64,000 bases of DNA. Origin: an uncultured Actinomycetes bacterium (lineage in GTDB: Bacteria > Actinomycetota > Acidimicrobiia > IMCC26256 > DASPTH01). Shown piece after piece: positions 1-64,000 of the stretch. Numbering within the stretch: position 1 is the first letter of the stretch; the number at the start of each line of letters is the position of its first letter. A program made the position numbers and the translations under genes. A model generated the notes under the pieces. The model had not been told where the DNA came from. It saw nothing but the letters and a program-made list of their open reading frames with translations, and did not search any database. The stretch is from positions 199,736 through 263,735 of the forward strand of contig CAVVPD010000002.1 of assembly GCA_963750045.1 (NCBI GenBank), given 5' to 3'.

Positions 1-2401
1 CTTCGAGGTCGTCGACCTCGGGGTCGGAGAGGCCGAGGATCCGGATGAGGATGTCGCGGTTGTGCTCGCCCAGCAACGGCGCGGCCCGGCGGTTGTGCAC
101 CGTGGGCCCGTTCGCGTGACGGAAGGGCGCGCCGATGAAGCTCGCGGTGCCGGTCACCGGGTGCTCGACCGGTTCGAACAGCTTGCGCCAGACCACCTGC
201 TCCAACCGGTCGTGCTCGTGCGCGGGCACCACGGGCTCGGCGGGCACGCCCGCGCCGGACAGCGCCCGGACGATCGCGTGACCCGGGCGCGTGGCGCACC
301 ACGCCGCGAGGTACTCGTCGATCCGGTCTTCCACCCGGCGGCGACCTTCGGCACCGGCGAGCGCGGCGTCGGCCGCCCAGCTCGGCGCGTCCACGACCCG
401 GCACAGTGCCGACCACTGCTCGTCCGTGGCGACCGAGATCGCGACCCACCGGTCGCGAGCACCGTCGGGGTCGGCGTCGGCCGTGCGGTAGACGCCCTGG
501 GGCACGCACGTCGCGCCGCGATTGCCGCGCCGTTCGAGCAGGTGCCCGTACGCCGAGTGCTCGACGACCTGCTCGGCCGCGAGGTTGAGCGCCGAACCGA
601 CCATCGGGCACTCGAGGAACATCCCGCGCCCGGTGCGGCGGCGATACTCGAGCGCGAGCAGGAGGGCCACCGTCGCGTGCGCGCCGCCCATGGCGTCGGC
701 GACACCCGACGGCGGCTCGGGACCGCGGTCGGGGAAGCCGGTGATCCACGCCAGGCCGGCCTGCGCTTCGATCGTCGGCGCGTACGCCAGCCGCTCGCGC
801 CAGGGGCCGGTGATGCCGTAGGCCGGGGCGCGCAGCACGACGAGCTCCGGATTGCGCTCCAGTAGCACGGACTGGTCCAGGTCCCACTGCTCCAGCACCC
901 GGGGGCTGAAGTTGTCGAGCAGCACGTCACTGCGGTCGACGAGCTCGAGGAGCAGCTCCCTCCCGCGGATGGTGTCGAGCTCCACCGCGAGGTCGAGCTT
1001 GTTGGTGTTGGACCCCTGGAACATGGGGCACCATTCCCACCACTGCGGTTCTGACAGCGGGCGCGTCGTGTTGAGGCGGATGCCGTCGGGCCGCTTGGTC
1101 GACTCGACGTGGATCACCTCGGCGCCCAGGACCGCGCACGCGTACCCGATGATCGGGCCGGCCCAGAACGCGGTGACGTCGATCACCCGCACGCCCGCGA
1201 GCGGCAACGGGACCACCGCGGGGACCGGCACGACCTCCGCAGGGCGCGGCCGGGCTCCGGTGACGCGTGCGCGATGGCGCTCGGTGTCGCGCCCGACCGG
1301 CGGTGCAGGGGTGAGTGGGCGCGGCGTCGCGCCTCCACCGAGGCGGAAGGGCACCGACGGTTGCACGAAGCCGGCCGGGTTCCCGCTGAACCAGCCCCCG
1401 CCGACCAGGTGGTCGAAGTGCGGGAGGTTCTCTCCGTTCCCCACTTCCGCCACGGGGATCCGCATCAGCGTCGCCAGCTCGACGATCTCCTCGGTCCGCC
1501 GGGCCGACGTCCAAGCGTCGATCACCGCTTCGAGCTCCGGACGGTGCAGGGTGCGGTAGGTGCCGCGTGCCAGGCGGTCGTCGCCGCACCAGTCGTCGCG
1601 CCCGATCATCGTGCAGAAGTCGAGCCACTGCTGTCCGGTGGTCGTCTGCAGCGCGACGTATCCGTCGGCGGTGGGGTGCAGGTTCGGGAGCTGCGATGAT
1701 CGCACCGGCCGGAACGGCTCGCCCGCCATCTGGAACCACGTGACCGGGAAGAGCGGCTGGCTGAACATCAACGCGTCGAGGGCGGCGACGTCGACGAGGT
1801 CGCCGATCCCCGCGTCACGGGCACGCCGAAGTGCGGCCAGCGCTCCGATCGCCCCGTAGGTGCCGGCCGCGAAGTCGCCCGGCCGACCGCCGCACAGCAG
1901 CGGCGGCCGGTCCGGGGTGCCGCGCTGCACGTGGCCGCCGCAGAGAGCCTGGCGGGTGAAGTCGGTCGAGGGCCGATCACGCCACGGACCGTCGAGGCCG
2001 AAGGCGCTGAGCGCGACCACCACGGCGCGCGGGTGGTCACGGTGCACCGCCCGGGGGTGGAACCGCCCGTCGTCGGCGATCGCGGTCCCGGGCGACCAGA
2101 CGACGACCTCGGCGTCGGCGACCAACGCGTGCACCAATTCGATGTCCTGATCGACACCGGCCGCCGCGACCACGCTGTCCTTCGAGGTCGAGAGGAACCG
2201 GAAGAACGCGCCGTCCTCGCCCGGCGCCAATTCCCTGCCGCTCTCCGACCACCCGCGCAGCGGATCGCCGCCCGGGTCCTCGACCTTCGCCACGTCGGCC
2301 CCGCCGTCGGCGAGCAGCTTGGTGCAGTACGCGCCGGCCAGACCAGAGGAGAGATCGACGACGCGCGTGCCCGCGAGCGGCCAGGCCGAGCCAGCTTCCA
2401 T
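1..2401 (-). CDS. Fused two-domain family III (CaiB/BaiF) CoA-transferase; 3' end runs off the window, so it is absent from the supplied ORF track
   Basis: Own translation from ATG 2401: MEAGSAWPLAGTRVVDLSSGLAGAYCTKLLADGGADVAKVED.. A second N-terminal-type motif near 1210 reads PLAGVRVIDVTAFWAGPIIGYACAVLGAEVIHVES. A C-terminal-type motif near 60-130 reads LLGEHNRDILIRILGLSDPEVDDLE. No track ORF interrupts this frame. Confidence 0.8.
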   Translation of the reverse strand, partial: MEAGSAWPLAGTRVVDLSSGLAGAYCTKLLADGGADVAKVEDPGGDPLRGWSESGRELAPGEDGAFFRFLSTSKDSVVAAAGVDQDIELVHALVADAEVVVWSPGTAIADDGRFHPRAVHRDHPRAVVVALSAFGLDGPWRDRPSTDFTRQALCGGHVQRGTPDRPPLLCGGRPGDFAAGTYGAIGALAALRRARDAGIGDLVDVAALDALMFSQPLFPVTWFQMAGEPFRPVRSSQLPNLHPTADGYVALQTTTGQQWLDFCTMIGRDDWCGDDRLARGTYRTLHRPELEAVIDAWTSARRTEEIVELATLMRIPVAEVGNGENLPHFDHLVGGGWFSGNPAGFVQPSVPFRLGGGATPRPLTPAPPVGRDTERHRARVTGARPRPAEVVPVPAVVPLPLAGVRVIDVTAFWAGPIIGYACAVLGAEVIHVESTKRPDGIRLNTTRPLSEPQWWEWCPMFQGSNTNKLDLAVELDTIRGRELLLELVDRSDVLLDNFSPRVLEQWDLDQSVLLERNPELVVLRAPAYGITGPWRERLAYAPTIEAQAGLAWITGFPDRGPEPPSGVADAMGGAHATVALLLALEYRRRTGRGMFLECPMVGSALNLAAEQVVEHSAYGHLLERRGNRGATCVPQGVYRTADADPDGARDRWVAISVATDEQWSALCRVVDAPSWAADAALAGAEGRRRVEDRIDEYLAAWCATRPGHAIVRALSGAGVPAEPVVPAHEHDRLEQVVWRKLFEPVEHPVTGTASFIGAPFRHANGPTVHNRRAAPLLGEHNRDILIRILGLSDPEVDDLE

Positions 2402-2556
2402 CCCCGGGACGGTAGGTCACCGGGGTCGCGGCGGTCCGAGCAGGCCGCAGGGCTCCGGGCGCGCGATGCTGGACCTTGCCATCCTCAGCGGTCCCGCATC
2501 GTGCCGGACACACAAGGCGAACGGCTGGGAGACCAGTCGAAGGGAGAGGTCCTCAC

Positions 2557-3045
2557 ATGAGCGGCAACGGTGCACCGACGAGTTTCGAACGGCTCGTCGT
2601 GGGCGTGGACGGGTCCGACGGCGCGCAACGCGCGCTCCGCTGGTGCGCGGATCTCGCCACCAAGACCGACGCTCACGTCCATGCGGTGCACGTCGCATCG
2701 AACACCTGGCTCGTCGAGCTCGCGGCACTGCAGTTCAACACCCAGCCCATGATCGACGAGCTCCGCGCGAAGATGAGCGGAGAGTGGACGCAGGTGCTCC
2801 GGGACCAGGATCTCGTCTACACGGCCGACGTGCTCCAGGGCGATCCCGCCACCACCCTCCTGCAGACCGCCGAGACCCATCACGCGGCCCTCGTCGTGGT
2901 GGGCGCGAGCAGTCACTCGGGACTGCACGACGAGTTGCTCGGGGGTACGGCGCACCGCTTGGTGAACCTCGCCACGGTGCCCGTCGTCGTCGTCCCCACG
3001 CCCCCGGGCGAGCGGAAAGAACGCTGGGTCCCGATCCCCGGCTGA
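2557..3045 (+). CDS. Universal stress protein (UspA family)
   Basis: Start trimmed to ATG 2557, preceded by AGGGAGAGG. Sequence FERLVVGVDGSDGAQRALRW...LVVVGASSHSGLHDELLGGTAHRLVNLATVPVVVVP is the typical USP ATP-binding tail. Confidence 0.8.
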   Translation: MSGNGAPTSFERLVVGVDGSDGAQRALRWCADLATKTDAHVHAVHVASNTWLVELAALQFNTQPMIDELRAKMSGEWTQVLRDQDLVYTADVLQGDPATTLLQTAETHHAALVVVGASSHSGLHDELLGGTAHRLVNLATVPVVVVPTPPGERKERWVPIPG

Positions 3046-3073
3046 CCACCGGTGCCACCGGGCGCGGGCCCGG

Positions 3074-4090
3074 CTAGGACGGAGCGTCGAGGGCGGCCGC
3101 GAGTGCGGGCACCTCGGCGAGGCACCGGAGCATGTCGTTGAGGTGGGTGCAGCTCTGGATCTCGGTGAGCGTGGTCTGCACGCTCGTGCGGAACGACTCG
3201 ACCGGCCGGCCCAGCAACAGCTCGACGTGCGGCGGTGCCCACTGGCACTCGGGGAACGGCAACACGTGCGGCTGCGCCCGCACCTCGCTCAGGGTGCGAG
3301 TCGCGGCATCGACCCGGGCGAAGACGGTGTACTCGTGGAGGGCCATCTCCGTCCCGTCGGGTTCCCAGCAGCTGTCACGGAAGAAGGTGTCGACCACGAG
3401 CGACTCCCGGTCGCGCGAGACGTCGATGCGCCGTTGCCGCCGCATCGCCACCACGGGTCGTTCGGGGAACTCGTGCCAGGCCCAGGGATCGTCGGTCGCG
3501 AGCAGCCCTGCCGTCCGGAGCGAATGCCCGGGATCGGTGCCGTCGACGATCGCAAGTTGCGCGGTTCCACCGGGCCGCAGCCCGGAGCAGATCACCCGAC
3601 CCTTGCGCACCCCGAACTCGGTCGGGCGAGCCTGCGGGCGAGGCGTGGGCCGGTGACGGGTCCACACGAACCCGGCGATGAGGCTGGTGCCGGCGATGTC
3701 GTCGAGCAGGAGGTGCAGCGGCGTGCCCGCCTCCCGCTCACCGGGGAGCACCTCGTCGATCGCGGAGCGGAGGTAGGACCCACCCTGCGTGCCGACCAAC
3801 CCCTCGATCCCCGGCCGCTCCGGCACCGTCTCGATCGACGCGACCCGGCGGGCGTCACCGATGGTGACGTGCATCTCCGCTTCCCCGAGCACGACGGGCT
3901 CGAGCGAGGCGGTCGTGAGCAGGTCACGGGCCCGGCCTTCGAGGTGCAGCGGGGAACCGATGCCGTCGGGCCAGGTCATGTCGATCGACGAGGTGCGCCG
4001 CGCCGATCCGGGGCGCCGGGCGACCGTGCCCGCACGGGAGTCGTCAAGGGGCTCCGGGAGCGATCCGGGCGTGGTGAGGGTTCCGGTCAT
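3074..4090 (-). CDS. Conserved hypothetical protein, DUF2889-like (family name from memory of the C-terminal CTHL motif)
   Basis: 338-aa ORF with natural composition. C-terminal ...LTEIQSCTHLNDMLRCLAEVP. Confidence 0.5.
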   Translation of the reverse strand: MTGTLTTPGSLPEPLDDSRAGTVARRPGSARRTSSIDMTWPDGIGSPLHLEGRARDLLTTASLEPVVLGEAEMHVTIGDARRVASIETVPERPGIEGLVGTQGGSYLRSAIDEVLPGEREAGTPLHLLLDDIAGTSLIAGFVWTRHRPTPRPQARPTEFGVRKGRVICSGLRPGGTAQLAIVDGTDPGHSLRTAGLLATDDPWAWHEFPERPVVAMRRQRRIDVSRDRESLVVDTFFRDSCWEPDGTEMALHEYTVFARVDAATRTLSEVRAQPHVLPFPECQWAPPHVELLLGRPVESFRTSVQTTLTEIQSCTHLNDMLRCLAEVPALAAALDAPS

Positions 4091-4239
4091 CGGTCCAGTC
4101 TAGCGAGAACACCGTTCTCACACCGGTGGCGTCCGCCGGCCGAAGACGGGATCGCCGCGGTGACGCCGCACCTGCCGCAACCTCAGAGCGCTGCAATAGG
4201 GTTGCCGCTTTCCCGTGCCACAACGTCCGTGGGGGACGC

Positions 4240-4998
4240 ATGCAGTCCAGTGAGCTGTTCTCCGTCGCCGGCAAATCAGTCGTCGTCACCGGCGCGTCGA
4301 GCGGTCTCGGCGAGCGCTTCGCGCGCGTCCTCGGCGCCAACGGTGCGAACGTGCTGGCGGTGGCTCGCCGCGCCGATCGCCTCGACCGGCTGGCCGCGGA
4401 GGTTCCCGGCGTCGTCGCGCACCCGGCCGACCTGTTCCGGGAAGCCGAACGGGCGACGGTCGTCGACACCGCGGTCGAACGCTTCGGCCGGATCGACGTG
4501 TTGGTCAACAACGCGGGGTACGGCGCCGTCGTCCCGGCCCTCGACGAGCCTGTGGCCACGTTCCGCGACGTCGTCGAGCTGAACCTGGTGGCGGTCTTCG
4601 AGCTCGCCCGCCTCGCGGCGCGCCACATGATCGAAACCGGCACGGGGTCGATCGTCAACATCGCGTCGGTACTGGGCTCGGTGGCCTCCGCACCGATGCC
4701 CAACGCCGGCTACACCGCCTCCAAGGGCGCGGTCGTCAACCTCACACGCGAGCTGGCGTGCCAGTGGGCTCGAAAGGGGCTGCGGGTGAACGCGATCTCC
4801 CCGGGCTTCTTCCCGACCGAGATGACCGAAGGGATCGAGGAAGGGTCGACGCACGACTACCTCGTCCGCAACCTTCCGATGGGACGGCTCGGCGAGCTCC
4901 ACGAGCTCGACGGCGTGCTGCTGTTCCTCGCCAGCGACGCGTCGACCTACTGCACCGGCCAGAACCTCACGATCGACGGCGGGTGGACCGCCCGGTGA
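4240..4998 (+). CDS. Short-chain dehydrogenase/reductase (SDR)
   Basis: Start trimmed to ATG 4240. TGASSGLG cofactor motif, NNAG, and the YTASK catalytic Tyr/Lys. Confidence 0.85.
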   Translation: MQSSELFSVAGKSVVVTGASSGLGERFARVLGANGANVLAVARRADRLDRLAAEVPGVVAHPADLFREAERATVVDTAVERFGRIDVLVNNAGYGAVVPALDEPVATFRDVVELNLVAVFELARLAARHMIETGTGSIVNIASVLGSVASAPMPNAGYTASKGAVVNLTRELACQWARKGLRVNAISPGFFPTEMTEGIEEGSTHDYLVRNLPMGRLGELHELDGVLLFLASDASTYCTGQNLTIDGGWTAR

Positions 4999-5011
4999 GC
5001 CCGGCAGCTGC

Positions 5012-6468
5012 GTGAACCGGTCGACCGCTGCCATCGCCGGCGCCGCGCAGGTCGTCCAGCGCCCGGGCGATTGGACCGATCCGATCGAGGCACGCGGCCC
5101 GATCGAGCTCATGGTCGACGCGGCGCGCGCCGCCGCGAACGACGCGGGCGCCCCGGGGCTGCTCCGGCGGGTCGGCTGGATCGGCGTGGCGGGTGGCTTC
5201 TGGCGCTACGCGAACCCGGGTCAGGTCGTCGGGCAGCGCATCGGGACGCCCTCCGCGGGCACCGCGCTGACCCCCATCTCCGGCAGCGCGCCGCAAGAGC
5301 TCGTCGGCCTCGCCGCGGAGCGGATCATGCGGGGAGAGCTCGACGTCGCCCTGGTATTGGGCGGCGAGGCACGGTGGACGCACCAGCGACTGAAGCGCGA
5401 GGGCGAGGAGCCACGCTGGACGACGGACCCGGGTGAGGGCACTCCCGAGGTGGTCTCCGGCTTTCCCGACGAGATGTTGCACGAGGCGCGCGCGCTCGGG
5501 GCGCGCCGCCGGCGTACGCCCTCTTCGAGGACAGCCTGCGTTGCGCGCGTGGGGAGAGCATGGCCGAGCACCGCGACGGCATCGCCGCACTGTGGGCGGC
5601 GTTCAGCGCGGTCGCGGCCGAAAACCCGTGGTCGTGGGACCGTGAGGCCAAGACCGCCGCGCAGATCCGCGAGCCGTCACGCGACAACCGGATGATCGCG
5701 TTCCCGTACACGAAGGCGATGGTCGCCAACAACACCGTCGACATGGCCTCGGCAATCCTCCTGTGCAGCGTCGACGCGGCCGCGGCGGCCGGAGCATCCG
5801 CCGATCGCCTCGTGTTCCCGCACGTCGTCACGAGCAGCCACGAGACCTGGCAGGTGGCCAACCGCCACGAGCTCCACCGCGCGCCGGCACTCGCCGTCGC
5901 CGGTCACGCCGCGTTCGCGCACGCAGGCGTCACCGCCAGGGACATCGCGCACGTCGACCTCTACGCGTGCTTCCCCGCGGTGGTGCAGATGAGCACCGCC
6001 GCTTTGGCGCTCGACCCCGCTCGCCCGCTCACGGTCACCGGTGGGCTCGGCTTCGCGGGGGCTCCGATCGGCAACGCCGCCGGCCAGTCGATCGCGGCGA
6101 TGGTGCCCAAGGTGCGCGATGGCGGCTTCGGGCTCGTGCACGCCAACGGCGGCAACGCCACCAAGCACGCGTTCGGGCTCTACTCGAATGGTCCACCAGC
6201 GAGGTACGCGCGGATCGACTGCCAGGCGTCGGTTCGCGACGAACCGCGTCCCAGATTCGCCGACGACTTCGAGGGCGCGGTCACGGTCGAGGCGACGACC
6301 GTCGTGTTCGATCGCGAGGGCCCCTCACATGTGCTCGCCGCCGTCCGCGACGCGACCGGAGCGCGCGGCTGGGCGACCACCCATGACCCGGAACTGATCG
6401 CCGACGCGATGGACACCGGCCTGGCCGGGACCACGGCGAGACGGAGCGCGACCGGCACGCTCGGCTGA
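5012..6468 (+). pseudogene. Thiolase-like (SCP-x/acetyl-CoA acetyltransferase-like) gene, frameshifted as sequenced
   Basis: The N-terminal half is track ORF 5012-5695 up to ..EMLHEARALG. It continues in another frame as PAYALFEDSLRCARGESMAEHRDGIAALWAAFSAVAAENPW (ORF 5560-6468). The join lies at the G4 run 5498-5501. Confidence 0.75.
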
Positions 6469-6478
6469 CGCGGCGGCG

Positions 6479-7747
6479 TCAGGTGTTCCAGGTCGCGGCG
6501 TCGCGCAGCACGTCGACGAACGGCTTGTTGGTGTCGAAGCTCGGTTCTCGGGGCAGCCCGAGCACGCGCTCGCCGATCGCGTTGCGCTGCATCTCGTTGG
6601 TACCGCCGGCGATCGACATGATTCGGCCGTTCAGGAAATCGAGCGCGGCGCGCTGGTCACCGATGTCGCCCACCTTCCAGGTCATCGCGATGCCGCCGCC
6701 GATCTCCATGCCGATACGGGCCCGGATCGGCAGGAACGTGCCGGCGGCGAGCTTCCCGAACACGGCGATACCCGTCGCGCGCTTCGGGTCGAGCCGGATG
6801 TGCTGGCCGATGCGACGACCGAGTTGGGCGTGGACGTAGGCGTTGGTGTGGGCACGCGCGATCTGTTGGCGCACGACCGGCTCGTTCTCGCGTCCGGCCC
6901 GCCGGGCGAGCGCGACGAGATCGGGGGCCAGGCCGGCCCGTTCGCCGTTCGCCGCGGCGGGCGCGGGTGGTGGTCCACCGGCCCCGCGCTCGAACATAAG
7001 CATCGTCTGAGCGACGCTCCACCCCTGGTCCACGTCCCCGATCACGTCGTCGTCGGTCAACTCGACGTCGTCGAGGAACTCCTGGCAGAACTCGTCGTCG
7101 CCGTTGATCTCGCGGATCGGCTGCACCGTCACCCCGGGCGCGTCGAGGCGCACCGCGAACCAAGTGAGGCCTCGGTGCTTCGGTACGTCCCAATCGGTCC
7201 GCGCCAGGCACATCCCGTAGTCGGCGAAGGCGGCGCCGCTGCTCCAGATCTTCGCCCCGTTGAGGATCCAGCGCGAGCCGTCGCGGGTGGCGCGAGTGGT
7301 GATGCCGGCGAGGTCGGATCCCGCGCCCGGCTCCGAGAACAGCTGGCACCAGAGCTCCTCGCCCGCCAGCATGCGCGGGATGTGCCGCTGGAGGAATTCC
7401 GGTGAGGCGTGGCGCAGCATCGTGTTCCCGCACACGCCGTAGGTGGTGCCGCCGACGATCCCGAGCGCCGGCATGCGGTACCTCGTCGATTCCGCGAGGA
7501 ACGCGGCTTCGTGCTCGCCGCTCAAGCCCTGACCGCCGTACTCACGCGGCCACGTGATGCCGACGTAGCCCGCGTCGAAGAGGCGCCGCTGGAGCGCGCG
7601 TGCACGGGCCATGCCCTCCGGCGTCTGGTGGTGGGCGCCGCGGAGGTACGGCAGCGAGTCGTCGAGTGGCTCGAGGTTGGCGGCCAGCCACTCGCGTGCC
7701 CGCGTGCGGAACTTCTCGAGGTCGAGGTCGAGGTCGTGGTCGGCCAT
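6479..7747 (-). CDS. Acyl-CoA dehydrogenase
   Basis: 422 aa. ACAD-type C-terminus IAGGTNEMQRNAIGERVLGLP. Confidence 0.85.
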   Translation of the reverse strand: MADHDLDLDLEKFRTRAREWLAANLEPLDDSLPYLRGAHHQTPEGMARARALQRRLFDAGYVGITWPREYGGQGLSGEHEAAFLAESTRYRMPALGIVGGTTYGVCGNTMLRHASPEFLQRHIPRMLAGEELWCQLFSEPGAGSDLAGITTRATRDGSRWILNGAKIWSSGAAFADYGMCLARTDWDVPKHRGLTWFAVRLDAPGVTVQPIREINGDDEFCQEFLDDVELTDDDVIGDVDQGWSVAQTMLMFERGAGGPPPAPAAANGERAGLAPDLVALARRAGRENEPVVRQQIARAHTNAYVHAQLGRRIGQHIRLDPKRATGIAVFGKLAAGTFLPIRARIGMEIGGGIAMTWKVGDIGDQRAALDFLNGRIMSIAGGTNEMQRNAIGERVLGLPREPSFDTNKPFVDVLRDAATWNT

Positions 7748-7750
7748 GGC

Positions 7751-8884
7751 TCAGCTCGCTCCCAACCCGTGCAGCCGGCAGATGCGTTCCCGGTGCCACG
7801 TCGCGTCGCCGTAGAGCGCGGCTTCGAGCGTCAGCCGGCGCAGGTAGAGGTGGAAGTCGTGCTCCCACGTGTATGCGATCCCACCGAAGGTCTGCCAGCA
7901 GTTCTGCGCGAGGTCGACGCCCGCTTCGCCCACGAAGGCCTTCGCCATGCTCGCGGCTTCCGAGGCGTTCGGGCGCTCGTGCTGCACGGCGTGGGTCGCG
8001 CCGACGGCGACGGCCTTGCTCTCCTCGAGCAACAAGGCGGTGTCGGCCAGCAGGTGCTTCACGGCCTGGAACGAGCCGATCGGGCGCCCGAATGCGGTGC
8101 GCACCTTGGCGTAGTCGACCGTCGTCTCGAAGATCTGGTCCATCGCACCCACTGATTCCGCAACGGTCAACACCGCGGCGAGATCGAGCTGGTGCTCGAT
8201 CGCCGCGACTGCCTCACCGCGCACGCCGAGCATCTGCGCGCGGGGAGCCTCGACGTCGTCGAACGTCACCTCGCACAGCTGCCGCGTGAGATCGAAACCC
8301 GCGAGCGGCGTGATCCGCACACCGGGCGCGTCGGCGGCGACGACGAACTGCGTGATGCCGCCGTCGTCGGCGGCAGCCACGAGCATCCAGTCGGCGCGAG
8401 CCGCGTCCGGCACCATCCCCTTCGCGCCCGACAGGCGCGCCGACGCGCCCTGCCACCTCGTGTCGACGCCGCTTTGGGGCCGGAACGCACCGACGGCATC
8501 GGCGACCGCCCACGTCACGACCTGCTCCCCCGCCACCAACGCGGGGAGCACCTCGGCCCGGAGGTCGTCGGAGCCGTGCACCGCGATCGCGTGCGCGGCG
8601 ACGTTCATGGCGACGAACGGGCCCGGTTGCAGCAGCCTGCCGCGCTCCTCGGCGACGATCGCCGCATCGCGGAGCCCGTCGCCGGAGATGCTGCCGCCGC
8701 CGAGCGCGTCGGGCACGAGCATGGCGAACCAGCCGAGCTCCCCCGCCTGGGCGAGGTACTCGGCTCCGACCGCGCCGCCGGTGTCAGCGGCGGCACGCAC
8801 GGTGGTCATCGGGCACGCCGACTCGACGAAGCGACGCGTCGTGTCGCGGAACAGCTCCTGATCGGACGTGAGATCGAGATCCAT
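7751..8884 (-). CDS. Acyl-CoA dehydrogenase (FadE-like), adjacent to and co-directional with 6479-7747
   Basis: 377 aa. N-terminus MDLDLTSDQELFRDTTRRFV and C-terminus FGGIAYTWEHDFHLYLRR. Confidence 0.8.
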   Translation of the reverse strand: MDLDLTSDQELFRDTTRRFVESACPMTTVRAAADTGGAVGAEYLAQAGELGWFAMLVPDALGGGSISGDGLRDAAIVAEERGRLLQPGPFVAMNVAAHAIAVHGSDDLRAEVLPALVAGEQVVTWAVADAVGAFRPQSGVDTRWQGASARLSGAKGMVPDAARADWMLVAAADDGGITQFVVAADAPGVRITPLAGFDLTRQLCEVTFDDVEAPRAQMLGVRGEAVAAIEHQLDLAAVLTVAESVGAMDQIFETTVDYAKVRTAFGRPIGSFQAVKHLLADTALLLEESKAVAVGATHAVQHERPNASEAASMAKAFVGEAGVDLAQNCWQTFGGIAYTWEHDFHLYLRRLTLEAALYGDATWHRERICRLHGLGAS

Positions 8885-8901
8885 CCGGATCTGCCGTGCC
8901 C

Positions 8902-10173
8902 CTAAGCGGGGAGATCGAGGAACCGGGCGAGGTTGTCGCGCATCACCGACTTCGTGTCGTCGTCGGTCAGGTTCTTGAGCTGACCGAGGTACATCTGCGG
9001 CTCGGGCAGCCCCTCACCGTGGGGGAAGTCGGAGCCGAACACGATCGGCTTGGGACCGACCGCCTCGATGATGCGGTCGACGTTCTCCTCGGGGAACGGC
9101 GCCACGAAGCAGTGGTCCTTGAAGTAGTCGCTCGGACGCCGGTCGAGCGTGCCCCAGGTGGCACGGCGGCCCATGAGGAACGCATGGTCGAGCTTGCGGA
9201 TCGTGTACGGCACCCACACCGAACCCTGCTCCGAGAGCAGCAGCTGCATCTTCGGGAAGCGGGCGAACCACCCCTGGAGGATCGCGGCGCCGACGGTCTC
9301 CATCGCCGGGCGGTCGCCGTAGTAGAAGACCCACTGGAAGGCGTCCATGTCGCCGAGCATGACCTCGTCCTCGTTCCACTCGAGGCCGGCCTTGCCGTAG
9401 CGGGTGACGGTGGCGAGGTGCGTGCAGAGCTTGATGCCCGCCTCGCTGCAGATCGACCAGAAGCGGTCGTTCTCCGGGCGGAACGGCGACGTGCCCATCG
9501 ACGGGCCCGTCGACGTCTGGATCACCTTCGGCACCTCGAGCTTCATGATCTCGTCGAGCTGCAGCAGCGCCATCTCGGGATCGGCGAACGATACGAAGGG
9601 CGGGGTGAACAGGCGGTTCTCGTAGTTGTAGCCCCACTCCGTGCCGAGGTAGCGGTTGAGTGCGATCAGGTTGGCGTAGAGGCCTTCGTAGTCGTCCTCG
9701 AACTCCACCTCGGTACCGGGCAGGGTGGCGTAGTTCACCGCACACTGGATGCCCTGCGCGTCCATCACGGTGAGGCGGTCGGCCGGGTTGTCGAGCTGCT
9801 CCTGCATCGCGCGGTACTTCCGGGCGAACTCCTTGCGGCCCTCGGCGTCGAGCTCCTTCAGGGGGTTCAACTTGGTGAGGAGCGATCCCGGGATGACCTG
9901 GCCCCCCATCTCCTCCGAGGCGCCGAGATCCTTGATCCCGAACTCCTCGAGCTGGTCGTTGGACCCGACCACCTGGAAGTTCTTGAACGTGAACTTCGCC
10001 GGTCGCCCGTTGAAGGTCATCTCCCAACGGCCGCCGTCGGTCTTCACGATCTTGATCGCCATGTCGCGCTTGTCGGGGTCGATGTAGCGCTCGTACGCGC
10101 CCCGGCCCGGCGTGGAGTGCTCGTCGGCGTCGTTGATGAGGTAGGGAAGGGACGGTGCCTGCGTGTCGCTCAT
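8902..10173 (-). CDS. Amidohydrolase_2 family metal-dependent hydrolase/decarboxylase
   Basis: 423 aa. N-terminal INDADEH metal motif and C-terminal VFGSDFPHGEG. Confidence 0.8.
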   Translation of the reverse strand: MSDTQAPSLPYLINDADEHSTPGRGAYERYIDPDKRDMAIKIVKTDGGRWEMTFNGRPAKFTFKNFQVVGSNDQLEEFGIKDLGASEEMGGQVIPGSLLTKLNPLKELDAEGRKEFARKYRAMQEQLDNPADRLTVMDAQGIQCAVNYATLPGTEVEFEDDYEGLYANLIALNRYLGTEWGYNYENRLFTPPFVSFADPEMALLQLDEIMKLEVPKVIQTSTGPSMGTSPFRPENDRFWSICSEAGIKLCTHLATVTRYGKAGLEWNEDEVMLGDMDAFQWVFYYGDRPAMETVGAAILQGWFARFPKMQLLLSEQGSVWVPYTIRKLDHAFLMGRRATWGTLDRRPSDYFKDHCFVAPFPEENVDRIIEAVGPKPIVFGSDFPHGEGLPEPQMYLGQLKNLTDDDTKSVMRDNLARFLDLPA

Positions 10174-10371
10174 CGGTTCGAGACTCCTCGTGTCGGATGG
10201 GTCGGATGCACTGACCGACCACCACGACCGGTGGTTCCGTCGTTGAGAATCAACATTTCACAGGCATCGCGCGGGTGCAAGGAGGCGGGAGTGCTTCCGC
10301 GGCGCCGGCGAATCCCCGTAGGCTGTGAAAACCTCATTTTCACTCGTGCCCCAGCGGCAGAGAGGTCTCCC

Positions 10372-10522
10372 ATGGACAAGATCTGGACCAACTCGGGCGA
10401 CTCCCACAGCATGGAGCCGCCCGACCTCTACCGCACCCGCATGACCCCCAAGTACCGCGGAGCGCATGCCGCGCTCGGAGTTCGTCGACGGGGTCTGGGG
10501 CAACGACTGCCCGCGCTTGTAG
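10372..10522 (+). pseudogene. N-terminal remnant of an amidohydrolase_2 gene
   Basis: MDKIWTNSGDSHSMEPPDLYRTRMTPKYR, then after a 1-nt shift ERMPRSEFVDGVW. It resembles the N-termini of the intact paralogs (e.g. ISVDDHVIEPPNVWQDRLPRGYAERAPRVE). It stops after about 50 codons. Confidence 0.55.
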
Positions 10523-10572
10523 TACGGGGTGGCCCCGACCCCCACGATCGCGGTCTCGTCCTTCAGCGTCAC
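10496..10572 (-). pseudogene. N-terminal remnant of an SCP-x/thiolase-like gene
   Basis: A GTG start at 10572 gives VTLKDETAIVGVGATPYYKRGQS. This is the canonical N-terminus of the thiolase-like paralogs in this window. The family resemblance then ends. Confidence 0.5.
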
Positions 10573-10625
10573 CTCGGCCCCTTTCCCCGGGTCGTGGGGA
10601 CTCTAGACGAAAAATCGATTTTCGG

Positions 10626-11258
10626 TCAGGTGCCGCGCGTCGGGCCCGGCCCGACCTGCCCGATCGCGGGAAGGCAGAACCGCAGGACGTGGTCGCGGGC
10701 GTCCTGCTCGTCCATCGACGGGCCGCCGCCCACGGCCTCGGCCACGAGACGCCAGGTGATCGCGTAGATGGTGGTGGCGTCGGCGCGTGGGTCACACGTC
10801 GGGAAGACCCCGGAGACCTTCCCGGCCTCGAGCACTCCGAGCAGCGGTGCGGTGAGCGCGGTGGTCACCAGTGCGTTCTCCTCGGCGTAGCCGGCGGTGC
10901 GGCGGGCCGCCCCCGACGCGAGCACCGACACGCGTGTCGCACGCCGGCGGTCGTACCCCAGGCTCAGCGTCTCCTCGATCCACGCGGTGAGCTGTTCGAG
11001 AGGGGTCGCGGCGGCGGCGACGACCTTCTCCGCCAACCGGCTCGCGGTGGCTTCCACGTTGTCGCGGAAGAGAGCGAGGAGGACGTCGTCCTTGGTGTCG
11101 AAGTGACGGTAGAACGCGCGCGTCGACAGCTGTGCCTCGGAGAGGATGTCGCCGATCTGGGCCTCGGCGTACCCGTTCTTGCGCATCACGCGCAGCGCCG
11201 CGTCGAGGATGGCCTTGCGCTCGACCTCCGAGGCGGACCGCTGCTGAGCCACGACCAT
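10626..11258 (-). CDS. TetR family transcriptional regulator
   Basis: 210 aa. HTH segment ILDAALRVMRKNGYAEAQIGDILSEAQLSTRAFYRHFDTKDDVL. Confidence 0.85.
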   Translation of the reverse strand: MVVAQQRSASEVERKAILDAALRVMRKNGYAEAQIGDILSEAQLSTRAFYRHFDTKDDVLLALFRDNVEATASRLAEKVVAAAATPLEQLTAWIEETLSLGYDRRRATRVSVLASGAARRTAGYAEENALVTTALTAPLLGVLEAGKVSGVFPTCDPRADATTIYAITWRLVAEAVGGGPSMDEQDARDHVLRFCLPAIGQVGPGPTRGT

Positions 11259-11363
11259 TGATAGCGCGACGGGGCCGGCGCGACGAATTCGCCGGTGCGA
11301 CGACTTCCCCGGCTCGCGGTCGGCTCATTGCCCACCGCGGCCGGAAAGACATAGGTTCACGGA

Positions 11364-11375
11364 GAACGGCCGTTC
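11364..11375. promoter_or_regulatory. Perfect 12-bp palindrome GAACGGCCGTTC; candidate TetR operator
   Basis: Read directly. It lies in the 128-bp divergent intergenic region between tetR (start 11258) and the thiolase-like gene (start 11387). Confidence 0.4.
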
Positions 11376-11386
11376 ACGAACGGAGG

Positions 11387-12544
11387 ATGACGGTGACGCA
11401 CAGCGCCCTGAGCAACGCAGCGCTCGTCGGGATCGGCCGCACGCCGTTCGTCAGGAAGTCGGGGCGCACGCCGCTCGCGATGGCGAGCGAGGCCGCACGC
11501 GACGCGTTGCGCGACTGCGGCCTCACGCCCGCCGACGTCGACGGCTTCACGTGTTACGGCACCGGCGACTCGGCGTCGCCGATGCAGGTCGCGCACACGA
11601 TCGGTATCGACGACCTCGGATGGTGCACCAGCGTGATGGGAGGGGGCAACGTGGTCGCGTCGGTCGTCGCCGGTGCCGCCGCCGCGGTCGTCACCGGACA
11701 GGCCGAGGTGGTGGTCGTCTTCCGGGTGTTGGGCTCCGACACGCGCTACGGCAAGGCGATGGACCGCGTGCTCGCACCCGGCGAGGGACAATTCGCGGCG
11801 CCACACGGGTATCTCGTCCCCCCGCAGTGGTTCGCGATGTGGTGCCGCCGCCACCAGCACGTGTACGGCTCCACCGCGGAAGACCTCGGCACGATCGCGA
11901 TCCAACAGCGAGAGCACACGACGAAGAACCTGCACACGATCGCGCGCACGCCGATCACCCTCGACGACTACCTCGCCGGACGATGGATCAACGAACCGTT
12001 CCGGGTGTTCGACCTCTGCTACGAGGTCGACGGCGCGGTCGCGCTCGTGGTCACGTCGGCCGAGCGGGCCGCCGACCTTCCGCATCGGCCGATCTACCCG
12101 ATCGGCGTCGCCGACGCGAACGGGCAGGGTGGGTCGGTCTACGAATGGGACGACATGGCGTGCATGTACTCGCGCGACGCCGCCCCGCGGCTTTGGTCGC
12201 GTACGGGACTGCAGCCCAGCGACATGGACGTCGCGCTCATGTACGACTGCTACACGTACACGGTGATGGCGACGATGGAGGACTACGGCTTCTGCGGCAA
12301 GGGCGAGGTCGGCGAGTTCTACCGCGAGGGCCGTGCCACCTACGGCGGCGACATCGTCGTCAACCCGCACGGCGGGCTGCTCTCCGAGGGCTATCTCCAC
12401 GGGCTGAACCACCACTACGAGGCCGCGTTGCAGCTACGGGGTGACGCCGGTGATCGTCAGGTGCCGCACGCGGAGACCGCGCTCGTCACCGCGGGCGCGG
12501 GGCCGTTCGGCGGTGCGCTGATCTACGCGATCGAGCCCCAATGA
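11387..12544 (+). CDS. SCP-x/thiolase-like protein lacking the nucleophilic Cys (Ltp2-like candidate C-C lyase)
   Basis: Start trimmed to ATG 11387 after CGGAGG. ALVGIGRTPFVRKSGRTPL...; C-terminus NPHGGLLSEGYLHGLNHHYEAALQLRGDAGDRQV. By-eye alignment puts Gly where paralog 45407-46609 has Cys (NACATG). Confidence 0.8.
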   Translation: MTVTHSALSNAALVGIGRTPFVRKSGRTPLAMASEAARDALRDCGLTPADVDGFTCYGTGDSASPMQVAHTIGIDDLGWCTSVMGGGNVVASVVAGAAAAVVTGQAEVVVVFRVLGSDTRYGKAMDRVLAPGEGQFAAPHGYLVPPQWFAMWCRRHQHVYGSTAEDLGTIAIQQREHTTKNLHTIARTPITLDDYLAGRWINEPFRVFDLCYEVDGAVALVVTSAERAADLPHRPIYPIGVADANGQGGSVYEWDDMACMYSRDAAPRLWSRTGLQPSDMDVALMYDCYTYTVMATMEDYGFCGKGEVGEFYREGRATYGGDIVVNPHGGLLSEGYLHGLNHHYEAALQLRGDAGDRQVPHAETALVTAGAGPFGGALIYAIEPQ

Positions 12545-12960
12545 CCGCCCCGCAGTCTCCGCCGCAACCGGCACCCGACGTCGACTCCGAGGGTTTCTGG
12601 GAGGCCACGGCCGAGGGCCGCCTTGCGATCTGTCGCTGCACGGAATGCGGCTTGTGGCTCCAACCGCCGCTCGAACGCTGCCGGCGCTGCGAGGGCGCGA
12701 CCACATTCGAAGCGGTCGCCGGCACCGGCACCGTCTACAGCTTCATCGTGCAGCGGCAACCGTCGGTGGTCGGATACCAGGACGAGATCCCCTACGTCGT
12801 CGCGCTCGTCGACCTCGACGACGCGCCCGGCGTGCGGCTCCCGGCGCGCCTCGTCGGCATCGAGCCCGAAGCTGCCGCGGTCGGCATGAAGGTCGCGGTC
12901 GAGTTCGACGACCTCCCGGGCGGGGACTACCGCATCCCGGTGTTTCGACCCGCGGGCTGA
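12541..12960 (+). CDS. DUF35 Zn-ribbon/OB-fold protein
   Basis: The CxxC...CxxC ribbon is CRCTECGLWLQPPLERCRRCEG. ATGA overlap with the upstream thiolase-like gene. Confidence 0.85.
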   Translation: MTAPQSPPQPAPDVDSEGFWEATAEGRLAICRCTECGLWLQPPLERCRRCEGATTFEAVAGTGTVYSFIVQRQPSVVGYQDEIPYVVALVDLDDAPGVRLPARLVGIEPEAAAVGMKVAVEFDDLPGGDYRIPVFRPAG

Positions 12961-12961
12961 C

Positions 12962-13852
12962 GTGATCGACCGCGTGCTCGCGGACGACACCGTCGGCACC
13001 GTCACGATCGGTGACCACGCCGTACGTCGCATGGCGTTCGGGGCGATGCGCGTCTCGGGCGCCCGCAACGCCGAAGGCGTGCGCGACCGCGACGAGGCGA
13101 AGCGCCTCTACCGCCGTGTCGTGGATCGTGGGGTGAACTTCCTCGACGTCGCGAACATCTACGGCTTCGGCGAGTGCGAGGAGATCCTCGCCGAGGCGCT
13201 GGCGCCGTACCCGAGCGACCTGCTCGTCGGGACCAAGGCCGGGTTCCGCTCCGGGATGAAGCTCGAGCCCGGGATGCGGTCGCTCCCCCCGTCGGGGCGC
13301 CCCGGGGACATCAAGGCGGAGTGCGAGCAGAGCCTGCGCCGCTTGCGGGTGGACTGCATCGACCTCTACCAGGTGCACGTTCCCGATCCCGACGTGCCCT
13401 ACGCGGAGACGGTCGGCGCGTTCGTCGAGCTCCGCGACGCCGGGAAGGTCCGGCACATCGGCATCTCCAACGTGGCGCTCGACCACCTGGCGATCGCGCA
13501 GGGCCTCTGCACCGTCGTATCGGTGCAGAACGCGTACAACGTGGGACGCCGGCGCTCCGAAGACGTCCTGCGAGCGTGCGAGGAACAGGGCATCGCGTTC
13601 GTCCCCCATTCGCCCAACATCCTCGCCGGCTCCGACGCCGAGGCGGTCGTCGCCGAGGTCGCCCTGGCGCGCGGTGTGTCACCGCAGCAGATCGCCGTCG
13701 CGTGGCTGCTCGCGCACTCGTCGGTCATGGTGCCCATCCCGGGCACGTCGCAGCTCGCTCACGCCGACGACAACCTCGACGCCGCGTGGCTCGAGCTCAC
13801 CGACCAGGAACGCGAACGTCTCGACGCGTCAGGGGTGGCGACGGCGACCTGA
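12962..13852 (+). CDS. Aldo/keto reductase
   Basis: 296 aa. FLDVANIYGFGECEEILAEAL, LYQVHVPD, IPGTSQLAHADDNL. Confidence 0.85.
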   Translation: MIDRVLADDTVGTVTIGDHAVRRMAFGAMRVSGARNAEGVRDRDEAKRLYRRVVDRGVNFLDVANIYGFGECEEILAEALAPYPSDLLVGTKAGFRSGMKLEPGMRSLPPSGRPGDIKAECEQSLRRLRVDCIDLYQVHVPDPDVPYAETVGAFVELRDAGKVRHIGISNVALDHLAIAQGLCTVVSVQNAYNVGRRRSEDVLRACEEQGIAFVPHSPNILAGSDAEAVVAEVALARGVSPQQIAVAWLLAHSSVMVPIPGTSQLAHADDNLDAAWLELTDQERERLDASGVATAT

Positions 13853-13863
13853 GCCGCGCGGCG

Positions 13864-15132
13864 CTACGAAGTCGTGCTCGCCAACCAGCGCCGTTGGTAC
13901 TCGTGGCGCGACGTCTCGCTCACGTCGACGTCGGTCGCGGTGGCCCGCAGCGCGCGCACGGTCGCGCGCTCCCGGCCGATGCCGGCGAACGGGTCGAAGT
14001 GGAAGAACCGCGCCGCGTTGTTCCACGTGATCGCGTCGATGTCTTCGTCGGAGCAGCCTGCGTTCTGGAACTCCTCCCACAGCAGCTCGGGAGAACGCGG
14101 CCAGGTGGAGTCGGAGTGGGGATAGTCGCATTCCCACGCGAGCGTGTCGATCCCGATTCGATCGCGTACGTGGAGCGCCGACGGGTCGGTGATGAAGCAT
14201 CCGAGGAAGTTGTCGTGCCACACCTCCGTCGCAGTCTTGGCGCCGACCCCGATCTCGAGCCCGGTCCACTGGTGGTTCCAGAGGTGGCGGTCCATGCGGT
14301 CCAGGTAGAACGGGACCCAGCCGATCCCGCCCTCCGAGAGCGCGACCTTCAGGTCGGGGAACCGGAGGAACGTCCCTCCGAGCAACAGGTCGGTGGCCGC
14401 GACCGCCGACAGCTGCGGCGTGAGGACGATCAGGTGGTCGGCACTCTCACCCGCCGGCCGTTGCAACAGCCCGAAGGCTCCGCCGATGTGCAGGCAGATG
14501 GCGACCTCGTGGTCGCTGCACGCGCGGAACACCGGATCCCAGTACGACGCGTCGGCGAAGCTCGGGAGGCCGACGCCGTAGGGCGTCTCGGGCAGGCTCA
14601 GCGCGTGACAGCCCTTGGCGGAGACGCGCGCGATCTCGCCGGCCATTGCCTGGGGATCCCAGACCGGCGCGATCGCGAGCGGGATGAACCGGCCGGGGTG
14701 CTCGCCCGCGAGCTCGTCGATGTGCCAGTCGTTGTACGCCGAGATCACGATCTTGGTGAGGTCCTTGTCGACGGTCGATCGGGCCAACGACATCCCGTTG
14801 AACCCCGCCATGGTCGGGAAGCACATCGACGCGAGCACGCCGTTGGCGTCCATGTCGCGTACTCGTAGCTCGACGTCGTAGGTCCCGGGCCGCATCTCCG
14901 GGAACCCGATCGGGTCGAAGCCCCATTCCTCGTGCGGCCACGACGCCACCGCGTTCAGCCCCGCCATGCCCGTCGGTTGTCCCTGGAAGTCCCAGTAGCC
15001 GGTGAGGTCGTCGGCTTCGACGTACTTCGGCGCCTGGTCGCGGTACGCGTCGGGAATGTGCCCTTCGAACATGTCGGCCGGCTCGATGACGTGGTCGTCG
15101 ATGCTGACCAGGATCATGTCGTCCATGTCCAT
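13864..15132 (-). CDS. Amidohydrolase_2 family protein
   Basis: Start trimmed to ATG 15132 (RBS GAGGGGGA). MDMDDMILVSIDDHVIEPADMF... and ECDYPHSDSTWP. Confidence 0.85.
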   Translation of the reverse strand: MDMDDMILVSIDDHVIEPADMFEGHIPDAYRDQAPKYVEADDLTGYWDFQGQPTGMAGLNAVASWPHEEWGFDPIGFPEMRPGTYDVELRVRDMDANGVLASMCFPTMAGFNGMSLARSTVDKDLTKIVISAYNDWHIDELAGEHPGRFIPLAIAPVWDPQAMAGEIARVSAKGCHALSLPETPYGVGLPSFADASYWDPVFRACSDHEVAICLHIGGAFGLLQRPAGESADHLIVLTPQLSAVAATDLLLGGTFLRFPDLKVALSEGGIGWVPFYLDRMDRHLWNHQWTGLEIGVGAKTATEVWHDNFLGCFITDPSALHVRDRIGIDTLAWECDYPHSDSTWPRSPELLWEEFQNAGCSDEDIDAITWNNAARFFHFDPFAGIGRERATVRALRATATDVDVSETSRHEYQRRWLASTTS

Positions 15133-15155
15133 GCTGGTCCCCCTCGTGTGTCGGT

Positions 15156-15599
15156 TCACTCCCCGACGTCGGGTGCCGGTTCGAACACTGGCACGAACAC
15201 CTCGCCGTGCCGCTCGAACACCACCCGCACCGGCATGCCGATCTCGATCGCGTCGAGCTCGACGTTCACGATGTTGGTCGTGAACCGTAGGCCGACCTGC
15301 TCGGCGAGCTCCACGATCGCGATCGCGTAGGGCGGCGGCACCGCCGGGTTGTACGGCTGGTGGTTGATCGTGAAGGTGAACACCGTGCCGCGCCCGCTCA
15401 CCGCTTCCGCGGTCAGACCGCCGCCGCAGTCGGGGCACGCCGCGACCGGCGGATGTACCCACTGCGTGCACGCAACGCACCGCAAGATCATGAGCTCCCC
15501 ACGCGCGCCACCGGTCCAGAAGGCCCGGTTCTCCGGCGTCAGCGGCGTCAGGATCCTCGGGGCGGGTCCGGTCGGCGCTTCGCTGGTGTCGGCGGTCAC
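15156..15599 (-). CDS. DUF35 Zn-ribbon/OB-fold protein
   Basis: Ribbon LRCVACTQWVHPPVAACPDCGG. It lies 23 nt upstream of the amidohydrolase on the same strand. Confidence 0.85.
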   Translation of the reverse strand: MTADTSEAPTGPAPRILTPLTPENRAFWTGGARGELMILRCVACTQWVHPPVAACPDCGGGLTAEAVSGRGTVFTFTINHQPYNPAVPPPYAIAIVELAEQVGLRFTTNIVNVELDAIEIGMPVRVVFERHGEVFVPVFEPAPDVGE

Positions 15600-15655
15600 G
15601 ACCGCAGGCTACGTCTCACCGGGCTCATCGCGCCCGCTCGACCTAGGGTCGGGTG

Positions 15656-16844
15656 ATGAGCGACGTTGCGCGCCCCACCGCCGTCATCACGGGAATCGGC
15701 ATCTCCGCCATCGGCCGCCGCACCGACACCAGCCGCGCTCGACCTGACCGAGGAGTCGACCGCGGCCGCGATCGCCGACGCCGGGCTCACCGCGACCGAC
15801 ATCGATGGCATCGCGACGATGGGTGACACCCAACCCGCCGAGATCGGGCCCCGGCTCGGCGTCACCGACCCCTGGCTCCCCGGCCTGGACCTGGGCCAGG
15901 GCGGGCTCCTCGCTCCGGTCATGTCGGCCGTCGAAGGGGTCGATGCGGGCGAGGCCCGGCACGTGCTCGTGTACCGAACGGTGAAGATGATGGGGGGCAG
16001 TGTGCTCCCGCCGCCCGACGCGCCGCCGCCGGCGGAGGGGAACCAGGAGGGCAACGAGGCGGCCGCGTCGGTCATGGGTCAGATGGCGCCGCTCATCACG
16101 TATCACGCGTACTCGGCCGCCAACTGGCTCGCCATGCACGCACGTCGCCACATGTACCTCTACGGGACGACGAAGGAGCAACTGGGTTGGCTCGCGGTCA
16201 ACAGCCGCCGCAATGCCGGGCTCAACGAACGCGCGGTGTACCGGGAGCCGATCACGCTCGACGACTACCTCGCGGCACGACCGGTGTCCGATCCGTTCGG
16301 CCTCCTCGACTGCGACGTGCCGATCGACGGATCGATCGCGGTCGTGGTCTCGAACGCGGCCCACGCGGCCGATGCCCCCCACCCGGTGGTGCGCGTCGAG
16401 TCGCTCGGCAAGGCGCCCGGGACGGGCGGATGGGACCAGCGCCCTGACTACCCGAACATGGCGTCGATCGAGGCGGCGCGCGATCTCTGGAGCCACACCG
16501 ATCTCGGTCCGGGCGACGTCGACGTCGCCGAGCTCTACGACGGGTTCACGTACCTCACCTTCGCGTGGCTCGAGGCGCTCGGCCTGTGCGCCACCGGCGA
16601 GGCGGGACCGTTCGTCGAAGGCGCGACCCGCATCGCCCTCGACGGCGACCTCCCCCTCAACACCTACGGTGGTCAACTCTCCGCCGGGCGCATGCACGGC
16701 TACTGGGTGCTGCACGAGGCGTGCCTCCAGCTACGTGGTGAAGCCGGAGAACGCCAGGTCGGCACGAAGGGGACCAGACCCGAGGTCGCGGTCGTCTCGA
16801 ACGGCGGCGGCCCCATCGCCGGCTGCATGTTGCTCACTCGCTGA
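15656..16844 (+). pseudogene. SCP-x/thiolase-like gene (no nucleophilic Cys), N-terminal frameshift as sequenced
   Basis: ATG 15656 gives MSDVARPTAVITGIGISAIGRRTDTS. The family sequence continues as ALDLTEESTAAAIADAGL in the frame of track ORF 15666-16844. The join is at 15721-15740. Confidence 0.7.
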
Positions 16845-16873
16845 CACCCAGACCCGAAGGGGAGAGGGAACTC

Positions 16874-18077
16874 ATGGATGACGCCACGACGAACGACGGA
16901 TACATGTCGATGGATCCGGCGCTGCTGATGGAGATGTTCGACATGACCGCACCGCAGGAGCGGTACCGGACCATGATCGAGCAGACACCGGTGGCGCGCC
17001 CGATGGACGGCGTAGTGATCGTGTCGAGCCGGGACGCGGTCGAAACAGCGCTGCGCGACCCGGGTCGCTTCTCCTCCGCGTACAACGGCGGGATCGTGTT
17101 GGGCAACACCCGGCCGCTCATCCCGCTGTCGGTCGACCCGCCGAACCACTCGAAGTACCGGAAGATCCTCGATCCCCTCTTCGCCCCCAAGCGCATGGAT
17201 GCGATCGAGGACGACGTCGCCGCGCGCGCCAACCGGTTCATCGACGCCTTCGCGGACCGCGGAGAGTGCCACTTCACCAACGAGCTGGCAGTGCCGTTCC
17301 CGTCGTCGGTGTTCCTCGGGCTCATGGGACTGCCGTGGGAGGAGCTCGCCGCCTTCCTCTCGATGAAGGACGGCATCCTCCGGCCCGGCGGACCGGAGGC
17401 GACGATGGAGGAGCGCCAGCAGATCCAGGCCGAGACCGGCCAGGAGATCTACCGGTACTTCAACTCGATCCTCGACGAGCGCGCCAAGGATCCGCAGGAC
17501 GACATCCTGACCCACTTCCTCCAGGCGGAGGTCGACGGCGAGGAGCTCACCCGCGACGAGATCCTCGACATCTGCTTCCTCTTCCTGATCGCCGGTCTCG
17601 ACACCGTCACCGATTCGCTCACGTGCTTCTACACCTATCTGTCGCAGCACCCGACGCACCGGCACCTCCTCGCCACGGACCCGTCGTTGATCCCGTCTGC
17701 GGTCGAAGAGCTGTTGCGGTGGGAGACCCCGGTACCGGGAGTCCCCCGCTGGTGCACGCAGGAGACGGAGCTGGCGGGGTGCCCGATCAAGACCGGCGAT
17801 TCGGTGCAGATCAGCATCGGCGCCGCCAACGTCGACCCGAGCGCGTTCGCCGACGCCTTCGACGTGCGCTTCGACCGTGTCGACAACCCGCACATCGCCT
17901 TCGGCGGCGGCGTCCACCGGTGTCTCGGATCACACCTCGCCGCGCCGCGAGCTGCGCGTCATGCTGCGCGAATGGCACCGCCGGATCCCCGAGTACGAGT
18001 TGAAGCCGGGGATCGTGCCCGAATACGCCATGGGCCTGCGGCACGTCGAGAACCTCGAGCTGGTCTGGTCGACCTGA
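16874..18077 (+). pseudogene. Cytochrome P450, frameshifted as sequenced just after the heme-ligand loop
   Basis: FGGGVHRCLGSHLA is followed in a second frame (ORF 17877-18077) by RRELRVMLREWHRRIPEYELKPG. Paralog 34347-35564 reads HRCLGSHLARAELRASVDQLHRRIPEY without a break. Confidence 0.75.
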
Positions 18078-18121
18078 CCGCGACGGCACACTGAAGCACC
18101 GACCGGGAGAAGTCGCGAACG

Positions 18122-19339
18122 ATGAACAAGCCGCTGGCGGGCGTCCGCGTGATCGAGGTGTCGATGTGGGCGTTCGTCCCCTCGGCCGGTGCGGTCCTCG
18201 CCGACTGGGGCGCCGAGGTGATCAAGGTCGAGGCACCCTCGGGTGACCCGATCCGGGGGCTCACCTTCGGCGGGGTCGGGGGATCAGGGAAGCCCGGTGG
18301 GATCGCGTGGACGTGGGAGATGTTCAACCGGGGCAAGCGGGGCATCGCGCTCGACCTGACCCAGCCCGCCGCCCAGGAGATCCTCCACGAACTGGCGGCG
18401 ACCGCCGACGTGTTCCTCACCAGTCTGCTGCCCGCGGCGCGGGAGAAGCTGCGGCTCGACGACGTCACCATCCGGGCGGTCAATCCGCACATCATCTACG
18501 CGAGCGGCACCGGCCAGGGTGCCCGTGGACCGGAGGCGGGCAAGGGCGGCTACGACTCCATCAGCTTCTGGTCGCGCGGTTCGGTGTCGGCATCACTCAC
18601 GCCCGACGGCTCCGACCCGATCGGGATGCCGTCGGGCGCGTTCGGTGACTCGATCAGCGGCATGGCCCTCGCGGGTGGGATCGCGGCCGCGCTCGCTCAC
18701 AAGGTGACAACGGGTGAAGGCGGTCTCGTCGACGGCTCGCTGCTCGGTACCGCCATGTGGTCGATGCAGATGGCGACCGTCGGTGCCGCCGTCGCGGGAC
18801 TCGACGAGATGCCGAAGATGACGCGCCAGAACTCCCCGAACCCACTCGTGAACACGTACCGCACGAGCGACGACCGCTGGATCGCGCTCTGCATGCTGCA
18901 GCCCGACGCCTACTGGGCTCCCTTCTGCCGCACGATCGGCCGTGACGACCTCGCCACCGATCCCCGGTTCGCCACGAGCGCCGACCTGAGCGCGCACACC
19001 GCCGAGGGCATCGCGGAATTCGATGCGACGTTCGCGACGAAGTCGCTGGCCGAGTGGATCCCGATCCTGGCCGCGCAGCGAGGCCAGTGGGACGTCGTCA
19101 AGAAGGTCGGGGACCTGCTGCACGATCGGCAGGCGGAGGCGAACGGCTTCTTCCAGCGGATCGACTACGGCGACGGGCAGGAGCTACCGCTGATCTCGAA
19201 CCCGATCCAGTTCGACCGCACGCCACCCGAGCTCCAACCGGCGCCGGGCTTCGGCGGTGACACCGACGAGATCCTCCTCGCGCTCGGCTGGGACTGGGAC
19301 CGCATCATCGAGGCGAAGACCACGGGCGCGGTGCTCTGA
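18122..19339 (+). CDS. Family III (CaiB/BaiF) CoA-transferase
   Basis: 405 aa. LAGVRVIEVSMWAFVPSAGAVLADWGAEVIKVE. Confidence 0.85.
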   Translation: MNKPLAGVRVIEVSMWAFVPSAGAVLADWGAEVIKVEAPSGDPIRGLTFGGVGGSGKPGGIAWTWEMFNRGKRGIALDLTQPAAQEILHELAATADVFLTSLLPAAREKLRLDDVTIRAVNPHIIYASGTGQGARGPEAGKGGYDSISFWSRGSVSASLTPDGSDPIGMPSGAFGDSISGMALAGGIAAALAHKVTTGEGGLVDGSLLGTAMWSMQMATVGAAVAGLDEMPKMTRQNSPNPLVNTYRTSDDRWIALCMLQPDAYWAPFCRTIGRDDLATDPRFATSADLSAHTAEGIAEFDATFATKSLAEWIPILAAQRGQWDVVKKVGDLLHDRQAEANGFFQRIDYGDGQELPLISNPIQFDRTPPELQPAPGFGGDTDEILLALGWDWDRIIEAKTTGAVL

Positions 19340-19354
19340 CCCGAGACCACCCGA

Positions 19355-20254
19355 TCACATGATGCGTTGGTAGTCGCCGGTGTGGTCGCGCCGGTCGGCG
19401 AAGGCGCGGACGAGGTTGTCCTGCGTGTAGGTCGCCACGAGCCGACCGTCCTCGGTCCAGACGTTGCACCGGCCGTGCGTGCGGCCACGGCCCGCCCAGA
19501 TGCTCTCGTTGGCCAACAGGAGCCACTCCGACGCGTCGAAGCGTTCGTGGAAGTTCACCGTGTGGGACACGACACCCGTCGAGATCGTCTTGTGCGCGTG
19601 GCCCTCGTTGTATCCCGCGTGCGGCAGCATGGCGGTGCCGATCAGGTACCCGTCCGTCGCCCACGACAGGATCGCCTGGTGGACCACCGGGTCGCGGCTG
19701 GACACCTCGGCGCGCGTCCACACGTTCTGCACCGGATCGCGGAGCGGCTCGTCGTCGCTCCAGGTGTCGATGCCGCCGGCGATGAGCCCGACCGCCCCCG
19801 GGAAGACACGCCAGTCGGGGCGGTTGCCCGGGTCGTCGGGTGGGCCGACCTGCGGCATCGCGGCGTTCGCGGTGTGGCGGATCAAGTCGGGCTCGTCCTG
19901 GCTCCAGAGGATCAGCCCGCGCGACATGACCTTGCCGTGCTGAGCGAAGGTCACCGTGTCGCTCCCCAGAGTGCGGCCGTCGTGCATCCGCTCGACCTGG
20001 TACTCGATCGGCGCCGAGTAGTCACCGGCCCGGGCGAAGATCGCGTGGATCGACTTCACTTCCTTCTGGTTGGGGTGGTCGGCGCTGCGGTCCCGGTGGG
20101 CGGCCACGATCATCTGGGCGAGGATCTGCCCGCCGAACACGACGTTGCGCCGCTCACCGTCGTGCTCGGGCCTGCCCGCGTAGCAGTGGTCATCGACCTG
20201 CTCGAGCTCGAGCATCGGCGGTAGCGACGACGATTGAGGGGCCATGGCGCGCAT
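19355..20254 (-). CDS. tesB: Acyl-CoA thioesterase II (double hot-dog, TesB-like)
   Basis: The track ORF was trimmed because its N-terminal part overlaps the ABC ATPase gene. NVVFGGQILAQMIVAA... The start is ambiguous (20254, 20245 or 20215). Confidence 0.7.
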   Translation of the reverse strand: MRAMAPQSSSLPPMLELEQVDDHCYAGRPEHDGERRNVVFGGQILAQMIVAAHRDRSADHPNQKEVKSIHAIFARAGDYSAPIEYQVERMHDGRTLGSDTVTFAQHGKVMSRGLILWSQDEPDLIRHTANAAMPQVGPPDDPGNRPDWRVFPGAVGLIAGGIDTWSDDEPLRDPVQNVWTRAEVSSRDPVVHQAILSWATDGYLIGTAMLPHAGYNEGHAHKTISTGVVSHTVNFHERFDASEWLLLANESIWAGRGRTHGRCNVWTEDGRLVATYTQDNLVRAFADRRDHTGDYQRIM

Positions 20255-20324
20255 CCTATGCAGCGACGCTGTCCGCGGCGCGACGACCTCGCGGCAGCGG
20301 TCCCGTCGGGTCGCGCGCTCGCGG

Positions 20325-21047
20325 CTACTGATCGGCCTGCATCTCCCGCCCGCTCGACGGCGTGACGCCGGAGAGATAGGTGGCTTCGATGTCGTCGATC
20401 TGGCCGAGGAGCTCCTCGTTCGTCCCGGAGAGAGCGACGACTCCCCGCCGCAGGACGTAGCCCCGATCGGCGACGGCGAGCGCCGCCCGGATCTGCTGCT
20501 CGACGAGCAGGACGCCCACCCCGCGGGAGGCTGCGTCGCGGAGTGCGTGCATGAGTCGCTCCACCACCATGGGGGCGAGCCCGAGGGAGAGCTCGTCGGC
20601 GAGCACGACCTTGGGAGCACCGGCGAGCGCGCGGGCAAGCGTGAGGATCTGCTGCTCGCCCCCGGACAGCAACCCGGCGGACCGCTTGAGGAGCGGTCGG
20701 AGCTCGGGGAACCGTTCGAGGGCGTCGTCGACGGGTCCCGGCCCGAGCCGCAGGTTGTCGAGCGTGCTGAGCCCCCGGACCACCGAACGCTCTTCCGGCA
20801 CGTACCGCAAGCCCGCGCGGGCGCGCCGGTGGAGTGGCGTGCGCACCGGCTTCCCGAGCCATTCGACGCTGCCCGACGTCGCCTGGAGGCGGCCGGCGAG
20901 TGTCATCAGGGTCGTGGTCTTGCCCGCACCGTTGGCGCCCATGAGCGCGACGACCTCGCCGGCATCCACATGGAGGTCGAGGTCCGTCAGCACGGGAATC
21001 GAGCCGTATCCAGCCGACACGTTGCGAGCCGCGAGCAGCTCGGTCAT
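20325..21047 (-). CDS. ABC transporter ATP-binding protein, LivF-like
   Basis: Walker A GANGAGKTT, signature LSGGEQQ, Walker B VLADELSLGLAP. Confidence 0.85.
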   Translation of the reverse strand: MTELLAARNVSAGYGSIPVLTDLDLHVDAGEVVALMGANGAGKTTTLMTLAGRLQATSGSVEWLGKPVRTPLHRRARAGLRYVPEERSVVRGLSTLDNLRLGPGPVDDALERFPELRPLLKRSAGLLSGGEQQILTLARALAGAPKVVLADELSLGLAPMVVERLMHALRDAASRGVGVLLVEQQIRAALAVADRGYVLRRGVVALSGTNEELLGQIDDIEATYLSGVTPSSGREMQADQ

Positions 21048-23735
21048 GCGGAGGCTCCGAGGTAGGCCTCCACCACCGCAGGGTCGTCGCGAACCTCCGC
21101 CGGGGTACCGTGTCCGATCACCCGACCGAAGTCGAGTGCGACGACGCGGTCACAGGTGCGCATGACCATGCCGACGTCGTGTTCGACGAGCAGCACGCCC
21201 ATGCCCCATTCGTCCGCCAGGCGGCGGATGAGGGTCGCGAGCTCGCCGGTGGCCCAGTCGTCGAGTCCGGCGGCGGGTTCGTCGAGCAGCAACACCGACG
21301 GCGACGACGCGACGGCGCGGGCGATCGCGATCGTGCGGCGCTGGGCGTACGGCAGGTCTCCTGGCTTCTGGTCGAGCACGTCGCCGAGGGCGAACTCGTC
21401 GATCGCGATGAGCGCCGCTTTCGGCAGCGGCGGCGCGGAGGGCCAGACGAGATCCCGGAGGTACCGCAGCGGGTTCCCGTCGTCGGCGGCGACCCGGATG
21501 TTGTCGAGCACGGTGAGGTCGTCGAAGAGCTCGAGCGACTGGAACGAGCGGGTGACTCCGAGCGTCGCTCTCCGCCGCGGCGAACTGCGCTCGATGGCGC
21601 GGCCGTCGAGCAGCACGGCTCCGGTCGAGCGGACGAAGCCGGTCGCCGCCTCGATCAGGGTCGTCTTGCCGGCGCCGTTCGGACCGATGAGCCCCACGAC
21701 CTCGCCCGGTTCGACGGTCAGGTCCACGCCGTCGAGCGCGAGGACGTTGCCGAACTGGACGGTGAGGCCCGTGAGCTCCAGCCGTTTCGGGGTCGCTTGC
21801 GCCACCGGACGACGTCGCGCGGTCGCGCCGGCGTCTTCGGCGGCTCGGGCCGCGTTGCGTCGGAAGCGGCCGGCGATTCGCCGACCCTGCCCGGCGAGGT
21901 CCGACGCGATGCCATCGGGGTTGAACACGATCACGAGCAAGAGCGCGACGGCCGCGATCACGGGATACCAGCTCTCGGTCTCGATCACCTGGGTGATCAG
22001 GTGCTCGCTGACGCCGGCGACCTGCAACGCGCCGCCGATGAGCGCCCCGCCGATCCATCCGATCCCGCCGATGGTGGCGAGCAGGACGGCCTGGATGTTC
22101 CCGAAGAAGTCGAACGCGATGAGGTTGAGTCGAGAGTTGCGGAACGCGATCAGCCCGCCACCGGCGCCCGCCAGCGCGGACGCGAGGCAGAAGGCGTAGA
22201 ACTTCGCGCCCATGTTGCTGATCCCGAGGCTCGCAGCCGCGCGCTCGTTGTCTCTCACCGCGATGAGCCGACGACCGGCCGGACCGCGCCGGAGGTTCGC
22301 GACCAGGATGGCAGCGAGCGCGAGCAGCGCCACGACCACTGCGCCGTAGCGCTCGGGGTGGGTCAGCGCGTCGATCTTCCAGCCGAAGATCTCTGGCGGA
22401 GGAACGGTTCCCGGATGCAAGAGGCCACCGGTGTAGATGTCGTTCGACAACACCATCGTCGACAGCACGAGGCTCAAGGCAAAGGTCGTGACCGCCAGGT
22501 TCACGCCGCGGACGCGCAACGCGGGCAGCGACACGACCATCCCGATCGGGACCGTGAGCAGCACGCCGACCGCGAGCGCGAGCAGGAATGGCATCGACCA
22601 CAGGTCCGCGGCGTAGCGACCGACCAACAGCGCTCCGACACCCGCGATCGACCACTGCGCCAGGCTCAACTGACCGGCAAAGCCGGTGACGACGACGAGG
22701 GACAATGCGACGAATGCGAACGAACCACTGGTGATCACCACGTCGGTCCAATCGGCCGTGAACACCCACAGCGAACCGATCACCGCGGCCGCGAGCAGGA
22801 TGACGGGCAGCGGACGCACCCGACCCGTTCCCACCGACGGCAGTCGGTCCGCGAGGAAGCTGCGCAACGGCAGTGCCCGACCGCGCACGATCAGGAGCAC
22901 CACGATCACGAGGAAGGGGACCGCGGTCGACAGGCCCTTGAGGTACCCGGTCGGATTTCCGTAGTGCAGGGCTTCCGACTCGAGAACCCCGACCAACAGC
23001 CCGCCGAGCAGCGTCAACGGGAACGACGAGAAGTTCCCCACCAGAGCCGCCGCCAACGCGATCACGACCACCAGCACCGGGCTGTCGACCGACAGGCCGC
23101 CGACGATCCCGGCGAGCAGGATCCCGGCGAACCCGGCGAGCGCGCCGCCGAGCGCCCAGTTCGCGGTCGCGATCAGCGTGGGCGACCAGCCCTGCGCCGC
23201 CGCGACCGCTTCGTTCTCGGCCACCGCGGAAGTCGCCAGCCCGAATCGCGTGTACCGGTACGTCAGCCAGAGCACCGCGGTGAGCACCACGGTGATCGCC
23301 AGGATCCAGATGCGGTCCTCACCGATGATGATGCCGCCCCCGACCGGTTGGACCGCGCGCGGGAAGGAACTGCTCGACCGTACGGAATCCGAGATCACCG
23401 AGTCGGTGCTTCCAGAGCTCACGGCCGAGGGCCAACACGCCGAGCGTGGCGATGATCCGCACCAGCGGCGACGATCGTCGTAACGGCGTCATCACGACGA
23501 GGTTCACCACCCCACCGGCCACCGCGCCGGCGGCGACTCCCAGCACGATCGCACCCGTCGTCCCCAACGAGTCGCGCACCTCCGTGTACACCCCGGCACC
23601 CGTGAGCGCGAACACGCCGTGGGCGAAGTTCACCACTCCGGAGCCCCGGTACACGAGCACGATCCCCAGCGCCACGAGCGCGTAGATCGCCCCGCTTCCG
23701 AGGCCCAGGAGGAAGAACTTCCAGAATTCGTTCAC
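21044..23735 (-). pseudogene. LivH-LivM-LivG-type permease/permease/ATPase fusion, one frameshift as sequenced
   Basis: ORF 23319-23735 is the LivH N-terminal half (MNEFWKFFLLGLGSGAIYALVALGIVLVYRGSGVVNFAHG). ORF 21044-23422 continues with the LivH C-terminal half, a LivM-like permease and an ATPase (GPNGAGKTT, LPYAQRR). The frames meet at the C5 run 23337-23341. Confidence 0.7.
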
Positions 23736-23762
23736 GCAACGACGAGGCTCTCGGCCGACGTC

Positions 23763-24983
23763 CTACGCCGGCCCGCCGAACGCGTCCTGCCACTCGCCCG
23801 TGATCGGGACGGCCTTGCCGTTCTTGTAGGCGTAGCCGATGGCGTACGGCAGGATCACGTTGGGGGCGAGCCCGGCGAACACCGCGGGGTTCGGCTTGCG
23901 CGCGGTGTAGTCGAGGGGTGCCGACAACATTCCGTTCGTGTCGTACGCCGTCTCGGCCCCGAGCGCCGCGAACACGCCCGCGCGGTCCTTGGTCGCCGCC
24001 TGCTTCAGCTCGTCGGCCACGATCTTCACCGAGAGCCAGGCCTTTGCGCTCAGGTCGGTGATGAGACTGGCCTTGCTGTTCCCCGACGCCTTCATGTCCT
24101 TCACGAACTGCTTGTACTGCGCCGACGACAGGTCGTAGGAGCCGACGAGCACCACGTTCTTGGCGGCATCCCCGAGCTGGGACTTCAGGCTCGCGGCCGA
24201 GTGCACGCTGCCCGAGATGAACATCTTGCCCTTGTACCCCTGCTGGGTCAGCGCCTTGGTGAGCTGCGTCGCCTGCTCCTGCGGGACCGCCTCGACGATA
24301 CAGTCGGCGTTGTCGCTGACGAGTTGCGCCGCCTGCGACGACAGGTCGGCCGCGGTCGAGGGGATCGGCACCGACGTCGTCAGCTTCGTGTCGAAGGGCT
24401 TCAGCACGAAGCTGTCCATCACGCTGATGACCTGGGCGCCGGCCGCGACGTCGAGGTACGCGACCGAAACCGACTTGCCCTTGAGGTCGTTGAGGCAGAT
24501 CGGACCGGCGGCTGCGATGCCGGTGATGGACCCGCCGTCGGCGGGGAAGACCGCGGTCGACTTGAAGTCGCTCAAGCCGTACATTCCCGGGCCCACCGAT
24601 GCCAGCTTCGCGTTCTCGAGCTCGGGGTTCACCGTGTCACCGAAGTTCGTGTTGGTGCCGACGAGCGCGACCACAGCAGGGTCGTCGCCGAAGTCCCGGG
24701 CGCACTTCTGCGCGGTGTTGGCGTCGTTCTTGTCGTCGCAGTACTTCACCGTGATCTTCGGACCGCCACTCGCCTTGATGGCCTTGATCGCGGCCGCGAT
24801 CCCGGCCTTGTCCTGGGCGACCAGCGACGCGGTCTGGCCCGCCTGGATGGAACCGACCGTGATGTTCCCGCCGGAACCGGCCGCGGCGCGCGTGCGAGCG
24901 AATCCCGAGCTCGCTCCCGCGGCTCCGGCCAGCGCCGCTACGACCGCGCACGCCAATGAACCCACCACGAACTTGCGTCTCAT
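23763..24983 (-). CDS. ABC transporter substrate-binding protein (type I PBP, LivJ/K-like) with an N-terminal signal peptide
   Basis: 406 aa. The hydrophobic N-terminus is MRRKFVVGSLACAVVAALAGAAGA. First gene of the transporter operon. Confidence 0.8.
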   Translation of the reverse strand: MRRKFVVGSLACAVVAALAGAAGASSGFARTRAAAGSGGNITVGSIQAGQTASLVAQDKAGIAAAIKAIKASGGPKITVKYCDDKNDANTAQKCARDFGDDPAVVALVGTNTNFGDTVNPELENAKLASVGPGMYGLSDFKSTAVFPADGGSITGIAAAGPICLNDLKGKSVSVAYLDVAAGAQVISVMDSFVLKPFDTKLTTSVPIPSTAADLSSQAAQLVSDNADCIVEAVPQEQATQLTKALTQQGYKGKMFISGSVHSAASLKSQLGDAAKNVVLVGSYDLSSAQYKQFVKDMKASGNSKASLITDLSAKAWLSVKIVADELKQAATKDRAGVFAALGAETAYDTNGMLSAPLDYTARKPNPAVFAGLAPNVILPYAIGYAYKNGKAVPITGEWQDAFGGPA

Positions 24984-25079
24984 CGACGCACCCCCATGTC
25001 ACGAATTCCCCCGGATGGACCGAGCACGCCGTGCCGCCGAGCCGGAGCTCGCGCGCTCGCGGGCGCTCGTACGCCCCGC

Positions 25080-25108
25080 ATTGTAGTTCGATTCTCTAAT
25101 CTTGTCTA
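25080..25108 (-). promoter_or_regulatory. Sigma70-like promoter for the ABC transporter operon: TAGACA - 17 nt - TACAAT
   Basis: Read on the minus strand. This is the only AT-rich patch in the divergent SBP/marR intergenic region, about 95 nt upstream of the ATG at 24983. Confidence 0.45.
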
Positions 25109-25196
25109 CCGAAGCGCGCGCGATCCCGCTACGGGTTCACCCTCGAGCAACGGGACGCGTTCGCGCGCCGCACCACGCCACTACTGTGCCCCGGTG

Positions 25197-25664
25197 ATGG
25201 CGGCGAAGCGCGAGTCCAGCGAGCCGGACGAAGAACTCACCCTCGCGATCCAACTGCTGGCGCGGCTGGCGTCGCTGCTGAACACCGCGTGCGCGCAGGC
25301 GGATCTCAGTCTCGTGCAGTACCGGCTGCTCCTGCTCGTTGCCCGCCAACCACCACGTGCGCGCACCCTCGCAAGTCTGCTCCAGATCTCGCGTCCCACG
25401 CTCAGCTCGAACCTCAAGACGGTCGAGCGACGCGGGCTCATCGTCCGCCACACGGTCGCGGGCGACGGACGCGGCGTCCGGCTCGCGATCACGCCGGCGG
25501 GCCGCAAGGCGCTGCGCCGGGCGGAAGCCGAGCAACGCCAGGTGCTCCATCAGGTGCTGAGCCCTGCCGACCTTCGGCGGGTGCGGAACCTCGTGCCCAT
25601 CGCCGACACCTTCGACGCCGCCCTCGAGCACTACAACGCCACCGGCGAGACCCCCCTGAGCTGA
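25197..25664 (+). CDS. MarR family transcriptional regulator
   Basis: Start trimmed to ATG 25197. LSLVQYRLLLLVARQPPRARTLASLLQISRPTLSSNLKTVERRGLIVR. Confidence 0.8.
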   Translation: MAAKRESSEPDEELTLAIQLLARLASLLNTACAQADLSLVQYRLLLLVARQPPRARTLASLLQISRPTLSSNLKTVERRGLIVRHTVAGDGRGVRLAITPAGRKALRRAEAEQRQVLHQVLSPADLRRVRNLVPIADTFDAALEHYNATGETPLS

Positions 25665-25759
25665 CGCTCCCCGTGCGCGCGATGACGCGAGCGACTGCGG
25701 CCTTGACAATTCGCGCCCGCGCGCCAACCATTAGTTAGAAGATCAAACGAGGGGGACCT

Positions 25760-26896
25760 ATGGCCTACGACCTGTTCAGCGTCGACGACCACATCATCGA
25801 GCACGCAACGGTGTGGACGGACCGCCTACCCGCCAAGTACCACGACATCTGTCCCCACGTCATCGAGGAGGACGGGCGCGAGTACTGGGTCTGGGAGGGA
25901 ACGAAGTCCCCGCAGATGGGCCTGAACGCGGTGGCGGGCAAGCCGCGGGAGAAATGGACGATGGAACCCACGCGCTTCAGCGACATGATCCCGGGCTGCT
26001 ACGACCCCACCGAGCGCGCCAAGGACATGGCCGTCGACGGCATCAGGGCGAGCCTCTGCTTCCCCACCCTCGCCGGCTTCGGCGGGCGCGTGCTCGGCGG
26101 CTACGAGGACAAGACGCTGGCCGACCTGTGCATCAAGGCCTACAACGACTTCCACATCGACGAGTGGTGCGCGGCAGCGCCCGACCTCTACGTGCCGATC
26201 ATCGTCGGCCAGGTGTGGGACCCGATCGCCATGGCAGGGGAGATCCGTCGCGGCGCGGCCAAGGGTGCCCGTGCGCTCTCCTTCCCCGAGGGTCCGGTAT
26301 CGCTGGGCCTCCCGTCCCTGATGAGCGAGTACTGGGATCCGGTGTGGCAGGCGTGCGTCGACACCGAGACGGTGGTCTGCATGCACATCGGGTCGAGCGG
26401 CGAGTTGACGAACCCCGCACCCGACGGCCCCTTCGTCATCCCCATCGCGCTCGGCAACGTGAACGCGCAGGCAGCGATGGTCACGTTCGCCCTCTCGCCG
26501 GTACCGCGCAAGTTCCCCACCATCAAGCTCGCCATCTCCGAGGGTGGGATCGGCTGGGTCCCGGCCGCGCTCGAACGCGCCGACCGCCAATTCATCCGGC
26601 ACCGCCTGTGGGCCGGGATGGACGACCTGCTCCCGAGCGAGGTGTGGAGGAGAAACGTGTGGGGCTGCATGATCGACGAGCCCATCGGTCTCACGTTTCG
26701 GGACCACGTCGGCATCGACAAGATCCTGTGGGAGTGCGACTACCCGCACTGTGACAGCCCCTGGCCGCACAGCCAGAAGGAAGTCGAGGAGTTGTTCATC
26801 GCCGCCGACATCGACGACCGCGAGGCCGAAGCCATCACGCACCGCAACGCCGAGCAGCTGTTCCGGTGGGAGCTCGGCGTCGGCAACGGGCGCTGA
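25760..26896 (+). CDS. Amidohydrolase_2 family protein
   Basis: RBS GAGGGGGA upstream. MAYDLFSVDDHIIEH... and ECDYPHCDSPWP. Confidence 0.85.
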   Translation: MAYDLFSVDDHIIEHATVWTDRLPAKYHDICPHVIEEDGREYWVWEGTKSPQMGLNAVAGKPREKWTMEPTRFSDMIPGCYDPTERAKDMAVDGIRASLCFPTLAGFGGRVLGGYEDKTLADLCIKAYNDFHIDEWCAAAPDLYVPIIVGQVWDPIAMAGEIRRGAAKGARALSFPEGPVSLGLPSLMSEYWDPVWQACVDTETVVCMHIGSSGELTNPAPDGPFVIPIALGNVNAQAAMVTFALSPVPRKFPTIKLAISEGGIGWVPAALERADRQFIRHRLWAGMDDLLPSEVWRRNVWGCMIDEPIGLTFRDHVGIDKILWECDYPHCDSPWPHSQKEVEELFIAADIDDREAEAITHRNAEQLFRWELGVGNGR

Positions 26897-26905
26897 GGAT
26901 CGAGC

Positions 26906-28117
26906 ATGGACCTTCCCCGCATCATCTCGGTCGACGACCACGTCATCGAGCCGCCGAACGTCTGGCAGGATCGTCTCCCTCGCGGGTACGCCGAGCGCGC
27001 ACCACGAGTCGAACGGAGCATCGGGCAGATGGTCTACGACGGCGGCCTCCGGTTCACCGAAGGCGACGGCCCCGGGTCCGCGCCGATGGACCTCTGGCAC
27101 TACGACGATCTCGTGTGGCCCATCCCGCGCGGCATGGCGCAGGTCGGCCACCTCGACGAACCGTCGGCCCGCTCGATCACCTACGACGAGATGGTCCCGG
27201 GGTGCTGGGACCAGCGGGCCCGGCTCGACGCGATGGACGCGAACCACACCGAGGCCAGCCTGTCGTTCCCGAGCTTCGCCCGGTTCTGCGGCCAGACGTT
27301 CCTCGAACGCGAGGACAAGGAGCTCGCGCTGCTCTGCGTGCAGGCCTACAACGACTGGATGATCGACGAGTGGTGTGCGGGTGACGGCCGTGGCCGTCTG
27401 ATTCCCTGCACGCTCATCCCGCTCTGGGATCCCGAGCTGGCGGCGAAGGAGATCCGGCGCTGCGCCGGCAAGGGGTCGTTCGCGGTCGCGTTCTCGGAGA
27501 ACCCGGTGCCGCTCGGACTGCCGAGCATCTACGGACCGCATTGGGAGCCGTTCTTCCGTGCCTGCGACGAGACCGGCACGGTCATCAACATGCACATCGG
27601 CTCCTCGTCGGCCATGGCCGCCACCGCACCCGACGCGCCACTCGAGGTCGGGATGTCCCTCACCGCGGAGAACTCGGTGCACACGTTCGTCGACTGGTTG
27701 AGCTCGGGCGTCCTCGCCCGCCATCCGAACGTCCGCATCGCGCTCTCCGAAGGTCAGGTCGGCTGGATGCCGTTCATGATCGAGCGCCTCGACAGCATCT
27801 GGAACCGCAGCCACTTCTACGGCGGACAGCTGCGCGCGGCACTGCCCGAACCACCCAGCACGTTCATGGCCGGACGGGTCTACGGCTGCATCTTCGACGA
27901 TCTCCACGGCCTCGCGAGCCGTGACGCGATCGGGATGGGACAGATCATGTTCGAAACCGACTATCCACACTCCGACTCGACCTTCCCGCACTCGCGTGAG
28001 ACCGCGGAGAAGATGGTCGCCGCCGCCGGCCTCGACGAACACGAGGCGTGGCAGCTGGTCCGGGGCAACGCCATCGAATGCTTCGGACTCGCCGCCCGGA
28101 TCGGCGTCGACCGTTGA
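26906..28117 (+). CDS. Amidohydrolase_2 family protein
   Basis: MDLPRIISVDDHVIEPPNVW... and ETDYPHSDSTFP. Confidence 0.85.
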   Translation: MDLPRIISVDDHVIEPPNVWQDRLPRGYAERAPRVERSIGQMVYDGGLRFTEGDGPGSAPMDLWHYDDLVWPIPRGMAQVGHLDEPSARSITYDEMVPGCWDQRARLDAMDANHTEASLSFPSFARFCGQTFLEREDKELALLCVQAYNDWMIDEWCAGDGRGRLIPCTLIPLWDPELAAKEIRRCAGKGSFAVAFSENPVPLGLPSIYGPHWEPFFRACDETGTVINMHIGSSSAMAATAPDAPLEVGMSLTAENSVHTFVDWLSSGVLARHPNVRIALSEGQVGWMPFMIERLDSIWNRSHFYGGQLRAALPEPPSTFMAGRVYGCIFDDLHGLASRDAIGMGQIMFETDYPHSDSTFPHSRETAEKMVAAAGLDEHEAWQLVRGNAIECFGLAARIGVDR

Positions 28118-28161
28118 CCGCCGTGTACGAGGAGCAGGAGCTCCAGAGCGACGCCTTCGAG

Positions 28162-30531
28162 ATGAACGAGGTCACCCACCGCACGCGGGCGCCGTTCAAG
28201 GTCGGCGTGTGCATGGACTTCGCCGGCGGTACGCAGATCGCGCAGGACTTCTACGACGGGATGCGCCTCGCCATCGACGAAGCCATCGAACGCGGTGAGG
28301 TCGACCATCCTGTCGAGCTCGTGATCCGGGAAGTCAACGGACCGATGCGTGGAACCAGTCCGGCAGTGCTGAACGTGTGGCGCGAGCTCGCGCACGACGA
28401 AGACTGCCTCGCGATCGTCGGCCCGGTCGTCACGGAGGCGAACCTCGCCATCGTCGAGGAAGTCAACCGATCGCGGGTCCCGACGATCTCGTTCTGCGCG
28501 ACGTTCGACTGGGCCGGTCCGTACTGCTACACGCTCCAGAACGGCGGGTTTCCCGACGAGGCGAACGTCCTGGCCTCCTACATGGCGTCGCGAGGTCACG
28601 AGCGGGTCGCCGTGTTCCACGAGGACGGCCTGATCGGCGAGGAGTTCTTCGCCGCCTTCCGATCTGCCGCCCGGCGCCACGGCATCAGCATCGTGGGCGA
28701 CCACGTCGTCGGGCTGTTCAACACGTTGCGACCCGTCGAACCACAACTTGCGTCGGTACGCGACACGGGCGCGGACACCGTCGTCGTTCTCTCCGCGTAC
28801 GGCACGCTCGCGCCGGTGCAACGCGCCCTCGAGGCAGTGAGCGCCGAGTGGGACTGGCATCCGGCGCGCTACCAGAACATGACCTGGGTCGCGATGACCG
28901 CGCTCGGCGCGGCGGGTGACTACGACAAGGCCGCGCTCGTGGAGACCTTCGAGGGCTGGGTCGGGCTCGATCAGATCCACGAGGGAAACCAGCACTTCCA
29001 GGCGGTGTTGGATCGATTCGAAGCCAGGTACGGTCGTCGACCGTTCCACTGCTACACCGCGTTGGGCTTCGACCATGGCTTCGTGGTCGCCGATGCATTG
29101 TCACGGATGAAGCCGCCGTCGCCCGGGGGCTTCAAGGACGCGCTCGAACGGCTCCGCATGCAGCCCGCCTGCATCGGCGGTCCCGGGACCACGATCAGCT
29201 TCGGGCCTCACGACAATCGCGGCTACAAGGGTGAGTACATCGTCCTGCGCACCGTCGAGAACGGCGAGGAGCGCCTGCTCGACGTCTCCTACGCCGATCT
29301 CCTGTCGACCGACCCCCGGTCGCTCGGCCACGATGGCGACGCAGTGGACGGCGCGATCACGGGTGAGGGCTCGCGTTACGCGCTCGTGGGTGACCGGACG
29401 CCGTTCCGCATCGGAGTGCTCCAGGACTGGGCCCTCTGGGCCAAGCTCGACCTCTGGTACAACGGGCTCCGCCTGGCCTTCGACGAGGCGTTCGACGAAG
29501 GGCTGATCGACCGGCCCGTGGAGCTCGTGATCTCGGAGGTCGAGGGGCCACCCGAACGCGACGCGGCGGGCGTCGTGCGCGCGTGGCGCAGACTGGTCGA
29601 CGACGAGCAGGTGCTCGCGGTCGTCGGACCCTTCATCACCGACATGGTGAGGATCATCCGCGACCGGGTGGAACGCGACGAGGTCCCCATGCTCACCTAC
29701 GCCGCGACCGTCAAAGCCGCCGGCGACTACGTCTTCCAGACCCCGAACGGCACCTTCGCCGACGAGACCTTCCACACCGCGCGGTACCTGCGCCGTCGTG
29801 GCGCGCACTCGGTCGGCGTGATCCGCGAAGACAACCCCATCGGCGACGAGTACTACGACTTCTTCCGCCAGCACGCGCGGCGCCTCGGGCTCAGCGTGGC
29901 GAGTGACCAGATCGTCGACGGCCACGCGACGCGGGGAGACATGCGACGGGCCATGAGCGCCATCCGGGACTCGGGTGCGGACGCGGTGATGCACCTCGGC
30001 TACGGCCTCACGTTCTTCGAGGTGCTCACGGTCATGCAGGAGATGATCGAGCGGGTCGGATGGGATCCGCCCCGGGCCACCATCACCACGTGGGTGCTGG
30101 CCAGCGGTCTCAGCGAGCCGGGCGGCAGCCCGTTCCTCATGAACCAAGCGCTGCCCGACGGCCTCCTCGAAGGGTGGGTCGGTGTCGATCTGCCCCACGA
30201 GGAGAACCCGGTGTTCCGCGCGTTCCTCGACCGCTACGTCAAGCGGTTCGGGGGCCCGCGCCCGTTCGGCTGCTACCCCGCCCATCTCTACGACATCGGC
30301 CGAGCGCTCGCGGAGGCCATCGGCCGCGCCCGGCCGGTCACCCCGAAGGGGGTCAAGGCCGGGCTCGAGCAGGTTCGGATGCTGCCGGCCACGATGGGCG
30401 GACCCGGCACCGTCATCGGGTTCGCTCCTTACGACCACCGCGGCTACAAGGGCGACTACCTGGTCCTGCGCGGCTACCGGAACGGCCGCGAGGGCCTCGC
30501 CGAGGAGCTCTTCGCCGACGTGATGACATGA
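28162..30531 (+). CDS. Tandem-duplicated type I periplasmic-binding-protein-fold (LivK/AmiC-like) protein without a signal peptide
   Basis: Two homologous halves. APFKVGVCMDF...VELVIREVNG...RMQPACIGGPGTTISFGPHDNRGYKGEYIVLR matches TPFRIGVLQDW...VELVISEVEG...RMLPATMGGPGTVIGFAPYDHRGYKGDYLVLR. The N-terminus MNEVTHRTRAPFK is not hydrophobic. An alternative GTG start lies at 28123. Confidence 0.75.
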   Translation: MNEVTHRTRAPFKVGVCMDFAGGTQIAQDFYDGMRLAIDEAIERGEVDHPVELVIREVNGPMRGTSPAVLNVWRELAHDEDCLAIVGPVVTEANLAIVEEVNRSRVPTISFCATFDWAGPYCYTLQNGGFPDEANVLASYMASRGHERVAVFHEDGLIGEEFFAAFRSAARRHGISIVGDHVVGLFNTLRPVEPQLASVRDTGADTVVVLSAYGTLAPVQRALEAVSAEWDWHPARYQNMTWVAMTALGAAGDYDKAALVETFEGWVGLDQIHEGNQHFQAVLDRFEARYGRRPFHCYTALGFDHGFVVADALSRMKPPSPGGFKDALERLRMQPACIGGPGTTISFGPHDNRGYKGEYIVLRTVENGEERLLDVSYADLLSTDPRSLGHDGDAVDGAITGEGSRYALVGDRTPFRIGVLQDWALWAKLDLWYNGLRLAFDEAFDEGLIDRPVELVISEVEGPPERDAAGVVRAWRRLVDDEQVLAVVGPFITDMVRIIRDRVERDEVPMLTYAATVKAAGDYVFQTPNGTFADETFHTARYLRRRGAHSVGVIREDNPIGDEYYDFFRQHARRLGLSVASDQIVDGHATRGDMRRAMSAIRDSGADAVMHLGYGLTFFEVLTVMQEMIERVGWDPPRATITTWVLASGLSEPGGSPFLMNQALPDGLLEGWVGVDLPHEENPVFRAFLDRYVKRFGGPRPFGCYPAHLYDIGRALAEAIGRARPVTPKGVKAGLEQVRMLPATMGGPGTVIGFAPYDHRGYKGDYLVLRGYRNGREGLAEELFADVMT

Positions 30532-31646
30532 GCGACGTCACCGCGGCCGTCGTCCGCGCGCCGGGCGAGCCCTTCGTACTGGAGCCGGTGTCGCTCGACG
30601 AACCGCAACCCGACGAGGTGCTCGTGCGCGTCGTCGCCGCCGGCATCTGTCACACCGACCTCGCGGTGCAACACGGCCACATCCCCGTGCCCCTCCCCGC
30701 CGTGCTCGGCCATGAGGGCGCGGGCATCGTCGAGAGGGTGGGTGTCCACGTGACCGGCGTTCACGCGGGCGCCCACGTGATCATGAGCCAGGCCCTCTGC
30801 GGTCACTGCCGGCGGTGCCTCGGCGGTGAGCCGGCATACTGCGAGAATGCCGCCGCGCTGAGCCTGGGCGGTCGCCGCGCCGACGGTTCGACACCGCTGC
30901 ACGACGGCGCGGGCGCCGAGATCTCCGGGAACTTCGTCGGGCAGTCGTCGTTCGCGACCCACGCGATCGTCAAGGCGCACAACGTCTACGAGATCGCGCC
31001 CGATCTCCCTCTCGCCCTCCTCGCGCCGATCGGGTGCGGAGTCATGACCGGCACGGGCGCGATCTTCAACGACGCGCGGCCCGCCCCGGGCGCAACGGTG
31101 GCGGTGATGGGTTGCGGCACGGTCGGACTGGCGGCGGTGATGGCCGCCAAGGTGAGCGGCGCCGCGCAGATCATCGGCGTCGATCTCGCGCCGGCACGCC
31201 TCGAGCTGGCGCGTGAGGTGGGCGCGACCGCAACCGTCCTCGCCGGTGACGACGTGGTCGCACAGGTCCACGAGCTCACCGCCGGAGGCGCCGACGTCGC
31301 CATCGAAGCGGCCGGGATGCCCGCGACGGCGATCGCCGCGATCGGATCGACCCACTCGACCGGAAGGACCGTGATCGTCGGTGCCGCGCCCTTCGGATCC
31401 ACCATCGAGCTCGACTGGTGGACGCTCGGCGCCGGGCGCCGCGTGCAGGGGTCCGTCATCGGTTCCAGCGACCCCGCGCGCGACCTTCCCCGCCTGGTCG
31501 AACTGTGGCGAAGCGGTGATCTCCCGCTCGAGGCCCTGGTGGCGACGTTCCCCTTCGAGCACATCAACGAAGCGGTCGCGGCCACTGCGTCCGGAACGGT
31601 CGTCAAGCCCGTCCTGGTGATGGACGGCGAAGGAGCGTCACGGTGA
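30528..31646 (+). CDS. Zn-dependent alcohol dehydrogenase (MDR family)
   Basis: Start trimmed to ATG 30528 (ATGA overlap). ICHTDL, GHEGAGIVERVG, and the structural-Zn motif CGHCRRCLGGEPAYC. Confidence 0.85.
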   Translation: MSDVTAAVVRAPGEPFVLEPVSLDEPQPDEVLVRVVAAGICHTDLAVQHGHIPVPLPAVLGHEGAGIVERVGVHVTGVHAGAHVIMSQALCGHCRRCLGGEPAYCENAAALSLGGRRADGSTPLHDGAGAEISGNFVGQSSFATHAIVKAHNVYEIAPDLPLALLAPIGCGVMTGTGAIFNDARPAPGATVAVMGCGTVGLAAVMAAKVSGAAQIIGVDLAPARLELAREVGATATVLAGDDVVAQVHELTAGGADVAIEAAGMPATAIAAIGSTHSTGRTVIVGAAPFGSTIELDWWTLGAGRRVQGSVIGSSDPARDLPRLVELWRSGDLPLEALVATFPFEHINEAVAATASGTVVKPVLVMDGEGASR

Positions 31647-32854
31647 ACGAGTACCACCCGGCCGACCCCCAGACGACGCGAGATCCGTTTCCCGCCCTGG
31701 CCGAGCTCCGCCGGACGTGCCCGGTCAGCCGCCGCATCGAGCCCGATCTTCCTCCCGTCACGCTCGTCACGCGCTACGAAGACCTGCGAACCGTCTACCG
31801 CGACTACCGCACCTTCGGGAACATCGGCTTCTACCCGTCCCTCGATCTCTACGGGATGATCCCGGAGGAGCAGCGCACGATCATCGATCTCGATCCGCCC
31901 CGGCACACCGCGGTTCGAAGGCTCAACCTGCTCGCCATGAAGCCGTCGGCGATCGAACAGGTCCTGCCGCGCATCGAGACGGTTGCCCAGCAGGTCGTCG
32001 CGCGGATGGTCGCCGCCGGCACAGCTGAAGTCGTCGGCGACCTCGCAGTGCCGCTCCCGGCGGACGCCATCGCCGCGGTGCTCGGGCTCCCCGCCAACGA
32101 TGCGGGCAGGATCCACGAGTGGATCGAGACGGTCTTCAGCGAGCCGGCCGTGGACCGAGCGGATCGACAGGCGAATCCGACGGCCGACATGAACGCCGAC
32201 TTCGATGCGTACCTGATCGATCAGATCTCGGCGCGCCGTCGCGGCGACGCCACCGACGATGACGCGATTCGCCGGATGACCGAGTTCGAACGCGACGACG
32301 GATCGCGCTTCAGCGACGGGGAGCTGTGCATCCACATCCGCACGCTGCTGATGGCCGGGAACGAGACGACCACGAGCCTGATCAGCAATCTCGTCTACCG
32401 GTTCTTGACCGTGCCCGAGGCGCAATCACGTCTCCGGACCGATCGTGCGCTGCTCGAGCCGTTCATCGAGGAATGCCTCCGCTTCGACGCTCCGCTCACC
32501 CAGTTCCCGCGTCGGTGCCTCGGCGCATCGACGATTGCCGACGTCCCGATCGCGGTCGACGACATCCTTTCGCTGTCCATACCTTCGGCCAACCGTGACG
32601 AGACGGTGTGGGGTGACGACGCCGAGGAGTTCCGCATCGATCGGTTCACGACCGAGCAACCCGACCACCTCACATTCGGTCTCGGCGCGCACTTCTGCGT
32701 TGGCGCCAACCTCGCCCGACGAACGGCCGCGATCGCGCTCGAGGTCCTGCTCGACCAGACGACGGAGCTCAGACTCGCCCCGGGGTTCTCGTTCGACAAG
32801 GTCTGGTTCTTCGAGTTCTGGCGCCCCAAGCGCCTCGACATCCTGCTCGGCTGA
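31643..32854 (+). CDS. Cytochrome P450
   Basis: GTGA overlap with the ADH gene. AGNETT I-helix and the FGLGAHFCVG heme loop. Confidence 0.85.
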   Translation: MNEYHPADPQTTRDPFPALAELRRTCPVSRRIEPDLPPVTLVTRYEDLRTVYRDYRTFGNIGFYPSLDLYGMIPEEQRTIIDLDPPRHTAVRRLNLLAMKPSAIEQVLPRIETVAQQVVARMVAAGTAEVVGDLAVPLPADAIAAVLGLPANDAGRIHEWIETVFSEPAVDRADRQANPTADMNADFDAYLIDQISARRRGDATDDDAIRRMTEFERDDGSRFSDGELCIHIRTLLMAGNETTTSLISNLVYRFLTVPEAQSRLRTDRALLEPFIEECLRFDAPLTQFPRRCLGASTIADVPIAVDDILSLSIPSANRDETVWGDDAEEFRIDRFTTEQPDHLTFGLGAHFCVGANLARRTAAIALEVLLDQTTELRLAPGFSFDKVWFFEFWRPKRLDILLG

Positions 32855-33015
32855 GGCCTCGCGCCGGATCACGCGGACCCCGCTGGGGTGACGTGTCGGC
32901 ATCACCACGTCAGGTCGGGACTGTCCGGCGTGCCGTGGCTCATCGGAACACCTTGTCGACCCGGCCTCTGCGCGCGAATGTCGTGCTGGCAATGGAATCC
33001 ACCAGGAGGTTCACC

Positions 33016-33336
33016 ATGCCGAAGTTCATGTTCAGAGCATCGTTGTCACCTGAGGGTGTCACCGGACTCCTCGCCGAGGGCGGTACCGCCCGACGCACCG
33101 TCGTCCAGGACGCGATCGAGGCTCTCGGGGGGACGCTCGAGGCCTTCTACTTCGCGTTCGGCGACGACGACGTCGTCGGTATTTGCGAGCTGCCCGACAA
33201 CGAGACCGCGGCCGCCTTCGGTTTGGAGACCTCGTCGTCGGGCCGGGTATCCGTGGTGACGACGGTGCTGCTCACACCGGAGGAGGTCGACCGAGCTCGC
33301 GAGAAGAAGAGCGGCTGGCGGGCACCCGGGGCCTGA
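33016..33336 (+). CDS. GYD domain protein
   Basis: RBS AGGAGG at 33004. MPKFMFRASLSPEGVTGLL...FGDDDVVGICELPDNETAAA. Confidence 0.7.
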   Translation: MPKFMFRASLSPEGVTGLLAEGGTARRTVVQDAIEALGGTLEAFYFAFGDDDVVGICELPDNETAAAFGLETSSSGRVSVVTTVLLTPEEVDRAREKKSGWRAPGA

Positions 33337-33479
33337 GCCGAGGCTCCCGGAGCGACGGCGATCGGGCGGCCGACGCCCCGAGCGGATTGTGCTGTCCGTC
33401 GCGACCGACGTGCGCGACGTTCAGTCCGTCGGCGACCCCGGAGCGAGGGTGACGTACGCTCGCTTCCACGGCTCTGCTG

Positions 33480-33800
33480 TTGTTCGATGACGGGTGACCG
33501 ACGAATCCGTCCCATGACCAACGCGGGATCCGCAGACCTTCTGGGACGTCGTCTGCGGAGCGGTGATACCGGGACATCGTCGTCTCGGTCGCCCACGCGA
33601 AGTGGTCGTGCAGCAAGTGTCGGAGCCGCTCGTCCCCGTCGAGACCGACGTCGACCAGGGCCTCGTCGAAGCAAACGATCGCCCGCCGGTCCATCTCCTC
33701 GTGCGGCCCATTGCCGCTGTGGAGGCGCACGACCGAGGTCTCGTCGCCACAGGTCTCGGAATACCGGGTCGGGCCATGTCGCAGCGGATGTCCGCCCGCC
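33480..33800 (-). pseudogene. Truncated-hemoglobin-like (group II trHb-like) C-terminal coding segment with no intact upstream frame
   Basis: One frame reads GPTRYSETCGDETSVVRLHSGNGPHEEMDRRAIVCFDEALVDVGLDGDERLRHLLHDHFAWATETTMSRY. From memory this aligns with the GGPRTYSE..RMRH..RDAWL.. region of trHbO. Upstream frames are broken by stops and shifts. Confidence 0.35.
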
Positions 33801-33968
33801 CCACCCGGTGACGCGTCCGCGTTCGGGCCCGGTCCGCGCAGACGGGTCCGTCCGCTATCGCCTGACCAGGCACTTCCGGAGTTCGTTCGGTCGGAGCGCT
33901 CCCCTGACCTCTCGACCAACGCAGCGCTCGGTGGTTCGCGAGTGGATCGCCTTCGTCGGGCGCCCACA

Positions 33969-34323
33969 TCAGTCCAGGGCTTGGCCGGCGAATGTCCGCG
34001 GTTCGCGTCCGGCGAGCAGCCAACCGGCGGCCGCGGGGAGTCCGATCGCAGCATGAGATTCCCGAGCGGCGGCGCGGCGAGGTTGTCCAGGTCGGCGTGG
34101 TACCCCGACCAGAACGAGGTGCGCGTCGTACTTCCGGCGCGACCACTCCGTGATCGGGAACCGCGTCGTCCGTCGTCGGCGACGCCCGGACACCGTCGAC
34201 CGCGTACGTCTCCACCGCCTCCACGATCTGCAATCTCGAGACCGCCTCGGCATACGACACGGCCAGGTGATTGATGGCGATGACATCGGCCGCCTGGTCG
34301 GCCGTCGGTTCGGCGATGATCAA
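33969..34323 (-). pseudogene. NTF2/SnoaL-like small gene whose frame collapses after about 55 codons
   Basis: TTG start at 34323, 6 nt after GAGGAGGG. IIAEPTADQAADVIAINHLAVSYAEAVSRLQIVEAVETYAVDGV. A plausible C-terminus, AAGWLLAGREPRTFAGQALD-stop, is in a different frame. Third-position GC jumps between frames. Confidence 0.35.
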
Positions 34324-34346
34324 CTTGTTCCCTCCTCATGGTCCAG

Positions 34347-35564
34347 TCAGGGAGAGCTGAAGCTCAGGGGGAGGTGCCGCGCTTGACGCACGCCGGCGAA
34401 CTCGTACTCGATCGCCTCGCCGTCGGTGACCCAGTACTCGGGGATGCGCCGGTGCAGCTGGTCGACCGATGCGCGCAGCTCGGCGCGCGCCAGGTGTGAT
34501 CCCAGGCAACGGTGGATCCCGGCGGCGAACGCGATGTGGCGGTTCTCGGTCCGGTCGAGGTGGGCGTCGAGCGGGTGATCGAAAGATGCCGGGTCGAGGT
34601 TGGCGCTGGCCCAACACAGGTAGACCATCTCACCCTGCTTGATCGGCACGCCGTTGACCTCGGTGTCGCGCAGCGCGGTGCGCGCGCCTGAGGACGGAAC
34701 CGGGCTCTCGTAGCGCATGATCTCCTCGATCGCCCCCGCCAGCCGGTCGGGTTCCGCGACGAGGCGCGCACGAACCTCCGGGTGCGTCGCCAGCCACGCC
34801 ACGATGCACGAGAGCGACGAGGTGACGGTGTCGAGTCCGGCGATGGTGAACATCTGCATGATGTTCACCACCTCGTCGTCGTTCAGGCTGTGGCCGTCGA
34901 CTTCGAAGTGCATGAACTGATCGAGCAAGTCGTCGTGGCGCGCGCCTTCGGCGCGTCGCTCGTCGAGGCGGGTGTGCAAGTGGGCGCGGAGCTCGCGTCC
35001 CGCGGCGCGGCCGATCACCTCGGCTTCGTCGCGCGTCGCGGCCTCGTTCTTGAGGATGTGGTCCTTCTTCGCGATGAGGAAGGACGCGTCTTCCACCGGC
35101 AGCCCGAAGATGCGCAGGAAGATCGTCGACGGGAGCGGGACGCAGAACGCGTCGTGGAACTCGACGCGGCCATCGCCGACGAAGCCGTCGATGAGCTCGT
35201 CGGCGAGCTTGCGGATGTCGGGTTCGAGCGCTGCCATCTTCTTCGGCGTGAACAGTGGATCCAACAGCTTGCGGTAGTGCCGGTGCAGTTCGCCGTCGAT
35301 GTGCAGCGGGATGAGCGGGTCATCCGTCCCCATGCCCATCACGACCGACCCGATGTCGGGATTCCGGCCGGCGGCGACGATGTCGTCCATCCCGAAGAAC
35401 CCGACCCCCATCTCCCAGCGCACCACCGGCATCGTGCGCCGGACCTCGTCGAGGGCGGTCTGTGGCAACTCGACGTCGAGCGCGCCATTCGGTTCGTAGG
35501 CGATCAGCGCCCGCAACTCCGGGCTCATCTGCTCGTAGCTCATCTCGACCACGTCGTTGCGCAT
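34347..35564 (-). CDS. Cytochrome P450 (paralog of 16874-18077)
   Basis: 405 aa. AGLDTVT I-helix and the FAAGIHRCLGSHLARAEL heme loop. Confidence 0.85.
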   Translation of the reverse strand: MRNDVVEMSYEQMSPELRALIAYEPNGALDVELPQTALDEVRRTMPVVRWEMGVGFFGMDDIVAAGRNPDIGSVVMGMGTDDPLIPLHIDGELHRHYRKLLDPLFTPKKMAALEPDIRKLADELIDGFVGDGRVEFHDAFCVPLPSTIFLRIFGLPVEDASFLIAKKDHILKNEAATRDEAEVIGRAAGRELRAHLHTRLDERRAEGARHDDLLDQFMHFEVDGHSLNDDEVVNIMQMFTIAGLDTVTSSLSCIVAWLATHPEVRARLVAEPDRLAGAIEEIMRYESPVPSSGARTALRDTEVNGVPIKQGEMVYLCWASANLDPASFDHPLDAHLDRTENRHIAFAAGIHRCLGSHLARAELRASVDQLHRRIPEYWVTDGEAIEYEFAGVRQARHLPLSFSSP

Positions 35565-35594
35565 CAGATCCCCCTGGATCGCGAATGCTTTGAA

Positions 35595-36041
35595 TCATCC
35601 CACCGATTCGGCGTCGACGGTGGCCAGAGATCGCAAGAAGACCAACTGCTGCTCCACGCGGTCGACCCAACTTGCCGGCGCCCCGCCGCTCGCGAACACG
35701 GCCTGGAGTCGAAGACCATTGACCAGTGCGTGGAGTTCGGAGGCGACCTGAATCGGCTCGACGTCGGTACGGATCGATCCGTCGCCTTGACCGCGGACGA
35801 CCAGCTCGGCCCATCGTGCGACCCAGACACGGATCGCGCGACGCATTGTGTCAGCAGCCGCGCGATCGACACTGGCCCGACTCGTGAACGCGATCCAGAC
35901 GCGGGATTCACCCGCGCCACCACCGAGGATTTCATTGACCACCACCACGATCGCGGCTCGCCCGGTCGGCGCCGCGCCGGCTCGCTCGAAGCGTTCGAGG
36001 TTCATGCGCTCCAGCTCTCGAAGCGCTTCGCGCTCCTGAAG
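35595..36041 (-). pseudogene. TetR-family regulator lacking its N-terminal HTH domain (truncated against the tRNA-Leu gene)
   Basis: Typical TetR C-terminal domain: RVWIAFTSRASVDRAAADTMRRAIRVWVARWAELVVRGQGDGSIRTDVEPIQVASELHALVNGLRLQ. An in-frame TGA lies at about 36045. The only other open frame runs straight into the tRNA. Confidence 0.5.
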
Positions 36042-36121
36042 AGATCACGGTGCGGCGCGTGCAGACGACTTGCAACCGGCTCGGGCCCCTGCTCGAGAAG
36101 CTCTGAGAAGGTCAGCGCATG

Positions 36122-36207
36122 TGCCCGGGGAGAGATTCGAACTCTCACGCTCCATCACGGAGCCGGCGGGTTTAAGCCGCCTGCGTCTACCGTTCCGCCA
36201 CCCGGGC
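36122..36207 (-). tRNA. tRNA-Leu (anticodon UAA), class II with a long variable arm; CCA not encoded
   Basis: Hand-folded sequence: GCCCGGGTGGCGGAACGGTAGACGCAGGCGGCTTAAACCCGCCGGCTCCGTGATGGAGCGTGAGAGTTCGAATCTCTCCCCGGGCA. Acceptor stem GCCCGGG/CCCGGGC, anticodon loop CTTAAAC, T-arm GAGAGTTCGAATCTCTC. Confidence 0.85.
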
Positions 36208-36242
36208 CTCCGGCGAGGCTACGCGACCCCTCGCGCCGGTGG

Positions 36243-37448
36243 TCACGAGTGGACGACCGAATGGCGGAACGCAACGGCGCGCGGCCACCTCCGGTACCGC
36301 GGCACGGCGTTCGGCAGGCCCGGCGTTCGAGGATCGATCGCGGTTGCGATGAAGGCCAGCAGGACGACCGTCCGCGCGGCCACGAGCAGCGGGAGCACGG
36401 TGTGCACGAGCGCGAGCGAGTCGAGACCGTGGAAGTAGCCGTAGACGACGGCGAACACGGCGACGTCCACGGCGCAGAACGACACCCAGAGCCGCCGACC
36501 GATCGGCAGCATCACGAAGAACAGCACCAGCCAGACGTCGTAGGTCGGTGAGTAGACCTTGTTGCAGAGCACGAACATCGCCACCGCCACGCCCGCGAGC
36601 TGCACGGCTCCCAGCCTTCGCCGCACGGCGAGGAACACGAGTAGCACGACGGCGAGCGCGAGCAGCATCGCGGAGACCTGGTTGGCGATCTGCGCGCCGC
36701 GGGCACCCTCCACGGGAAGGCCGAGGAGCCGGAACGCGTAGAACGACACGCTTCCCCAGGTCGCGTTCCGCTTCGACTGGAAGGCGTACGGCCACCACCA
36801 GCCCGAGGGGTTCGCCACGAGCACAGGTAGGTTCACCGCCGCGAACACCGCCGTGCTCGAGACCACCAGGCGGATCGCACCGCGGCGGTCACCGGACGAG
36901 AAGCGCAGGGCCGCGAGCGGCGCCACGACGATCGCCGGAAACAACTTGACCGCGGCACCGATGCCGAAGGCCACCCCGGCCGCGACGTCACGCTCGCGCT
37001 CGAACGCGAGCAGACCCACGAAGACCGCGGCGATGGCAAAGACATCCCAGTTCTGGAACGCGTACAGCAGGACTGGCGTCGCGAGCGCCCAGCGCCAAGC
37101 TCGGGCACCGAATCGGCGCTCGAGGACCACCGTCATCGTCACGCAGATCGCGCCGGACGCGAGCGCGGTCACCAGCAATACCCCGAGCGGCGTCGGTGAC
37201 ACCAGCGCCGCGAGGTACAACAGCACGCCCGAGAGCACCGGGTATTCGATCGGTCGATCGATGTAGGGCAGGACATCCCGTCCGATGCCACGGTGGAGGA
37301 ACACGCGCGGGAGGTCGCTGAGCGCGCTGTGTCCCCCGCTCCCGTAGAACGCGAGTTGCAGGGCGAGTCCGACCAGGAGCGTGACGACGGTGGCCACGAC
37401 CATCCGGGTGGGGAACTGATGGCGTTCGGCCTGGCGCTCGACCGTCAT
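36243..37448 (-). CDS. Polytopic membrane glycosyltransferase-like protein (GT87/DUF2029-like)
   Basis: 401 aa with many hydrophobic helices. Loop motif PYIDRPIEYPVLSG. ATGA overlap with the upstream Ppm1 fusion gene. Confidence 0.65.
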   Translation of the reverse strand: MTVERQAERHQFPTRMVVATVVTLLVGLALQLAFYGSGGHSALSDLPRVFLHRGIGRDVLPYIDRPIEYPVLSGVLLYLAALVSPTPLGVLLVTALASGAICVTMTVVLERRFGARAWRWALATPVLLYAFQNWDVFAIAAVFVGLLAFERERDVAAGVAFGIGAAVKLFPAIVVAPLAALRFSSGDRRGAIRLVVSSTAVFAAVNLPVLVANPSGWWWPYAFQSKRNATWGSVSFYAFRLLGLPVEGARGAQIANQVSAMLLALAVVLLVFLAVRRRLGAVQLAGVAVAMFVLCNKVYSPTYDVWLVLFFVMLPIGRRLWVSFCAVDVAVFAVVYGYFHGLDSLALVHTVLPLLVAARTVVLLAFIATAIDPRTPGLPNAVPRYRRWPRAVAFRHSVVHS

Positions 37449-39628
37449 GCTGGATGGACGGCCGCCGGCGAAGTGATCGCGGTCGAGCGCGGAAGGCGTG
37501 CCTGCACACCCCAGCGCGTCACCAGTCCCAGAGCTTCGGCGACGATGCCGAACGACATCTTCGAGACGCCCGCTTCCCGATCCTTGAACACGATGGGCAC
37601 CTCGGCGATGTCTGCGCCCAACTCGTTCGCCCGGTGGGTCATCTCGATCTGGAAGCCGTAGCCATGAGCGTGGACCGAGTCCAGGTCGATCTTGCGGAGC
37701 AAGGACGCTCGGTAGGCGCGAAAGCCCGAGGTGACGTCGTGCACCGGAACCCGCAGCATTCGACGCGCGTAGCCACCGCCCAGACGCGAGAGGGCGCGCC
37801 TGCTGAACGACCAGTTCACGGTGCCGCCGCCGGGCACATACCGCGAACCCACCACGAGATCCGCTCCCTGCCTGATCGCTTCCAGCAGCGTCGGAACGAC
37901 CTTCGGGTCATGCGACAGATCGGCGTCCATCTCGACGAGGACTTCGTAGCCACCGTCGAGTCCCAGCGTGAAGCCCGCCCGGTAGGCGGAGCCGAGCCCC
38001 GCGGGACCGGCGCGGCGCAACACGCTGATGCCGCCCAGCTCGTTCGCCAGCGATTCGGCGAGATCAGCAGTGTTGTCCGGGCTGGCGTCGTCGACGACGA
38101 GCACGTCGGCCGCCGGAGCGGCCGCTCGCACCTGCCGGAGCAGGATCTCGATGTTCTCCCGCTCGTTGTAGGTCGGGACGACGATCAGCGTGGTGAACGG
38201 GGAGTGTTCGCGTGGTGCAGCCATGGGTTGTTCCCTTCTCGGATCGAGCACGACGTGGAGTGGAGGATGGGGAGGGCGGGCGCCACCCTTGGTGCGCACG
38301 AGGGCGACGAGCAGTCCCGCGAGCACGAGAGGTCCGCCGAGCAGCGCCACCGCCATCAGGGCATGACCGACGGGGCCGGCGAACGGGTGGCGGAAGATCT
38401 CGTACGCGGCCACCAGCACCACGGCCTGGGCGGCGACGATGCGCGACACCCGGCTCGTGTGGTCGAGTGCGGCCGTCGGGAGGGACCACGCCGCATAGCC
38501 CGGCAAGGTGTACGCGGCACCGACGGTGAGCGTCGTCATCGCGGCGGGAACGGTCGTCTCGGCGGGCTCGTGGCGGGTCCGGAACAGGACGACGAGCACC
38601 GCCAGGCCGGCGATCCCCAACGCGACGCGTGTCGGCGGTAGACCGAACCCCGTCGCGCCGAGCAATTTCCAGACCGAGCTGCGCGAGTACAGCGACCCGG
38701 CCGTGCCCATCGGGGTGAACAGGGCGGACGGGCCGGCCAGGAGGTATCCGAGCGCAACGACGCCGGCCGCACCCGCTCCGACGCGGGCGGCGGCCGCGCG
38801 CCCTCGCCGCATCCCGACCGAGACGAGCAACGCGACCACGCCGACCAAGCCGGTGAGCTTGACCAGAGCACCCAGGCCGCCGACCACGCCGGCGGACGAG
38901 TCGCGGCCCTCGGAAGCCAGCACGACGGCTCCCAACATTGCCAGCCCGACCAGGATGTCGTTGCGCCCGCCGTTGACCAGGTAGAGCGCGACCACCGGAT
39001 TCACCGCGAGAAACGCGACCGCGCCTGCCGAACGGGTACGCCGCCACACGACGCGGCACGCGATCACGACCGCGACCGCGGCCAGGCCCTGGTAGAAGAG
39101 TCGGGTCGGCAACTGCGCGGTGCCGAACACGGTCGAAGCCGCCGCCGAAACCGCCGTGAACGCAGGCCCGTAGACCGACGGGGTGTGCCGCCACGTGTGG
39201 CCGACGAGCTTGACCAGCGGGTCGTGCGGGAAGTCGGCGGCCACGTGGGTGTAGGGACTCGCGTGGTAGACGCCGAGGATCCGGCCATAGATCGCGTACC
39301 ACCAGAGGTCCTGGGTCGCCGTCGGGGGCACGAGCACTGCGACCGCGGTCTGCGCGGACACCGCGAGCGCGACGAGCTTGATCGTCAGCCCGGACCAGCG
39401 GGACTGCGCGGCCAGCATCGTCACATATGCGATGCAGGCCGTCAGCACCAGCGCGACGTGGATCTCGCTGGGAAGGACGCGCCGGGACGCAACGACGAGG
39501 ATCGTCGCGCCGGTCGCGACCACGAGCGCGGCCGGAGCAACGCGTCGAGCGCGCGGGCGGGCAAGAGTCGGGAGGACCCGCTCTGTCTCCGGGTTGTGAT
39601 GCTGGCGGCTCAACTGCGATCGGCGCAC
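37445..39628 (-). CDS. ppm1: Fusion of a polytopic GT-C/DUF2029-like membrane domain with polyprenol-phosphate mannose synthase (GT2, Ppm1-like)
   Basis: The C-terminal 259 aa read LIVVPTYNERENIEILL..VLVVDDASPDNT..EMDADLSHDP..GFRAYR (37445-38224). The same frame upstream is hydrophobic and membrane-like (QDLWWYAIYGRILGVYHASPYTHV...) with no stop in between. The start was set at GTG 39628, because earlier track codons overlap the kinase gene. Confidence 0.65.
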   Translation of the reverse strand: MRRSQLSRQHHNPETERVLPTLARPRARRVAPAALVVATGATILVVASRRVLPSEIHVALVLTACIAYVTMLAAQSRWSGLTIKLVALAVSAQTAVAVLVPPTATQDLWWYAIYGRILGVYHASPYTHVAADFPHDPLVKLVGHTWRHTPSVYGPAFTAVSAAASTVFGTAQLPTRLFYQGLAAVAVVIACRVVWRRTRSAGAVAFLAVNPVVALYLVNGGRNDILVGLAMLGAVVLASEGRDSSAGVVGGLGALVKLTGLVGVVALLVSVGMRRGRAAAARVGAGAAGVVALGYLLAGPSALFTPMGTAGSLYSRSSVWKLLGATGFGLPPTRVALGIAGLAVLVVLFRTRHEPAETTVPAAMTTLTVGAAYTLPGYAAWSLPTAALDHTSRVSRIVAAQAVVLVAAYEIFRHPFAGPVGHALMAVALLGGPLVLAGLLVALVRTKGGARPPHPPLHVVLDPRREQPMAAPREHSPFTTLIVVPTYNERENIEILLRQVRAAAPAADVLVVDDASPDNTADLAESLANELGGISVLRRAGPAGLGSAYRAGFTLGLDGGYEVLVEMDADLSHDPKVVPTLLEAIRQGADLVVGSRYVPGGGTVNWSFSRRALSRLGGGYARRMLRVPVHDVTSGFRAYRASLLRKIDLDSVHAHGYGFQIEMTHRANELGADIAEVPIVFKDREAGVSKMSFGIVAEALGLVTRWGVQARLPRSTAITSPAAVHPA

Positions 39629-39695
39629 GACCAGAGCGTCGTCCGCGTCCGCTGAACCGCCGCTGAATCCCCGAACGACCGGCGATCGCGCAGCG

Positions 39696-41045
39696 CTATG
39701 CCGCGAGCGGCAGGACGACCGTGAAGCACGCGCCGGGCGTGTTCGTGATCGAGATGGTGCCACCGTGCGCTTCCACCACCTCGCGGGTGATGGCGAGCCC
39801 CAGCCCGGTCCCGCCGCTGTCGCGGGTCCGGGCATCGTCGAGGCGCGTGAAGCGCTCGAAGATCTGATCCTGTTGCTCGACCGGGATGCCCGGGCCGTCG
39901 TCGGCCACGGTCAGGACGACCTCGGTGTTCGTCTCGCGCAACGTCACGCTGACGGTCGATTGCGCATGGCGGGCGGCGTTGTCGAGCAGGTTGCGCACGG
40001 CGCGGACGAGCTGATCCGCGTTGGCCTCGACCTGCGCGCCGGAGACCCCGGCGGTGTCGACCCGGTGGGTGGTGCGGCTGCGCAGCCGTCGCGCCTCGGT
40101 CAGGACGATCTCGTCGAGGTCGACGGCCTCGCGGTGCGACGCGTCGAAGGCGGACGCGTCCGCGGTCGCGAGCGTGAGCAGATCGGTGACCAGCCGTTGC
40201 AGGCGGATGGCATCGTCGAGGACGTCTCGCTCGGTGGTCTCCCAATCCGCGCGCTCGGGATGGGCGAGGTCGACCTCGAGTTGCGCCCGGATGCCGGTCA
40301 GCGGGCCTCGGAGCTCGTGGCTGGCGTCGGCGACGAAGCGATGCTGGCGATTGGTCGAATCCTCCAGCCGGCCCAGCATTGCGTTCATCGTGCGGGCCAG
40401 CCGCCCGATCTCGTCGACCGTCTTCGGCTCGGGCACCCGGCGGTGGAGGTCCTCGGCCCCGATCGCCTCCACCTCCCGGCGAATCGACTCGACGGGTCGG
40501 AGCGCGCGCCCGGTGACGACCCAGGTCGTGATCCCCACCAACCCGAGGAACAACGGGAGCCCGGTCGCGAGGAGGCGCACGAGGCTGCTCACGCTCTTGT
40601 GGACCGCTTCGAGGCTTCCGGCGACGTAGACGATGAAGTCACCGGATTGTGTGCTGACGCGCCGCGCTACGACACGGAACGAACCCTCGCCGGCCGCGAG
40701 CTGCGACACGCTGTGCGCGGCGTAGCCGTCTTCGTGGGGCTGCAAATGGCTGAACCGTGGCTCGCCCTCGATGTTCGCGGATTCCGCGACCACGTCGCCG
40801 TTCCCGTCGACGACCTGCACGAGGTTCTCGTCGCCCCGGGGCACGGCGAGTACCGAGGGGAAGTTTCCATCGGCGATCGTCGTCGCGATGTCGCGCGAAC
40901 GCAGGCGCGCCGCGGTTTCCACGTTGTCGGTGAGGGCATCACGCTGCGCATTCACGAGCCACACCGCGCCGGCCGCGAGGGCGAGGCCGACCACGACCAC
41001 CGCCGCCAGCGTGATCCGCACGCGCACGGTTGCGAGTCGGCGCAC
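39696..41045 (-). CDS. Sensor histidine kinase (two TM segments, HAMP, HisKA, HATPase)
   Basis: Start trimmed to GTG 41045, just after the regulator stop. FVADASHELRGPLT, NLLDNAARHA, DDGPGI, GGTGLGLAI. Confidence 0.85.
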   Translation of the reverse strand: MRRLATVRVRITLAAVVVVGLALAAGAVWLVNAQRDALTDNVETAARLRSRDIATTIADGNFPSVLAVPRGDENLVQVVDGNGDVVAESANIEGEPRFSHLQPHEDGYAAHSVSQLAAGEGSFRVVARRVSTQSGDFIVYVAGSLEAVHKSVSSLVRLLATGLPLFLGLVGITTWVVTGRALRPVESIRREVEAIGAEDLHRRVPEPKTVDEIGRLARTMNAMLGRLEDSTNRQHRFVADASHELRGPLTGIRAQLEVDLAHPERADWETTERDVLDDAIRLQRLVTDLLTLATADASAFDASHREAVDLDEIVLTEARRLRSRTTHRVDTAGVSGAQVEANADQLVRAVRNLLDNAARHAQSTVSVTLRETNTEVVLTVADDGPGIPVEQQDQIFERFTRLDDARTRDSGGTGLGLAITREVVEAHGGTISITNTPGACFTVVLPLAA

Positions 41046-41050
41046 GATGG

Positions 41051-41728
41051 TCAGCCGCCCCCGGGGTCGAGCCGGTAGCCCGCGCCGCGGATCGTCTCGA
41101 TCAGCTGGCGGCCGAAGGGGTCGTCGAGCTTCTTGCGCAGGTGGCGGATGTAGACCTCGACGATGTTCGGGTCTCCCTCGAAGGCGAAGTCCCACACGTT
41201 GTCGAGGATCTCGGATTTCGAGACGACTTCGCCGGCACGCCGCATCAGGAATTCGAGGACGGCGAACTCCCGGGCGGTAAGCGTGACGTCGACGTCTCCG
41301 CGCGTGCACCGGTGCGTCACCGGATCGACGGTCAGGTCGCCCGCCGCGTACGCGACGGGCTGTGACCGCCCGCTGCGTCGGAGCAGCGCCCGAACCCGGG
41401 CCAGCAGCACCACGAACGAGAACGGCTTGGTGAGGAAGTCGTCAGCCCCGGTGTCGAGGGCCTCGGCGTGGTCGTACTCGCCGTCCTTGGCGGTGAGCAT
41501 GAGGATGGGCGTCCAGTTGCCCGCCTCGCGGAGGTGCTCGCAGACCTTGTAGCCGTTCATTCCCGGCAACATGATGTCGAGCACGATGATGTCGTAGGCG
41601 TTCTCGGTGGCCATCCACAGCCCGTCGGTGCCGGAGAGGGCCACGTCGACCGCGAATCCCTCGGCCTCCAGCCCGCGGCGAACGGCCGCGGCGACCTTCT
41701 TCTCGTCTTCGACGATGAGCACTCGCAC
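41051..41728 (-). CDS. OmpR/PhoB-family response regulator
   Basis: Start trimmed to GTG 41728 (VRVLIVEDE). Phospho-acceptor region IVLDIMLPGMNG. Winged-helix C-terminus ETIRGAGYRL. Confidence 0.85.
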   Translation of the reverse strand: MRVLIVEDEKKVAAAVRRGLEAEGFAVDVALSGTDGLWMATENAYDIIVLDIMLPGMNGYKVCEHLREAGNWTPILMLTAKDGEYDHAEALDTGADDFLTKPFSFVVLLARVRALLRRSGRSQPVAYAAGDLTVDPVTHRCTRGDVDVTLTAREFAVLEFLMRRAGEVVSKSEILDNVWDFAFEGDPNIVEVYIRHLRKKLDDPFGRQLIETIRGAGYRLDPGGG

Positions 41729-41804
41729 CAGCGTGGTGATCCTTCCCGGGCGTACCAGGATCGCACGCCTCACCTGAACCGTGGTTGAACTCGGGCTGAC
41801 CGGC

Positions 41805-41836
41805 GAATCTCGCTGAACCCAGGTTCAGCGAGATTC
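41805..41836. promoter_or_regulatory. 32-bp palindrome GAATCTCGCTGAACC-CA-GGTTCAGCGAGATTC in a divergent promoter region
   Basis: Read directly. Perfect 15-bp arms. CTGAAC/TTGAAC hexamers also occur at about 41773 and 41785. Confidence 0.45.
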
Positions 41837-41922
41837 AGCCTGAGGTCAGCGGACGAACCGCATCCTCACCCCTGTCGGCTGATCGTCCGATCGGCCGCGG
41901 ACCCGACCCAAGGAGACTGTCC

Positions 41923-42213
41923 ATGCCACTCACGTCCGCCAAGAAGGTGGCCGCCACCGGGGCCATCGCCGTCGGCGTGGTGCTCGGCGCAGCCGGGATC
42001 ACCGCGGCCGCGACCGCCCCGGGCGCCGACCCGACCCCGGGGCCGGTGGCCACGTCACTGCAGCACGCCGACAACAACAACGACAACGTCGACTTCACCC
42101 CGGCGAGCGAACAGGGCAAGGCCGAGGTCGCCGACACCGGCGAGGCCGCGGACACTCCCGAGGCGGGCGAGACCCCCGACGTGACGACGACGTCACCCAC
42201 GACCCAGGGCTGA
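41923..42213 (+). CDS. Small secreted or membrane-anchored acidic Thr/Pro-rich protein, unknown function
   Basis: RBS AAGGAGA. Third-position GC is very high. N-terminus MPLTSAKKVAATGAIAVGVVLGAAGITAAATAPG is signal-like. Confidence 0.6.
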   Translation: MPLTSAKKVAATGAIAVGVVLGAAGITAAATAPGADPTPGPVATSLQHADNNNDNVDFTPASEQGKAEVADTGEAADTPEAGETPDVTTTSPTTQG

Positions 42214-42408
42214 CCGGGTCGTGGGGCTGCGGCCGGTACCGGGACGCGCCCCGCGGCCGTTCAGCGGGCGTTCAGGCCGGTTCCGTAGCGTGGCCTGCGG
42301 TGTCGCGGCTCGCGTCCAAGTACGCTGCTCGGCGCCGCAACCATCGGGTCGGCACGCCGCTCCCCACCGAGACGCTCTGGAGCAACGAGGACACATGAAC
42401 GTGGGTAG

Positions 42409-43336
42409 GTGGCGACGTTGATGCTGGCGGCCTCGACGTTGTCGTATCTCCAGGCGATCGTCATCGGGATCCTCCAGGGGATCACGGAGCTGTTCCCCAT
42501 CTCCAGCCTCGGGCACTCGGTGCTCGTGCCCGAGCTGCTCGGGTGGCACTCCCTCGTGGCCGGGCAGTCGGCCGACGAGTCGTTCTACCTGGCCTTCCTC
42601 GTCGGCCTCCACGTGGCGACCGCGATCGCCCTCCTCGTGTTCTTCTGGCACGACTGGGTCGCGGTGATCCGGGGCTTCTTCTCCTCGATCCGGAAGCGCC
42701 GCATCGACACGCCGCCCGAACGCATGGCGTGGCTGCTCGTGATCGGCACCATCCCCGTGGGCATCGTCGGTCTCGTCTTCGAGCACCGGCTGCGCACGAT
42801 CTTCGCCAAGCCGGTCGCGGCGGCGATCTTCCTCACCGTCAACGGCCTGATCCTGCTCGCCGGCGAACAGCTGCGGCGCCGCTCCGAGACCCGCAAGCTG
42901 GTCCAGGAGCACGCGCACCACACCGACCCCGGTCACGATGTCGGGCGCGACGTCGACACCCTCGAGCTGCGCGAAGGGCTGTTCGTGGGGAGCGCCCAGA
43001 TCCTGGCCCTCTTCGCCGGGATCAGCCGCTCGGGTGTCACGATGGTCGCCGGGCTCCTCGCGCGGCCTCGACCACGAGGACGCGGCGCGACTGTCGTTCA
43101 TGCTGGCGACGCCGATCATCTTCGCGGCCGGCTTCTACAAGCTGCCCGATCTCCTCGGGCACAACGGTGATCAGATCCGGGGGCAGGTCCTGGTCGGGAG
43201 CCTCGCCGCCGGCATCGCCGCCTACTTCTCGGTCCGCTTCCTCACCAAGTACTTCGAGACCCGGACCCTCACGCCGTTCGCGATCTACAGCCTGGTGTTC
43301 GGCATCGCCATGATCTTCTACACGACCCTGAGCTAG
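42409..43336 (+). pseudogene. uppP: Undecaprenyl-diphosphate phosphatase (UppP/BacA), frameshifted as sequenced
   Basis: ILQGITELFPISSLGHSVL...FAGISRSGVTMVAGLLAR is followed in a second frame (ORF 42938-43336) by GLDHEDAARLSFMLATPIIFAAGFYKL. The join is at 43058-43067 in a GC repeat. Confidence 0.8.
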
Positions 43337-43396
43337 GCCCCGGCCACCGACTTGACGTTCCTGATAAGGTAAGGCTCACCGGTAACAGGGGGCTCG

Positions 43397-44233
43397 GTGT
43401 CGGACGGTCAGATCCTTGCGCTGGGGGCCATCGCCGGTCTCACCATCTTCCTCGGTCTCCCCATCGGCCGGGTGCGCGATCCGTCCATGCCGATGCGGGC
43501 GTTCCTCAACGCGGCCGCCATCGGGATCCTGCTGTTCCTGTTCTGGGACGTGCTCTCGGGCGCGTTCGAGCCGGTGGAAGCGGCGCTGGTCAAGGCGAAC
43601 GACCACGGAGGTTCGTGGCTGCGGTTCCTCGGTCTCGGGTCGGTGTTCGTGGGCGCGTTCACCGTCGGGCTCGTGTCGCTGGTCCACTACGACGCGTGGT
43701 TGAAGCGGCGCGTGCAGCCGGGACCGGGCGCGGCGTCGACGCGCGAGATGACGGCCGGACCGGTGGCGCGCTTGTCGGCCGCGCAGCGGTTGGCGTTCTT
43801 CATCGCGCTCGGCATCGGGTTGCACAACTTCTCCGAAGGACTCGCCATCGGTCAATCGGCCGCACGCGGCGATGTCAGCCTCGCGCTGCTCCTGATCATC
43901 GGGTTCGGGCTCCACAACGCGACGGAGGGCTTCGGGATCGTCGCGCCGATGGCCGCCGAAGGGGAGATGCCGTCGTGGGGGTTCCTCGGCGTGCTCGGCC
44001 TCATCGGCGGCGGCCCGACCTTCGTCGGCACGCTGATCGGCCAGTCGTTCGTGAACGACACGCTCTACCTGGGTTTCCTCGCGCTCGCAGCCGGGTCGAT
44101 CCTCTACGTGGTGATCGAATTGCTCGGCGTGGCGCGCAAGCTGGGCCACAAGGAGCTGATGACGTGGGGCATCATCCTCGGGCTCGTCGCCGGGTTCACC
44201 ACCGATCTCGTCCTGGTCGCCGCGGGTGCCTGA
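43397..44233 (+). CDS. ZIP family metal cation transporter
   Basis: 278 aa. LGIGLHNFSEGLAIG and GFGLHNATEGFGI. Confidence 0.8.
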   Translation: MSDGQILALGAIAGLTIFLGLPIGRVRDPSMPMRAFLNAAAIGILLFLFWDVLSGAFEPVEAALVKANDHGGSWLRFLGLGSVFVGAFTVGLVSLVHYDAWLKRRVQPGPGAASTREMTAGPVARLSAAQRLAFFIALGIGLHNFSEGLAIGQSAARGDVSLALLLIIGFGLHNATEGFGIVAPMAAEGEMPSWGFLGVLGLIGGGPTFVGTLIGQSFVNDTLYLGFLALAAGSILYVVIELLGVARKLGHKELMTWGIILGLVAGFTTDLVLVAAGA

Positions 44234-44257
44234 CCACCCGGCCCGGACGCGGGAGGG

Positions 44258-45328
44258 TCAGAGGTGCCAGATCCGCGCCGCGTTGTGCTCGACCATGAGG
44301 TCGCGCTCGTCGTCGGGCACTCCTTCGAACAGCTCCTCGATCACGCTGAGCGACTTGGGCCACGTCGACACCGGGTGCGGATAGTCGCTCGACCACATGA
44401 GGTTCTGCGCGCCCAACACGTGACGGAGGTGGCGCACCGGATCGGGTTCGTCGATGAACGTCATCGCCATGTTGCGGTGGTAGTAGAAGCTCGGGAGCTC
44501 CTCACCCAGCACGGGAAATTCGTAACCCTGGCGCAGCACCATGTCGTCGAGGAACGACAGGTAGCCGGCGACCCACCCGAGCCCGGGCTCGACGAAGACG
44601 ACCTTGAGGTCGGGGAACCGGGTGAAGATCCCGGTGAGCAGCCACATGCCGAGCGCTTCACACGCCGACGGCGGCATACACGACAGCGTCCACGCGAGAC
44701 GGGGAGTGGGATCACGGTCGGCAAGGTTGTTGAGCGCGGTGTTCAGCCCGATGTGGCAGCAGACCGGGAGCCCGCTCGCGGAGATGGCCGCCCACATGGG
44801 GTCGTAACGATCGTCGAAGTAGTCCGGTTGGTCGAGCTCGGCGGGGAACACGGGGAGCTGCAACGACTTCCCGCCCATCGACGCGATGCGCTCGATCTCG
44901 GCGACGGCCAGGTCCATGTCGTGGATCGGCACCTGATAGGTGACGACGAGGCGGCGGGGATCGGCGGACGCGAAGTCGTGCAGCGTGTCGTTGAACGCGC
45001 GCGTCGCGTCGGCCGCGCCCGTCTCGAGCAGGTAGAGGTAGCGATAGGCGCTCACCTCGCAGTAGAGAACCTCGATGTCGACACCATCGGTGTCCATGTC
45101 CCGCAGCCGCTCGTGCGGGTCGGCGTATCCCGGTCGCCCCCAGGATGCATGCTTGATCTCGGCGCCCGCCGCGTTGGCCTTCGCCGCGTTGCCCCCCAAC
45201 ATCTCGCGGAACGCCTGCACGAGGGCGGCGTCGTATTCGTCGTGGTACTTCGACGCCAGGTGTGCCTTCACGTCGTCGTGCTGCACGCTCACGTGCGAGT
45301 CGGACGAGATCACCCGTCGGAACGCCAT
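44258..45328 (-). CDS. Amidohydrolase_2 family protein
   Basis: MAFRRVISSDSHVSV... and WSSDYPHPVSTWP. Confidence 0.85.
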   Translation of the reverse strand: MAFRRVISSDSHVSVQHDDVKAHLASKYHDEYDAALVQAFREMLGGNAAKANAAGAEIKHASWGRPGYADPHERLRDMDTDGVDIEVLYCEVSAYRYLYLLETGAADATRAFNDTLHDFASADPRRLVVTYQVPIHDMDLAVAEIERIASMGGKSLQLPVFPAELDQPDYFDDRYDPMWAAISASGLPVCCHIGLNTALNNLADRDPTPRLAWTLSCMPPSACEALGMWLLTGIFTRFPDLKVVFVEPGLGWVAGYLSFLDDMVLRQGYEFPVLGEELPSFYYHRNMAMTFIDEPDPVRHLRHVLGAQNLMWSSDYPHPVSTWPKSLSVIEELFEGVPDDERDLMVEHNAARIWHL

Positions 45329-45406
45329 GGACGACTCTCCTCTCCGAACCGACCTGATCGGCGCGGGCCCGAACCGCGTGCCCGTGCGGTTCGACTGACC
45401 GGAGGG

Positions 45407-46609
45407 TCAGGCGGCCTTCTCGAGGATGTGTACGCCGCAGGCCGATCCGAGGCCGATGACGTGCGCGAGTCCGACCTTGGCCCCCTCGATCTGGCGGTCG
45501 CCCGCCTCGCCGCGGAGGTGGTGGCAGACCTCCCACACGTTGGCGATGCCGGTGGCTGCGATGGGGTGGCCCTTCGACTCGAGACCGCCCGAGACGTTGA
45601 CCGGCGTCGTGCCGTCGCGCCACGTGGCACCCGATTCGAAGAACGACACCGCCTCGCCCGGTGCGCAGAGGCCCAGGTTGTCGTAGTGCACGAGCTCTGC
45701 GGTGGCGAAGCAGTCGTGCAGCTCGACGAGGTCGAGGTCTTCCGGGCCGACGCCGGCGGACTCGTAGGCCTGCTTCGCAGCGTTACGCGTGAGCGTGTTG
45801 ACGTTGGGCAGGATCTGGCAGGCCTCTTCCCACGGGTCGGTCGTGAGCACGGAGGCCGCGACCTTGACCGCGCGGCGACGCTGGTCGGGGTCGAGGGTTG
45901 CGAGCTTCGCGCCCGACACCAAGACCGCGGCGGCGGCGCCGTCGCAGTTCGCGGAGCACATGGGCCGCGTGTTCGGGTACGCGATCATCACGTCACCCAT
46001 GATCTGCTCGAGCGACATGCGCTTGGTGTACGCCGCGAGTGGGTTGAGCGTGGAGTGCGCGTGGTTCTTCTCGCTGATGCGCGCGAAGAGCTCGAACTGG
46101 GCGCCCTCGTAGGGGTGCTCGCTCAGGTACTCCATGCCGATCTGCGCGAACACGCCGGGCATCGTCTCGGTGCCGACCCGTCCGTCGATCGGGGCGACCG
46201 CGCCGTAGCGGCCCTTCGGCGAGTAGGTGGCGTCGTCACCCGCGCGGCTCCCGCCCGCGAGCAGGCCCGCACCGGCGAGCTTCTCCACGCCGACCGCGAG
46301 GCCCATGTCGCACTCGCCAGCCTTGATCGCCATGACGACGGTCCGGAGTGCGGTGGCGCCGGTCGCGCACGCGTTGGACACGTTGTACACGGGGATGCCC
46401 GTCTGGCCGATCTGCTTCTGGAGCGACTGGCCGACGCCGCCACCCATGAGGTTGCCGGCGGCCATGATGCCCATGTCCTTCATCGAGACGCCCGCGTCCT
46501 TGAGCGCCGCGAGCGAAGCCTGGGATGCCAGGTCGACCGTGTCTTCGTCCGGGTGCTTCCCGAACTTGGTCATGTTGATCCCGAGGATCCAAACGTCGTC
46601 TGTAGCCAT
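45407..46609 (-). CDS. SCP-x-type thiolase with conserved nucleophilic Cys
   Basis: VYNVSNACATGATALR, NVSGGLESKGHPIAATG, HHLRGEAGDRQ. Confidence 0.85.
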   Translation of the reverse strand: MATDDVWILGINMTKFGKHPDEDTVDLASQASLAALKDAGVSMKDMGIMAAGNLMGGGVGQSLQKQIGQTGIPVYNVSNACATGATALRTVVMAIKAGECDMGLAVGVEKLAGAGLLAGGSRAGDDATYSPKGRYGAVAPIDGRVGTETMPGVFAQIGMEYLSEHPYEGAQFELFARISEKNHAHSTLNPLAAYTKRMSLEQIMGDVMIAYPNTRPMCSANCDGAAAAVLVSGAKLATLDPDQRRRAVKVAASVLTTDPWEEACQILPNVNTLTRNAAKQAYESAGVGPEDLDLVELHDCFATAELVHYDNLGLCAPGEAVSFFESGATWRDGTTPVNVSGGLESKGHPIAATGIANVWEVCHHLRGEAGDRQIEGAKVGLAHVIGLGSACGVHILEKAA

Positions 46610-46659
46610 GACTCGCTCCTGTCAGCCGAGGGCGCGCCGGACGCGCCGCGAACGTGAGA

Positions 46660-47052
46660 TCAGCGGGGCTCGAAGCCGAAGCCGACGGCCTCGGTGCCTT
46701 CGCTGTCGGTACCCAATGAATACGTCGCCAACTTGACCTTCATTCCCAGGTGCACGTGTTCGGCGTCGGGCTCGACGTTGATCACGTTGGCGCGGACGCT
46801 CGTGCCGCCGCAGTCGACGACACCGGCCACGAACGGCACCGGGATCCCCGGTGCCGCCATCGACACGATGGTGAACGAATGCAACACGCCGTCCGTCTGG
46901 ACCGGCACCGTCTTGAACGTCGTGCCGCTGCACGACGCACAAGCGTTGCGCCGGTCGAAATATCGGGCACCGCACTGGGTGCATTCCTGCGCTTCGAGGT
47001 GCGGGTCGTCACCCAGCACCAGGTACCCCACCAGCGGGATCGTTCCAGCCAC
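46660..47052 (-). CDS. DUF35 Zn-ribbon/OB-fold protein
   Basis: Start trimmed to GTG 47052, 6 nt after GAGGAG. Ribbon CTQCGARYFDRRNACASCSG. Confidence 0.8.
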   Translation of the reverse strand: MAGTIPLVGYLVLGDDPHLEAQECTQCGARYFDRRNACASCSGTTFKTVPVQTDGVLHSFTIVSMAAPGIPVPFVAGVVDCGGTSVRANVINVEPDAEHVHLGMKVKLATYSLGTDSEGTEAVGFGFEPR

Positions 47053-47162
47053 CGAAAACTCCTCGTTCGTGCGTGTCCTGGCAGAGTATCCGTGATCGGC
47101 CCTCCGGGGCACAGGCGGGGCTCCCGGGCGCCTGATGCGAGTCGGGGTAGGGTCCCGGAGGG

Positions 47163-48326
47163 ATGGTCATGGACGTCGACCGGTTGGTGAAGGACGCCAT
47201 CGAACAGGTCGGCTCGGGAGACTTCGGTCCCGAGGCCGGCGCGATGCGTGACGCCCTGCAGGTCCTCGTGGACTCGGCCAACGAGGAGTCCGAGCTGAGC
47301 GACGAGGCCGAAGCCCTGTTCTCGGGGATGCTCGGGTCGCTCCTCGCCCGGCGCCTGCAGATCGAGCAGTGCTATGCGGAGCATCCCGAGATCGGTGAGC
47401 AGTCGATCGAGTCGGTGCTGTTCGGGCTCGGCCTGCCCCGCACCGGGTCGACTGCCCTGAGCTACCTCCTCGCGCAGGACGCCGACGTGCGGTCGTTGCG
47501 GCAATGGGAGGCGTCGCAACCCACTCCTCCCCCCGAGCTCGCGACGGAGGCCACCGACCCGCGGTTCCTCGCCGCGCAAGCCGCGATGAGCGGGCTGGGG
47601 AACCTTCCGCCGGAGATCAAGTCGATGCTGCCGTCGTCACCCGACGGCCCGGCCGAGTGCCTCGAGCTCATGAACCTCACGTTCCGCTGCTCGATGCTCG
47701 ACTGCGTCGCACAGACCCCCTCGTACGGCCGCTGGATCCTCGACTGTGACTACGGGCCGACGTACCGCTACCACGAGCGCGTCGTGAAGCTGCTCCAGTG
47801 GCATCGCCCTCCATCCCGCTGGCGGCTCAAGTCACCCGCGCACATGCTCGGCATCGACGCCCTCGACGAGGTGTACCCGCAGTCCCGCTTCGTGATCACC
47901 CACCGCGACGTGACCAAGGTGATCCCGTCGGTTGCGAGCGTCGAGACCGCCGTCGTGCGCATGTACACGGGAAAGGCCGACCCCGAGTACTTCGGCGCTC
48001 ACTGCGCGGAGACGTGGGACGTCGGGCTCCGACGGTTCATCGGCTTTCGCGACCGTGTCGGCGAGGAGCGCTTCTACGACATCGCGTTCGACGACCTGCA
48101 GACCGACCCCATCGGAACGGTGCGCGGACTGTACGAGTGGCTCGACGAGGACTTCACCCCCGCGGCGGTGAGCGCGATGGAAACGTGGTGGGCCCAGAAC
48201 CAGAGCGAGCGCGAGCAGACCGGCGGTCACCACTACACCGCCGAGGACTTCGGCCTCGACACCGCCGAGCTGGGCCGACGGTTCGCGTACTACGGCGAGC
48301 GGTTCCCGATCGCGCAACCGCGGTAG
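47163..48326 (+). CDS. Sulfotransferase family protein
   Basis: PAPS 5'-phosphosulfate-binding loop GLPRTGSTALSYLL. 387 aa. Confidence 0.75.
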   Translation: MVMDVDRLVKDAIEQVGSGDFGPEAGAMRDALQVLVDSANEESELSDEAEALFSGMLGSLLARRLQIEQCYAEHPEIGEQSIESVLFGLGLPRTGSTALSYLLAQDADVRSLRQWEASQPTPPPELATEATDPRFLAAQAAMSGLGNLPPEIKSMLPSSPDGPAECLELMNLTFRCSMLDCVAQTPSYGRWILDCDYGPTYRYHERVVKLLQWHRPPSRWRLKSPAHMLGIDALDEVYPQSRFVITHRDVTKVIPSVASVETAVVRMYTGKADPEYFGAHCAETWDVGLRRFIGFRDRVGEERFYDIAFDDLQTDPIGTVRGLYEWLDEDFTPAAVSAMETWWAQNQSEREQTGGHHYTAEDFGLDTAELGRRFAYYGERFPIAQPR

Positions 48327-48350
48327 CACCCCACGAGCCGACACGCTGTC

Positions 48351-48368
48351 TGCGCCCGGGCGGGCGCA
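48351..48368 (+). terminator. GC-rich hairpin TGCGCCCG-GG-CGGGCGCA after the sulfotransferase stop
   Basis: Read directly, 25 nt after the stop codon. There is no U-tract. Confidence 0.3.
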
Positions 48369-48456
48369 TCGTCGCAGAACCACAACACGAACATCGTCCG
48401 GTCGCGATGTCCCCGGGAACACTCTGGGAGACAGACGCAACCGAAAGGGCGTTCCG

Positions 48457-48759
48457 ATGCGACACGACAGACAGACGACGACGATGACCCCGCGGTTCGG
48501 TTCGGGTCGTTCCCGGCCCACGACCCGGCCCGGTGCCCCGTCGCGACCGCACGCGTCACCGGCACCGGTGGTCGTGGAGACCGAGACCCGCTACCTCGAT
48601 CTCGACGGCGACGGTGTCCTCGACGCGGTCGAGACCGTCGAGACGGTGGTACCCGTCGACAACCCCACGCAGGCCCCCCAGACCATCACGACGCTCTGGG
48701 CGGAGATCGGCGACGACGGCGCACCCCGTCGGGTGCTCACATCTTCGGTCGCGCCGTAG
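48457..48759 (+). CDS. Hypothetical small protein
   Basis: Third-position GC is high across VVVETETRYLDLDGDGVLDAVETVETVVPVDNPTQ. No family recognised. Confidence 0.4.
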   Translation: MRHDRQTTTMTPRFGSGRSRPTTRPGAPSRPHASPAPVVVETETRYLDLDGDGVLDAVETVETVVPVDNPTQAPQTITTLWAEIGDDGAPRRVLTSSVAP

Positions 48760-49112
48760 CGGCTCGGAAGCACGCATTGCCCGAATCGCCGTGGCCGGCG
48801 CCCCGACGTGACCAGCGCCGGCCCGGGGCCACACGATCCGATTCGAACGCAACGGCTGGATTCAGCTGCTCGACCACCGTGTGCTCCTCGAAGCCGTTCC
48901 CGAGGGGACGACCGTGCGACTCGACACCGCGCCCGGCCGTGACGCGATCTCGGGGGCTCCCTGTGCACCGTCTGGCCCGTCCCCGACGACGCCGACGAGA
49001 TCTCACGACGCATGCTCGCGGCCACGAAGGGCGGCGAGACCCGCACGCTGCTACACCCGCCACTTCGGTCCCCCGCAACCCTGAGCGGCGGGCGCCAGTG
49101 CTCGGCCGATGC

Positions 49113-49475
49113 TCATGCCGCCCGGGTCGTGGGCTCGGCCGGCGCCCCGGCCAACGCGGCCCGGAGCACCTCCCGGACGCTCGGGGCATCGGACTCGGAC
49201 ACCCGGTTGGCGGCGAGCACGCCCTCGACCATGTCGGTGACGGCGTCCTCGAACGGGCGGCCCCGCAGCCGGACCGACACCACCGCGCCGCCGGGGTAGC
49301 GCCGGATGGTGCGGGTGGCCCCCGGGACCCGAGGCGGGCAGCGGAAGGCGGGAACCGCGAGGCCCGCCGCGTGGGTCGCCGCGCCGAGGCGCCGCGCGAA
49401 GTCGGCGAAGCGCATGGCTGGGAGCTCAGTGGGGAGGCCGTTCACGGTCACGAGCTTCGCACCGGGGTGTGACAC
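49113..49475 (-). CDS. Hypothetical protein, divergent from the MATE gene
   Basis: Third-position GC is high and composition is natural (AVPAFRCPPRVPGATRTIRRYPGGAVVSVRLRGRPFEDAVTDMVEGVLAAN). Start GTG 49475 or ATG 49415. Confidence 0.5.
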   Translation of the reverse strand: MSHPGAKLVTVNGLPTELPAMRFADFARRLGAATHAAGLAVPAFRCPPRVPGATRTIRRYPGGAVVSVRLRGRPFEDAVTDMVEGVLAANRVSESDAPSVREVLRAALAGAPAEPTTRAA

Positions 49476-49509
49476 TCATCCCATCCCCCGTTTCCGGGAA
49501 GATGGGTGG

Positions 49510-50838
49510 ATGCGGGTGACGCGCGGGAGTCCTCATGACCGCGAGATCGTGAGGCTCGCGGTGCCGGCCCTCGGCGCGCTGGCGGCGGAACCCCTCTACC
49601 TCCTCGCGGACACTGCCATCGTCGGGCACCTCGGCACCCGGCCGCTCGCCGGTCTGGCGGTGGCCGGGTCGGTCCTCACCGCGGCGTTCACCGTGTTCAA
49701 CTTCCTCGCCTACTCGACCACCGCCGCCGTCGCCCGCCACGTCGGCGCCGGGAACCGCCGGGACGCGGCCGAGACCGGCGTGGACGGCTGCTGGCTCGCC
49801 ATCGGGCTCGGCATCACCCTCACCGTGCTCGGGCTCGTGCTCGCGCCCGTGATCACCGACGTCATGGGCGCGTCGGCGAACGTCGCGCCGTACGCGGTCA
49901 CCTACCTGCGCATCAGCATCCTCGGCGCGCCGGCGCTGCTGCTCGCGCTCGCCGGTACCGGCTACCTGCGCGGGATGCAGGACACCCGCACCACGCTGGT
50001 GATCGCGGTCGCAGCCAACTCCGCCAACCTCCTCGTCGAGCTCCTCTTCGTGTACGCGCTCCACCTCGGCATCGCGGGGTCCGCATGGGGCACCGTGCTC
50101 GCGCAGTACGGCGCGGCGATCGCCTACCTCGCGATCGTCGGCCACACGGCGCGGACCGAGGGCGCCTCGGTCAGGCCGCACCCGGCGGGGATCCGAGCCA
50201 ACGCTTCCGTCGGCAGCCGTCTCGTGGTGCGCACTGCCTCGCTCATCGTCGCGCTGCTCACTGCGACCGCGATCGCGTCGCGCATCAGCGACGATGCGGT
50301 GGCCGCTCACCAGATCTGCATGCAGATCTTCCTCTTCCTCGCGCTCTCACTCGACGCGTTGGCGATCGCGGGCCAGGCCATGGTGGGGCGCTTCCTCGGC
50401 GCCTCGAGCGGGTACGACGCGCGCGCCGTCGGGCGGCGGTTGCTCGAGCTGGGAGCCGTCGTCGGGGTGGGGTTCGGCCTTGCGGTGATGCTGCTGAGGC
50501 CGTGGCTGGCCGGGCTGTTCACCAACGATCCAGGGGTGCGTCACCTGGCGCTGGAGGTGCTGTGGATCGTGGCCGCACTCCAACCGCTCGCGGCGCTCGT
50601 GTTCGTGCTCGACGGGGTGCTGATCGGCGCGGGCGACGCGGGCTATCTCGCGCTCGCCATGCTCGTGGCGACCGTCGGGGTGTACCTGCCGGCGGCCCTG
50701 CTCGTCGCCGGGCTCGGCGGCGGGCTCGTCTGGCTGTGGGGTGCGCTGTCACTGTGGATGCTGGCCCGGTTCGTGGGCATGGCCGCCCGCTTCCGAACAT
50801 CACGTTGGGCGGTCGCGGGCGCGGTGCGTCCCGCGTGA
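49510..50838 (+). CDS. MATE family efflux transporter (DinF-like)
   Basis: Start trimmed to ATG 49510. REIVRLAVPALGALAAEPLYLLADTAIVGHLG. 12-TM-like hydrophobicity. Confidence 0.8.
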   Translation: MRVTRGSPHDREIVRLAVPALGALAAEPLYLLADTAIVGHLGTRPLAGLAVAGSVLTAAFTVFNFLAYSTTAAVARHVGAGNRRDAAETGVDGCWLAIGLGITLTVLGLVLAPVITDVMGASANVAPYAVTYLRISILGAPALLLALAGTGYLRGMQDTRTTLVIAVAANSANLLVELLFVYALHLGIAGSAWGTVLAQYGAAIAYLAIVGHTARTEGASVRPHPAGIRANASVGSRLVVRTASLIVALLTATAIASRISDDAVAAHQICMQIFLFLALSLDALAIAGQAMVGRFLGASSGYDARAVGRRLLELGAVVGVGFGLAVMLLRPWLAGLFTNDPGVRHLALEVLWIVAALQPLAALVFVLDGVLIGAGDAGYLALAMLVATVGVYLPAALLVAGLGGGLVWLWGALSLWMLARFVGMAARFRTSRWAVAGAVRPA

Positions 50839-50878
50839 CCGGTTTGCGTGGAACCCGCTGAGACGCTTTCCTGGACCG

Positions 50879-51772
50879 ATGTCCGCGTCCGACCCCCCGC
50901 TGCACCTGGTCACGACCGGCGCGGCCGCGGCCGGGATGTCGGAGCGCGTCGCCGTCTCCGGGGTCGGCGACGGCGACCCCGACGAAGAGCCCCTGAGCGT
51001 CGACGCCTGGGGTCGCAGCGAGGCGGTGCGCGCGCTGGCCCGCGCCCTCTACGACCCGGTCTACCGCTACTGGTTGCGCACAGAATGGGAGGGCCTGGAG
51101 CACGTCCCGCTCGAGGGCGGCGCGCTGCTCGTGGCCAACCACGGTGGCGCCATCCCCTCGGACGCGCCGGTCGTGATGCACGGCATCGAACGGGAGCTGC
51201 TCCGTCCGGTCTACGGCCTGGGCGAGAACCTGTTCCGTTCGCTGCCGGTGTTCGGCACCCTGTGGTCGCGCGCCGGAGGCGTGCCCGCCCATCCCGACAA
51301 CGCGTACCGGTTGCTCCACGACGACGGGCAACTCGTGCTCGTCTTCCCTGAGGGCACCAAGGCGACCGGCAAGCTGGTGCGTGACCGCTACCAGCTGCAC
51401 CGCTTCGGGCGCGGCGGCTTCGTGGAGATCGCCATGCGAGCGGGCGTGCCCGTGGTCCCGATGGCGATCATGGGCAACGAGGAAGCCATGCCGATCCTGT
51501 GGAAGAGTCGACGCCTCGCGAAGCTGCTCGGGCTCCCCTACTTCCCCATCACCGCGAACCAGTTCGTGTACGGCCCGGTCCTCGGCTACGTGGTGCCGCT
51601 CCCCGCCAAGTTCCGCATTCGCGTCCTCCCGCCGGTGACCTTCGACGTGCCACCCGGTCAGGCGCGCTACAACCGCGGCGTCGTGATGGAAGAGGCGGAG
51701 CGCATCCGGGCGCTCATCCAGACCGAGGTCGACGACATGCTGCGCGAGCGCCACAGCGTGTGGCTCGGCTGA
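50879..51772 (+). CDS. PlsC-family lysophospholipid acyltransferase
   Basis: Start trimmed to ATG 50879. NHGG (the HX4D-block variant), VFPEGT, VPVVPMAIMG. Confidence 0.75.
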   Translation: MSASDPPLHLVTTGAAAAGMSERVAVSGVGDGDPDEEPLSVDAWGRSEAVRALARALYDPVYRYWLRTEWEGLEHVPLEGGALLVANHGGAIPSDAPVVMHGIERELLRPVYGLGENLFRSLPVFGTLWSRAGGVPAHPDNAYRLLHDDGQLVLVFPEGTKATGKLVRDRYQLHRFGRGGFVEIAMRAGVPVVPMAIMGNEEAMPILWKSRRLAKLLGLPYFPITANQFVYGPVLGYVVPLPAKFRIRVLPPVTFDVPPGQARYNRGVVMEEAERIRALIQTEVDDMLRERHSVWLG

Positions 51773-51780
51773 GGCGACCG

Positions 51781-52815
51781 TTGCGCGTCCTGGTCACCGG
51801 GCTCGGCACCTTCTGGGGGAGCCGGATCGCGCAGCTGCTCGAAGCGCGCCCCGAGGTCGAGGTGGTCGTCGGGGTCGACACGCGCGAGCCGCGCCTGCCG
51901 CTCGAGCGCACGGAGTTCGTCAAGGCCGACGCGTCCTATCGCATCCTCCAACGTCTGGTGCGCGCGACCCAGGTCGACACCGTGCTGCACACCCACCTCG
52001 AGTTCGACTCCACGCGGATCACCAGCCGGCAACTCCACGAGTTCAACGTGATCGGCACGATGAACCTGCTCGCGGCCGCGGCGGCCGAGGGCAGCGCGGT
52101 GCGGAAGGTCGTCCTCAAGACCTCGACGCTCGTCTACGGCTCGAACTTCGACGACCCGTACTTCTTCCGCGAATCGACCCGCCGCACGCACCCGCCGAAG
52201 ACGCCGATGGAGCGGTCGCTCGTCGAGATCGACGGACTCGTGCGAGACTTCACCGACGACAACCCCGACGTATCGGTCACGTCGTTGCGCTTCGCCAACG
52301 TGTTGGGCGACGACCTCACGACCGTGTTCTCCCGGATGCTGCGCTTGCCGGTCGTGCCCGAGGTGTTCGGGTTCGATCCCCGGTTGCAGTTCGTCCACGA
52401 GGACGACGTGACCGGCGCACTCCAGCACGCTGCCGTCAACGACGTGTCCGGCACGTTCAACGTCGCCGGGCCCGGCATCGTCACCTGGAGCGAGGCGTGC
52501 CGCGTCGTCGGGCGCCGCCGCATCGCCATGCCCCCGCTGATGACGGGCGCGGCCGCGGTCCCGATGCGGCTGCTGCGCGTGATCGACATCCCGCCCGAGG
52601 TGCTCAGCCTCCTCCGCTACGGCCGCGGGGTCGACACCACCGCCTTCGTCGACGCCGGCTTCGAGTACCGATACACCACGCCGGCGACCGTCGAGGCGTT
52701 CGCGAGCGCACGCCGGCTCGAGCGAGTGGTCGGCGTGCCACCCGCGTACGAATACGAGCGCGACGTGGAGCACTTCTTCCGCAACTCGCGAGCAGTGGTG
52801 CGGCCCGACGCCTGA
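51781..52815 (+). CDS. NAD-dependent epimerase/dehydratase family protein
   Basis: TTG start at 51781, LRVLVTGLGTFWGSRI. It follows the PlsC-like gene, as in the mycobacterial acyltransferase/galE2-like pair (from memory). Confidence 0.7.
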   Translation: MRVLVTGLGTFWGSRIAQLLEARPEVEVVVGVDTREPRLPLERTEFVKADASYRILQRLVRATQVDTVLHTHLEFDSTRITSRQLHEFNVIGTMNLLAAAAAEGSAVRKVVLKTSTLVYGSNFDDPYFFRESTRRTHPPKTPMERSLVEIDGLVRDFTDDNPDVSVTSLRFANVLGDDLTTVFSRMLRLPVVPEVFGFDPRLQFVHEDDVTGALQHAAVNDVSGTFNVAGPGIVTWSEACRVVGRRRIAMPPLMTGAAAVPMRLLRVIDIPPEVLSLLRYGRGVDTTAFVDAGFEYRYTTPATVEAFASARRLERVVGVPPAYEYERDVEHFFRNSRAVVRPDA

Positions 52816-52819
52816 GCGT

Positions 52820-53446
52820 TCAGGTGAAGAAGCGCTGCTCGAACTCGGCGCGACGCTCGTCCCACTCTTCGCGGGTGATCGCGTAGCGGACGTGGTCTTC
52901 CCAGACGCCCTGGATCTGGAGGAAGCGGACGGCCGTCCCCTCGTCTCGCAGCCCGAGCTTGGCCACGACCCGGTGGCTCTTGGAGTTGCGGGGCACGATC
53001 GCCGCCTCCATCCGGTGCAGGCCCAGCTCCTCGAATCCGTAGCGGAGCACGACGGCGACGGCATCGGGCGTGTAGCCCATCCCGGCGTGCTTCTCGTCGA
53101 TCCAGTAGCCGATGAAGCACGACTGGAACGGTCCGCGCAGGAGGCTCCCGAGGCTCACCTCACCGATGAGCGTGCCGTCACGCAGGAACGTGCCGAACCC
53201 GTAGGCCGTGTCGAACTGACGCTGGCGCTCCCACGCGCCGCATCGGGCACGGAAGGCGTCGCGGTCGATGATCGGGTCCCGGGTCCCGAGCTCCGGGAGC
53301 GGCTCCCAGGGCTCGAGCCAGTCACGGCTGCGGATGCGGATCTCGCGCCACGCATCGTGATCACGCGCCTCGAGCGGGCGCAGCATCACACGCGGACCCA
53401 CGAGCGACGTGTCACGGCGTCCTCTCATCGGGCGAAGGATATTCAT
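52820..53446 (-). CDS. GNAT family N-acetyltransferase (RimJ/RimL-like)
   Basis: Trimmed to ATG 53446. VMLRPLEARDHDAW...GYWIDEKHAGMGYTPDAV...LGLHRMEAAIVPRNSKSHRV. Confidence 0.8.
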   Translation of the reverse strand: MNILRPMRGRRDTSLVGPRVMLRPLEARDHDAWREIRIRSRDWLEPWEPLPELGTRDPIIDRDAFRARCGAWERQRQFDTAYGFGTFLRDGTLIGEVSLGSLLRGPFQSCFIGYWIDEKHAGMGYTPDAVAVVLRYGFEELGLHRMEAAIVPRNSKSHRVVAKLGLRDEGTAVRFLQIQGVWEDHVRYAITREEWDERRAEFEQRFFT

Positions 53447-53458
53447 TAGCCTGACCCG

Positions 53459-54064
53459 ATGCCCACGAACCCGCCTCCCCCGGTGACGGCCGTCGACGAC
53501 GACCGCCTGGTGTGGCTCGATCTCGAGATGACCGGCCTCGACGTGACCCGCCACGTGATCGTCGAGGTCGCCGCGCTCGTCACCGACGGCCAGCTCGAGC
53601 CGCTCGACGAAGGGATCGACGTGATCGTCCACCAGCCACCTGCCGCACTTGCGGAGATGGACGACTTCGTGCGGAAGATGCACACCCGCTCGGGCCTGGT
53701 CGGGGAGATCGAGGCGTCCACGGTGCCGCTGGCCGAAGCAGGCAGGCGGGCACTCGAGTACATCCGTCGCCACGTGCCCGAAGCCGGCGTGGCGCCCATG
53801 TGCGGCAACTCGATCGGCGTCGACCGGCGCTTCCTCGACCACCAGCTCCCCGAGCTGGATCAGTTCCTGCACTATCGGAGCATCGACGTGTCGAGCTTCA
53901 AGGAGCTGTGCCGGCGGTGGTACCCCGCGGTCTACAAGCAGCGCCCCCACAAGGCGGAGACGCATCGCGCGCTGGCCGACGTACGCGAGTCGATTGCCGA
54001 GCTGCGCTACTACCGCGAGCACATGTTGCGGCCCGCCGCCGATCCGGCGCCGGAGCCGAGCTGA
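53459..54064 (+). CDS. orn: Oligoribonuclease
   Basis: LVWLDLEMTGLD DEDD exonuclease motif, CGNSIGVDRRFL, ETHRALADVRESI. Confidence 0.9.
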   Translation: MPTNPPPPVTAVDDDRLVWLDLEMTGLDVTRHVIVEVAALVTDGQLEPLDEGIDVIVHQPPAALAEMDDFVRKMHTRSGLVGEIEASTVPLAEAGRRALEYIRRHVPEAGVAPMCGNSIGVDRRFLDHQLPELDQFLHYRSIDVSSFKELCRRWYPAVYKQRPHKAETHRALADVRESIAELRYYREHMLRPAADPAPEPS

Positions 54065-54173
54065 CGCCGCGTTCCGGCGCGGCGACTCAGACCCACAGGG
54101 AGCGGGCTCCCGGGATCTACGCCATCACGGACGCGTCACCCGGCCCCAGTCTCCGACACCTGCCGCTTGACTC

Positions 54174-54210
54174 CCTATCAGCGATAGGCAATACTCCTAT
54201 CATCGATAGG
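54174..54210. promoter_or_regulatory. Two 15-bp palindromes CCTATC-N3-GATAGG (54174-54188, 54196-54210) overlapping a TTGACT / AATACT promoter
   Basis: Read directly. -35 TTGACT at 54167-54172, -10 AATACT at 54190-54195, GTG start at 54222. Confidence 0.55.
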
Positions 54211-54221
54211 GAGAGTGGTGC

Positions 54222-54803
54222 GTGACGAGAACCGTTGCCCAGCGTCGTGAGGCTCGGATCGGCGAGATCGTCGCCTGCGCCTGGAAGCTCGCACGGGAGC
54301 ACGGCATCGCCGGGGTGTCGCTCCACGCACTGGCGCGTGAGGTGGGAATTCGCCAGCCGTCGTTGTACGAATACTTCGATTCGAAGCACGATCTCTACGA
54401 CGCGATGTTCTCCGACGGCAACCGGCAGCTCCTCGAGCGCCTCGACGCCGTCGAGCTGCCAGAGGACTCCCGGGCGGCGCTCAAGAAGGTCCTCCGCGCG
54501 TTCATCGACTTCGCGCTCGAAGATCCGGCTCGCTGCGAGCTGCTCTTCGAGCGCCACGTCCCCGGCTTCACACCCACACCCGCGTCCTACGCCCTCGCCG
54601 ACGAGGCGCTCGGCCGAGTCGTCACGGTGATGGGCGACGCCGGCGTGACCGACCAAGGCGACATCGACTGCCTCGTCGCCGTGACCGCCGGCCTCATGGA
54701 AGCCCAGTTGGCCAACGACCCAGGTGGCGACCGCTGGGTCCGTCATCTCGACCGGATGATCGATCTGCATCTCGACGATGCCCACCAAAGGAGCCCCCGA
54801 TGA
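54222..54803 (+). CDS. TetR family transcriptional regulator
   Basis: IVACAWKLAREHGIAGVSLHALAREVGIRQPSLYEYFDSKHDLY. Confidence 0.85.
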   Translation: MTRTVAQRREARIGEIVACAWKLAREHGIAGVSLHALAREVGIRQPSLYEYFDSKHDLYDAMFSDGNRQLLERLDAVELPEDSRAALKKVLRAFIDFALEDPARCELLFERHVPGFTPTPASYALADEALGRVVTVMGDAGVTDQGDIDCLVAVTAGLMEAQLANDPGGDRWVRHLDRMIDLHLDDAHQRSPR

Positions 54804-55294
54804 TCCAGGATCTCGATCACGACAGTGTGAGCCTGCACATGCGGGCACACCCCGACGGTATCTACGGCCTCGTCGCGGACGTGACCCGCACGCCCGAGTT
54901 CAGCCCTGAGATCGTCGAGTGCCGGTGGCTCGACGGCGCGACCGGGCCCGCCGTCGGAGCCCGCTTCAAGGGACGCAACAAGATGCCGAACCGGCCTGCG
55001 TTCAGCAACAAGCCAGTGGTGACCATCGTTGACCCCGGCCGCGCCTTCGCCTTCTCCCGCACCGAGCCGTTCGGCGGTACGGTCGAGTGGCGGTACGACT
55101 TCGCGCCGGACGGCGACGGCACCATCGTGACGGAGTCGTACACGGTCACCAAGCCGGTCTCTCGGATCGGCTGGTTCATCATCGGAACGCTGTTCGCGCG
55201 CAAGGACCGCCGAACCGACCTGCATCGCGGTATGGAGCAGACGCTGGAGCGTCTCCGCCGAGTCGCCGAGCGCGAGAGCACACCCACGGCGTAG
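54800..55294 (+). CDS. SRPBCC (START/polyketide cyclase-like) ligand-binding protein
   Basis: ATGA overlap with tetR. 164 aa; RTPEFSPEIVECRWLDG...GTVEWRYDF. Confidence 0.7.
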   Translation: MIQDLDHDSVSLHMRAHPDGIYGLVADVTRTPEFSPEIVECRWLDGATGPAVGARFKGRNKMPNRPAFSNKPVVTIVDPGRAFAFSRTEPFGGTVEWRYDFAPDGDGTIVTESYTVTKPVSRIGWFIIGTLFARKDRRTDLHRGMEQTLERLRRVAERESTPTA

Positions 55295-55477
55295 ACCACG
55301 GCACACCGCCGAGGCCGCCGCCCGGCTGATCGTCGACGAAAGGCGCCCAGATCGACGGCTCTTGGCGCGCTCACCTCGTCGACCGGGCTTCTGTGCGTTC
55401 CAGGGCGATCGAGCGAGAGCACGCTGGGGTGTGCGTGCGAGAACCCTCCCGAGCGCGCCATGCGGTTGGAGGGCTGT

Positions 55478-55915
55478 CTAGCGGGGTTCAGGTCGTTGGT
55501 GTTCAGCTCGTTGCGCTTCATAACGATCTCGGCTGACGGATTCGGCGCGCCGACGCTCGATGTAATCGATGAGTGCGTGGACGAGCAGTGCAAACAGTGC
55601 GTACATGACGATCGCGAAGAGGAGCGACACGTCGAGCACCGAGTCGCCGTTGACGTGTGAGGGGAAGATGCCACGGAAGGGTGCAGTGACGCGGCTGGCG
55701 CTGCGATAGACCCACTGAGCGAAGCCGCTGCTCGGATTGGCCCCGAACAGTTGGAGCACGAAGGCGAGCGTCGCGATCACGATGGCGACGAGCGCGAACG
55801 CGTAGACGAACCAGACGATCGCTCGGCCGACACCCCACGCGACCGTGCGGCCGCTGCTCTTGGTCGGCGGCGGCTCGTATGAGCTTGGGGACCGCTCGGG
55901 GTCGTACGCAGCCAC
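55478..55915 (-). CDS. Small integral membrane protein, two TM helices, unknown function
   Basis: Hydrophobic segments AIVWFVYAFALVAIVIATLAFVLQLF and VSLLFAIVMYALFALLVHALI. Confidence 0.5.
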   Translation of the reverse strand: MAAYDPERSPSSYEPPPTKSSGRTVAWGVGRAIVWFVYAFALVAIVIATLAFVLQLFGANPSSGFAQWVYRSASRVTAPFRGIFPSHVNGDSVLDVSLLFAIVMYALFALLVHALIDYIERRRAESVSRDRYEAQRAEHQRPEPR

Positions 55916-56220
55916 GGATGCCCTCCCCTCCGGAGGCGACGCCCTCTCGCGAACACGGACTTCCGAACCGGAGCACCACGCCTCTGCGGTGAGACCCTAC
56001 GCGCTGATTCGATCACTCGCTGGCACCTAGAGGTCCGTCACGTGCCACCGCGGCCGGGACCGAGTCCACGACGGCGCGACCCATCGGGTCCATCGACCTG
56101 AGATCGTTCCCATGGCGGTGGCGAAAAGAGGCGGATGACGACCGATGTCGCTCCGACAGTTGCCGTGCCACGCCGCACGAACGCCTCGGGCGTGATCACG
56201 TAGCCGACGATCGGGGACGG

Positions 56221-56607
56221 TCACAGATCGGAGAGGAGCGCTTGGACGACAAGGCGTCCGTCAGCGGATAGCGGGATTCCACTGCTCTCCGTGACGGCGG
56301 CGAGGGGAAGGGGCCCGTAGATGTGGGGGAACATCTCCTCGCCTCCGTTCGGGTTCTCTACCCGGATCTCCGCTTGCACCCGGGAGGGATCGATCGTCAG
56401 CAGCACGACGTCTTCCCGACCGTGGAACATGGCATCTGCGACTGCCTGCACCTGGTTCGCGAACGAGCAATGTATGAAGCCCTCGTCTTCGAGCGACTTC
56501 CCGAGCGTCGAACGACGGTAGGCGGCGCGCTCTTTCGTCGTCTCGTACCACTCATCGCGGAGTGCCAAGTGGTAGATGCGGTCAGGATGATCGGCACGTC
56601 GCGACAC
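56221..56607 (-). CDS. DUF952 family protein
   Basis: Trimmed to GTG 56607. IYHLALRDEW...GFIHCSFANQV...MFPHIYGPLP. Confidence 0.7.
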   Translation of the reverse strand: MSRRADHPDRIYHLALRDEWYETTKERAAYRRSTLGKSLEDEGFIHCSFANQVQAVADAMFHGREDVVLLTIDPSRVQAEIRVENPNGGEEMFPHIYGPLPLAAVTESSGIPLSADGRLVVQALLSDL

Positions 56608-56743
56608 GGTAAGAGCTTGGCCTGTTGGAGGGAGCGCCGCTACCCGGCGATGCGGGGACAGCCCCTTCCGAAATCCCTCGCCGGTTCCTGATTGCGCTGC
56701 GTACCGTTGCCGCCAAGCGCGGCTCGCGAAAGGATGAGAGCGA

Positions 56744-57112
56744 ATGCCTGTTCCGAAGCGGATCGGAATCACGGTGGATTGTCCGGACGCGGCACAGCTC
56801 GCCGCGTTCTGGGAACGCTGCCTCGGTTACACGCGCCGACCGGGCACGGCTGGGGGGCCGTACGTGACGCTCGAGAGAGGAGACGGGAGCCCGGACGGAC
56901 CGCCGCTCCTGACCTTTCAGACCGTTCCGGAACCGAAGACGTCCAAGGCTCGAATTCACCTCGACCTCTTCGTGGAACAGGCGCAGCCCCTCGTCGACGA
57001 AATGCGGGCCGCCGGCGCCTCGTTCGTGTCCCGCGCGGAAGCAGGCGACTGGACGACGCGCGTGTTACAGGACCCAGCCGGGAATGAGTTCTGCGTCATC
57101 GGACCCGACTGA
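56744..57112 (+). CDS. VOC/glyoxalase-like family protein
   Basis: ITVDCPDAAQLAAFWERCLGY...RIHLDLFV...VLQDPAGNEFCV. Confidence 0.75.
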   Translation: MPVPKRIGITVDCPDAAQLAAFWERCLGYTRRPGTAGGPYVTLERGDGSPDGPPLLTFQTVPEPKTSKARIHLDLFVEQAQPLVDEMRAAGASFVSRAEAGDWTTRVLQDPAGNEFCVIGPD

Positions 57113-57227
57113 TCGAGAAGCGGTTCTGAACTGCTGAGATCCAACGGCTGCAGACAAATGCTCGGGACGTACGGCTGCCCCGAAGTGCCGATGAGGGACG
57201 TCGCTCTGGTCGGCTGACCCACAACAG

Positions 57228-58325
57228 CTAGGCGAGCAGCTCGCGCAGGGCGCCGAGGAGCGTGGTCACCGAGCGCTCGCGCGCCGAGTGCCCCATCAGC
57301 CCGATGCGCCACGCCTGGCCGGCGAAGCGGCCGAGTCCGCCACCGACCTCGATGCCGAACGTGTCGAGGAGCGCCTTGCGCAACGTGGCGTCGTCGGCGC
57401 CGTCGGGCAACCATGCCGTCGTGAGCTCGGGGAGCCGGTACCCGTCGGGCACCACGAGACGGAAGCCGAGGTCGGGCAGCGCCTGCTGGAGTCGCATGCC
57501 GGCCGCCCGGTGACGGGCCCAGGCCGCGTCGAGCCCCTCCTCGAGCAACGCGCCGAGCGCGGCGTGCAGGGCGAACACCATCGCCACCGGCGCGGTGTGG
57601 TGGTAGACGCGGCTGGCGCCGTCGACGTAGTTCGCGATGAGCGAGATGTCGAGGTACCAGGACTGGGGCGGGAGCGCTCGCGTACGCACGCGGTTGACCG
57701 CTCGTTCGGAGAACGTGACCGGCGACAGCCCGGGGGGCACGCCGAGGCACTTCTGCGTGCCCGAGTAGCTCGCGTCGACGCCCCACGCGTCGATCTCGAC
57801 CGGGATCCCGCCCAGCGAGGTGACGGTGTCGACGACGAGGAGGGTTTCGGTCTCGCGCAACGCCGCGAGCGGCGCGATCTCGTTCTCGACGCCGGTGGAG
57901 GTCTCCGCGTGCACCACCGCGACGACGCGCGCTTCCGGACGAGCGCGCTGCGCGTCGAGGAGCCGTTGCGGCTCGAGCGGGAGTCCCCATTCCTCTTCGA
58001 TGCGCACGACGTCGGCACCGCAGCGGCGGGCCACCTCACACATGCGGTCACCGAACACGCCGTTGGCGCCGATGATCGCGGTGTCCCCGGCTTCGAGGAG
58101 GTTGACGAAGCACGCCTCCATCCCCGCCGAGCCGGTACCGCTGACCGGGAAGGTCAGCTCGTTCGTGGTGCCGAAGACCGTGCGCAGCCGCGCCATCGTC
58201 TCGTCCATGATGGCCAGGAACTCCGGGTCCATGTGCCCGACCATCGGCCGACCGAGCGCGGCGACGGCTTCCGGGTAGGGGTTCGACGGTCCGGGGCCGA
58301 GCAGCAGTCGATCGGTGATGGGCAT
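57228..58325 (-). CDS. Class V aminotransferase (serine-pyruvate/alanine-glyoxylate type)
   Basis: LLLGPGPSNPYPEAV, with the PLP lysine region SYSGTQKCLGVPPGLS. Confidence 0.85.
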   Translation of the reverse strand: MPITDRLLLGPGPSNPYPEAVAALGRPMVGHMDPEFLAIMDETMARLRTVFGTTNELTFPVSGTGSAGMEACFVNLLEAGDTAIIGANGVFGDRMCEVARRCGADVVRIEEEWGLPLEPQRLLDAQRARPEARVVAVVHAETSTGVENEIAPLAALRETETLLVVDTVTSLGGIPVEIDAWGVDASYSGTQKCLGVPPGLSPVTFSERAVNRVRTRALPPQSWYLDISLIANYVDGASRVYHHTAPVAMVFALHAALGALLEEGLDAAWARHRAAGMRLQQALPDLGFRLVVPDGYRLPELTTAWLPDGADDATLRKALLDTFGIEVGGGLGRFAGQAWRIGLMGHSARERSVTTLLGALRELLA

Positions 58326-58364
58326 CCGCGGAGCCTACGTCGCGGGCTCGGCGCGGCCCCGTTC

Positions 58365-58739
58365 CTAGACGCGCGCGAACACCGGGAACCAGTGCTGCAA
58401 CAACTGGTTCACCTCGACGACGACGTCGTCACCGACCGTCAGGCCGCGAGCGATCTCTGCGGCAGCCCGCGCCACGGGGGTGACATCGACATCGGGCAGG
58501 TCGACGCCGCGCTCCTCGGCGACCCGCTGCACCGTCTGCGCGGCGTCCCACGCCGCTTGCGCCGCGTGACGGGTGCGGTGCGAGTGGCGCAGCGCGCGGT
58601 CGATCGCGATCGTCGCGCGCCAAGCGTCGACCTCGTCGCCTGCAGTGTCGTCGGCGAGCGAACGCGCGACGCGATGGATGTCGTCCACCGACAGACGCCG
58701 GAGGGCGGCGTGGAACTCGGTCAAGGTCATGACGCCCAT
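58365..58739 (-). CDS. Hypothetical protein
   Basis: Trimmed from the track ORF to MGVMTLTEFHAALRRLSVDDIHRVARSL... Start 58739 or 58730. Confidence 0.45.
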   Translation of the reverse strand: MGVMTLTEFHAALRRLSVDDIHRVARSLADDTAGDEVDAWRATIAIDRALRHSHRTRHAAQAAWDAAQTVQRVAEERGVDLPDVDVTPVARAAAEIARGLTVGDDVVVEVNQLLQHWFPVFARV

Positions 58740-58827
58740 TCTCGGCACAGAGTTGTGTCGAGGTGGGGGATTTACGGGTTCGGGACGCGCAATTCCCCGT
58801 GAACTGCGTGTTTCCTCGGGTGCCGCC

Positions 58828-59754
58828 TCAGACCTGGCTCCGGACGAGACCGTCGAGGATGTCCGATTCCGACACCAACATGTCGTCGAAGCCGAGCACC
58901 CGGAAGATCCCCACCAGCACCGCCGCACCACCGACGATCACGTCGACCCGGCCGGCTTCGAGCCCGGGATTGTGGGCCCGCTGTTCGGCCGACTCGGTGG
59001 CGAGCGTGCGGAACACGTCTTCGGCGGCCTCCTTCGTGAGCCGGAAGTGGTGGATCCGCTCGGGGTCGTACCCGGGGAGACCCTGCTCCACCGCGGCGAC
59101 GGTGGTGACCGTGCCCGCCAACCCCACGAGCGTCACCGCGTCGAGCGCGCTCGGGATCACCCGAGGCACTTCGGCGACGAGGTCGCGCACCACGGCCACC
59201 GCGTTCGACAACTCCTCGGGCGCAGGAGGATCGGAGTGGATGAACTGCTCGGTGATGCGCACACATCCCATGTCGAGCGACACGAGCCCGACGGGTGCGT
59301 CGGTGCCGAGCACGAATTCGGTGGAGCCGCCACCGATGTCGACGACGAGGTAGGGCGCTGGGGCCTCGAGATCGGCGGTCGCGCCGAGGAACGACAGTGC
59401 GGCCTCCTCCTCGCCCGAGAGCAACTCGGGGGTGACACCGAGCGCGTCGTGCGCGGCGATGAAGAAGACCTCGCGGTTCGTGGCGTCGCGCGCCGCGCTG
59501 GTGGCAGTGGCACGCACTTCGGTCACGCCGTGCTCGGCGAGCGCGTCGCGGTATTCACGGAGCACGGTCACGGTCCGCTCGATGGCTTCGGGCGCGAGCG
59601 CACGCGTGCGGTCGACACCTTGCCCGAGCCGGGTGATGCGCATGCGCCGGTCGAGCGGCACGACCTTCGCGTCGCGCGGGGACGCGCCGTCGACCTCGGC
59701 GACGAGCAGGCGCACGGAGTTGGTCCCGATGTCGACCGCCGCCACCCGGCTCAC
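58828..59754 (-). CDS. ppx: Ppx/GppA family exopolyphosphatase
   Basis: GTG start at 59754 (GTGA overlap). VAAVDIGTNSVRLLV, VVDIGGGSTEF. Confidence 0.85.
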   Translation of the reverse strand: MSRVAAVDIGTNSVRLLVAEVDGASPRDAKVVPLDRRMRITRLGQGVDRTRALAPEAIERTVTVLREYRDALAEHGVTEVRATATSAARDATNREVFFIAAHDALGVTPELLSGEEEAALSFLGATADLEAPAPYLVVDIGGGSTEFVLGTDAPVGLVSLDMGCVRITEQFIHSDPPAPEELSNAVAVVRDLVAEVPRVIPSALDAVTLVGLAGTVTTVAAVEQGLPGYDPERIHHFRLTKEAAEDVFRTLATESAEQRAHNPGLEAGRVDVIVGGAAVLVGIFRVLGFDDMLVSESDILDGLVRSQV

Positions 59755-60257
59755 GCCCGCTCCCGTCGAAGCTGTGTCGTCGCTGCGACTCCCGCACGGC
59801 GGAGGGACGCCTGTTCGAGTTGGTCGTGGGTCCAGCGGCCGACGGGGTCGTCGCCACCCGCGAGGAAGTACGCATAGTGGGCGTGGAGGCATTTGACGCC
59901 GGCCCGGGTGCCACCGACGCCGCCCGACGGGCGGGGCCCGAGGCGATCGGCGGGGATCAAGGCGTCACGCTCGGCGGCGTAGCGCTCGTGCGCGACCTCC
60001 AGCGCCGCGGAATCGACCGCCGCCTGGCCCCGGCGCACGCCGCCGGCCGCCTCGAGGCGGGAGACCGCGACGCCGAGCGCAGCGTCGACCAGCCAGTAGC
60101 GGGTGGGCATGGGCGTGCCGTCACGGGTGAACGGCGCATTGCGCACCACGGCAGGACCGCCAGCTGCGTTGCGCACCACGACCTCGAACTCGGCTTGTGG
60201 CTCGCGCCCGAGCAGCGCGGCGAGCGCGGCGACATCGTCGGGAGCGGCCATGGCCAC
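59751..60257 (-). CDS. DUF501 domain protein
   Basis: PMPTRYWLVD...VKCLHAHYAYFLAGGDDPVG. Conserved position between the septum-initiator gene and ppx. Confidence 0.8.
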   Translation of the reverse strand: MAMAAPDDVAALAALLGREPQAEFEVVVRNAAGGPAVVRNAPFTRDGTPMPTRYWLVDAALGVAVSRLEAAGGVRRGQAAVDSAALEVAHERYAAERDALIPADRLGPRPSGGVGGTRAGVKCLHAHYAYFLAGGDDPVGRWTHDQLEQASLRRAGVAATTQLRRERA

Positions 60258-60274
60258 ATTCTACGAGGCGACCG

Positions 60275-63301
<3,027 letters not shown>

Positions 63302-63310
63302 TCGGCCGGA

Positions 63311-63330
63311 ATAGTTGTGTGAGCAACTAT
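63311..63330. promoter_or_regulatory. AT-rich inverted repeat ATAGTTG-N6-CAACTAT upstream of the pirin gene
   Basis: Read directly. A GTTGTG direct repeat follows at 63331. Confidence 0.3.
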
Positions 63331-63373
63331 GTTGTGACGGGGTGACCAGTCAGTCCCGACCCGGGAGGCCGCC

Positions 63374-64000
63374 ATGCCGGCAGTGACCGTCGACAACCCG
63401 CTCGTGCTCCCGCGCATCCCGCGTCCCGACCCTGCGACCGCCAGGGCGCGGGCGGCGCTGCGCACGGTCGCCGCGCACCACGCCGTCGAGGGCGCAGGCT
63501 TCGAGGTGTGGCGCCCCTTCCCGGGCGGACTCGACCTCCACGAGACCGACCCCTTCCTCCTCCTCGACCAGCTCGGCCCGGTCGAGTACGGGCCCGACGA
63601 GGCGGTCGGTGCGCCCTGGCACCCGCATCGTGGCTTCGAGACCGTCACCTACGTGCTCGACGGCGAGATCGCGCACCACGACTCCAACGGTGGGGGCGGC
63701 GTCATCGGCGAGGGCGACACGCAGTGGATGACCGCCGGCGGCGGGATCCTGCACGACGAGGTGCCCAGCGAGCGAGCGCTACGCGAGGGTGGGCCATCGC
63801 ACGGCATCCAGCTCTGGGTGAACCTTCCGTCGTCCTTGAAGTTCACGCCGCCGCGCTACCAGGCCATCACCGGCGACCGCCTCGTGCTCCTGACGTCCGA
63901 CGACGGTGGCGCACTCGTGCGTCTCATCGCCGGCGACCTCGCCGGTCATCCGGGCCCGGGCGACACCCACACCCCTATCACGTACGCGCACGCGACCGTC
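63374..64000 (+). CDS. Pirin family protein, 3' end off the window (not in the supplied ORF track)
   Basis: Own translation from ATG 63374: ...WHPHRGFETVTYVLDGEIAHHDSNGGGGVIGEGDTQWMTAGGGILHDEVP. Confidence 0.85.
   Translation, partial: MPAVTVDNPLVLPRIPRPDPATARARAALRTVAAHHAVEGAGFEVWRPFPGGLDLHETDPFLLLDQLGPVEYGPDEAVGAPWHPHRGFETVTYVLDGEIAHHDSNGGGGVIGEGDTQWMTAGGGILHDEVPSERALREGGPSHGIQLWVNLPSSLKFTPPRYQAITGDRLVLLTSDDGGALVRLIAGDLAGHPGPGDTHTPITYAHATV

Follow-up and report, generated by a model that had tools for sequence, protein, structure and literature searches.

Results

The PBP2x gene and its operon

The window, that is, the whole 64-kb stretch of DNA analysed here, carries at 28123..30531 (+) a gene for a double binding-protein-fold protein, which we call PBP2x and which is recognised by its open reading frame, two Peripla_BP_6 stretches, a database entry (P0001) and an AlphaFold2 model. 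The open frame spans 28048..30531 (+) with no internal stop. GTG 28123, which sits 5 nt past the stop codon of the preceding gene AROb, is the likely start, and ATG 28162 is the alternative. The GTG start gives 802 aa, as in P0001 (802 aa), which the window protein matches at 100%, and the ATG start gives 789 aa. The uninterrupted frame and the two Peripla_BP_6 stretches bear out the view that one gene encodes both type I binding-protein modules in fused form, and reading frames and alignment rule out two genes parted by an overlooked stop, both in the window and in 23 homologues. In two relatives (L019 and L020) the gene looks split, but each split is a frameshift in a MAG assembly. A seemingly natural fusion of half a PBP2x to an alcohol dehydrogenase (P0027) is likewise explained by out-of-frame read-through at two places in its sequence.

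PBP2x is preceded by AROa (25760..26896, +) and AROb (26906..28117, +), and followed by a Zn-dependent alcohol dehydrogenase (ADH; 30528..31646, +; Pfam ADH_N and ADH_zinc_N) and a cytochrome P450 (31643..32854, +; Pfam p450, with relatives in the PDB). All five genes are separated by gaps of no more than 9 nt or joined by start/stop overlaps, which confirms the placing of PBP2x within a compact operon of enzyme genes. The overlaps proposed to couple translation are real, the ADH start overlapping the PBP2x stop (ATGA, 30528-30531) and the P450 start overlapping the ADH stop (GTGA, 31643-31646); the operon genes of a relative (L001) also overlap by 4 nt. A GYD-domain gene (32893..33336, +; Pfam GYD, E 3.8e-25) is possibly the last gene of the operon. 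Upstream of AROa lies a MarR-family regulator (24996..25664, +; Pfam MarR_2), found at the same position in three related loci (L008, L019 and L034). Divergently oriented from these genes is an ABC importer (20325..24983, -), identified by Pfam and consisting of a binding protein (23763-24983, -), a fused permease-ATPase (21044-23422, -) and a second ATPase (20325-21047, -). As originally noted, this binding protein is secreted, since it carries a signal peptide. The window as a whole is a large catabolic island of the lipid/isoprenoid type that includes thiolase-like genes, family III CoA-transferases and a total of three P450s.

Two binding-protein modules without an export signal

Profile searches found Peripla_BP_6 (PF13458) twice in PBP2x (E 2.8e-56; 192.1 bits against a curated cut-off of 31.7), together with ANF_receptor, and the best stretch in the C-terminal module covers residues 447-774. 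The N-terminal module (28186..29308, +) and the C-terminal module (29395..30528, +) are 41% identical over 379 residues (E 7e-95). They are joined by a linker (29309..29394, +) that is the most variable region of our alignment A1, contains the 1-nt deletion of L019, and is modelled with low confidence (pLDDT below 50 at residues 403-410). The AlphaFold2 model (pLDDT 89.2, pTM 0.89) predicts two LivJ/LivK-like modules whose relative placement is confidently predicted to be fixed. In Foldseek searches, in which matches span one module at a time, each module matched LivJ/LivK-type structures with a probability of 1.00 and a TM-score normalised to the target of 0.70-0.85, the best being 4mlc, 3hut, 4q6b and 3td9. 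The ectodomains of mGluR and GABA-B are also among the matches, as is AmiC (1qnl), which matches each half at rank 46 with 17% identity.

The matching motifs reported earlier were seen in both modules: the short one reads VELVIREVNG in the N half and VELVISEVEG in the C half, and the long C-terminal one reads RMQPACIGGPGTTISFGPHDNRGYKGEYIVLR and RMLPATMGGPGTVIGFAPYDHRGYKGDYLVLR, respectively. We take the latter to be the C-terminal hairpin usual in LivK-type proteins. The positions presumed to correspond to the canonical ligand contacts of LivJ, as placed by alignment with E. coli LivJ and not by coordinates, are invariant in both halves. Further polar invariants of the N half in the homologue alignment are Cys30, Cys125, His309, Asp317-His318 and Arg366-Tyr368-Lys369, all of which, except Cys30, have counterparts in the C half. 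Such unusually high conservation, with many invariant polar residues in both halves of a protein encoded among enzymes, might suggest that PBP2x has catalytic activity of its own, as an enzyme or as a catalytic subunit, with its binding clefts as active sites. We regard this as very improbable, however, because Gly, Pro and Trp make up most of the near-invariant positions across the broader family of single-module proteins, with a few Asp, Glu and Arg but no Cys or His, and because neither Pfam nor structure searches returned an enzyme match. To our knowledge, no enzyme of the type I (LivJ) binding-protein fold has been described.

As to the origin of the doubling, the N and C halves separate into two old clades among which single-module relatives are interspersed, and unfused two-gene versions exist. 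The term tandem duplication, as first applied to this gene, is therefore uncertain. Judged from these sequences, fusion of two paralogues appears at least as likely. Recent recruitment of the importer's secreted binding protein was also considered and rejected, as it shows no significant similarity to PBP2x.

PBP2x has a hydrophilic N-terminus and enters the first strand of its fold within about 25 residues, a pattern shared by the 24 full-length family members and about 100 single-module relatives. Judged on N-terminal sequence, neither PBP2x nor the 23 aligned full-length homologues have a signal peptide, nor do about 100 single-module relatives (about 100 clusters at 50% identity, E ≤ 1e-30), and no Tat motif or lipobox was found in any homologue examined. 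The upstream extension of the open frame, VAAGPGQRHRMLRTRRPDRRRPLTAV, was rejected as a signal peptide: it overlaps AROb and is arginine-rich without a hydrophobic core. A lipobox at Cys30 was rejected as well, since there is no h-region and this residue lies in the first beta-strand and is conserved neither in the C half nor in the single-module relatives. The prediction of a cytoplasmic protein is thus supported.

These observations bear directly on the possibility that PBP2x is still a transport protein, either exported by an unrecognised route or acting on the inner face of the neighbouring importer. Its membership of PF13458 is in keeping with this, as is an importer of the branched-chain-amino-acid type, which both the window and its nearest relatives carry 3 kb upstream. 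Nevertheless, we find such a role scarcely credible. Besides the missing export signals, the importer comes with a secreted binding protein of its own, which is related to PBP2x by fold only, and ABC transporters are lacking near most PBP2x loci: the importer occurs only in the window and its nearest relatives, and the loci of Mycobacterium, Frankia and proteobacteria are without it.

The adjacent genes are predicted diiron oxygenases

The two genes upstream of PBP2x were first described as amidohydrolases, and Pfam indeed assigns AROa to Amidohydro_2. This description has to be revised, since the closest characterised relatives of both proteins are DitZ and PtmU3, members of the amidohydrolase-related dinuclear oxygenases (AROs). 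AROa matches DitZ (8uyr) with an E value of 3.6e-75 and PtmU3 with 5.5e-34, AROb, a paralogue 38% identical to AROa, matches them with 5.6e-49 and 1.8e-33, and decarboxylases match the two proteins at a mere 1e-4 to 1e-5. The ARO signatures are an N-terminal D-x-H and a C-terminal D-x-P-H-x-D/E (PMC13154177). Both motifs are present in AROa (SVDDH and DYPHCD) and AROb (SVDDH and DYPHSD), and both are kept in all 10 aligned homologues. AROa and AROb are thus predicted from sequence to be diiron oxygenases, not hydrolases, and AROa is clearly a homologue, though not necessarily an orthologue, of DitZ. A Rieske ferredoxin gene, found beside other AROs, is mostly missing from the neighbourhood of the high-potential AROs such as DitZ and PtmU3 (PMC13154177), and a crude motif scan of the window for a Rieske or other ferredoxin gave off-frame artefacts only. 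The window contains a third ARO (13864-15480), with no binding-protein gene adjacent. That its neighbours are DitZ/PtmU3-like oxygenases changes the likely role of PBP2x.

Distribution and gene linkage of PBP2x

A survey of 185,579 species genomes recovered the double-module architecture at 15 loci, all annotated merely as 'ABC transporter substrate-binding protein', and no plasmid-borne copies were found. Searches of the literature on DitZ, on cytoplasmic Peripla_BP_6 proteins and on AROs with binding proteins found no published description of PBP2x. The architecture is therefore rare and without an assigned function; with no signal peptide and no missed stop either, none of the three findings that could have overturned the original prediction was obtained.

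The same survey revealed AROs as constant neighbours which, in pairs, are inherited along with PBP2x in two phyla, Actinomycetota and Pseudomonadota: ARO genes adjoin PBP2x at every sufficiently flanked locus except one short contig (L011), where none is seen. Two AROs are present in Mycobacterium, at three Frankia loci and in actinomycete and Acidimicrobiaceae MAGs, as well as at a gammaproteobacterial locus (L003/L016) and in Hyphomonadaceae and Caulobacteraceae; one locus (L013) has a single ARO. Metagenome loci of the AROb clade (at least 72% identity) carry AROa, AROb and PBP2x together in 2 of 2 cases, and this clade lies on contigs that match those with PBP2x in length. By comparison, none of 78 solitary AROb-like loci (53-64% identity) has an AROa-like gene, and no binding protein was found at the 40 of these with at least 2.5 kb downstream. 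Neither did any of three inspected DitZ-like plasmid loci contain a binding protein. Unfused versions also occur at two sister loci, with two single binding proteins accompanied by an AROa-like and an AROb-like gene (L032) or by an AROb-like gene (L027), and L022 has one single-module binding protein beside one ARO. The cultured [Mycobacterium] vasticus MYC017 carries this single version (L022) as well as a double one (L014). A rule pairing exactly one module with each ARO fits L022, L032 and most double-module loci; it fails in L013 and was rejected.

Based on gene neighbourhood and fold only, we propose, tentatively and at a likelihood somewhat short of even, that PBP2x serves the AROa/AROb pair as a cytoplasmic accessory that binds a ligand and carries no cofactor, with one module per oxygenase. 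More generally, the lack of an export signal and the constant place beside paired AROs indicate that PBP2x is probably a helper of AROs and not a transport protein. There are counterpoints to the accessory role: many AROs manage without a PBP2x-like protein, three single-module relatives (L024, L025 and L026) lie close to P450 and SDR genes but have no ARO gene within 6 kb, and L013 and L011 have, as mentioned, one ARO and none.

The ARO-free clusters with single-module relatives are also what would be expected if PBP2x and these relatives formed a pathway-wide cytoplasmic carrier that keeps a poorly soluble acid dissolved or shielded between P450, ADH, ALDH and ARO enzymes. Such a carrier would form no specific complex with AROs and would be the bacterial equivalent of the carrier proteins for fatty acids or sterols. 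P450, ADH or ALDH genes lie near most PBP2x loci, and the lipid/isoprenoid setting of the window is in keeping with such a carrier. In Pseudomonadota, moreover, the AROs next to PBP2x come from another subfamily. They share about 40% identity with AROa/b and are often encoded on the strand opposite to PBP2x, whereas PBP2x itself is 60-65% identical between the phyla; a shared substrate therefore fits no less well than a tight complex. On the other hand, the ARO-ARO-PBP2x trio stands alone within 5 kb at two of the three Frankia loci, the third (L010) having ADH and P450 genes close by as well; the number of modules mostly follows the number of AROs (L022 and L032, with L013 and L027 as exceptions); and the solitary AROb-like genes have no binding protein in comparable contexts. 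We consider a general carrier possible, though rather unlikely.

A sensor is the third role to be weighed. AmiC is a known cytoplasmic protein of the LivJ-type fold that is encoded inside its own catabolic operon, a precedent in fold, location and operon for PBP2x, and its structure (1qnl) is among the matches listed above. With a regulator gene near most PBP2x loci, PBP2x could act as an AmiC-like inducer sensor that sequesters the MarR protein here, GntR or TetR proteins elsewhere, or another regulator. However, the regulator families vary (MarR, GntR/FCD and TetR), no regulator lies beside the trio at the Frankia loci L004, L005 and L018, and no ANTAR/AmiR-type gene occurs among the scanned genes of the window or the Pfam-annotated related neighbourhoods. 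AROs are the sole constant neighbours, and PBP2x has no DNA-binding domain, as Pfam shows only Peripla_BP_6 and ANF_receptor over its 802 residues and a LacI/GalR-type N-terminal helix-turn-helix is absent. Such a sensor thus appears distinctly improbable. Of the roles originally suggested for PBP2x, all of which are putative, the genomic evidence speaks for a carrier or scaffold of the adjacent enzymes more than for a sensor of the AmiC kind.

Discussion

LivJ-fold binding proteins are nearly always treated as extracytoplasmic parts of transport or signalling systems, and the PBP2x family has been annotated likewise. Since the whole family lacks export signals and lies inside catabolic operons for hydrophobic compounds, the transport annotation is probably wrong for all of its approximately 100 clusters. 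Like LivJ/LivK-type proteins of ABC importers, PBP2x belongs to PF13458 and has their fold. These proteins, however, are exported, consist of a single module and work with membrane permease partners, whereas PBP2x has no export signal, is doubled and mostly lies away from transporter genes. AmiC of the Pseudomonas aeruginosa amidase operon resembles PBP2x in having a type I fold, no signal peptide, a cytoplasmic location and a place in a catabolic operon. AmiC is a single module of about 385 aa that acts on the antiterminator AmiR; in contrast, PBP2x is a fusion of two modules that is only remotely similar to AmiC, and its constant neighbours are oxygenases, with neither an AmiR/ANTAR gene nor a constant regulator beside it. 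Paired LivJ-fold modules with ANF_receptor similarity are also known from the Venus-flytrap dimers of class C GPCRs and natriuretic peptide receptors, but these are eukaryotic, extracellular and made of separate chains on membrane domains, while PBP2x is one soluble bacterial chain.

Multicomponent ARO monooxygenases encoded alongside small accessory proteins have been described, such as AibH1H2 with AibG/AibF and SfbO with the Rieske ferredoxin SfbR (PMC7782822, PMC10401708, PMC10811679, PMC13154177). AibH1 and AibH2, the two components of AibH1H2, both have the ARO fold, a parallel to the pairing of AROa with AROb. The known accessories of AROs are electron carriers, namely Rieske ferredoxin and reductase, whereas PBP2x has no cofactor motif, and we found no mention of a binding-protein-fold partner in the ARO papers examined. 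DitZ (8uyr) and PtmU3 (6omp) are diterpenoid diiron hydroxylases with the same metal-binding motifs as AROa and AROb, a comparison that concerns the neighbours and not PBP2x.

If PBP2x is an accessory of the paired oxygenases, its two modules would form a built-in heterodimer with a ligand cleft retained in each. The ligand would probably be a carboxylated, poorly soluble substrate or product of the pathway, of the isoprenoid or lipid type. Through each module, PBP2x would bind this ligand and present it to one ARO subunit, or else gate that subunit; in addition, PBP2x may hold AROa and AROb together. The operon, with its two AROs, PBP2x, ADH and P450, and with an added ALDH and LEH/SnoaL-like protein in relatives, would oxidise this compound stepwise. 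In its most specific form, that PBP2x and its unfused relatives are a new cofactor-less oxygenase component that docks on the hetero-pair of diiron AROs, with a module for each oxygenase, and delivers or gates a hydrophobic carboxylic-acid substrate, the proposal is more speculative, and we hold it to be possible but doubtful.

The doubled form is tied to AROs, a superfamily described only since 2019. Substrate delivery or gating by PBP2x, if true, would represent a new design principle for multicomponent oxygenases, adding a non-redox partner protein for one clade of the high-potential AROs, which mostly lack a ferredoxin gene, and it would offer a practical tool for the use of AROs on poorly soluble terpenoids. 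Even as a mere carrier or sensor, PBP2x would provide a ligand-screening handle on the substrate of a conserved ARO-P450-ADH pathway.

Results

PBP2x, the double LivK-type binding-protein gene at 28123-30531 (+), lies in a frame free of stops from 28048 to 30531, and the preceding gene stops at 28117. Translation from GTG 28123 gives 802 residues, identical to the public entry P0001; ATG 28162 is the other possible start, but the stretch it would omit is similar to the corresponding residues of the two closest homologues in the alignment, which favours the GTG. Pfam matches the protein to Peripla_BP_6 in two stretches (E 2.8e-56) and to ANF_receptor, and the N-half aligns with the C-half at 41% identity across 379 residues (E 7e-95), an internal repeat well above chance. 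The motifs quoted in the original prediction are found in both halves, the long C-terminal one presumably being the family version of the usual LivK-type C-terminal hairpin. The ATGA overlap of PBP2x with the Zn-dependent alcohol dehydrogenase gene ADH (30528-31646, +) and the GTGA overlap of ADH with the P450 gene (31643-32854, +) are real, and upstream the gaps are 9 nt between AROa (25760-26896, +) and AROb (26906-28117, +) and 5 nt between AROb and PBP2x.

The original prediction of a hydrophilic N-terminus without a signal peptide holds. The fold's first strand starts at about residue 25, and extending the frame upstream, into the preceding gene, adds no hydrophobic core. A signal peptide is also absent from all 23 full-length homologues, which are 780-830 aa long and 52-78% identical in the alignment and whose N-termini are short, variable and hydrophilic. 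As also claimed, the locus has its own secreted binding protein with a signal peptide (23763-24983, -), which is unrelated to PBP2x beyond the fold (BLASTP E 0.2). An AlphaFold2 model from a 24-sequence alignment has a mean pLDDT of 89.2 and a pTM of 0.89, the latter suggesting that the two modules would sit in a fixed arrangement; the linker, residues 403-410, is the sole unconfident part. In structure comparison both halves match LivJ/LivK-type structures, with AmiC (1qnl) at rank 46, while the sequence matches solved structures weakly (best E 6e-7) and no NCBIfam model. As modelled, PBP2x is a protein of known fold, without an export signal and with a confidently predicted two-module body. 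With signal peptide and transporter linkage both missing, it is extremely unlikely that PBP2x is still a transport protein.

The two upstream genes had been taken for amidohydrolases, a label that does not survive comparison with solved structures. Their best solved relative is the oxygenase DitZ (8uyr; E 3.6e-75 for AROa and 5.6e-49 for AROb), the oxygenase PtmU3 (6omp) matches both at about 1e-33, and decarboxylases of their Pfam family, Amidohydro_2, reach only 1e-4 to 1e-5. DitZ, PtmU3, AibH2 and SfbO all belong to the amidohydrolase-related dinuclear oxygenases, or AROs (PMC13154177; PMC10811679). Characterised AROs carry two signatures, D-x-H in the N-terminal part and D-x-P-H-x-D/E in the C-terminal part, the second missing from characterised PF04909 hydrolases and decarboxylases (PMC13154177). 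Both proteins contain SVDDH, with DYPHCD in AROa and DYPHSD in AROb, and the motifs also occur in their homologues from four other loci. AROa and AROb are thus predicted to be oxygenases rather than hydrolases. Near high-potential diiron AROs such as DitZ and PtmU3, Rieske ferredoxin genes are largely missing (PMC13154177). A crude motif scan found no credible ferredoxin, Rieske protein or reductase in the 64-kb window, and the electron donors of its three P450s and three predicted AROs must be encoded elsewhere.

Overall the window forms a large catabolic island, notably at 1-20000 and 34347-48326, with three P450s (16874-18094, 31643-32854 and 34347-35564), thiolase-like genes (11132-12544, 15666-16844 and 45407-46609), family III CoA-transferases (2-2401 and 18122-19339), a sulfotransferase (47163-48326), an acyl-CoA thioesterase and an aldo-keto reductase; sulfotransferase genes recur near related loci L003 and L027. 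An Amidohydro_2 gene at 13864-15480 (-) has the ARO motifs SIDDH and DYPHSD, is about 42% identical to the ARO pairs beside PBP2x in Pseudomonadota and has no adjoining binding protein; another at 44258-45328 (-), missing the D-x-P-H-x-D/E motif, is probably a conventional Amidohydro_2 member. The P450 after ADH is followed by a GYD-domain protein gene (32893-33336, +), and a 355-codon ORF at 33272-34339 (-), with no Pfam match and weaker codon bias, may not be a gene. A GT87 glycosyltransferase and a 796-aa GT87 + GT2 fusion lie side by side (36243-39835, -) next to a two-component system (39696-41773); the recurrence of GT87 genes near related loci L004 and L028 may be coincidence.

Among 5.8 billion proteins a word-indexed search picked out 31 clusters, the fullest name on any being 'ABC transporter substrate-binding protein'. 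A scan of 185,579 species (one genome each) with two peptide patterns, which may undercount, gave 15 loci; their hosts are Mycobacteriales, Frankia, uncultured Actinomycetes and Acidimicrobiaceae, Steroidobacteraceae and other Gammaproteobacteria, Caulobacteraceae, Hyphomonadaceae and one deltaproteobacterium. HMMER, run in full on 1.84 billion representatives, returned 1084 matches at E <= 1e-3 (103 at E <= 1e-30), among which the double form, at 50% clustering, has one full-length representative and the majority of the others are single-module proteins of about 345-400 aa. None of the approximately 100 single-module relatives listed has a signal-peptide-like N-terminus, and in most of them the fold begins within the first ~25 residues. 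PBP2x is therefore a minor offshoot of a fairly large and so far unstudied family of LivK-fold proteins that lack an export signal.

Two ARO genes adjoin PBP2x in every sufficiently flanked locus bar two, although such counts vary with the flank each contig offers, and the loci are mostly from metagenome-assembled genomes, in which frameshifts occasionally occur. The pair is found in the window and its close relatives (L008, L019, L020, L034 and L035), in Mycobacterium sp., [Mycobacterium] vasticus and three Frankia loci among other Actinomycetota, and in one Gammaproteobacteria locus (L003/L016), Hyphomonadaceae and Caulobacteraceae. The trio of AROa, AROb and PBP2x stands alone within 5 kb in two of the three Frankia loci, the third (L010) also being near ADH and P450 genes; outside these its usual companions are a P450, alcohol and aldehyde dehydrogenases and a LEH/SnoaL-like protein. 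The exceptions are L013, with a single ARO and an FAD-dependent oxidoreductase, and L011, a 9.9-kb contig on which the 6 kb before the gene and the 1.4 kb after it contain no ARO.

Several individual loci deserve mention. Close relatives in long-read metagenome genomes (L019, L020 and P0027) are broken by single-base indels, one of them, at ~11200 in L019, exactly in the inter-module linker; the apparent fusion protein P0027 is false, its gene call reading through into the alcohol dehydrogenase gene. In L012 (Caulobacteraceae) two double-module genes lie in tandem (7626-9911 and 10034-12364), 50% and 65% identical to PBP2x, with two AROs 2 kb downstream. The deltaproteobacterial P0180 (L021, ~9980-11698, +; 575 aa) lacks ~200 internal residues of the first module, keeps the second intact, adjoins APH/EcKL-type kinase genes and may be a double form in decay or one that has been remodelled. 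The Mycobacterium locus L001/L015 (16251-22217) also encodes a LEH-like protein, a luciferase-like monooxygenase, a thiolase/DUF35 pair and Ldi, of the linalool dehydratase-isomerase family, which hint at an isoprenoid as pathway substrate.

The linkage can also be read starting from the ARO genes. About 19 clusters make up the AROb clade at >=72% identity, and they occur on contigs equal in length to those that carry PBP2x. A metagenome scan gave 80 AROb-like loci, of which the two at 90% and 72% identity have the whole trio and the remaining 78, at 53-64%, are solitary: none has an AROa-like gene, and no binding protein lies near any of the 40 with at least 2.5 kb downstream, 29 of which have that much on both sides. 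Unfused arrangements also exist. L032 (AROb-like at 64%) encodes an AROa-like protein, an SDR, two separate single-module binding proteins without signal peptides, an AROb-like protein and an ALDH; L027 (67%) has an AROb-like gene with two single binding proteins, L033 one immediately upstream of its AROb-like gene, and L022 ([Mycobacterium] vasticus) one single-module protein and one AROa-like gene, then ALDH and P450. Three other single-module relatives belong to P450/SDR clusters in which no ARO lies within 6 kb of them, and three plasmid DitZ-like ARO loci have no binding protein; the association is therefore strong for the paired AROs of this lineage and not general to AROs or to the whole binding-protein family. 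Around L024 7117-8190 (-) and L025 4919-6004 (+) and 7158-8306 (+), two single-module relatives, from Mycolicibacterium and Ramlibacter, adjoin a DapB_N-like oxidoreductase (~360 aa) with a P450 near. In L025 each neighbour shares 4 nt with the binding-protein gene, and one of these neighbours is a 382-aa protein that matches nothing in Pfam or PDB.

Discussion

The gene had been described as tandem-duplicated. Its two modules are indeed homologous, whereas duplication in place is uncertain: a neighbour-joining tree and the unfused two-gene loci make fusion of neighbouring paralogues at least as likely. In this tree, whose short internal branches do not settle the branching order, the N-halves group in one clade and the C-halves in another, single-module proteins falling between the two, and the whole export-less family is distant from the window's secreted binding protein. 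The doubling is older than all the double forms aligned, and a fusion, if it occurred, suggests that two separate proteins act as a heterodimer.

PBP2x is inherited together with paired ARO genes, in fused and unfused forms. We take the E. coli LivJ ligand contacts Ser79, Ala100-Ala101-Thr102, Tyr150 and Tyr202 to correspond to Thr104 and Thr506, Cys125-Ala126-Thr127 and x-Ala528-Thr529, Ile171 and Ile573, and Tyr226 and Tyr627 of PBP2x. As these positions vary little or not at all in either half across the alignment, each cleft seems intact and fit for a ligand that bears a carboxylate, which fits the diterpenoid acid substrate of DitZ and the aldehyde dehydrogenase of related operons. From the fold, the missing export signal, the co-inheritance and the conserved clefts, we tentatively propose that PBP2x could be a cofactor-less ligand-binding accessory of AROa and AROb. 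It would bind the substrate and present it to the oxygenases or gate its entry, one module serving one oxygenase, and perhaps also keep the pair together. A pathway-wide carrier of a poorly soluble intermediate is a less probable role, favoured by the single-module loci without an ARO and by the 60-65% identity of PBP2x across phyla, against about 40% for the adjoining AROs. A ligand sensor like AmiC is quite unlikely, the loci having neither a constant regulator nor an ANTAR partner. That PBP2x is itself an enzyme is more unlikely still: we know of no enzyme with this fold, and across the wider family it is mainly Gly, Pro and Trp, and never Cys or His, that are nearly invariant.

PBP2x belongs to the PF13458 fold family and does not fit a transport binding protein, an AmiC/AmiR pair or a LacI-type repressor. 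Its closest functional analogues are AmiC, as a cytoplasmic ligand binder, and the accessories of multicomponent oxygenases, but the latter are redox proteins. The literature searched yielded no paper on PBP2x or its ARO link. It is conceivable, if rather doubtful, that PBP2x defines a new type of oxygenase component.
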